DNA from: Clostridia bacterium
GTDB lineage: Bacteria > Bacillota > Clostridia > Christensenellales > CAG-917
Length of the DNA: 29,390 nt
Direction of reading: 5' to 3'
Assembly (NCBI GenBank): GCA_017507205.1
Contig: JAFWBH010000095.1
Location: forward strand, 1 to 29,390
Positions within the stretch are counted from its first letter, which is position 1. Each line of letters opens with the position of its first letter. Under the pieces are notes generated by a model. That model searched no databases, had not been told where the DNA came from, and saw only the letters and a program-made list of their open reading frames with translations. The position numbers and the translations under genes are program-made. Shown here piece by piece: positions 1 to 29,390 of this stretch.

Positions 1-3000
1 AAGGCCGTGGAAGTTAATCTTGCCAAGGCCAAGACCTGTTGCGTCAATGTAAAGTGAGTCTGCAAAGATCTTGTTTGCGCCGGCTGTTGCTGTCAGCTCA
101 TAGATGTTGCCTGACTTGGTGAGGCCTGTTGAGCCGAGATAGTAGATTGCAAGGAAGCTCTTGCCGGGAAGGATATCATCAATGGTGATGTCAATTGCAA
201 AGTCGCTATACAAGATGCCTGCAATACCCTTTGTGAGAAGTGCTGGCAGGTTGATGTCTGCTTCAACCGACATATTGATTGTGATGGGTCTTTCAGGGAG
301 TGTGATGACAAACTCTGTGTTCTTCAGAAGGTCAATCTCCTTGATGAAGCCAACAATGAGGTTTTCAAGCCAGCCAGTGAATGTTTCATTATAGCCAGCG
401 TCACCCTTCACAAGACCACTTGATGCAATTGACATTGCAATGTCAAGTGTAAGGCTGATTGACTCAATGCCAATTTGACCCGTTGTGATGTTGTATGCTT
501 CTGTGTAAGGAATGATGTATGCGCCGGTTGCACTACGCTCATAATGCTCTTCAACATACATGTATGCTCCATCGTCTGATGTGACATAGTCACCGTCCAC
601 GAGGTTGTAGCGTTGTCCTTCAAAGTCAGCTGTTGCCAATGCGTAATGCGCATCAATCTTGTTGTATCTTTCTCCAACAAACTTGTAGAGGCCACTTGCA
701 TCTTCAACATAGCTGTTGCCACTCTTTGTATATCTTGTTCCCTCATAGCTGACCAGCTCTTCTGCTGTAAGCTCTTGATATCTGTCACCAAGCTCCTTGT
801 GGAGAGCATTTGCGCTGTTGTAGGTGACATAAAGTGCTGATGTGCTGAAGCCAGCCTTCTTGTGCAAGCTGAATGCAAGATCCTTTGTGATTTCTGCTGA
901 TGCGTAGAAGCCTTCACTCATCTTGATGTTGAAGCTTGCAATATAAGGTCTTTCATCCACACCGTCAACAGGTGCATAACCATATGAATCAATCATGATT
1001 TCGCCGAGGTTGGGGATCAAGTTGCCAAGCTCCTTGCCTTGTTCCTCATAAATCTTGTTGATGATTGCATTGATTGTTGCTGTTGACAATGTAAGTGAGA
1101 AGTATTGAGGATGGATCATTGCTTGGAGGAATGCCCAATCATGAAGTGTGAGTCTTGATGCAATAGTGCTTGATGCTGCCATTGCCTCGCTGTCACCCTC
1201 TTCTCCGTTGCCAGCGATTCCACTGATGATGCCATCAATCATTTCACCGAGGCCAAGCTGTCCAAGATAAATCTTGCCAGTTTCGCCAAGGATTGCTGAT
1301 GCGTCAATGTAAACATTGTCGTTGGCGAGATAGATTGCAACGATAGGTTGCTCTGCAATTTCGCCATTCTTGTTGTATTGGAGCACTTCAAGAGCAAGCT
1401 CTGTTGCACCGAAGTTGCTCATGTCGATGTATGCACCCAGTCTGACTTGTGCTGAAGGATATTCCTCACTGCCCATATTGTCTGTAATGTTAAGACGGAG
1501 TGATGAGTCAGACATATCTGTTGAAGGTGACACAAGGCCAAAGACAAGGCTCAAAAGCTCACTCAAATCAATGACGTTGTCCTCTTCGCCAATCTTTGCA
1601 CTGCCGTAGTAGCTGAGGTCCATTGCCATTGTGAGATTGAGTGTTGACTTGGTGATGTCTGCGTAGTCAACAAACTTCTTGCCGTCAACGTCAAGATAAT
1701 CACCATCATCAGATGATGAAATATTCAATGAGTCGCCATTGACGTAGACACCAAGGTCATACATGTTGAAGTTGAGGCTCAAATCACCAATGAGGAGATA
1801 ATCACCTGCTGTTGTCACGTCATATGTTGCTCTGTCTGCAAGCACCTTGTTGCCTGAAAGCTTTTCATATGTATCAACGGGGAGATATCTGTTGCCATCT
1901 GCGCCATTTGATGCATATTTTGTGAGCTTTTCAACTGCGAGATCCTCTGCTGTGAGCTGGACGAAGCCACCTTCGCCGTCTGCGTTGAGGGCGAATGTGT
2001 TTGCATTCTTCTTGAGGTCGCCATCTGCGTCTGCAATATATTGACCATTTCTCAATGCGTAGCGTTGTCCTGTGAAGCCTGCCTCTGCTTGCTCAAATTC
2101 GCTGAACACCTTTTCAAAGGTCTTGCCGTCTGCGTTGAGGGTGTATCTGTCACCTGTCCAGACGCTGTTTGCGTATTCAACAAGTGCATATTTGTCACTT
2201 GACACCATAATATGTGTGCCGTTTTCGTCAACCACATATTCTTCGCCTTGGAGGCTGAACTTCACGCCGTTATATGCGTATTTGCCCACTTCCTCGAAGG
2301 CTTCGTAGCCGACCACAAAGCCCATATTGATGCCGATTGAGGGTGCGCCACCACCAAGGTTGATGATAAGACCACTTGTGTTTGCATCGTCTGTGATTTC
2401 AAGCTTGGGCAGATAGTCTGCACCGTCAAAGTCCTCTGCGATCATTCCAACAAGGTCAACAAGGAGATTATCCTTGAGTCCGACTGCGATGATGTCGTGT
2501 CCGAAGAGAACTTGACCGAGGATCATTTCAACAATGCCGAAGAGATCTGCAGGAATGATGCCGGTGTTGCTGTCTGTGCCTTCAACACCAAGAGTGTCAA
2601 GAGCAAGGGTGTCTGCACTTGCAAGTGCTTCGCCACCGACATTCTTGATGATAGGTGCAAGGTCAAGACCTTCAAATTTAACCTTGTTGAAGAAGTCGCC
2701 GAGGCCGACAACCTTGTTAAGCTCTTCAAGGTTCATATAGAGATTGAGTTTGCCGTCATTGTCAACATTCATCCAAATTTCAATGGTTGCGTTTTCATTG
2801 AAGTAGTTTGTTGTGCAGGTGACGTTGAGATAGAGCTCAAGTCCCTTGATTGCATCAATGATTTCACCACCATTCATGACATAGTCAAGGAGATTTTGGA
2901 CGTTGACCATTGCCTTCATATCAATGACAAGACCAATGTTCGCACCAAAGTTGCCGTTGTCCCAATCTGTTGATGCAAGAACAAAGTCAAAGTAATCATA

Positions 3001-6000
3001 AAGCTCTGTTGAGAGGAAGCTTGTCATCTGCTCTGTCCAGTTGATGACGTCAGAGAGCTTAAGCTCAACTGACATGGACATGTCAAGCTCAACAGTGTCA
3101 AGATCGCCAAGGAGCTTCATGATGTCAACATCTCCACCTGACAGCAATGCGCTGAGGTCAACACTCATGATTGTGTTGTAATCGGTGAAGTCGTCAACAA
3201 TCTTGTAGTAGGTCTTTGTATTGTCAAGTCCTGTTGCAATGCCGTTTGCATCGTATGCTACCTCTTGGAAGTTGCTGTCGCTGAGGTCTGCATACTTGGG
3301 TGCTTCCTCTGTGCCGTTGTAGACATAAAGTGCGCCACTTTGGTTCTTGTCCCATGCAGGCACATAGTATTTGGTTATAACAGGATAATCCTTGTATACA
3401 CTGATATATCTTGAATAGATTGAAGTTGCCTTGGGTGAAATTTCAATGTGGGTGAATTCTGCAGGATTTTCTGCAACCACTGCTTCACCACCAACAATGT
3501 TGTAGCGTCTTGCAGGCTCAACAAATTCCATTGTGCCACTGATTGTGATGTTGCTGACAACATAATCCTTGTCGGTGATGTTCCAGCAGTTCATCATATC
3601 AATGTAATGCTCCTTGCTGATGACAACATTGAACACTGAGTCGTTGTTGACCTTTGCAAGCTGTGCATCTGCTCTTGTGTAAACAAGGATGCCCTCTGCC
3701 ACTGCATCTTCAAATTCTGCTTCTGTGTAGATTTCAGTTGCCTTTACATAATACTTGCGATATGTATGGTGGACACCATTGCCAACCTCAACTGCATCCT
3801 CGGGGATAACCTTGCCGTCTGCTTTAAGCTCGCCAATTGCATCGCCGATTCTCACATATGCGTCCTCATACTCTGCTTCTCTGTTTTGGACAAAGTTGCC
3901 GTAGTAGAACACGTGGTTGTCTGCCACATCGCCGTCTGTTTCAATGCTACCCTTGTAGATTTCAATTCTCGTGTTGAAATCTTCCATTGTGCCAAAGTCA
4001 ATTGCTGAGCTGTTTTCATTGCCGTTGAACAATTGCATTTCAAGGCCCAATGTAAGAATGCCCTTTGTGCCGTCCTCGTTGTAGAGGTTGATTTCAACGC
4101 CTGTTGAATAGGGGTTGAGATTGACATTGACCTTTGCGTCAAAGTTGGGGAGCATTTCTCCAAGATCAACACCAAGAAGCTGCATAAGCACTTCAACAAA
4201 GCCCTTTGTGATTGCAAGTGAGAGCTTTCTTGTATAGATGTTGATGTAAACGCCTGCAAGTGCAGGATTTGCTGTCACGTCAACAAGACCCTCTGCATCT
4301 GCTGCTGCGCTTGCTTCACTGCCACCACCAAGTGCGATTTCACCTGAAAGAATGCCTGCTATAAGTGCTTCAATTGAGTATGCACTCATATTCACTGCAA
4401 ATCTTGCGCCTTCACCAAGCATCCATGAGAGGTCAAGGTAAAGTGCTGCATCGCCAGTGTCGATGTCGTGGTTGTAATAGATGCCAATCATATGGGTGAG
4501 AGTGCCGTCTGCATGGTTTGCACCATCGTTCTCTCTGCGCCAGACATCCATTGCAAGATCAAGGTCAAAGATGTTGAGGACGATTTCAGGCTTCCAGTCA
4601 ATACGATATGAGATGTTGATCTTCACTTCAAAGACCAATTCACCTGTGAAGCCTTCAAGGACTCTGATCATTGATTCATCAAGGTCACCGACAATGCCAC
4701 CGAGGACTGCGCCAAGTGATTCCTCAACGCCTGTTGAATAAAGGACATACTTGCCTTCATTGTCTTGGACATAGTTGCCTTGTTCAAGTCTATAACGGAG
4801 TGAAGGATCAATGTCTGCTTCGGTGATGTGGTTGCCAGTCATATTGACAAGGTCAATGTAGTCTGCAACAGTCATATAATCGTTGTAGCCTGTCACTGAA
4901 ATACTGCCACGAATTGTCAATGAAATGAAGAACATATCATCACTGTCAACATAGTTGATTGAGTCTGCATCCTCTCTGTAAAGGGCAATTCTGTTGAATC
5001 TTTCTGCAGTTGAGTCAATCTTGTTTGCATCCTCAAAGTCACCTGCTGTGAAATAGGTTGCAAGATATGTGCTGACAGGCATATATGATCTTGTCCAATC
5101 ATCGTATGCGTAAAGCTCTGTTTCTTCCTCTGTGAAGCGAACAAGCTTGCCGTCCTCATAGAGTGCCTTCACGTCTACATCTGAAAGTGTGCTTTCAAGG
5201 ACGAATGCGTTTGTCTTCCAGTTCCAGACATAATTGCGTGCGCCATCCTCAAGAACAAGCTCCATCTTGCCTGTTGCTCTTGAAATGACGTTTTCAACTG
5301 TTGCACGTTGATAGTATTGTGTGCCAGCAGGCTCTGTGCCGTCTGCACGGACATAGCTGTCACGATATTTGACTTGCTTGTAGAGCTTGCTTGCTGTGAT
5401 TTCTTCAAAGCGTGTAAGTCCCTTGTCTGTCAATTCAATGTGAATGTAGAATTCACGATCTGATGACACAAAGTCAACCATTTGACCACCAGCAAAGTCC
5501 ACTGTTGTGTAAACGCTTGTGACAGGCACGTGCTTGCCGTTGGCGTCAACAACATAAAGTGATGTGCTGTTGATTTCGTAGTATTCTCCTTGATAGTAAT
5601 AATAACGGAGATTGTCATAGTAGTTGCCGACGATTGCAATGCCGTCTGCTGTTGTGCCAACGGGGCTATCAAGTCCGACAATCCACTCATCCTTTGTATC
5701 CACACTGCCCACGTAGGTGTAAGCAACCTCAGGAACAATATAGTATCTGTCGCCACTGGGAGTATTTTCATCTGCAAGCTCGTAGTTGAATTCCTCAACT
5801 GAGATTTCAGGGAATCCAATGTTGACACCGATTTCATAATCCCAGAGATAGACCATAACTGACACGAGAGGCTTTCTTGCGTATGCAACAGGATTTGCAA
5901 CAAGCATATCTGCTTCGTCTACTGCTGTGAATGTGTAGAATTCATTGTCAAGTGATGAGTCGAAGCTGGCTGTCATATATCTGCCACCACCTGCATGGTA

Positions 6001-9000
6001 GTAAGCACCCTCATAATTGGTTGTGTCAGCCTTGGTGTAATACTTGAAGAATTCACCACTCTTTTCTGCTCTTTCCTTTTCAATTGCAGTTGCCTTTGAA
6101 AGCTCTTGATAGTAGTGACCGGTTGCTGTCAAGACCTTGATGTATGAGTCATATGCCTTGATTGAGTAATATTCGCCAGTGTATGCTTCAAGCTCTGCAT
6201 CTGTAAGGTCTGCCTTTGACATATAGACACCATTGACAAACACATATGTGCCATCAAGTGCGCCTTCTTCAAGGTAGAATCTCATGTCAGAGTTGCTTCC
6301 CTCTGCTGTCAATGCACTTTCATACTCATAGACTGCTCTGTCTGTGTTCAGTTGGAGATAAGGCTCCTTTGTAAAGTCGTTTTCGTTGAATTCAAGACCT
6401 GTGTCTGAATTTGCAAAGACCAGTGAAAGGATTTCATTTATAAAGTTGCTGTTGACAACGATTTGGACAAAGGTTGATGTCATTCTGACTCCAACGAGGA
6501 ATGCAGTCACATAGCCTGCAAGGTCATCGTTGAGGAGAGGAAGTGCGTTGTCAAGTGTATCGCCAATGCCAGCAAGTGAGTCGGTGATGCCGTCTGCTGC
6601 TTGTGCTTCGCTGTCGCCACCGAGGATGCCACCGAGAAGTCCACCAAGGACATCTTCAACCTCACCCTTGTGATCGTTAACGGTGCTACGGATTGAATCG
6701 CTGTTGACGTAGAAGCTGGGCATATTGAGGCCACTGAGGTCAAGGAAGAATCCACCTCTGACTCTCTTGTAATCGCCATTGGGGTTTGAATAGAAATACG
6801 TTGCATCGTATGCATAGCGAGTTCTGCCCACCTCATTGTGTTCAGGATCGTATGCAAATGTGCCTGTCAATGTATCGTAATAGTAGTTGCCATTTTCATT
6901 TTCAAAGTAATGGCTATAACGATATTCAGGTGCAACATAGTTGGCTGTGCCGTTGATTCTTTCATCTGCTGAAAGCTCTTCATAAGCACCACTTTCCATA
7001 TAGATACCCACGAGGGTGTGTGTATCTGAAATGACACGCTTACCGTTTGAATCAACAACAAGTCTGTCTGCTGTTGTTTGGACAATCAGTGATGCGTTGA
7101 AGAATGAGAGGACTTCACCAAGATTAATGGCGTCAAGATTTTGGACTGCGCCCATAATGACATTGATAAGCTCTTCAATGCCCATTTCTCCATTGATGTT
7201 GTCTGAAATGTCCTCATTGAAGCCATATTGACGCAGATAGTTGATGAGTGCACCGAGCTTGACCTCTACTGAGAGGACAACCTCAATCTTGCGTGCCACG
7301 TCACCTTCGGTGTCTGATGTTGCGCTGATGATTGCCTTCAAATCATCTGCATCCATTTGAGGGAAGAGCCATTCAAGGACTGCTGTCATATCAATGTCAC
7401 TGCCCTTGACAAATCTTGTTGTAAGATCAATTGATTCTGTGAGGACAAGTCTGTCAATTTCTGTGACCTCTGTGTATTCCTTCAAATCCTCTGCTGTAAG
7501 GTGATATTCATGCTCTGATGTGAACTTGACATCAACACCTCTCACTGCCACGAGGAGATTTACTGCTGTGTCATATTCATTCATATTGCCTGCGCCATCA
7601 TCTTCACGGTTGAAGTAGATTGTGCCAGATGCATCGTCCTCTGTTGCTTTTTCACGGACGTAGACTGTTGAAGGTCTTACTGCATCGGGTGCAAGTGCTG
7701 TGAAGGTGTTGCCCTTTTCAACATAGAGCTGTCTGTTCTTGTGATCGGGATTGCTTGCGCTGTAAAGGACAAAGTGATATGAGCCTTCAATTCCATTGTC
7801 AAGATCCTCATATGTGGGCTTTGCAACGGGGATATAACGGCTGCCTTCCATCATAAGCTTGACATTCATGTCAAGGCTCAATGAGTCATCAAATGCCATG
7901 TCAACCTGTGCTGATGCAAGAATCTTGTCTGTGATGTATTTGTCAAGGTCAAGACCTTCAACAAACATATCAATCAAGCCCTTGATGAGCTTGTTGCCGA
8001 TTGCGATTGTAAGCTGTCTTCTGCTGATGAGAAGGAGTGCGTCTGCATCTTCATCCTCAAGAGGTGATGCTGTCATTGCTTCACTTTCTGCATCTCCCTT
8101 GGGAAGCTCATTTTCTGTGTAGATGTCCTCATCAAGAAGTCCACCAAGTGTTTCTTCCATAAGGTTGGTGAGGATAGGTGTTGTGACGCTAATCTTGGGG
8201 ATGTTGAAGTAAGGTGCATCAAGGAAGAATTTGCCACCGAGGTAGTAAACACCAATCCAGAGATTGTCTGCACCTGTTTCTGAAATGTTGAAGATTTCAA
8301 TTGCAATTTCACTATTTGCAAGCTCTGCAAAGTCAGCAATCACTGACACATCCATACGGAAGTGTGCTGATGAATAGCCCTTTGAGGTTTCAGGCATTTC
8401 AAGGCTGATGCCTTGGATGTTGCCGAGAATGTTTGCAAAGATTGTGCCAAGGTCAAGCTCACCTTCGGTGATGCCAAGGTCAATTTCAATTGATGACTTG
8501 ATTGTGACGGCTGACTCATAGAAGTATGTGACAGGCACCTCTTCTGAGCCATTGATGACATAGTCGGGTGTCAAAGGCTTGCTTTGTCCACCAATCTTGA
8601 TGTCAAGGCCACCAATGCCAAAGCCAATTGTTGTTTGGTTGACGGTCAAATCAAGACCAAATGTGAAATCTTTGATTTCAGCGAATGACTTAATGTGACG
8701 ATAGTATTCGCCATTTGCATCAATGACGTAGCCTTGATAACGATCTGCAAAGCCTTGAACCTCAACAAATCTGCCACCACGACGGATGTAATAGGTTTCA
8801 TTTGCATCGTAATGATCTGCAACGTCCTCTGGTGCAACAACGCTGTAGCTGTCGCCGTTCTTGACGTAGAGAGGATATCTTTCTGCGTCAAAGTATTCGT
8901 AATTTGTGACACCATCTGTTTCGCCAACTGCAAGCTTTGCATATCTGCCATCGTAGCTGTTGTCGATCCATGTGATTTCATCGTAGTATGTATATCTCTC

Positions 9001-12000
9001 ATTCAAGGGGAGAATGAGGGTGTAGATATCCTTTTCTGCATTGACATCTTCAAGAAGGATTGTCTTGTGCTTATACACTGCATCTGCTCCGGTGCCTTCT
9101 GCAAATGTGACATCATACCTCACTGCGTCTTGAGGAACGATTGTTGCCTTTGTGATGTAGATATAATGATCAACACCACCAACTGTTTGCTTGAAGTAGT
9201 CGCCTTCGGCGTTTTCAACTGCTTCTGCCACTGCATATCTGGTGTCAACAATCTTGTCAAGATCAAGATTTTCAATTCTGTCGTAATCAAATCTGCCCAA
9301 ATCGCCTGCCAATGAAACCTCAAGGCTGTCGAAGATTTCTGTGATTGTGCCAAGGCTGGGTGCCAATGCTGAAATGATCACTGAAAGGAGTGTCTTGCTG
9401 ATGAGGATTTGACCTGCTGTGTCTGAATACATCAGTGCAAGCACTGCATCTCTTTCTTGGTCTGCCTCTGAGCTTGATGCCATTGCTTCGCCATTGCCCT
9501 CGGCTGATGTTGCGACAGTGCCGTCACCACCCATTGCAAGACTCATTGCAAGCTCGATGAAGTTGGGTATCTTTGTGTATGATGATGAGAGATCATAGAT
9601 GCCTGTGCCGTCAATGTAGAGGTCACCTCTGTAAAGGTAAATGCCACCCATTGCAACAAAGTCACCATTTTCATCTCTGACAGGTGTGCCCTTGTCATCT
9701 GTTTCAAGAAGCTCAAATGCAAATTCAACTGTGTCTAGGTCGCTTGTTGCAAGGAAGTCTGCAATCATTGCAGTTGTATCCTCGCCACCGGCAAGAATTC
9801 TGCCAATATTCAATGCGCCAAGGTCGCCTTGCAATGAAATGCGTGCTGCAACGCCGTCATGGAATGCACCGGTTGTCTTTGCCTTGATGACCATATCTGC
9901 AAGGTAGTTTTCAACAAGACCACCAAGCTCAAGGGTGTCAACATCTTCGCTGTCAAAGTTGATCATAATGTTCAAGCCAAGGCCAAGAGTCTTTGTGCTT
10001 TGGTTTTCATCCATAGGATACTTTTCAGGGTCGATGATTGACATCAAAAGGTCAATGTATGATGAGATATCTGTGAAATCGTTGATATCTTGAGGTGAAA
10101 GGACAGGATTTTCTTCTTCTGCCACCTCGAGAATGAGGCCAGCACCCATCTTCACTGTCATGCCAGTGCCGGACACTGTGCTGAGATTCATTGTGAGAGT
10201 GTGCTTGTTGTCCATTGTTGCATCGTTCAGCTTGATGAAGATGCCACTTTCGCTTTCATCAAGGTTGAACATGTCAAGACGGACCTCTTGTCCTGTGATG
10301 AGTGATGCGATGTCTGCAATAAGTGTTGAGTTGACAAGGACATCAATGCCGTCAAACTTGTTATACCAGAACTCGTCACCCTCTTCGAAGGGCTTGCCAC
10401 CCATGCCCATTGCAGTGCTTCTGATGATGATGCGCTTGATGAACTTGTTGAGATAGTCAACAATGCCAGGTGCTGTTGCTTCTTCCTCATCTGCAGCAGG
10501 CTGTGCCTCGCTGTCGCCACCCAATGCACCAAGTGCGTTGAGGAGTGAGAGAAGGTCAAATCTGACTTGAGGACCTGCAAAGTCGCCAAGGTCAAGGTAA
10601 AGGTTGCCATCTACAAGGTAGATGCCAAATGTCACTTCACTGTCGCCTTCGCCACTGTTGAAGGTCATTTCAACTGCCAATTCAAGTGCGCTGAGGATTG
10701 TTTCAACATCAAAGTTGAAGTTTTCAAATTCAAGCTTTGTAAGAAGATCGCTGACTCCAAGCTTTGCAAGGTCAACATTGCCCCAAACACGCAGAATCAT
10801 TGTTTCGTTGATGGGGTCGTTGAGATACATTTCAAGGCCAAGTCTGTCAATGAGTGCTCCAACAAGATTCCTCACAATACCTTCGTCAAGGCCAGAGATG
10901 AGGTCTTGCACTGCGTCAAGGCTGAATATACTTTCAATGATGTCGCTATACACAAGAGGATTCTTGATATACAAGCCGTTGGGGTCTTGTGCATATCTGC
11001 CGTCTGATTCACGGAGTGAATATCTTTCATCATCGCCATAGAGCTTTGCAGTTGCTTCATCAACAAGGATGTATGTTTCATCAAAGTTGAATTGCATTTC
11101 AACTTCCATATTGAATGCAACATTTTGGTTGGATGCAAAATTGTTGAATCTGTCAACACCATTGTCGCCACCAACATATTTGTAATATGTTGTGCCATTT
11201 TCAAGAGTGCCGGTGAAACGGACAAATGCACCATCTTCCTTGATGAAAATCATATCATTTTCTGTGTTGATATCGCCAAATTCCGACTCATCAACAACAG
11301 TGTAGTTCAATTCGTTTTGATAGTGATAAATTCCGTCATCAAGTCTTGCTGACACAGAGTCAAGATGCTCTGCTGCAATTCTGGGATTACGGACATAGAT
11401 TGATGCGTTGAACACGTCACTTGCAAAGTCAAATGTAAGTGATGTTGTATCAAAATCAACCTCAAAGTTAAGCTCGATGCCAAGATCGGGGAGCTTCTTC
11501 ACTGACTCGCTGATGTCAATGTCGCCAAGGATTGATTCACCCTCATCCTTTGACATTGCAAGGTCAATGACAAATGCAAGAATGCCAACAAGTGTTTGTT
11601 GTGTAATTGAGAGAGCAAGCTTGTCGCTGGCAAGTGCAAGGACAACCTCAAGTGCTTCTTCACTTGCTGTCTTGACCTCTTCGCTTGCTGCAGATGCTTC
11701 GCTATCCTCTTCTGTTGAGCCAAAAATTGATGCGATTGTGTCAATAAGCCACTTTGAAATGCCTGTATTCTCAACAACAAAGTCCTTTTCTGACAAAATG
11801 CCCATATCAACATAGAGGCTTCTGCCACGGAGATAAATGCCAAGGACGGTGCTGTCTGCTGTTGCATTTGAGCCGGCAACAAGGTTCTTGATTTCAATCA
11901 TCAATTCTGTTTCTTCAGGATTGTCAAGTGAAAGGTTGCCTGCAATGAGAAGCTCAACGTCAAGAAGCATATCTTTTTCAATTTCAACGCCAATTGCAAG

Positions 12001-15000
12001 TGCAAAGTCTGCGATGAATGCCGACACCAAGTCATTGATGGGCAATTCCTTGTTTTCAAAGTCTTGCGTATCGCAGACCTCAACCTTCAATTCCACTGCT
12101 GCTTCAAATGCAAGGGTTGTAAGGTTGGTTGCGCTGATGTATTTGTTTGCTTCAATATTTTCACTGACAACATCACTTTCAACAGTGTGCTTGTCTGAGA
12201 AGCCCACCATAAAGTTGGTCATTGAAACGCCAACGGTGAAGGGGTCAATTGCCACTGCAAAGTCAAGCTGATATGTGTCCATATTGAACTTGACAAAGCT
12301 CTTGTCGGGGTTGATTGCAAGGAAGTTTTCGTTGAGATTTTGTGCAACGTATGTTCCGTTTGCGCTTTCAACATAGTTGACAGAGCCGTCCTCATTTTCA
12401 ACACGGATATATTTTGTGCCTGTGTATGATTCAAGTGCTTCGCCTTCAAGCTCTACGTAGCACATATCGGGAGCAACAAGCTGCAACACTGTTGCAATGA
12501 GTCCACTTGCAAAGTAGAGTGTGAGGCTTTCTGAGTTGACATTGAGGCCGTAAAGCACATTGCCAATGAGGTCTGTGATTGAGCCAACAACATCTGATGC
12601 ACCCTCGTTGGTGCCTTCGGTTTCGTCTGCTGATGCTTGTGCTTCACCTTCTCCACCGGTCACTCCTGAAAGGAGTGCTGCAAGGCTGAGGTCAGCAATC
12701 ATAAGATGAACGTCCTCAACAGGTGCAACATTGACATCAATGTAGAGTGTGCTTGTTGCTGCCACTGTGGGAGCATTTACATCATCACAGAGGAGTGTAA
12801 TTGCAAAGATTCTTGCTTCGGGGATATCTTTGACCTGCTCGTAAACGCCGTCAAACAGCTCAATTGCGATATCTGAGTGTGCAAGGATATAGTTGATGTC
12901 AAGCATATCTTCGGGGTTGAAGCGAAGCATTGCTGCAATCTTGACACCAAGATATTTTTGAATAGTTGAATCAATGTCAAATGCAAGAAGGATTTGTTCA
13001 AGGAAGCCCTTTACACCTTCATTGCTTGTGCCAAGAAGGAGTGATACCCATTGTCCAACAGGCCATGAATCAACATCGTTGGTTGCTTCAAGGTCAATTG
13101 TAAGGTTCAATTCAACATAAACCTGTTCAAGAGCAATGGCGAGCTTGCCTTCCTCGTCAATGTCAAGAAGGCTGATAAGCGCATAGCTATCCTCTCTGCC
13201 ATCGAAGACAAAGTCTTCGTGTGCGTTGTCTGCTGTCTTGCCATAAGGAATGACATCAATGATTTCGTGAGTGATTTGAAGCTCGGGTCTGTAAATGTCG
13301 AGAGTTGCACTGCCTGTGGGTTGCTTGTTTTGGTCCATGCCGACAATCTTTGTTGTCACAAGAGGTTGCTCGTCCATGCCTTCAACCTGCTCTGCCCAGG
13401 AAATTTCAAGTGCTGCTTCAATGATTGCAATGTTGATGCCTGCAACGTCCCAGAGTGCTTCCACGATGCCTTGGAATATTTCAAGTCTGATGCTTTCATT
13501 GCCAATCATCATTGCAAGACCAAGAGCATAGTCAAATTTGCTGACGTCATAAGGTGTGTCGATGGTGTAATCATCGCCTGCTGACATTGCTTCAGCATTG
13601 TCAGGATTGATTTTTACATTGGAATCTTCACCAAGAATGAGGTCAAGGATGATTGCATAAAGGTCAATTTCAACGGCAATCTTTTCAACACCAAGCTGTG
13701 ATGCGTCAACATAGAGCTTGCCGTCAATGTAATAAAGACCAAGGATGAATTTTTCAACGGAATTCTTGTTCTCAATGGCTTCAATGAGGATTTGAGTTTC
13801 ATTTCCGTTGGTGTAAATCTCTTCTGCACCAAGTAGCCAGTCAAGGACGGGAGCAAGGTCAAGAGATGCTTGGACTCTCAAATCGTAGCCGAGGTTGATT
13901 TCTTCCTCAAAGATGACTGCGCCACCATTGCCCATAGGTGTATTGCCTTGGTTGAGCTGTGCGTCAAGAGCCATTTCAAGTCCGAGGAAAATGTTGGGGG
14001 TTTCAAAAATATTGACAAAGTCAATGTCTGTGGGGACATCAAGATTTACATCCTCGGGGACGCTGTTGATGCCCAGCTTGAGATTGCCCATATTGACATC
14101 AAGGTCAAGCTTGTCGTCAAAGTTGAGGTAAACCTCAACACCAAGCTCTGTCAAATCAATGCCGTCTGCAAATGTAATGCGAATGCCACCATCAACTGCT
14201 GAATCAAGAAGACCAATGTCAAGTCTTGTGCCAGCAAGCTTATAGTAGGTTTCGCTTGCGTCAAATGCGCCTGTTGCTTGCTTCAATACGCCGTTTTCGT
14301 CTCTGACGAACACGTTTTCGGTGAAGGTGCCGGCTTCATAGCTGGCAAGCTCCTCTGCACTGAGTGCAACATAGCCGTCCTCTTTGGCTTCAAAGCCGAT
14401 GAGGTCAATGAGTGTTTGAATAAGTCCACTTGCAAGATAGACGTTGATTGATGCGCCAGAAACATCAACACCACCAATGAGACCTGCAACAAGTGCAATG
14501 ATTTGATTCATTGAATCGTTGCTGACTTCACCCTCTTCGCCTTCGCCATCTGCACTCATAGCTTCGCTATCGCCACCGATGACGCCAAAGTGTGCAAGAA
14601 GCTCCTTGGCAGGAATTGAAATGTCAATTCCGTCAATGATGCTGTCTGCTGTATGGAGATAAAGCATTCCGTCGTTGAGCCAAATTTCAATTGACTTTTC
14701 ATCGCTTCCCTTTTCAGCAAGTGACATATGCACTGATGCTTCAAGGAGGCCAGCAATGTCAAATTGACCGTCCTTGAGGAGCTTTGTAAGGTCGATGTTT
14801 GCTTCGAGTGAAAGCACTGCGCCTGTTTCAATTTGCTCAACGAAGTCAACAATTGCTTGCAAGAATATTGCACGTGATGAAGCAATGTCAATCTTGGTCA
14901 ATTCCTCTTGAATTACAACCAAATCAACATCCACTGACATACCGACGTAAACGTTGTTCAGTGCGCCAAGGATTGTGTCAAGGTTGAGGCCACCTGAAAG

Positions 15001-17085
15001 ATCAAGCTCTGTGTAGAGTGCTCTTTCCTCGTCAGAGATTGTCACCTTTTCAACGAATTCCTCTTCATTGTTTATCCAGCCAAATTGCATTGTTACGTCA
15101 ATGCCGAGGCCAACGATTTCCTCGTCTGCGCCAATTGAAGCGTTGATTGAGATTTTCTTTTCCTCTGCAAAGCCGATGTCAACAAATTCTACATCAACCA
15201 CCTTGACAGGAATCTTTTCGCCGGTGTAGCCACCATTTTCATCCTTGAAGATCATTGTCCAGAGATAGTCAAAGACTTTCTCTGTCAATGTCATATTGAG
15301 GCTTTGAATGTTGAAGATATTGCCATCCTTGACAAGAGTGCAGCTTGAAACGATTTCACTTATAAGTGAAATGATGTCTGTGATAGGCTCGTCATCATCG
15401 CTTGCTGCCACTGAAAGTGTGTGGAGAATTTCACCATTGCCAAGCTTGTCAGAGATTTCATCTGCCATTGCTTGTGCTTCAGGGTTGTCAGGATTTTCTG
15501 CAAGTGCCTTTTCTATTTCAGCAACGAGCATATCAAAGAGGTCTGCAATGACCTTGTTGAGATTGATATCTGAAATGACAAATGAACCTGTGCCCATAAG
15601 ACCTGTGAGATCGATGAACAAGGCTTCTTGTTGTCCTGAATATACGATTGTGCCACGGTTTCCACCGTTGTTGTCCAAAAGCTCAATCAAGATGTTTGTC
15701 TTGCTGTTGTCTTTTGTGTTGATTTGTGCTTGAAGATTAACCTTCAAGCCGTATGTAATATCACCAAGTCCGATTGGCATTGTCCAGAGAGGACTATCTT
15801 CGGGGAGGAAACTGCTGAGAAGTCCTGTGAGGAGTGTGCCAAATGCAGGAGAAACACCTTCAAGTGTCAGCTCCTTGCTGTGAGTGTTGATATTGAGGCC
15901 CATTGAAAGATTGAAGGTGAGCAATGAATATTCCATTGCATCAGAAATGTCAATGCCTCTATCGAGCATTGCTTGTTCAACATCAATGTCAATATCCTCA
16001 TTGAGTGCAAGCTTGTTGACATTGAGAACAAGGTCAACATCTGCAAAATACTTGCCGTAGTCAGGGTCGGGTCTGCCATTCTGTTCACTTTCAAAGTCAA
16101 CGCCAACACCCAGGTTCATGCCACTGAGCTTGCCCTCTTTGTTGATGTCTGCAACAAAGTCAAGGGTCATACCCTTGAGGTGCTCAAGCTTGTTGAGATC
16201 CATGCCGGTAAGGTCAAAGACAAGTGAATAGATTTGTTCAATGTCAATTGCTTCGCCAATAAGGTCAGGGAGCATACCGACAAGTGAAGGCACCAATGAC
16301 ATGATAAGTGACAAGTCAAAGGGGAGCACAATGCGTTGTCCACCGTCTACGAGAGGGACAATTTGTGCGCCTTCGGTTGCCATAACAAAGCCAGATTCAA
16401 CCAAAAGCCATTCCAATGTCAAGCCGTTGAGCTTGATGGGGAGAAGGCCTTCGGGGATCATCTCGCCTGCATCAATTGCAAGAATTGTGTCAAAAATGAT
16501 GTCTGCGATTGATTGGCCACCGGAAACACCTTGATAAATCTCGGCAAGTCCGTTGAGCAATGCTGTCACGTTGATGTCTTGTGTTCTGACAACATATCTG
16601 CCAAGACCAGCGCCATTTTTGCCTTTGAGGCCTGTCACGTCCATGACAACTGTTTCACTTGTGTAATACAAGCCCATAAGCAGTGTCTGCTGTTCAATGC
16701 CCAATGGTCGTTTCAGCAATTCAAACAAGAGCTCTGAATCATCACTGCCGTCACTGAAATCGGTGTCGAATGCGCCGGCAAGCTTGATGGCAAAGTTGTT
16801 GCCTGTCTTGTCCTTGCTGTAATCAAAGTCAAGGTCTACATCGAAATTGACAATATCACTGCCAGGATGAACTGCAAGGGCTGCATTTTTAAATGCGTTC
16901 CATGCATCCACTGTTGAAACAGTTGGTCCTTGAGTGTCGTCCTCGATGGGATTGTCATCTGCAGGTGGCACTGGGATAATGGGCTCCGGTTGAGGGGGAG
17001 TCACAGGAGTGTCGTTGCATGCGAACATGCAGGTCACCATGCTGATGAGCAAAACGATAAGTAGTGCGATTTTGAGTTTCTTCAT
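1..17085 (-). CDS. Giant repetitive surface lipoprotein, at least 5,695 aa, 3' end beyond the left edge of the window; at least 14 tandem ~310-340 aa beta-rich repeats with Tyr-rich insertions
   Basis: ATG at 17085 preceded by AGGAGG (17091-17096) and a TTGACA-17-TAAAAT promoter. Manual translation of the frame (codons ending at multiples of 3) gives no stop from 17085 to 1. Strongly biased codon use (GCA, CTT, GAC, ACA, TCA, GGC). All minus-strand ORFs in the supplied track for this region are in another frame. Confidence 0.95.
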   Translation of the reverse strand, partial: MKKLKIALLIVLLISMVTCMFACNDTPVTPPQPEPIIPVPPADDNPIEDDTQGPTVSTVDAWNAFKNAALAVHPGSDIVNFDVDLDFDYSKDKTGNNFAIKLAGAFDTDFSDGSDDSELLFELLKRPLGIEQQTLLMGLYYTSETVVMDVTGLKGKNGAGLGRYVVRTQDINVTALLNGLAEIYQGVSGGQSIADIIFDTILAIDAGEMIPEGLLPIKLNGLTLEWLLVESGFVMATEGAQIVPLVDGGQRIVLPFDLSLIMSLVPSLVGMLPDLIGEAIDIEQIYSLVFDLTGMDLNKLEHLKGMTLDFVADINKEGKLSGMNLGVGVDFESEQNGRPDPDYGKYFADVDLVLNVNKLALNEDIDIDVEQAMLDRGIDISDAMEYSLLTFNLSMGLNINTHSKELTLEGVSPAFGTLLTGLLSSFLPEDSPLWTMPIGLGDITYGLKVNLQAQINTKDNSKTNILIELLDNNGGNRGTIVYSGQQEALFIDLTGLMGTGSFVISDINLNKVIADLFDMLVAEIEKALAENPDNPEAQAMADEISDKLGNGEILHTLSVAASDDDEPITDIISLISEIVSSCTLVKDGNIFNIQSLNMTLTEKVFDYLWTMIFKDENGGYTGEKIPVKVVDVEFVDIGFAEEKKISINASIGADEEIVGLGIDVTMQFGWINNEEEFVEKVTISDEERALYTELDLSGGLNLDTILGALNNVYVGMSVDVDLVVIQEELTKIDIASSRAIFLQAIVDFVEQIETGAVLSLEANIDLTKLLKDGQFDIAGLLEASVHMSLAEKGSDEKSIEIWLNDGMLYLHTADSIIDGIDISIPAKELLAHFGVIGGDSEAMSADGEGEEGEVSNDSMNQIIALVAGLIGGVDVSGASINVYLASGLIQTLIDLIGFEAKEDGYVALSAEELASYEAGTFTENVFVRDENGVLKQATGAFDASETYYKLAGTRLDIGLLDSAVDGGIRITFADGIDLTELGVEVYLNFDDKLDLDVNMGNLKLGINSVPEDVNLDVPTDIDFVNIFETPNIFLGLEMALDAQLNQGNTPMGNGGAVIFEEEINLGYDLRVQASLDLAPVLDWLLGAEEIYTNGNETQILIEAIENKNSVEKFILGLYYIDGKLYVDASQLGVEKIAVEIDLYAIILDLILGEDSNVKINPDNAEAMSAGDDYTIDTPYDVSKFDYALGLAMMIGNESIRLEIFQGIVEALWDVAGINIAIIEAALEISWAEQVEGMDEQPLVTTKIVGMDQNKQPTGSATLDIYRPELQITHEIIDVIPYGKTADNAHEDFVFDGREDSYALISLLDIDEEGKLAIALEQVYVELNLTIDLEATNDVDSWPVGQWVSLLLGTSNEGVKGFLEQILLAFDIDSTIQKYLGVKIAAMLRFNPEDMLDINYILAHSDIAIELFDGVYEQVKDIPEARIFAITLLCDDVNAPTVAATSTLYIDVNVAPVEDVHLMIADLSLAALLSGVTGGEGEAQASADETEGTNEGASDVVGSITDLIGNVLYGLNVNSESLTLYFASGLIATVLQLVAPDMCYVELEGEALESYTGTKYIRVENEDGSVNYVESANGTYVAQNLNENFLAINPDKSFVKFNMDTYQLDFAVAIDPFTVGVSMTNFMVGFSDKHTVESDVVSENIEANKYISATNLTTLAFEAAVELKVEVCDTQDFENKELPINDLVSAFIADFALAIGVEIEKDMLLDVELLIAGNLSLDNPEETELMIEIKNLVAGSNATADSTVLGIYLRGRSLYVDMGILSEKDFVVENTGISKWLIDTIASIFGSTEEDSEASAASEEVKTASEEALEVVLALASDKLALSITQQTLVGILAFVIDLAMSKDEGESILGDIDISESVKKLPDLGIELNFEVDFDTTSLTFDFASDVFNASIYVRNPRIAAEHLDSVSARLDDGIYHYQNELNYTVVDESEFGDINTENDMIFIKEDGAFVRFTGTLENGTTYYKYVGGDNGVDRFNNFASNQNVAFNMEVEMQFNFDETYILVDEATAKLYGDDERYSLRESDGRYAQDPNGLYIKNPLVYSDIIESIFSLDAVQDLISGLDEGIVRNLVGALIDRLGLEMYLNDPINETMILRVWGNVDLAKLGVSDLLTKLEFENFNFDVETILSALELAVEMTFNSGEGDSEVTFGIYLVDGNLYLDLGDFAGPQVRFDLLSLLNALGALGGDSEAQPAADEEEATAPGIVDYLNKFIKRIIIRSTAMGMGGKPFEEGDEFWYNKFDGIDVLVNSTLIADIASLITGQEVRLDMFNLDESESGIFIKLNDATMDNKHTLTMNLSTVSGTGMTVKMGAGLILEVAEEENPVLSPQDINDFTDISSYIDLLMSIIDPEKYPMDENQSTKTLGLGLNIMINFDSEDVDTLELGGLVENYLADMVIKAKTTGAFHDGVAARISLQGDLGALNIGRILAGGEDTTAMIADFLATSDLDTVEFAFELLETDDKGTPVRDENGDFVAMGGIYLYRGDLYIDGTGIYDLSSSYTKIPNFIELAMSLAMGGDGTVATSAEGNGEAMASSSEADQERDAVLALMYSDTAGQILISKTLLSVIISALAPSLGTITEIFDSLEVSLAGDLGRFDYDRIENLDLDKIVDTRYAVAEAVENAEGDYFKQTVGGVDHYIYITKATIVPQDAVRYDVTFAEGTGADAVYKHKTILLEDVNAEKDIYTLILPLNERYTYYDEITWIDNSYDGRYAKLAVGETDGVTNYEYFDAERYPLYVKNGDSYSVVAPEDVADHYDANETYYIRRGGRFVEVQGFADRYQGYVIDANGEYYRHIKSFAEIKDFTFGLDLTVNQTTIGFGIGGLDIKIGGQSKPLTPDYVINGSEEVPVTYFYESAVTIKSSIEIDLGITEGELDLGTIFANILGNIQGISLEMPETSKGYSSAHFRMDVSVIADFAELANSEIAIEIFNISETGADNLWIGVYYLGGKFFLDAPYFNIPKISVTTPILTNLMEETLGGLLDEDIYTENELPKGDAESEAMTASPLEDEDADALLLISRRQLTIAIGNKLIKGLIDMFVEGLDLDKYITDKILASAQVDMAFDDSLSLDMNVKLMMEGSRYIPVAKPTYEDLDNGIEGSYHFVLYSASNPDHKNRQLYVEKGNTFTALAPDAVRPSTVYVREKATEDDASGTIYFNREDDGAGNMNEYDTAVNLLVAVRGVDVKFTSEHEYHLTAEDLKEYTEVTEIDRLVLTESIDLTTRFVKGSDIDMTAVLEWLFPQMDADDLKAIISATSDTEGDVARKIEVVLSVEVKLGALINYLRQYGFNEDISDNINGEMGIEELINVIMGAVQNLDAINLGEVLSFFNASLIVQTTADRLVVDSNGKRVISDTHTLVGIYMESGAYEELSADERINGTANYVAPEYRYSHYFENENGNYYYDTLTGTFAYDPEHNEVGRTRYAYDATYFYSNPNGDYKRVRGGFFLDLSGLNMPSFYVNSDSIRSTVNDHKGEVEDVLGGLLGGILGGDSEAQAADGITDSLAGIGDTLDNALPLLNDDLAGYVTAFLVGVRMTSTFVQIVVNSNFINEILSLVFANSDTGLEFNENDFTKEPYLQLNTDRAVYEYESALTAEGSNSDMRFYLEEGALDGTYVFVNGVYMSKADLTDAELEAYTGEYYSIKAYDSYIKVLTATGHYYQELSKATAIEKERAEKSGEFFKYYTKADTTNYEGAYYHAGGGRYMTASFDSSLDNEFYTFTAVDEADMLVANPVAYARKPLVSVMVYLWDYEIGVNIGFPEISVEEFNYELADENTPSGDRYYIVPEVAYTYVGSVDTKDEWIVGLDSPVGTTADGIAIVGNYYDNLRYYYYQGEYYEINSTSLYVVDANGKHVPVTSVYTTVDFAGGQMVDFVSSDREFYIHIELTDKGLTRFEEITASKLYKQVKYRDSYVRADGTEPAGTQYYQRATVENVISRATGKMELVLEDGARNYVWNWKTNAFVLESTLSDVDVKALYEDGKLVRFTEEETELYAYDDWTRSYMPVSTYLATYFTAGDFEDANKIDSTAERFNRIALYREDADSINYVDSDDMFFISLTIRGSISVTGYNDYMTVADYIDLVNMTGNHITEADIDPSLRYRLEQGNYVQDNEGKYVLYSTGVEESLGAVLGGIVGDLDESMIRVLEGFTGELVFEVKINISYRIDWKPEIVLNIFDLDLAMDVWRRENDGANHADGTLTHMIGIYYNHDIDTGDAALYLDLSWMLGEGARFAVNMSAYSIEALIAGILSGEIALGGGSEASAAADAEGLVDVTANPALAGVYINIYTRKLSLAITKGFVEVLMQLLGVDLGEMLPNFDAKVNVNLNPYSTGVEINLYNEDGTKGILTLGLEMQLFNGNENSSAIDFGTMEDFNTRIEIYKGSIETDGDVADNHVFYYGNFVQNREAEYEDAYVRIGDAIGELKADGKVIPEDAVEVGNGVHHTYRKYYVKATEIYTEAEFEDAVAEGILVYTRADAQLAKVNNDSVFNVVISKEHYIDMMNCWNITDKDYVVSNITISGTMEFVEPARRYNIVGGEAVVAENPAEFTHIEISPKATSIYSRYISVYKDYPVITKYYVPAWDKNQSGALYVYNGTEEAPKYADLSDSNFQEVAYDANGIATGLDNTKTYYKIVDDFTDYNTIMSVDLSALLSGGDVDIMKLLGDLDTVELDMSMSVELKLSDVINWTEQMTSFLSTELYDYFDFVLASTDWDNGNFGANIGLVIDMKAMVNVQNLLDYVMNGGEIIDAIKGLELYLNVTCTTNYFNENATIEIWMNVDNDGKLNLYMNLEELNKVVGLGDFFNKVKFEGLDLAPIIKNVGGEALASADTLALDTLGVEGTDSNTGIIPADLFGIVEMILGQVLFGHDIIAVGLKDNLLVDLVGMIAEDFDGADYLPKLEITDDANTSGLIINLGGGAPSIGINMGFVVGYEAFEEVGKYAYNGVKFSLQGEEYVVDENGTHIMVSSDKYALVEYANSVWTGDRYTLNADGKTFEKVFSEFEQAEAGFTGQRYALRNGQYIADADGDLKKNANTFALNADGEGGFVQLTAEDLAVEKLTKYASNGADGNRYLPVDTYEKLSGNKVLADRATYDVTTAGDYLLIGDLSLNFNMYDLGVYVNGDSLNISSSDDGDYLDVDGKKFVDYADITKSTLNLTMAMDLSYYGSAKIGEEDNVIDLSELLSLVFGLVSPSTDMSDSSLRLNITDNMGSEEYPSAQVRLGAYIDMSNFGATELALEVLQYNKNGEIAEQPIVAIYLANDNVYIDASAILGETGKIYLGQLGLGEMIDGIISGIAGNGEEGDSEAMAASSTIASRLTLHDWAFLQAMIHPQYFSLTLSTATINAIINKIYEEQGKELGNLIPNLGEIMIDSYGYAPVDGVDERPYIASFNIKMSEGFYASAEITKDLAFSLHKKAGFSTSALYVTYNSANALHKELGDRYQELTAEELVSYEGTRYTKSGNSYVEDASGLYKFVGERYNKIDAHYALATADFEGQRYNLVDGDYVTSDDGAYMYVEEHYERSATGAYIIPYTEAYNITTGQIGIESISLTLDIAMSIASSGLVKGDAGYNETFTGWLENLIVGFIKEIDLLKNTEFVITLPERPITINMSVEADINLPALLTKGIAGILYSDFAIDITIDDILPGKSFLAIYYLGSTGLTKSGNIYELTATAGANKIFADSLYIDATGLGLGKINFHGL
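43..16674 (-). repeat. 14 diverged protein-level tandem repeats, marked by a G[ILV]Y..LY[ILV]D hairpin core
   Basis: Cores begin near 16674 (GLYYTSETVVMD), 15651, 14691, 13740 (GLYYIDGKLYVD), 12810, 11841 (GIYLRGRSLYVD), 10626 (GIYLVDGNLYLD), 9645 (GIYLYRGDLYID), 8253 (GVYYLGGKFFLD), 7008, 4485 (GIYYN...LYLD), 2784, 1338 (AIYLANDNVYID) and 150. Spacing is ~930-1020 nt where inserts are small or absent and up to ~2,520 nt where they are large. Confidence 0.85.
17017..17085 (-). other. Lipoprotein signal peptide (SPase II) of the giant ORF: MKKLKIALLIVLLISMVTCMFA/C, lipidated Cys23
   Basis: Basic n-region (KKLK), hydrophobic h-region and lipobox-like MFAC, followed by the Pro/acidic tether NDTPVTPPQPEPIIPVPPADDNPIEDDTQGPT. 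Confidence 0.85.
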
Positions 17086-17147
17086 AATTTCCTCCTGCTT
17101 CACATACGCAAGCGTGCGTATGCTTGCACAGACTAATATACAGTATG

Positions 17148-17176
17148 ATTTTACAACTTTATGCCCCCATTGTCAA
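17148..17176 (-). promoter_or_regulatory. sigmaA promoter of the giant lipoprotein gene
   Basis: -35 TTGACA (17171-17176), 17-nt spacer, -10 TAAAAT (17148-17153); predicted TSS about 17141. Confidence 0.8.
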
Positions 17177-17531
17177 GACCGAATTATGTTTTTTTAAGCA
17201 AAACTGAAAAACTTTTACTATGTAAAGGTGCAAAATCTCATTGCTCTTTCATCATTAAAACCGTATATATGGTGGTTGAAAAAGGATGCGACCACAACTT
17301 GTTGCTATTTGAAAAAATCGACCTCATTCAAAACAAAACTCAAAAATTGTAAATTTTTCAAAAATCTGGAAAATATAAAGGTTAGGCATTCTTGGTCAAA
17401 TACTTGAAAAATGACAACGTCACAGCATTATCCTTGAAAATCATCGTATATGCCCTGCAAAAAACGCACCAACAGCATGCAGAGCACAAAAACACAACAA
17501 AACACACTGAAAAAAAGCACTCAAAAAACAC

Positions 17532-17556
17532 AAAAAAAGACGGCATTTCTGCCGTC
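17532..17556 (-). terminator. Intrinsic terminator after the 17585-18442 gene
   Basis: GACGGCA-N4-TGCCGTC stem (17539-17556) followed by T7 on the minus strand. Confidence 0.75.
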
Positions 17557-17584
17557 AAAATTTTCGTTGAATTTTTCGTGAAAA

Positions 17585-18442
17585 TCACTCAAATTTTTCT
17601 GGGGTTTTGACAATCTCAAATTGCTCTTCGACAACCCCTTCTTCACACCCCGAATTTTCAGCTCCGAGCCACTCAACTTCAAGGATATGATTGTTGGTGT
17701 AGGACTCAAAATTGCATTGAAAATCGGGATATCCTTCACCTTGATCAATTGCAGTTTTGCAAGTGATTTTCAAAGTCTTGTCCCCGAGGGTATAATAAGC
17801 TCTACCCTTCTTTGAAGACAGCCCCAATTTGAGAGGACGAGAGTTGTCAGTCTGTCTTATTGTCAGCACTCCGTCATCCAACGAATATCTTTCATCACGG
17901 CAATCATCATAAGGCCAGAAGACAAGATTTTGCACAGGATTAAGGTCGTCCTTCTTTTCATTGAGTGGCACGCGAAGCACCCCGTTTTTGCACATCACAG
18001 ACAAAGCCCAAACGTGATGTTTTTCATCACAACACTTGGTTTTTACTGCGTTTTTGACATTTAAACTGCCGTTTTGGTCAATTCCGACAGTGAGAGTGTA
18101 GTCAAATTTTTTGGACACACGACAGACAAATTTACCACTGAAATCATCAGTCATCTCATATTCCACTGGATAGTTGTCGGGGGTGTATGAATAGAGATCC
18201 TCAGGTGATTTCCAAACCCTGTGGCCACCATACAAGCACCACCTTTCACCCTCTTTATACTCCCTGTCAAAGAATTCACCTTCCTTTGTCACATTGCGTT
18301 CAATATCCTCGCAAAAGAAGTTGAAATCATCTGTGCCATAGTAGATAATTCTGGGTCCAATATCAATGGTGATCATTGCCCTTGCGCCTCCTCTTTCAAG
18401 GACAACGCATCTGCCAAAATTTTTGTAATTTTCAATCCTCAT
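17585..18442 (-). CDS. Conserved hypothetical protein, probable galactose-mutarotase-like beta-sandwich (DUF4380-like), 285 aa
   Basis: Motifs IGPRII and YGGHRVWKSPE..YxPDNxP, which I recognise from this family; AGGTG RBS; no signal peptide. Confidence 0.6.
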   Translation of the reverse strand: MRIENYKNFGRCVVLERGGARAMITIDIGPRIIYYGTDDFNFFCEDIERNVTKEGEFFDREYKEGERWCLYGGHRVWKSPEDLYSYTPDNYPVEYEMTDDFSGKFVCRVSKKFDYTLTVGIDQNGSLNVKNAVKTKCCDEKHHVWALSVMCKNGVLRVPLNEKKDDLNPVQNLVFWPYDDCRDERYSLDDGVLTIRQTDNSRPLKLGLSSKKGRAYYTLGDKTLKITCKTAIDQGEGYPDFQCNFESYTNNHILEVEWLGAENSGCEEGVVEEQFEIVKTPEKFE

Positions 18443-18627
18443 TTTTTCACCTAAGCAGTAAAATTTTGCCCCAAAATTTAGGGCAAATTTTCACATTAAT
18501 TTTTGCGTGAATTTTTCTATATTTTTCAGCTGAAAATCCACCTGCTTTTTCAATAATTTTTTATGCAAACAAGGGAGTGCTTTCTCTCGCAAAAACCCAC
18601 AATTTTGACACGCCTTTCAGTCAGGGC

Positions 18628-20163
18628 TTACTTTTTTCTGCCCTTTTGTGCGTCAAGAGCATTCCTCACTGCCTTTCTGTCGCCAAGGTCAAGCATATCA
18701 ATCAAAAATTTCACTGCCTGACCAAATGCCTTGAATATATTTGGGTTGGCTTTTGTAGGATGCTCATATCCAACCTCATATGCTTCAAGTATGCCAAGAA
18801 CGTTATATAGCCTTTCAACAAAATCCTTATAGCACTTGTCCTCTTTTCTTGTCCAGCCTGTTTCTGCAAAGGCTATGGCACGAGGGAATGCTTGGTGGTG
18901 AAGCTTGTCCTCATCTGCCACCCATTCAGTCCAAAGAGGCGACTCTATGCCAAGTATGTTTTCTTCACCCACTCCATCAAAGCAAGACATAGGCTCAAAC
19001 CTGTATGCACGCTTCAAGGGATTGATGCCGTGAGGATAGTCAAGATAGCAAGGGAAGTTTTTTGACACAAACATTTTTCTGCCATTTTTCAATGCTTCTC
19101 GCACTGCCCTTGCTCCCCTTCCGTCTGACCAATATTGACAGACAGCACTGTCATCAAGCATATCTGAATACAATGCCTCATTCCACACAATCGGTATTTT
19201 ATCATATCTTTTCAGTATGTTTATCACTCGATTTGTGAAATATCCTTGCAGTTGCTCGTAATTGTCAAAGCCTTCTCTTTCCACAACTGCCCTGCATTTT
19301 TCGCACTTCTGCCACTGTGTTTTTGGCACTTCGTCACCACCAATGTGGAAGTATTTTGAGGGGAACATTTCAGTGATTTCACCGAGGAGCTTATCAATGA
19401 TTTCGTAATTTTCTTCATTGCCAGCACAAAGAATTCTGTTGTCTATTCCATACCTTTCTGCAAGGTCAAACTGCTCTCCTGTGCAACCTGTTTCAGGTCT
19501 TGCCACAAGCATAAACAGCGTATGTCCTGGCAGGTCAATTTCTGGCACGACATTAACAAATCTTTCTCCTGCATAGTCAACAATTTCCTTTACGTCTGCC
19601 TTTGAAAGATAGCCACCAACAGGAATTCCATCACCCCTTGTGCTTCTTCTTGTGTTTGCCTTTTCATTCAGCTCTGGAAACACCTCACTTTCAAGCCTAT
19701 ATCCTTGATTGTCGCTGATATGAAGGTGCAGATTGTTTATTTTGACCAAGGACAATATGTCAATGAGCTTCAAAATGGCATTTTTGTCAAAGAAATGTCT
19801 GACAATATCCAGCATAAAGCTTCGATATTCAAAGCGAGGCCTGTCTTTTATGTGGCAGTTCTTTATGGTTGCAACACCCTCAAAATAGCCGTCAAAGATC
19901 AATTGCTTCAAGGTCATTGCCCCATGGAAAAGCCCCTCATTTGTCCTTGCCACCACTCTTATGTCACCATTTATGACTATTTCATAGTCATATTCTGTGG
20001 GGGCAAGCTGAAAAATCGCCTTGTTGTCATCACCCCTCTCATAGTCAAGGAAATTCAGCTCCTTGACAATGACATCAATGGGGCTGACAATCTCAGTTGA
20101 ATTGCTGAAAAGGGTTTCACCCTCTAAAACTGATATGCTCAATGGCTTTGGAACGATATTCAT
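18628..20163 (-). CDS. Beta-N-acetylhexosaminidase, glycoside hydrolase family 20, probably cytoplasmic, 511 aa
   Basis: PRFEYRSFMLDIVRHFF, LHLHISDNQGYR, VPEIDLPGH and the catalytic HIGGDE motif; no signal peptide. Confidence 0.93.
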   Translation of the reverse strand: MNIVPKPLSISVLEGETLFSNSTEIVSPIDVIVKELNFLDYERGDDNKAIFQLAPTEYDYEIVINGDIRVVARTNEGLFHGAMTLKQLIFDGYFEGVATIKNCHIKDRPRFEYRSFMLDIVRHFFDKNAILKLIDILSLVKINNLHLHISDNQGYRLESEVFPELNEKANTRRSTRGDGIPVGGYLSKADVKEIVDYAGERFVNVVPEIDLPGHTLFMLVARPETGCTGEQFDLAERYGIDNRILCAGNEENYEIIDKLLGEITEMFPSKYFHIGGDEVPKTQWQKCEKCRAVVEREGFDNYEQLQGYFTNRVINILKRYDKIPIVWNEALYSDMLDDSAVCQYWSDGRGARAVREALKNGRKMFVSKNFPCYLDYPHGINPLKRAYRFEPMSCFDGVGEENILGIESPLWTEWVADEDKLHHQAFPRAIAFAETGWTRKEDKCYKDFVERLYNVLGILEAYEVGYEHPTKANPNIFKAFGQAVKFLIDMLDLGDRKAVRNALDAQKGRKK

Positions 20164-20180
20164 AATTTCCTCCTGCTTTC

Positions 20181-20209
20181 ATTGTAGCAAAGCCACCTCG
20201 GATAGTCAA
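20181..20209 (-). promoter_or_regulatory. sigmaA promoter of the GH20 gene
   Basis: TTGACT (20204-20209), 17 nt, extended -10 TGc-TACAAT (20181-20186), just upstream of AGGAGG. Confidence 0.75.
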
Positions 20210-20290
20210 TACAGCTTTCGTTTTTTGGTGCAAATTGACAGATTCTGTCCCTTTTCATCCTTTTTCGCAAATCAACGATTTGCGCCTGCG

Positions 20291-20319
20291 TTGACACATC
20301 CACAGTTTTGTGTTATTCT
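20291..20319 (+). promoter_or_regulatory. sigmaA promoter of the membrane protein/HGSNAT-like operon
   Basis: TTGACA (20291-20296), 17 nt, extended -10 TGt-TATTCT (20314-20319). Confidence 0.7.
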
Positions 20320-20328
20320 ATGTTTATT

Positions 20329-20829
20329 ATGGGAAGCACAGGTGGATGCATCGCTGGTGGAACCTTTTCGGCATTTTTGTCGTCAACAATCAAGGTTCTA
20401 GGCTACATTGGAGAATTTATTGGACGGCTCATCTACTATTTTGGGCTGTATTTCCCCATTCTCTATGCAATTTATGGCGTTATCCTGTATTTTGCCTTTG
20501 ATTTCAACCCTTTCATCCAAAATGTAGACGGCAAGCTGTTTATGTTTGGCTTTGCCCTCTCCCTTGTTGCTATGGTCATAAAGGCCGTGAAGAACCTCAT
20601 CGTCAAGCCCTGCAAGAAGTATTTTGGCAGATCAAAGGTGATTGAATATGGCAAGGAACAAAAGCTGTCGAGAAACGCACCAGAAGCCCCCACAATCTAC
20701 AAAAGCAAGGTCAACCCCGGTGTCATCGTCTATGAATATTCCAATCGCTACGATTTGTATGAGGAATATGAGGACGGCCTGCACCTTGTTGGCACAGAAT
20801 TTAAGAAACGCAGGAACAAACGATGGTAG
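20329..20829 (+). CDS. Hypothetical membrane protein (about 2 TM helices plus a soluble C-terminal domain), about 166 aa
   Basis: Hydrophobic segments LIYYFGLYFPILYAIYGVILYFAF and LFMFGFALSLVAMVI. ATG 20329 is preferred over the track's 20308 start because 20308 lies inside the promoter. Overlaps the next gene by 7 nt. Confidence 0.7.
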   Translation: MGSTGGCIAGGTFSAFLSSTIKVLGYIGEFIGRLIYYFGLYFPILYAIYGVILYFAFDFNPFIQNVDGKLFMFGFALSLVAMVIKAVKNLIVKPCKKYFGRSKVIEYGKEQKLSRNAPEAPTIYKSKVNPGVIVYEYSNRYDLYEEYEDGLHLVGTEFKKRRNKRW

Positions 20830-21938
20830 ATTTCACCAATGAAAACACCAATATTTCTGAAAATGAGGTGAAAAGAGAAGAAAATTCTTCTCTTCTTCCC
20901 CAGTTAGAAAACATCGCAGCCAACGTTGGCGATGAGGTTGAAATCAACCTTGAAAACAGTGAATCGCCCTCTGAAAACGGTGAAAACCTTGACCAATCAG
21001 CAGAAAACATCGAGGAAAGCGCAAAAAAAGACAACAAATTTGTTGCCTTCTTCAAGAAAACGTTTGCTCGGAAATCTACTGCTGGCAGAATTTGGGAAAT
21101 AGATTTCCTTCGTGGTCTTTGCGTATTCTTGATGCTCTTTGACCACTTTGCAATTATGATTGCAACAGAGTTTGCATACGCTTGGTTTGGCGATGTGACA
21201 ACGCTTGAAGCCAATCCAGAGCTTGGAGCCAAATTTGTTGCACTTCTTCGTTGGTATGTCAACACAACCAATGAGCCCAACGGGCTTCGTGCCATAGGAC
21301 ACCCTGTTGTGCTTTTCGTTTTCTTTGCAATTTCTGGCATATCCTGCTCATTTTCAAGATCCAACCTCAAAAGAGGCTCCATCCTTGCAGTTGTAAGCTT
21401 GGTGTATTCCCTTGTCACCTACATTCTGAGCATAACAATGGACAGCTCACTTCTTGTCACCTTTGGTGTCCTTCATTTCTACGCAGTGTGCATTCTTGGT
21501 TGGGCAATCATCTGCCTCATTGTGAAGGACAATAAAATCGCCAAGATGATTGTCAGTGGCTTCATCGTGATTTTGGTGGCAGTGCTATATTTCTGCTACA
21601 AGGCCCCAGCCTCAACACCTCAGTGGCTCTTCTGGATTTGGCCAAGAAAGCACTTTGATGGCACTCCAAGTCAATTCTATATGCAAGGCATGGTTTCCCC
21701 TGGGGATTTGTTCACCCTTGTGCCATACGCTTCATTCTTCTTTGCAGGCACATTCCTGCAACCAATCCTTTACTCAAAGCGCAGAAGCCTGCTTCCAAAA
21801 TTGGATCGTGGCTGGCATCGTCCAATCACCTTCCTTGGCAGACACGCCATTGGCATATATCTCATTCACATTGTGGCAACAGCAGTCATACTCTGCCTTG
21901 TCAGCTATATTTTCTTTGGCACCTGGGGATTGTTCTAG
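20823..21938 (+). CDS. DUF1624 / heparan-alpha-glucosaminide N-acetyltransferase (HGSNAT) catalytic-domain-like membrane protein with an ~85 aa acidic N-terminal extension
   Basis: GRIWEIDFLRGLCVFLMLFDH, FFAISGISCSFSRSNLKRG, FGVLHF and FLGRHAIGIYLIH motifs; multiple TM helices. Confidence 0.8.
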   Translation: MVDFTNENTNISENEVKREENSSLLPQLENIAANVGDEVEINLENSESPSENGENLDQSAENIEESAKKDNKFVAFFKKTFARKSTAGRIWEIDFLRGLCVFLMLFDHFAIMIATEFAYAWFGDVTTLEANPELGAKFVALLRWYVNTTNEPNGLRAIGHPVVLFVFFAISGISCSFSRSNLKRGSILAVVSLVYSLVTYILSITMDSSLLVTFGVLHFYAVCILGWAIICLIVKDNKIAKMIVSGFIVILVAVLYFCYKAPASTPQWLFWIWPRKHFDGTPSQFYMQGMVSPGDLFTLVPYASFFFAGTFLQPILYSKRRSLLPKLDRGWHRPITFLGRHAIGIYLIHIVATAVILCLVSYIFFGTWGLF

Positions 21939-21987
21939 GCAACATAAAACCCTCAAAAAAACAAAATCAATGCCAGTATGGCAAAAC

Positions 21988-22015
21988 AAAAAGCGATGCA
22001 AAAGCATCGCTTTTT
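21988..22015. terminator. Bidirectional intrinsic terminator
   Basis: AAAAAGCGATGC-AAAA-GCATCGCTTTTT perfect inverted repeat between convergent genes. Confidence 0.85.
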
Positions 22016-22068
22016 TACTGCATTCTTTATCTATCGGTCATAGACCTATAACATATATTTTTGCATAT

Positions 22069-22094
22069 TAAAAGGACAAGAACGCTTGCCCTTT
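22069..22094 (-). terminator. Probable intrinsic terminator of the GH127-like/bPH_2 operon
   Basis: Minus strand AAGGGCAAG-CGTT-CTTGTCCTT followed by TT, with one G-U pair. Confidence 0.5.
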
Positions 22095-22129
22095 TCTTTT
22101 TGTGTCAAGGCTATTGAAGTCTTGTTGAC

Positions 22130-22702
22130 TTAATATTGATTTTTCTTTTGACCATGAGGTGCAAGAACAAGCTGAACCTTCTTGTTGCCACCTGAATGCT
22201 CATATCTATTCTTTTGTCTTGTGATGCTTTGAGCAAATCTCAAAGGCACGCAGATGCCCTTGACTACAAGGGGATCCATTGCGTCAACGATGACGATGAC
22301 CTTGCCGTAGCAGAAGATTCTTTCAAAGAGGTTTTGTGTCACCTTGACTTCCTTGATTTGATCAAGGGGCATTTGAACGTCAAGACGTCTGAATATGCCG
22401 ACACGTGCAGCAAATTTTCTGTCTGTGACCACTGCCTCTCTCTGCCACCTTGAAATGCCTTCGAGAAGGCAAAGAAGCACAACAAGACCACCACAGCCAG
22501 CAGCAACGTATGCCAAAATTTCATCGGTCAGGATGTCCTTGCCAATGAGGCCGTTGATGTCTGCCTTGTAGATGTAAAGCAGTGCAACGATTGCGCCAAG
22601 AATTGCAGCAATCAGCAGTTCACGCAAGAAAAACACATAGGTAAACCTTGCTTTTGAGACAACTCTTTCACTTTTGCGATATGTTCTTTCAAGTGCTTTC
22701 AT
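22130..22702 (-). CDS. Bacterial PH domain (bPH_2, YdbS/DUF304-like) membrane protein, 190 aa
   Basis: Two TM helices, then VVTDRKFAARVGIFRRLDVQMPLDQIKEVKVTQNLFERIFCYGKVIV; TAAGGA RBS; 43 nt downstream of the GH127-like gene. Confidence 0.8.
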   Translation of the reverse strand: MKALERTYRKSERVVSKARFTYVFFLRELLIAAILGAIVALLYIYKADINGLIGKDILTDEILAYVAAGCGGLVVLLCLLEGISRWQREAVVTDRKFAARVGIFRRLDVQMPLDQIKEVKVTQNLFERIFCYGKVIVIVDAMDPLVVKGICVPLRFAQSITRQKNRYEHSGGNKKVQLVLAPHGQKKNQY

Positions 22703-22745
22703 GTCTATTCACGTCCTTATTCGGTTTATTTTTTTTGTTGGTTTG

Positions 22746-24701
22746 TCAGCCCTTAAAGCAACGAGGGAACTGACTTATTCTTATTTTTGTGCATCCAAAG
22801 GGGACATACAATCTTGCCATGCTTTCCTCAGAAAACTCTGGCTTGCTCGGCATCTTCACAAGACCCTCTCTGTCATAGTCCCAATCGGTGACATTCTTGC
22901 TTCTGACACGAAGCTCAAATGGGGGATTTTGACTGCTGAAAGGATTTTCTGCAATGGTGTTTACGATGACCTCTTCGTTGTCAAAGAGCCTTCTCACACC
23001 ACCCTGCTTACGCTTGCTGACTATGGGAGCAAATGTCCATTTTTTGAGGAATTTCACCCTGTAAACGCCCTTGTATGAGGCTGTTTCCTTCACCTCTTCG
23101 GCAAGCTTTGATGCCATAACAAGATTGCCCTTCATCATAGTCAATGACTTGTCGTTGTTTTCTCTCACAAGGAGAGGTATGTCCATTTTCAGCATAAAGG
23201 TTGAGCCTGTTTTCAGCACGCATTTGACGGAAATATCCGATGTGCCAGATGCAACAACCTGTCCACCAGACACCAACTGCATTGATGTGCCACAAGGCAC
23301 ACGGAAGTTTATCTTCAATTCAGGGTCGCCCTCTGCGCTTTCCACCTTGAAAATAATGGTGTTTCTGAAGGGATAGCCTGTTTCTTCCTTGATGCGAATA
23401 TGCTTGCCGTCAATGGTTGTGTCTATGACACAAGGGGCATAGCATTTGAAGTCCAGCTCTCCCTCTCTTTCAAAGCACACGCTTCTCATAAACAATGGAT
23501 ATGCCGACAACATGGCAAGTGCGCCTGTTGTAAGACGGCTTGACACATATGCATTGCCATATCTGCTGTCTTTAAGGTGCTGATTGCCGTCACAGGACAC
23601 CTCAACCTGATTGGGTGTAAGAATGTCCTCGACTGCGCCCATTCCGTCAAAGGCTGAAGGAATGAGGTTGAAGGCTATGCGTTCAATACGGTCAGCAATT
23701 CTGCTGTCGCCAGTTTCTGCCAGCACCTCAACAAGTGATTCAAGCATTTCAACAGCCACCTCAACATCAACACCTCTGTTGAAGGATCTGCCAGCAAGAC
23801 GAAGGTCTGAATTGAAGGTGCCGAGAATATTGCCGTGATATTTGTCCAGTGCGTTTATCAGCTTGATTGAATGGTTCTTCAAGTCCTTGTCGCCAATAAA
23901 CTTGCCCCATACACAAGGATATTTGATTGCCTTTGCAATGTTGACACCAGTTGTTTCCACCACTGCTTGATGAGCAGGCTTTTTCCACTCAATATTTGCC
24001 TTTTCAACAGTGAGAGGTGTGGGTTGATTCTGTCCGTCACCTGTGGTGAAGCTTTCAATACGCTTTTTCAGCTTCTTCAAGGCGAATGAGCTGATATATC
24101 TGCTGGCAGGGCTCTTATACTTGAAGTTTGATGCCAGCTTGAACCAATCATTGCTTGTTTCACGAAGCTTTTCACCAAGGTCGTGAAGCCACTCTGCGTC
24201 TGTTTCCTTGAACACTGCCTCTATGGCAGGTATTTCTTCGAGGAGCCTAGCTCTTGCGTGATAAAAATATGGCGTCACGCTGAATGTATTGAATTGGTTT
24301 TTGAAGAATTTACGAAGGACTTGAAGAGCATTTTCATCCCCAGTCAGCTCATAGTAGCTGTAAACTGCTTTAAGTCCTTCAATTTTGGCTGTGCCAAAAA
24401 TCTTGTCCTGAGGACCAAAATCTCCCCCTTCCTTTGCTCCCGTCAGAATTGAGGAGAGAAAGCTTTGGGCTTTGTCTAGGAGTATTTTGTCACCAAGAGC
24501 ACCATAAAGCAAAACAAGACCACGTATGTATCTGGGCAGTGCCTCACCCTGCACCCATGCTCCGTTCTCTGTCAAGCCAGAAATTGCCCCCAGTCTTTTT
24601 TGCAGACCGTTGACCAGCTGAAGCTCTCTCAAAAGCCATCCTTCAGGACGGATTGAGCCGACAGGGAGTTTGGTGAGAGTTGGGTTTTCTTTTCTTGCCA
24701 T
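22746..24701 (-). CDS. GH127 (DUF1680 / beta-L-arabinofuranosidase)-like protein, probably catalytically degenerate, 651 aa
   Basis: Family-like motifs LPVGSIRPEGWL, YYELTGD, ADRIERIAFN, ETGYPF and PFGCTKIRISQFP; the E-x-C and C-C active-site motifs are not found. Confidence 0.75.
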   Translation of the reverse strand: MARKENPTLTKLPVGSIRPEGWLLRELQLVNGLQKRLGAISGLTENGAWVQGEALPRYIRGLVLLYGALGDKILLDKAQSFLSSILTGAKEGGDFGPQDKIFGTAKIEGLKAVYSYYELTGDENALQVLRKFFKNQFNTFSVTPYFYHARARLLEEIPAIEAVFKETDAEWLHDLGEKLRETSNDWFKLASNFKYKSPASRYISSFALKKLKKRIESFTTGDGQNQPTPLTVEKANIEWKKPAHQAVVETTGVNIAKAIKYPCVWGKFIGDKDLKNHSIKLINALDKYHGNILGTFNSDLRLAGRSFNRGVDVEVAVEMLESLVEVLAETGDSRIADRIERIAFNLIPSAFDGMGAVEDILTPNQVEVSCDGNQHLKDSRYGNAYVSSRLTTGALAMLSAYPLFMRSVCFEREGELDFKCYAPCVIDTTIDGKHIRIKEETGYPFRNTIIFKVESAEGDPELKINFRVPCGTSMQLVSGGQVVASGTSDISVKCVLKTGSTFMLKMDIPLLVRENNDKSLTMMKGNLVMASKLAEEVKETASYKGVYRVKFLKKWTFAPIVSKRKQGGVRRLFDNEEVIVNTIAENPFSSQNPPFELRVRSKNVTDWDYDREGLVKMPSKPEFSEESMARLYVPFGCTKIRISQFPRCFKG

Positions 24702-24764
24702 AATGTCCTTTCTGCGTGCAAGCGTATTATGCGAAACGGGTGCGCACGCTTGCGATACAAAGAT

Positions 24765-24793
24765 AATTTACCACATAAGTTTGACAAATGCAA
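24765..24793 (-). promoter_or_regulatory. sigmaA promoter of the GH127-like gene
   Basis: TTGCAT (24788-24793), 17 nt, extended -10 TGg-TAAATT (24765-24770). Confidence 0.6.
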
Positions 24794-24809
24794 GAAAAAC
24801 ACATAAAAT
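24781..24809 (+). promoter_or_regulatory. sigmaA promoter of apgM, overlapping the divergent promoter
   Basis: TTGACA (24781-24786), 17 nt, TAAAAT (24804-24809). Confidence 0.75.
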
Positions 24810-24891
24810 TTGATTGATGAAGGCGTGATTTTCCGTTTTTTCGTCAATTCAGCTTGCTTTTTTAAAGCAAAAAGGACATTTTTACTCGGTT

Positions 24892-26109
24892 ATGAAATAC
24901 GTAATTATTCTCGGCGATGGCATGGGTGACTACCCAATTGACCTTCTTGACGGAAAAACTCCCCTTGCTGTTGCCAAAAAACCTATGATGGATTATCTTG
25001 CTCAAAGAGGTGAGGTGGGGCTTGTGAAAACTGTCCCCGATGGCTTCGCCCCAGGCAGTGATGTCGCCAACCTTGGCGTCTTGGGCTACGATGTGAGAGA
25101 GTGCTATACTGGAAGATCACCTCTTGAAGCCTTGTCAATGGGCATTGCTCTTGGTGATGACGATGTATCTTTCAGAACAAACCTTGTCACACTGTCTGAC
25201 GAGGAAGCCTTTGACCACAAAAAAATGGTTGATTATTCAGCCGGTGAAATATCCTCTGAGGATGGTGCTGAGCTTATAAAGGCAGTGGCAGATGCCCTTG
25301 GTGATGACAGGGTGAAATTCTATCCCGGCATCAGCTATCGCCACCTTCTTGTATTGAAGGGTGTCGGCAAGGATTCCATCAACGATCTTATACTTACACC
25401 ACCTCACAACATCACTGGACAAGAGATTGGCAATCACCTTCCAAAAGGCAGTCTTGGCGAAAAACTCACAGCTCTCATCATGGCATCCAATGAAGTGCTT
25501 AAAAATCATAATATTAACCAAAAACGCACTTTATCACATCAAAACGTTGCCAACAACATTTGGTTTTGGGGACAGGGCACTTCGCCACGTCTTGAATCAT
25601 TTGAACAAAAATACGGCTTAAAGGGTGCAATTATTTCTGCCGTTGATCTGCTCAAGGGCATTGCAAGAGGGGCCGAAATGCATGCTCCTATGATAGAAGG
25701 TGCAACGGGACTTCTCAATACAAATTATGAAGGAAAGGCACAGACGGCCCTTGCCCTTCTTGAAAAATATGACTTCGTTTTTGTCCATCTTGAAGCACCA
25801 GATGAGTGTGGTCACCAAAGAGATTTGGAGGGCAAAATCAAGGCTATTGAGTTGATTGATGAAAGGATTTTGACGCCAATATACAATGGCTTAAAAGGCA
25901 AAACTGATTTCAAAATTATGGTGCTGCCCGACCATCGCACACCTGTGTCAGTTGGCACACACACCAGCGAGCCTGTGCCATATTTCATTTACAATTCAAC
26001 AAAAGAACTTGCCGGCACAGCCTATGATGAAATGACGGCAGAAGCCACAGGATGCTATATCCCCGAGGCAAGCATCCTCACCAAAAAATTCTTTGAAAAT
26101 ACATTATGA
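24892..26109 (+). CDS. apgM: Cofactor-independent phosphoglycerate mutase, ApgM/archaeal type (alkaline phosphatase superfamily; subfamily also proposed as a homoserine kinase), 405 aa
   Basis: MKYVIILGDGMGD..GKTPL, PGSDVANL, GRSPLEA, VHLEAPDECGH and PDHRTP..THTSEPVP metal-binding motifs. Confidence 0.88.
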   Translation: MKYVIILGDGMGDYPIDLLDGKTPLAVAKKPMMDYLAQRGEVGLVKTVPDGFAPGSDVANLGVLGYDVRECYTGRSPLEALSMGIALGDDDVSFRTNLVTLSDEEAFDHKKMVDYSAGEISSEDGAELIKAVADALGDDRVKFYPGISYRHLLVLKGVGKDSINDLILTPPHNITGQEIGNHLPKGSLGEKLTALIMASNEVLKNHNINQKRTLSHQNVANNIWFWGQGTSPRLESFEQKYGLKGAIISAVDLLKGIARGAEMHAPMIEGATGLLNTNYEGKAQTALALLEKYDFVFVHLEAPDECGHQRDLEGKIKAIELIDERILTPIYNGLKGKTDFKIMVLPDHRTPVSVGTHTSEPVPYFIYNSTKELAGTAYDEMTAEATGCYIPEASILTKKFFENTL

Positions 26110-26414
26110 GTGACAATTACAGCTACAACAACAATTCATCAAACAATGAAAATTCAGCAGAAAAATTGATTGTTCCTATTTGGGAATTATTTTTTGACGA
26201 CAAAAAAGAAGGAGAAATAAGCGATATGGTATTAGAATCATTACTGCACAAAAAAATTAAGGTTTGGAGTGTTTTGGCAATGACAGTCAATGGTGTTCGT
26301 GGAACATATAAGGGTCAAGTGGGTGTCCTCACCTCTTATGACGATGAGTTTATTGTCCTTGACGATCAATACATATTGAGCAGAAAATTCATTTTCAGAA
26401 TTGAGCAAGCCTAA
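26106..26414 (+). CDS. Small hypothetical protein with a probable C-terminal Sm/LSm (Hfq-like) fold, 102 aa
   Basis: ATGA overlap with the apgM stop; C-terminal TVNGV...GVLTSYDDEFIVLD..YILSRKFIFRIE resembles the Sm1/Sm2 strand pattern. Confidence 0.6.
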   Translation: MSDNYSYNNNSSNNENSAEKLIVPIWELFFDDKKEGEISDMVLESLLHKKIKVWSVLAMTVNGVRGTYKGQVGVLTSYDDEFIVLDDQYILSRKFIFRIEQA

Positions 26415-26435
26415 AATTCAACAATACAAAGCAAC

Positions 26436-26467
26436 AAAAAACACGCAATCTTGCGTGTTTTTATTTT
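26436..26467 (+). terminator. Intrinsic terminator of the apgM operon
   Basis: AAAAACACGCAA-TC-TTGCGTGTTTTT followed by ATTTT. Confidence 0.85.
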
Positions 26468-26488
26468 CCTTTCCCGAAATTCCTTCAT

Positions 26489-26516
26489 AAAAAAAGCTCC
26501 GCCTAAAAGACGGAGC
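26489..26516 (-). terminator. Intrinsic terminator of the candidate sRNA
   Basis: Minus strand GCTCCG-TCTTTTAGG-CGGAGC followed by T7. Confidence 0.8.
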
Positions 26517-26588
26517 ATTTTCCACGATTAAATTTTCTTAATCGGACTACGGTCATATCCCTGCCGCATCAGACACAACTATGTTGCT
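26489..26588 (-). ncRNA. Candidate ~100-nt small RNA, family not recognised
   Basis: Own near-consensus promoter and terminator, three predicted hairpins before the terminator, no RBS-led ORF. Confidence 0.55.
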
Positions 26589-26593
26589 TCTAT

Positions 26594-26622
26594 AGTATAT
26601 GCAATGCTCCTGCGTTTGTCAA
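26594..26622 (-). promoter_or_regulatory. sigmaA promoter of the candidate sRNA
   Basis: TTGACA (26617-26622), 17 nt, TATACT (26594-26599). Confidence 0.8.
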
Positions 26623-26714
26623 TGGGTTTTGTCAAAAAAATCTTTACTTTTTTGTAATTTCTTTATACTTTTCTATTTTTGCACGATTTTCTTTTTTGGT
26701 TTGCTTACTGCATG

Positions 26715-27620
26715 TCAGTCTTGTATTATCCTTTGAAGGAATTTTTCAACCATACCGTTGTTGGTGGTGGCATCCTTTCCCTTCCAATTCAGACAGAAGC
26801 AATGATTGCTGGCAAAGGATGTTGAGTGATATTCCTCGTGATACACTCCATTTTCTTCAAGCTTTGCCATAAGTCTTTCACTTTGTCCCTTGCAGAATAT
26901 ATCCTTCTCAGCGTATGTTATAAAAGTCGGTGGGAATTTTTCATTGACAAGCTCCACCGTGGTGCATAGGTCAAGATATTCATAGGTGTCAATATCTTTC
27001 ACATCAATGTCGGCGAAGTCCTTGAGGATGACTGCCCCCATATTCAAGGGCAATTTGCCACCTAATGCTGTTCCAATATCATATATTCCACAATTGAGCA
27101 GTGCGCCCTTGAAGGCTATGTCTGTTGTGACGCCGATTTTCTCTTGTATTTCCTTGTGATTGACAACAGATATCACTGCCGTTGAATAATACGCTCCTGC
27201 ACTATCCCCTGCAATGACGATTTTGTCAAGATCAAGGTTGTATTTCTCTGCATTATTTTTTATCCAATTCAATGCGTGGATAAGATGTTGAAGAGGTGCT
27301 GGAAATTTATACTCAGGGCAAAGGCCATAGTTGACGTTTACAACAAAATATCCTTGCGCTGCAAACCACTCTGACACAGCTCGTCTATGATGCTTGTCGC
27401 CAGCAACAAATCCACCACCGTGAATATAAAACATTACAGGATATCTGCCCACGTCATTTTTGACGAAATAGGTGTCCAGTCTGCACGCCTCATCATCATG
27501 ATAGGATATGTCCTTTTCAACGATGAAATCTACATCCTTGTAATAATTTTTTCTGCGCTTGTTTTGTGGATGATCAAACAAAACGTCAATTGCTTTGAAT
27601 ATGGTTGTTGCAATACTCAT
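26715..27620 (-). CDS. Alpha/beta hydrolase, hormone-sensitive-lipase family esterase/lipase, 301 aa
   Basis: YIHGGGF oxyanion motif, GDSAG nucleophile elbow, C-terminal NHCF. The start at 27620 (MSIATT) follows AGGAGG; the track's 27656 start lies inside the promoter. Confidence 0.9.
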   Translation of the reverse strand: MSIATTIFKAIDVLFDHPQNKRRKNYYKDVDFIVEKDISYHDDEACRLDTYFVKNDVGRYPVMFYIHGGGFVAGDKHHRRAVSEWFAAQGYFVVNVNYGLCPEYKFPAPLQHLIHALNWIKNNAEKYNLDLDKIVIAGDSAGAYYSTAVISVVNHKEIQEKIGVTTDIAFKGALLNCGIYDIGTALGGKLPLNMGAVILKDFADIDVKDIDTYEYLDLCTTVELVNEKFPPTFITYAEKDIFCKGQSERLMAKLEENGVYHEEYHSTSFASNHCFCLNWKGKDATTNNGMVEKFLQRIIQD

Positions 27621-27642
27621 AGCCTGCCTCCTATATAAATCT

Positions 27643-27671
27643 AGTTTATCACACAATCATTCTGTTGGCAA
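27643..27671 (-). promoter_or_regulatory. sigmaA promoter of the hydrolase gene
   Basis: TTGCCA (27666-27671), 17 nt, extended -10 TGa-TAAACT (27643-27648). Confidence 0.65.
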
Positions 27672-27931
27672 AAGAAATCTTTTGCTATGCTCAAAAAAGA
27701 CGATAGCTCTACCCTGTCAACACATATTTTATGCTTATATAAATTTTTGAATGTTGACAATAAAAGGTGTTTATCAAATTATTTTGTGGCAGTAAAATAC
27801 CTTTTGTGTCATTTTGCAAAATTTCAACCCTATTGCATACACTTTACACCTCTCTTATGTGCGCTGTCTTATTCACACATTTCACAGCAGAATAATATGC
27901 TATATTGACGGCCTACATATAGGAGGTGCTT

Positions 27932-28390
27932 ATGTTTAACAGATGTTGCAACAACCTCTTGCAAATCAATGCAAGAACAACAGATTTTTCAAATGCAGTC
28001 CCCGTTTACAGAATGCCGTCATGCTGTGGTAGAAACTTTACAACAGCATTCAACGACACAACAAGAATTGTTGTCGGGGTCCCCGGACCTGTGGGTCCAC
28101 AAGGTCCAAGAGGCTTGACCGGCCCCGTTGGCCCTACTGGTGCAACGGGCGCCACTGGTCCTGCTGGTCCTATCGGTCCTACTGGTGCAACAGGTGCAAC
28201 AGGACCTGATGGTCCTCAAGGCGAGCAAGGCATACAAGGTGAAGCAGGTGCAGCTGCAGGCTTTGGCACACCAACTGCCACAATCACCATTCTTGACGCA
28301 ACTGCCACGCCTTACGTCACTGTGACAGCCACCGGTCCCGACACGGCCAAAGTGTTTAACTTCGACTTTGGCATCCCTGCAACAGCTTAA
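27932..28390 (+). CDS. Short collagen-like protein (20 GXY triplets, Cys-pair N-terminus), 152 aa, possible spore-surface protein
   Basis: AGGAGG at 27921-27926 then ATG 27932; GXY run at 28076-28255 with GPT/GAT triplets; C-terminal GFGTPTA...[15 protein letters not shown] motif typical of clostridial and phage collagen-like proteins. Confidence 0.85.
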
Positions 28391-28467
28391 ATAAGCCGTT
28401 TTAGAGGCTTTTAAGAGGGGTTGAGGGAATTCAATATCCACCAATTCAATTGGGGCATAGGACAAAG

Positions 28468-28495
28468 AAAAAAGCCACTCTGATGAGTGGCTTTT
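28468..28495. terminator. Intrinsic terminator of rplJ-rplL, probably bidirectional
   Basis: AAAAGCCACTC-TGAT-GAGTGGCTTTT with a U-tract on both strands. Confidence 0.85.
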
Positions 28496-28517
28496 ACTTG
28501 TTGGTAAAAATGTATAA

Positions 28518-28892
28518 TTACTTGAGTTCTGCTTCTGCGCCTGCTGCCTTGAGTTTTTCCAAGAGTGCTTCTGCTGCTTCCTTGGGGAGTTGCTCCTTGA
28601 CTGCTTTGGGTGCTCCGTCGACAACTGCCTTTGCTTCGACAAGACCAAGACCTGTTGCTTCCTTGACGACCTTGATGACTGCGACTTTGTTTGCGCCTGC
28701 TGATTTGAGGATGACGTCAAATTCTGTCTTTTCTTCTTCTGCGGGTGCTGCTTCTGCTGCTGCTCCACCAACGACTGCGACGGGTGCTGCTGCGCTGACG
28801 CCGAATTCTTCTTCGAGTGCTTTGACGAAGTTGTTGAGTTCAAGCACTGTCATGCCTTTGATTTCTTCCATAAGTTTTTGAAGATCTGCCAT
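28518..28892 (-). CDS. rplL: 50S ribosomal protein L7/L12
   Basis: [53 protein letters not shown]. Confidence 0.99.
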
Positions 28893-28952
28893 TTTTATAT
28901 TCTCCTTGAAATTTTCTAATTTTTGTTTGAGGGTCTACCTCTGTGATTTTTG

Positions 28953-29390
28953 TTATGCTTGTTGTTCTTTTTGTTCTGCAATTTTGTTCAAGACGCGAGC
29001 AAGTCCACTGATGGGTGCTTGCATGCTTCCGAGCATCTTTGCAAGAAGGATTTCTCTTGAAGGGATTGATGCGATTTCTTTGACGCCTGCTGCATTGAGG
29101 TATTCGCCTTCAACCATACCACACTTTGCCTTCATCTTGTTAAGCTTCTTAATGTTGTCGAAGATAACTTTTGCTGGGCTTGTTGCGTCTGTTGATGAGA
29201 ATGCCACTGCTGTAGGTCCGTTGAGTGCTTCATCGAATTGGGTGTAACCGAGTTCATTGAAAGCACGTTGGACAAGACGGTTTTTGAGGACTTGGTAGTC
29301 CACGCCTGCTGTTCTCATTTCCTTACGGAACGCTGTGTCTTGTGCGACGTTGAGTCCCATATAGTCAATGATGACAAGGCCTTTTGCCGT
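28953..29390 (-). CDS. rplJ: 50S ribosomal protein L10, 5' end outside the window
   Basis: ...GLVIIDYMGLNVAQDTAFRKEMR..YQVLKNRL..LNGPTAVAFS..IPSREILLAKMLGSMQAP; the frame is open to the right edge. Confidence 0.98.
   Translation of the reverse strand, partial: TAKGLVIIDYMGLNVAQDTAFRKEMRTAGVDYQVLKNRLVQRAFNELGYTQFDEALNGPTAVAFSSTDATSPAKVIFDNIKKLNKMKAKCGMVEGEYLNAAGVKEIASIPSREILLAKMLGSMQAPISGLARVLNKIAEQKEQQA

Follow-up and report, generated by a model that had tools for sequence, protein, structure and literature searches.

A giant lipid-anchored surface protein built on 14 copies of an undescribed module in a family of small-genome gut Clostridia

Giant surface proteins and lipid-binding modules

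Among the described giant surface proteins, Ebh, SasG/Aap, and Giant1-5 of Apilactobacillus kunkeei (PMC12863079) are the closest in design to the protein presented here. They share its megadalton size, export signal, and tethering to the membrane or wall; like it, they consist largely of repeated modules in long arrays, and their genes fill much of a small genome. They also have Ig-like domains, of which signals are present in the tails of our orthologues. Unlike these proteins, ours carries an N-terminal lipobox anchor (no LPXTG was seen), and its modules are alpha/beta units of ca. 300 amino acids without a database family, exactly 14 in number and conserved by position. A sequence relation between any of them and the giant lipoprotein was undetectable.

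Proteins that hold lipids provide a second set of comparisons. The LolA/LolB/LppX-LprG clan, which includes the DUF6612 and DUF2092 lipoproteins of Bacillota, follows an order of ca. six strands, central helices, and ca. five strands that recalls that of our unit. The extracytoplasmic lipoprotein context is also shared, three of the units lie near the clan by language-model features, and there was one weak Foldseek match (E value of 0.11). On the other hand, the unit measures ca. 300 amino acids versus ca. 180 to 200 in the clan, its acidic loop is long and disordered, and 14 such units follow one another in a chain. Compared by description only, the DUF4925 lipoproteins of Bacteroidota (ca. 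310 to 334 amino acids) resemble the unit in size and in the succession of a beta N-domain, a disordered link, and a C-terminal domain. In the 334-amino-acid example, an N-domain of ca. 100 amino acids, a short disordered link, and a hydrophobic “chalice” of ca. 200 amino acids are predicted, and the protein binds LPS and lipopeptide; A6LA28 of Parabacteroides distasonis binds LPS (PMC13034630). However, DUF4925 proteins belong to a different phylum and are single-domain proteins, and PF16272 (DUF4925) matched none of 89 diverse units, even at an E value of 10.

Bridge-like lipid transfer proteins (AsmA/TamB/YhdP and VPS13; PMC10345924) are likewise made of old and strongly diverged repeats, constant in number, with long amphipathic beta-strands and loops, and a role in lipid supply might be common to both. 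The giant lipoprotein differs from them in the helices within its units, the monoderm organization of its cell, its lipobox anchor, and the lack of any signature match or of a fold match among the best 50 listed. Finally, P116 of Mycoplasma pneumoniae is a surface protein of a lipid-auxotrophic bacterium with a reduced genome, in which a sheet and amphipathic helices enclose lipids and whose fold was an orphan when solved (PMC10023570). It is a dimer of ca. 1,000 amino acids, unlike the 14-module chain found here; our unit profile did not match it among PDB sequences, and it was absent from the best 50 Foldseek matches.

The gene and its 14 modules

The window analyzed, 29,390 nucleotides of contig JAFWBH010000095.1, contains on the minus strand a single open frame (positions 1 to 17103, 5,701 codons) that continues past the contig end. 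The likely start codon is the ATG at 17085, with AGGAGG just upstream, which leaves 5,695 codons (1 to 17085, minus strand) as the 5' part of the gene and its 3' end outside the contig. The nearest full-length relative has ca. 8,370 residues, and the orthologue in genome G011 is an open frame of 8,384 codons; the window holds the membrane-proximal two thirds of a lipid-anchored surface protein of ca. 0.9 MDa. A contig from an independent run reaches 3.9 kb beyond window position 1 with a coding part free of indels, and no indel appeared in the 17 kb compared with independent gut metagenomes. In one run provisionally labeled as RNA, the gene was represented only by scattered contigs of 156 to 299 nt. 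The gene is single-copy and occupies ca. 1.7% of a 1.5-Mb genome.

Read directly, a promoter-like site with its leader extends over 17086 to 17176 (minus strand), with TTGACA at 17176 to 17171 and TAAAAT at 17153 to 17148 separated by 17 nt; the leader includes a palindrome besides the AGGAGG ribosome-binding site. The gene upstream ends in a hairpin and T-run at ca. 17532 to 17556. A 285-amino-acid upstream ORF is a conserved neighbor of the giant gene, but a functional link was rejected, since this ORF has its own terminator and lacks a signal peptide. The genes downstream in G011 are housekeeping, and no transport-type, lipid-metabolism, or protease genes were found among the giant-gene neighbors.

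The protein begins with a signal peptide and lipobox (MKKLKIALLIVLLISMVTCMFAC; 17017 to 17085, minus strand) in which the lipidated Cys is amino acid 29 (numbering here and below follows the printed frame). Both elements are present in all orthologues, with canonical L-[VFT]-A-C lipoboxes, and Lgt and LspA are encoded in the genome and in its relatives. The signal peptide is the sole hydrophobic, transmembrane-like segment of an acidic protein (pI of ca. 4.1) from which Cys is nearly missing. Judged from its sequence, the lipobox tethers the N-terminus of the protein to the cytoplasmic membrane, on its outer side. What reads as a Pro-rich acidic linker (16921 to 17016, minus strand; amino acids 30 to 61) leads from the lipid anchor to the first unit.

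Module boundaries were taken from an iterated unit HMM run on the window protein, which detected 14 units with E values from 6e-10 to 2e-55. An HMM built solely from orthologues of other genera recovered 13 of them (4e-7 to 3e-32) and left unit 1 weak (0.79); as controls, the best of five shuffles gave 9e-4 and the reversed sequence 0.14. Every full-length orthologue also carries 14 units, occasionally split into 15 by the HMM, so that the earlier note's count of at least 14 tandem repeats was borne out. Its estimate of 310 to 340 amino acids for insert-poor repeats likewise fits the 305 to 332 measured. Units share only 15 to 20% identity with one another; the array consists of ancient copies, 14 in all, of a module of ca. 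300 residues not described before.

All units lie on the minus strand. Unit 1 (15850 to 16854; amino acids 84 to 418) is the most divergent and lacks the EA motif described below, which is located at amino acid 542 in unit 2 (14962 to 15876; 410 to 714), 847 in unit 3 (14011 to 14961; 715 to 1031), 1171 in unit 4 (13060 to 13989; 1039 to 1348), and 1487 in unit 5 (12052 to 13047; 1353 to 1684). Then come unit 6 (10900 to 12051; 1685 to 2068), unit 7 (9928 to 10899; 2069 to 2392), unit 8, with Tyr-rich inserts (8623 to 9942; 2388 to 2827), unit 9 (7309 to 8565; 2847 to 3265), and unit 10 (5926 to 7290; 3272 to 3726). A long Tyr-rich insert (4750 to 5925, minus strand; 3727 to 4118), which at 67% identity to G011 is conserved like the units, separates unit 10 from unit 11 (3640 to 4749; 4119 to 4488). 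The array continues with unit 12 (1924 to 3072; 4678 to 5060), unit 13 (427 to 1512; 5198 to 5559), and unit 14 (1 to 468; 5546 to 5701), which is incomplete and ends at the contig end.

The N-terminal part of the module is a sheet of long amphipathic strands whose last element is a G-[IL]-Y..L-Y-[ILV]-D hairpin (GLYYIDGKLYVD in unit 4). Its middle is a disordered acidic loop in which an E-A-x-[TAS]-A motif (the EA motif) hardly varies, and a C-terminal part of helices and strands follows. The strands show a strict hydrophobic/polar alternation. The strand and helix order proposed in the earlier note agrees with the DSSP assignment of an AlphaFold2 model of three units (pLDDT of 66) and largely with that of unit 4 modeled alone (pLDDT of 77), and the strings that it quoted are present in unit 4 (YDLRVQASLDL), unit 3 (YLASGLIQTLI), and unit 5 (YFASGLIATVL). 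The final 14-residue strand of the unit reached a pLDDT of 82 to 84 in the three-unit model versus ca. 50 to 60 alone. The EA motif is the best-conserved feature of the module: the Ala at profile column 144 is found in 91% of 280 units (Neff of ca. 150), above every core residue, and the E, [TAS], and A around it are likewise conserved. It is present in units 2 to 13, within a loop of pLDDT <50.

Distribution and relatives of the module

The giant gene was found in 22 of 24 genomes of one small-genome family and in none of 16 sister families. Within the family, identity to the congeneric orthologue is 61 to 80%, even over the full length and with few gaps. When units were compared with seven orthologues, the best match of each one was the unit of the same index (50 to 220 bits), while the best paralogue gave 23 to 50 bits. 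New here are this positional correspondence of the modules between genera, the fixed count of 14, the distribution of the gene, and the rank of the EA motif as the best-conserved feature. After unit 14, full-length orthologues have a beta-rich C-terminal tail of 1,700 to 2,500 amino acids. Outside the window, Big_4 (Ig-like) signals were detected in the tails of G011 (E value of 1e-9) and P0017 (3e-4); inside it, Pfam detected no adhesive or Ig-like domain.

A phmmer search with three units against 1.84 billion representative proteins retrieved 27 relatives, all of them giant proteins or their fragments, and the unit profile found only giant-protein fragments, with no single-domain relative, among 5.8 billion proteins (178 to 565 amino acids). 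Pfam and NCBIfam gave no match for the whole protein or 10 single units and nothing recurrent in the 89 diverse units, and the unit profile had no match to PDB sequences at an E value of 10. In these same three sets, there was no significant sequence or profile match to the LolA/LolB/LppX-LprG clan, and the Chorein_N, AsmA, and TamB (DUF490) signatures were absent; an ATG2_CAD match in one of the 89 units (E value of 0.1) was discarded as noise. Aligned by hhalign with DUF6612, a proxy for the LolA/LppX clan of only 8 to 10 sequences, the unit profile obtained a probability of 0.1%, versus 99.8% for the positive control. The LppX_LprAFG collection from 300 Bacillota genomes consisted of one match.

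Structure comparisons were read from the best 50 of ca. 550 to 660 Foldseek matches per model. Against the PDB, the single unit gave nothing below an E value of 0.02 in these 50, with TM-scores of ca. 0.1 and no member of the LolA/LppX clan; against viral structures, the single unit had no match. With three units, the best match was TbpB (6e-4, probability of 0.41, TM-score of 0.1). The earlier note had looked to Foldseek for a LolA/LppX or repeating-beta-groove (RBG) match, and nothing convincing emerged: LolA-LolB ranked 38th for the three-unit model (E value of 0.11, probability of 0.35, target TM-score of 0.28), and no TamB, VPS13, ATG2, AsmA-type, or BLTP chain was among the best 50 for either model. 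The weak three-unit matches were mostly half-barrels or barrels (BFA1/AttH, LmcA, LolA-LolB, LptD, and hot-dog thioesterases), several of which hold hydrophobic ligands. By language-model features, three units of ca. 16% identity were closest to DUF4925 (0.86 to 0.91; the top named family in two of the three), followed by DUF6583, DUF6612, LppX_LprAFG, and DUF2092, at scores at or below what the tool calls “a lead only” (150 to 159 shared features versus the 170 expected of true members).

Surface fibre, lipid capture, and other possible roles

We tentatively read the protein as a surface fibre with ligand-binding modules, the best of the explanations considered although we would put it at somewhat less than an even chance. 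The 14 modules would form a fibre or scaffold of fixed length that extends across the wall and presents the distal Ig-like region on its far side, and would themselves bind ligands, possibly hydrophobic or amphiphilic ones, rather than make up one continuous lipid groove. The protein may then serve to attach the cell to the host, food particles, or neighboring cells, or to capture ligands from them. It has the export signal, the surface anchor, and the stalk of tandem repeated domains that characterize fibrillar adhesins. Also in favor of the fibre are the constant 14 units with a long tail bearing Big_4 signals, the positional correspondence and even conservation of the units, the near family-wide presence of the gene, its own promoter, and the lack of transport-type neighbors and of Omp85; the lack of a known adhesive domain in the window speaks against it. 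However, the stalk is atypical: those of typical fibrillar adhesins are made of beta-sandwich domains of ca. 100 amino acids, variable in copy number and alike among copies, whereas here the units are alpha/beta, of 300 amino acids, fixed at 14, and only 15 to 20% identical, which argues against the fibre.

Another explanation, which seems unlikely to us, is a chain of LolA/LppX/DUF4925-like half-barrel pockets for fatty acids, lipids, or lipoglycans, in which 14 tethered modules would capture these ligands or pass them along between the surroundings and the membrane of a fatty-acid auxotroph, as a relay of pockets and not necessarily as one groove. The same lipid-binding lipoprotein families are retrieved by language-model features from three units as different as 16% identity, DUF4925 lipoproteins have the size and two-part layout of the unit (PMC13034630), the weak Foldseek matches are mostly half-barrels and barrels, several with hydrophobic ligands, and with P116 of Mycoplasma there is already one wall-less lipid auxotroph known to extract lipids by means of a surface protein (PMC10023570). 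Against it, no sequence, profile, or fold match was significant, the language-model scores do not exceed the lead-only level, and lipid-metabolism neighbors were not found. Gram-positive bacteria, moreover, do not normally use extracellular carriers for the uptake of free fatty acids.

Metabolic gene content bears on the same question. FabF was absent from all 24 family genomes searched and FabZ from five of five, while PlsX was present in five of five and DegV/FakB in two to three copies. The check for lipid auxotrophy that the earlier note proposed was therefore positive and fits lipid pockets, but it is not specific to the giant-gene family, because FabF is missing as well from 10 of the 16 sister families, none of which has the giant gene; as specific support for a lipid role, auxotrophy was rejected. 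The fuller claim, that the modules are distant LolA/LppX/DUF4925-type pockets and that the membrane-tethered chain is an extracellular system of lipid capture and relay for a monoderm without fatty-acid synthesis, is quite unlikely; if true, the relay would be a Gram-positive counterpart of the Lpt/AsmA bridges or of mycoplasma P116.

The protein might instead be an envelope scaffold or ruler that, without binding ligands, gives order or spacing to the wall and the surface layer in these small cells. This is consistent with a single-copy, nearly family-wide gene that takes up ca. 1.7% of the genome, with its fixed module number and even conservation along its length. We regard it as rather improbable: Pfam revealed neither SLH nor any other domain that binds the cell wall, and nothing ties the protein to wall synthesis genes. 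Distinctly improbable, too, is a processed polyprotein or modified scaffold, with the EA motif as the site of cleavage or modification and nicked or released modules coating the surface. In Mycoplasma, surface adhesins undergo processing at short motifs within disordered regions, and here an Ala conserved above the core residues, with its E, [TAS], and A flanks, lies in a low-pLDDT loop of units 2 to 13; its small residues two apart may resemble peptidase recognition sites. However, protease genes are absent nearby, and a role in binding or folding would account just as well for the conservation of a linear motif.

The lipid-carrying bridge of repeats that the earlier note envisaged is not established; the analyses gave no result that bears it out and none that refutes it. 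Omp85 was looked for and not found in genome G000 (64% complete) and in four relatives that are 98 to 100% complete, and therefore there is no second membrane to bridge. In its continuous form, with the strands of successive modules joined into an AsmA/TamB/VPS13-like groove conducting lipids across the wall, it is very improbable: the alternation of the strands, the RBG-like fixed number of ancient repeats, and a last strand modeled with confidence only when the next unit is present, which hints at strand sharing over unit borders, stand against the lack of any Chorein_N, AsmA, or TamB match or of RBG structures in the best 50 Foldseek matches, three to four helices and a long disordered loop inside each unit, the missing second membrane, a lipobox instead of a transmembrane helix as anchor, a distal region of at least 2,000 amino acids that is Ig-like and beta-rich, and a predicted length far beyond the thickness of the cell wall.

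Whichever role applies, the nearly invariant EA motif of the disordered loop is a concrete candidate site for processing or modification, and the fold and ligand of the module would define a new extracellular domain family. Were the lipid reading true, it would reveal by what route a monoderm with a wall obtains its lipids. Since the protein takes ca. 1.7% of the genome, is nearly family-wide, and has no counterpart among catalogued domains or solved structures, it probably has a central place in the life of these uncultured, fatty-acid-auxotrophic bacteria of the animal gut.

Gene, anchor, and repeat array of the giant lipoprotein

The source genome is a 1.0-Mb metagenome-assembled genome (64% complete) of which the 29.4-kb window is one entire contig, and positions 1 to 17103 of its minus strand form a single open frame that continues past the contig end. 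The ATG at 17085 is preceded by a sigma-70-like promoter, a palindrome-bearing leader, and an AGGAGG, and the gene upstream is closed by its own terminator. The palindrome (GTGCAAGC ATACGCACGCTTGCGTATG; window 17105 to 17140, minus strand) is imperfect and falls after the promoter-like site and before the ribosome-binding site. The encoded giant protein begins with a signal peptide, its only hydrophobic segment, and a lipobox that is canonical (L-x-A-C) in all orthologues; both the source genome and its relatives encode Lgt and LspA. The mature protein (pI ca. 4.1) contains only six Cys among 5,672 residues. In the closest full-length orthologue, from the congeneric genome G011, the open frame has 8,384 codons, with 69% identity across the shared part. 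A contig from an independent gut metagenome run (X1) runs 3.9 kb beyond window position 1 within the gene, so that the missing 3′ part might be retrieved from public data.

The tandem repeats described in an earlier note on this sequence were confirmed, and the strings quoted there were found in the protein. An iterated HMM delimited 14 units (E 6e-10 to 2e-55), the last of them truncated where the contig stops. Using an HMM built from orthologues of other genera only, units 2 to 14 were recovered (E 4e-7 to 3e-32) and unit 1 weakly, with best E values of 9e-4 for shuffled and 0.14 for reversed controls. Insert-poor units are 305 to 332 aa long, and later units carry long Tyr-rich inserts that match no Pfam family and equal the core units in their conservation between species (67 to 77% identity to G011). 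These beta-hairpin-like inserts (Y-x-x-x-x-G-x-Y type) were located at window positions 4750 to 5925, 3073 to 3639, and 1513 to 1923, as well as within units 8 to 13, and become larger towards the C-terminus.

A conservation profile of 280 units (Neff ca. 150) gave two family signatures, the hairpin G-[IL]-Y-[LY]-x-x-x-x-L-Y-[ILV]-D and the motif E-A-x-[TAS]-A (EA motif). The leading profile columns were 144 (Ala, 91% of units), 106 (Tyr, 86%), 108 (Asp, 80%), 99 (Tyr, 75%), 147 (Ala, 68%), and 143 (Glu, 63%). The EA motif, the best-conserved feature of the repeat, sits in an acidic loop that is disordered in AlphaFold2 models and occurs once in each of units 2 to 13 (aa 542 to 5306; nt ca. 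1186 to 15480); it may serve for cleavage, modification, or docking. It often follows a hydrophobic helix that terminates in GG.

The gene was detected in 22 of 24 genomes of the same family (1.1 to 2.2 Mb), with open frames of 6,200 to 10,400 codons where the contig end does not interrupt them, and with this query in none of 16 other families of the order. Only 27 of 1.84 billion representative proteins matched, all of them giant proteins or fragments thereof. All full-length orthologues (7,286 to 7,918 aa, ca. 26% identity) contain 14 units, counted as 15 at times from HMM splits, followed by a tail of 1,700 to 2,500 aa; in G011 the units span 74 to 5859 and the tail has ca. 2,500 aa. Across seven orthologues, the best BLAST match of each unit was the unit of the same index (50 to 220 bits), versus only 23 to 50 bits for the best paralogous unit within the protein. 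Since same-index matches beat paralogues and there are 14 units throughout, the array is ancient, fixed at 14, and position-specific, unlike most adhesin stalks, in which repeats are variable and homogenized. Identity to the congeneric orthologue is even along units and inserts (61 to 80%). Sequences of the gene also appeared on contigs from independent animal-gut metagenomes (at least 10 studies), with substitutions within the coding part and all listed indels in the upstream intergenic region. In one run provisionally labeled RNA ("RNA?"), short near-identical contigs were scattered along the gene, only weak evidence of its transcription.

Predicted fold and comparison with lipid-binding families

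The AlphaFold2 model of a single unit (aa 1030 to 1352, alignment of 89 diverse units) reached a pLDDT of 76.9 and a pTM of 0.71. Its first 130 residues (pLDDT near 90) fold as a pair of 14-residue strands and a short helix, then the ELxIE strand, the hairpin strands, and another helix; past the acidic loop there are helices and a three-strand meander. In a three-unit model (aa 714 to 1690; pLDDT 66, pTM 0.54), which reproduced the element order proposed in the earlier note, the post-loop order in all three units was helix, two strands, helix, further strands, and a final 14-residue strand. This last strand was confident only with the next unit present, which would mean either that neighboring units have strands in common or that the real boundary of the domain falls one strand before the one drawn here. 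Hydrophobic and polar residues strictly alternate along the strands, and the helices are amphipathic, a pattern that fits a two-layer packed domain and a pocket equally well.

The proposed likeness to LolA/LppX found no support at the sequence and profile level: neither the protein nor its units matched any Pfam or NCBIfam family, and hhalign of the unit profile versus DUF6612 gave a probability of 0.1% (positive control, 99.8%). The unit profile had no match among PDB sequences, and a profile search for single-domain relatives of the unit returned none. Foldseek against the PDB gave no match below E 0.02 for the single unit (TM-scores of ca. 0.1), while for the three-unit model the top match was TbpB (6e-4, probability 0.41), followed by BFA1, AttH, LptD, LmcA, and hot-dog enzymes, with LolA-LolB at rank 38 (E 0.11, target TM 0.28). 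Likeness to repeating-beta-groove proteins, also put forward in the note, found no backing among the best 50 matches of this model, which included no TamB, VPS13, or AsmA-type chain.

Language-model features of three units with ca. 16% mutual identity retrieved the same families each time, namely DUF4925 (0.86 to 0.91), DUF6583, DUF6612, LppX_LprAFG, and a cluster carrying DUF6612 and LppX_LprAFG. Scores of this kind, which the tool rates as leads only, point to lipid-binding lipoprotein families. A 334-aa DUF4925 lipoprotein that binds LPS and a lipopeptide is described as comprising an N-domain of ca. 100 aa, a short disordered link, and a hydrophobic chalice of ca. 200 aa (PMC13034630); going by this published description, it resembles the unit in size and two-part layout.

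Lipid physiology and gene neighborhood

FabF was found neither in the 24 family genomes searched nor in the source genome, and FabZ neither in the source genome nor in four relatives that were 98 to 100% complete, as anticipated under the lipid auxotrophy raised in the earlier note; the lineage has PlsX along with two to three DegV/FakB copies. The family thus seems to rely on an outside supply of fatty acids. Of the 16 sister families in which the giant gene was not found, 10 likewise lack FabF, and the link between gene and auxotrophy is therefore nonspecific. No Omp85 was found, in agreement with a monoderm envelope.

Around the giant gene lie glycosidase-type and housekeeping genes, with no lipid-transport genes among them, and orthologue tails gave only weak Big_4 signals. 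A 285-aa ORF lies upstream in the same orientation (window 17585 to 18442, minus strand), with neither a Pfam match nor a signal peptide. Most genomes of the genus carry it beside the giant gene, as do some other genera; between the two genes sit a terminator and a separate promoter. Directly downstream of the G011 orthologue (L008:13118-14245) are two zinc-ribbon proteins, one of them an SPFH/Band-7 protein whose zinc ribbons are C-terminal.

Candidate functions

Our tentative preference is for a lipid-anchored surface fiber or scaffold of fixed length, with 14 ligand-binding modules and a distal Ig-like part that makes contacts beyond the wall. A relay of lipid-binding pockets, to which the language-model pointers and the DUF4925 likeness lend support, is a live if rather unlikely alternative. 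The single-copy, near-universal gene and its fixed module number would suit a purely structural role, which we consider improbable, and processing or modification at the EA motif, favored by conservation of the motif within a disordered loop, seems doubtful as well. A single continuous beta-groove bridge is very hard to reconcile with the helices and loops within each unit, the absence of a second membrane, a length far exceeding the wall, and the lack of a fold match.

We found no paper describing this family. It is new that the 14 units show strict positional orthology and that the EA motif ranks as their best-conserved feature. The AlphaFold2 topology is also new, as are the negative outcomes for LolA/LppX and repeating-beta-groove proteins in fold and profile tests, the repeated language-model pointer to lipid-binding lipoprotein families, and the FASII-less, Fak/PlsX-positive background. 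If the fiber reading holds, the anchored protein would project from the cell, its modules would themselves bind ligands, and its distal part would make contacts beyond the wall.

Follow-up and report, generated by a model that had tools for sequence, protein, structure and literature searches.

A giant open reading frame on the minus strand of the analysed window (the 29,390 nucleotides of contig JAFWBH010000095.1, from an uncultured Clostridia bacterium of the animal gut) contains at least 10 copies of a short tyrosine-rich unit, referred to here as type-1, with the consensus [YF]xGxRYx(5-10)[YF]VxDxxGxYxxV, a 24-residue core, and a length of up to 40 residues. Judged by profile and fold comparisons, this unit is a new sequence family that matches no described one. 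We put at about even odds (a probability of roughly 0.5) that it is a self-folding mini-module, duplicated within loops of a larger core repeat, whose Tyr-rich contact surface probably recognizes a polysaccharide or other cell-surface ligand.

The host protein and its family

The open reading frame (P0001; Table 1) starts with a signal or lipoprotein-like peptide, followed by ~14 divergent core repeats. An iterative repeat profile yields 14 matches, ending at aa 168, 519, 840, 1150, 1479, 1786, and 2192 (repeats 1 to 7) and at aa 2514, 2981, 3373 (plus insert), 4239, ~4800, 5284, and 5701 (repeats 8 to 14), where aa = (17103-nt)/3+1. Searches with the whole protein, carried to an E value of ≤1, detect no Pfam or NCBIfam family. 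Its 59 homologues are 4,150 to 7,990 aa long, the closest being P0002 (59% identical), and the repeat profile finds 12 to 15 matches in every full-length member. P0001 has the ~14 to 15 divergent repeats (~310 aa in this family), the GxYxxxxxLYxD hairpin, and the acidic linker that characterize these giant proteins, which are found in animal-gut metagenomes of at least 10 studies. In the full-length homologues, the repeats are followed by another 2,000 to 2,900 aa that include at least one Big_4 Ig-like domain, detected in the C-terminal portions of both P0002 and P0056. In P0001, this long C-terminal region, known from the homologues, lies beyond the window; the contig of one strain extends 3.9 kb beyond window position 1. 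P0001 is a predicted giant cell-surface protein, anchored at its N terminus and without prior annotation, from a family of 6,000- to 8,000-aa surface proteins that is entirely unannotated and houses an undescribed unit.

The type-1 unit is distinct from its compositional background

The initial annotation had described a recurring Tyr-rich unit, and all the peptides that it quoted are found where it placed them, within the minus-strand open reading frame at nt 1-17103. The composite pattern [RK][YF]x(4-12)[YF][VIAY]x[DNSE]xxGx[YFHL] occurs 9 times in P0001, compared to a mean of 0.06 and a maximum of 2 in 1000 local-composition shuffles. A 24-position profile (A2), converged on units with i-E values of ≤1e-3 in 12 family representatives, detects 33 units across these proteins; nine copies in P0001 have i-E values of ≤1e-5 and the tenth has 0.016. 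Real units score 14 to 31 bits with this profile; 20 local shuffles yield no matches, the best of them reaching 4.7 bits, and leave-one-out scores are 6 to 28 bits versus a shuffle maximum of ≤4.1. In a chunked BLAST comparison, aa 909-957 align with aa 5440-5490 at 37% identity, whereas the adjoining core fails to align. Shuffles, leave-one-out scores, and cross-repeat alignment thus agree that the type-1 unit is statistically real, and its copies align with one another across repeats, above the level of shuffled sequences, as the initial annotation had supposed.

Table 1. Features of P0001 and their positions in the window
Feature	Position (aa)	Position (nt)	Strand	Comment
Giant open reading frame P0001	5,701 aa	1..17103	(-)	3' end cut off by contig end
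Extended module, repeat 4	911-942	14278..14373	(-)	Strand, helix LSAEEL, degenerate unit; 31 bits
Extended module, repeat 6	1549-1587	12343..12459	(-)	YVELEGEALESY + YTGTKY...YVESANGTYV; 40.5 bits
Extended module, repeat 7	2011-2048	10960..11073	(-)	Orthologous site kept in all family branches tested
Type-1 unit, repeat 9	2780-2803	8695..8766	(-)	Within Tyr-rich island aa 2668-2811
76-aa insert, repeat 10	3373-3448	6760..6987	(-)	Splits core hairpin; ends in a 24-aa type-1 unit (nt 6760-6831)
Type-1 unit, repeat 11	4103-4122	4738..4797	(-)	Orthologous unit in P0055
Two type-1 units, repeat 13	4944-4967, 5010-5033	2005..2274	(-)	GDRY half-unit in between
Multi-unit insert, repeat 14	5436-5552	448..798	(-)	Extended module 5442-5476, second unit 5494-5517, more G-x-Y hairpins
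Six scattered TYYK-type units		span 3190..14319	(-)	Tentative, weakly supported
TYYK units, first three	929-960, 1949-1980, 2743-2778	14224-14319, 11164-11259, 8770-8877	(-)
TYYK units, last three	3124-3155, 3914-3937, 4612-4638	7639-7734, 5293-5364, 3190-3270	(-)
Span with 12 of 13 Tyr-rich islands		442..9102	(-)	Thirteenth at nt 10951-11067
Main Tyr islands		8671-9102, 6694-7026, 5893-6342, 5473-5859, 3199-3486, 442-828	(-)	Tyr density

Location and evolution of the inserts

The spacing of type-1 units is irregular, with single units or 2 to 5 per insert, and no clear unit is seen in repeats 3 and 5. Those in repeats 4, 6, 7, 9, and 14 fall on a shared site at repeat-profile positions ~199-246, the hairpin-loop site is occupied in repeats 10 and 14, and the repeat-11 unit lies at position 291. 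The recurrent insertion sites are the one before the conserved C-terminal half of the core repeat and the core hairpin loop, which bears out the idea of discrete aromatic-rich additions at specific loops. In four copies, a strand plus a one-turn helix (LTAEEL) comes directly before the unit. Orthologues of the repeat-7 module score 48 bits in P0003 and 51 bits in P0056.

The core hairpin of repeat 10 is exactly interrupted (GIYMESG-[76 aa]-RGGFFLD, aa 3366-3455), as had been noticed at the outset. The hairpin is intact and free of the insert in two family branches, the P0003 group and P0060, while P0056, P0057, and P0059 carry a longer version of the insert, making this a clean natural case of a mini-module within a β-hairpin loop whose host repeat is retained. 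P0002 differs from P0001 and P0061 by an exact indel of 34 aa, one unit long, that these two lack; by manual count, 15 of 24 positions in the 24-aa unit within it agree with the unit found ~115 aa upstream. In homologues with 25 to 30% identity, units occupy orthologous positions. The Tyr islands of P0001 are 58.1% identical to P0002, versus 62.2% for the remainder of the protein, and no DNA-level repeats were found in the open reading frame. No indels were seen among ~99%-identical strains from four studies, so that the comparison of insert content among strains that the initial annotation had suggested brought out no variation among close relatives. At the sequence level, these comparisons show that the unit acts as a discrete element of gain and loss and that it is ancient and, like the core, subject to purifying selection.

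The insert regions originally listed coincide with Tyr-rich islands (defined by ≥6 Tyr per 50 aa). The extra material, put initially at ~1,500 aa, is present, but amounts to ~1,040 aa by Tyr density or ~1,400 aa when repeat lengths are summed over a 320-aa baseline; canonical units cover only ~300 of these ~1,000 to 1,400 residues. Tyr content is 1.6 to 3.9% in repeats 1 to 8 and 6 to 9% in later repeats. The proposed increase with distance from the membrane holds insofar as membrane-proximal repeats have few units, but not as a monotonic C-terminal rise: in the full-length homologues, expansion forms a family-wide hump at repeats 9 to 12, followed by short repeats (repeats 13 to 15 are back to ~310 to 365 aa and ~4% Tyr) and the long C-terminal region. 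The gradient in P0001 is merely apparent, since its open reading frame ends inside the array.

A second type of unit, ending in TYYK, had also been proposed. It is weakly supported: leave-one-out scores are 2.5 to 22 bits versus a shuffle maximum of 1 to 7, and beyond the seed units themselves the profile recovers only close orthologues of these. A TYYK insert was modelled at pLDDT <50.

Predicted structure and possible role

In the AF2 model of repeat 7, the module is a short helix with three short strands (10-residue pLDDT blocks of 89 to 96 over aa 2010-2049). The model of aa 5436-5552 is an all-β meander with one short helix (mean pLDDT, 74.9; blocks of 92 to 94 for residues 11 to 40). Mean pLDDT is 73 to 75 in both models, with shallow alignments. 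The unit is confidently predicted to consist of β-hairpins, and its core would be a three-stranded antiparallel meander running from the RY strand through the G turn, the YV strand, and the DxxG turn to the Y..V strand, often with the strand and one-turn helix ahead of it. The conserved positions, aromatic pairs and DxxG turns, are presumably those that a hairpin fold would require, and in the alignment they are explicable by folding alone, giving no information about a ligand. Because the conserved residues appear to be fold determinants, the unit itself would be a scaffold.

Lodged in a small number of loops where the core repeat accepts insertions, and multiplied there by intragenic duplication, the module would give rise to protruding β-ribbon excursions enriched in Tyr, Asp, Gly, and Arg, mostly in repeats 9 to 12 and, in the P0001 lineage, also in repeats 13 and 14. 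These excursions would form an outward-facing, Tyr-rich contact surface in the mid-to-distal part of the fibre. Such a surface is most likely a binding site for a polysaccharide or some other ligand on cell surfaces, with bracing of neighbouring repeats as the main alternative. A variable shield is argued against by the conservation of the inserts, which equals that of the core, and by their invariance among near-identical strains.

The same conservation would suit a purely architectural role, in which the β-ribbon braces or staples against neighbouring repeats or protein copies and stiffens or thickens the middle of the fibre with no external ligand. We consider this possible, if less probable than ligand binding. 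The conserved residues would serve as determinants of folding or packing, the hump at repeats 9 to 12 is kept across the family, and one insert sits within a core hairpin; some flagellin outer domains are reported to work via subunit-subunit contacts (PMC8931119). However, the core array can do without the inserts, as P0060 retains ~14 repeats almost without expansion. Moreover, hairpins rich in Tyr, Asp, Asn, and Arg are often found at carbohydrate-binding sites.

It is distinctly unlikely that the unit, instead of having been inserted, belonged to the core repeat ancestrally, decayed in most repeats, and was secondarily duplicated in a few. The common profile positions in five repeats and the repeat-7 copy in every family branch tested would fit such a history, but other sites are used as well (the repeat-10 hairpin loop and position 291 in repeat 11), branches differ clearly in presence and absence, and units reach 37% identity across repeats whereas the adjoining cores are only 10 to 24% identical to repeat 7. 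An ancestral origin is compatible with later spread and competes only partly with the duplicated ligand-binding module favored here.

Comparison with known repeat families

YD/RHS repeats form long, regular arrays of ~20-aa hairpins that build a shell in large surface or secreted proteins. Like them, type-1 units are ~20-aa β-hairpins in which Tyr, Asp, Gly, and Arg are abundant, they reside in bacterial surface proteins of very large size, and several copies, such as those in P0056 and P0057, read G-x-R-Y-S-Y-D. In contrast, type-1 units occur singly or in small irregular clusters in loops of another repeat, and their second half (YVxDxxGxY) and preceding helix are without a counterpart in YD repeats. 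Membership in this family (PF05593, TIGR01643) was rejected: the whole protein has no profile match at E ≤1 in Pfam or NCBIfam, and ten insert segments match no RHS_repeat or YD family in Pfam at E ≤10. A regular array of ~20-aa units forming a β-shell was rejected too, as the units are irregularly spaced and an Rhs chain reaches a Z score of only 2.7 in the fold search, within noise.

Choline- and cell-wall-binding repeats of Firmicutes surface proteins likewise consist of aromatic hairpins of ~20 aa that turn at an aromatic-x-x-D-x-x-G motif, and their regular solenoid creates the ligand sites. Type-1 units lack the GW signature and appear to lack the regular tandem solenoid, which their irregular spacing would not allow; if they bind anything, a Tyr-lined site is a plausible analogue of the choline-binding site. 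Choline_bind_2 (PF19085) was rejected (E value, 0.076; score, 13.7 bits, with the cut-off at 27; 0 stretches passing), and CW_binding_1 (PF01473) is not listed at E ≤10 for the ten insert segments. The choline-binding chain 3hia has an E value of 2.2 in the PDB sequence search, and the phage Cp-1 endolysin 1h09 ranks 48th (E value, 2.6) in the fold search of aa 5436-5552, whose modelled meander has no significant match to choline-binding solenoids. Descent from either family as a very divergent member is thus highly improbable: there is a likeness between GxRYxYD and the YD signature and between YxxDxxGxY and the WYYxDxxGxM motif, and two weak matches point the same way, but Choline_bind_2 scores half its gathering cut-off, regular tandem arrays are absent, and fold searches with unit models give no significant match (Z ≤3.3).

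WW-domain-like β-meanders have a comparable size (~25 to 40 aa), three short antiparallel strands, and conserved cross-strand aromatics. Type-1 units, here compared through their modelled secondary structure, lack the proline-ligand signature residues, and the inserts do not match the Pfam WW domain; the analogy is one of form only. The only carbohydrate-binding module listed for the ten insert segments is CBM_5_12, at an E value of 7.7, and no fold match to such modules was found in the PDB, AFDB clusters, or the ESM Atlas, although binding could occur without any such match. The units are absent from the described repeat families covered by Pfam, NCBIfam, PDB sequences, and folds, the point on which the initial claim of novelty hinged. 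That Tyr/Gly/Asp-rich composition by itself produces the module, with no shared ancestry or structure behind it, has a negligible chance of being true: most of the extra residues are unmatched by the unit profile and the TYYK type is weak, but local-composition shuffles never yield the type-1 unit, distant homologues are matched independently, and the profile, leave-one-out, and pattern tests all contradict an artefact.

Profile A2 provides an annotation handle on ~1,000 to 1,400 otherwise featureless residues per protein and marks the places in the core repeat that tolerate insertion; the 117-aa and 34-aa pieces are of a size suited to expression and binding assays. Among 1.84 billion proteins searched by profile, full units are nearly confined to the P0001 family, with a few unannotated proteins and one flagellin, P0075 (E value of 7.8e-5 for the whole protein in the big library, with a single full unit scoring 10 bits). 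A broader reading, in which the unit is a portable, autonomously folding meander of 24 to 40 aa, spread by duplication (including into the core hairpin) and present also in unrelated surface proteins (the flagellin and several unannotated proteins), appears unlikely. If true, gut Clostridia would own a general block for making Tyr-lined, ligand-binding protrusions on giant fibres; short aromatic hairpin repeats, such as the YD and choline-binding ones, are a known bacterial way to build binding surfaces. P0075 has three tandem ~100-aa repeats in the variable region between Flagellin_N and Flagellin_C, which we take to be surface-exposed, as in other flagellins. Their motif, T-K-Y-x-L-x-x-G-S-Y-V-x-x-A-x-G-T-F-V-x-A-x-D-G-x-Y-V-x-V, has two turns in common with the type-1 unit, and its threefold tandem presence in that region supports exposure of the unit. 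Unlike in P0001, the repeats are in regular tandem order in a different host protein, and the match is weak; the resemblance may reflect either common ancestry or convergence.

A recurring Tyr-rich unit in the giant protein

The four example peptides cited in the initial annotation were found exactly at the positions assigned to them, and the Tyr-rich unit that they exemplify is real, as profile, shuffle, leave-one-out, pattern, and chunked-BLAST tests agree. A profile of this type 1 unit, built from nine copies chosen by pattern and iterated over twelve representatives of the family, converged to a set of 33 units with i-E ≤ 1e-3, 24 of which lie outside P0001, the giant protein encoded in the window. 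It had no match in 20 shuffled sequences that kept the composition within 60-residue windows: real units score 14 to 31 bits, versus 4.7 bits for the best shuffle, and 6 to 28 bits in the leave-one-out test, versus at most 4.1 bits for shuffles. The protein has 9 matches to a composite regular expression, compared with a mean of 0.06 in 1,000 shuffles. BLAST of the whole protein against itself returned only the identity match; in the chunked BLAST used instead, units from different repeats align with 37 to 46% identity and their flanks do not.

The consensus of the unit (alignment A2) is [YF]xGxRYx(5-10)[YF]VxDxxGxYxxV. The Y-x-x-L start that had been proposed for its N-terminal part was recovered, as Y-x-x-L-[ST]-A-E-E-L-x-x-Y, in four copies (residues 911, 1549, 2011, and 5442). 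In the AF2 model, the copy in repeat 7 has a one-turn helix set between one short strand and three further short ones, with 10-residue pLDDT blocks of 89 to 96. The model of the multiunit insert at residues 5436 to 5552 is an all-beta meander that includes one short helix (mean pLDDT of 74.9, with blocks of 92 to 94 for residues 11 to 40 of the model). Two degenerate half-units were seen in early repeats, FKDENGGYTGEK (15249 region, residues 619 to 631) and VRDENGDFVA (9618 region, residues 2475 to 2484), one of them located directly ahead of a core hairpin; these may be relics of decayed units.

The second, TYYK-ending type fared less well. Its pattern is enriched (8 observed occurrences versus ~1 expected), but as a family it is weakly supported: a profile of six copies matches only its own seeds and their P0002 orthologues, leave-one-out scores are 2.5 to 22 bits versus shuffle maxima of 1 to 7, and the copy in repeat 7 is modeled with pLDDT below 50.

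Core repeats and placement of the units

A core-repeat profile, seeded with residues 1815 to 2200 of P0001 and iterated, finds 14 matches in P0001 and 12 to 15 in each full-length homologue. Every core repeat closes with a GxYxxxxxLYxD hairpin, and several are followed by an acidic linker of the G-D-S-E-A type. The AF2 model of residues 1800 to 2200 is mixed alpha/beta (mean pLDDT of 72.9). Searches with VIA, Foldseek, and AFDB yielded just generic matches to curved beta or meander sheets (barrel walls at a VIA Z of ~9, with Foldseek at E ≥ 0.07 and AFDB at TM ≤ 0.17), and no LolA-like match was listed among them.

In repeats 4, 6, 7, 9, and 14, the type 1 unit occupies repeat-profile positions ~199 to 246, immediately ahead of the conserved C-terminal half of the repeat. 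Other inserts are found at profile positions 260 and 291 and in the loop of the core hairpin, where the reported split is exact (LVGIYMESG, 76 residues, RGGFFLDLSGL). This hairpin is unsplit in the P0003 group and in P0060; its insert is longer in P0056, P0057, and P0059, and its last unit is kept in P0035, P0055, and P0058.

The proposed gradient toward the C terminus holds within the window, where Tyr content rises from 1.6 to 3.9% in repeats 1 to 8 to 6 to 9% in later ones, but full-length homologues show a hump instead. They share expanded repeats 9 to 12 (400 to 870 residues, 6 to 10% Tyr), return to ~310 to 365 residues and ~4% Tyr in repeats 13 to 15, and continue for a further 2,000 to 2,900 residues that include a Big_4 Ig-like domain. 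Extra inserts in repeats 12 to 14 are retained by P0001 and its near relatives, and P0060 has almost none. The extra material in P0001 amounts to ~1,040 residues as judged by Tyr density, or ~1,400 by our sum of repeat lengths over a 320-residue baseline; canonical units account for only ~300 of these.

Sequence and structure searches

Ten insert segments gave only noise against Pfam at E ≤ 10, with nothing above the cutoff; Choline_bind_2, at 13.7 bits against a cutoff of 27, was judged to be part of that noise. Among PDB sequences, the A2 profile found nothing significant; the best match, to designed propeller blades (E of 0.027), covers profile positions 12 to 26 only. Just 29 of 1.84 billion representative proteins matched this profile at E ≤ 1e-3. 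Full-length matches come from family members or their fragments, from six proteins that match neither a Pfam nor a PHROG family above the cutoff (P0066, P0074, P0076, P0083, P0069, and P0071), and from one flagellin; partial matches in PD40 propeller and collagen-repeat proteins cover half a unit and were judged spurious. One to three good full-length units each are present in P0066 (500 residues), P0074 (473 residues), P0076 (1,312 residues), and P0083 (4,424 residues), none of which has BLAST similarity to the giant family. The insert model found no usable match in the PDB (Foldseek, best E of 0.2), VIA wide (best Z of 3.3), AFDB clusters (best E of 0.26), or the ESM Atlas (best TM of 0.41), nor did an Atlas feature search.

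The flagellin P0075 (669 residues) carries three tandem repeats of ~100 residues in its variable middle region (residues ~277 to 500), each with the motif TKYxLxxGSYVxxAxGTFVxAxDGxYVxV, shared with the unit of the giant protein. This likeness could stem either from a portable mini-module that both proteins inherited or from convergence.

Age and turnover of the units

Units are found at orthologous positions in homologues of 25 to 30% identity, and the repeat 7 module scores 48 to 51 bits in P0003 and P0056. The open reading frame (ORF) contains no direct DNA repeats beyond short matches of 60 to 89% identity, so no recent duplication is seen. Identity to P0002 is 58.1% in the Tyr-rich islands and 62.2% in the rest. 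Across 3,040 aligned residues, the sole large indel is an exact 34-residue, one-unit insertion in P0002 that neither P0001 nor the 75%-identical P0061 has; the 24-residue unit of this insertion matches one ~115 residues upstream at 15 of 24 positions by our count. Insert content was constant among near-identical strains: contigs of ~99% identity from four studies differ by substitutions, with no indel anywhere in the ORF. Small contig "joints" were rejected as strain indels (a single contig per run, sides of 27 to 65 nt, 85% likeness) and are taken as other organisms or paralogous repeats. Together, the orthologous positions, the island and core identities, the 34-residue indel, and the strain comparison indicate that the units are old, constrained, and occasionally gained or lost whole, and not strain variable.

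Possible role of the units

The unit conserves an Arg-Tyr strand, a turn at Gly, and a pair of aromatic residues that flank the DxxG turn. A small hairpin needs these to fold, which is why we interpret the unit as a scaffold, one whose copies would have entered permissive loops. The places where the unit occurs (the mid-to-distal repeats of an anchored surface protein and, in a flagellin, the variable middle region) suggest that the units are exposed excursions presenting a Tyr-rich surface. Their most likely use is putative ligand binding; the main rival is a putative bracing role for the same units.

The giant ORF and its relatives

The window is one entire contig from a fragmented assembly of ~1.0 Mb, and P0001 is a single open frame without a stop (see the table). 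Its N terminus has a signal or lipoprotein-like peptide as well as a Pro-rich linker, and P0001 searched as a whole matches no Pfam or NCBIfam family above the cutoff. A strain contig of ~99% identity (run X1, record 1), from one of the gut and faeces metagenome studies mentioned below, reaches 3,908 nt beyond window position 1, so the gene was cut by assembly, not by biology.

A word-index search brought up 59 homologues, which range from 4,150 to 7,990 residues in length. The closest, P0002 (5,937 residues), is 59% identical and the remainder are 23 to 30% identical. P0002 runs on for ~2,870 residues past the last residue of P0001, with a Big_4 domain in that part; its gene call begins within repeat 9, matching P0001 residue ~2660, and probably represents a longer gene truncated at the N-terminal end. 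The complete protein of the window probably comprises ~8,500 residues. No description of the family or of its unit motif was found in the literature, and the search for expression turned up no RNA data set containing the window stretch. Near-identical DNA comes from animal gut and faeces metagenomes in at least 10 studies. One homologue is named as a Clostridia metagenome-assembled genome (MAG), as is the source of a 69%-identical locus. Two 38%-identical loci encoding relatives (L002 and L003) come from MAGs labeled "uncultured Bacteroidaceae," the other named relatives being Clostridia; this label could be due to misbinning, mislabeling, or a wider distribution. The genes neighboring the giant ORF (17585 to 29390) are glycan related, namely, those for the hexosaminidase, the acyltransferase, and the weak GH127-like protein; the phosphoglycerate mutase and esterase genes also lie there.

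Giant ORF and neighboring genes in the window (forward-strand coordinates)
Feature	Position	Strand	Remark
P0001, giant protein	17103 to contig start	minus	5,701 aa, no stop
GH20 hexosaminidase	18628-20163
HGSNAT-like acyltransferase	20823-21938
GH127-like protein	22746-24701		weak
Independent phosphoglycerate mutase and esterase	within 17585-29390
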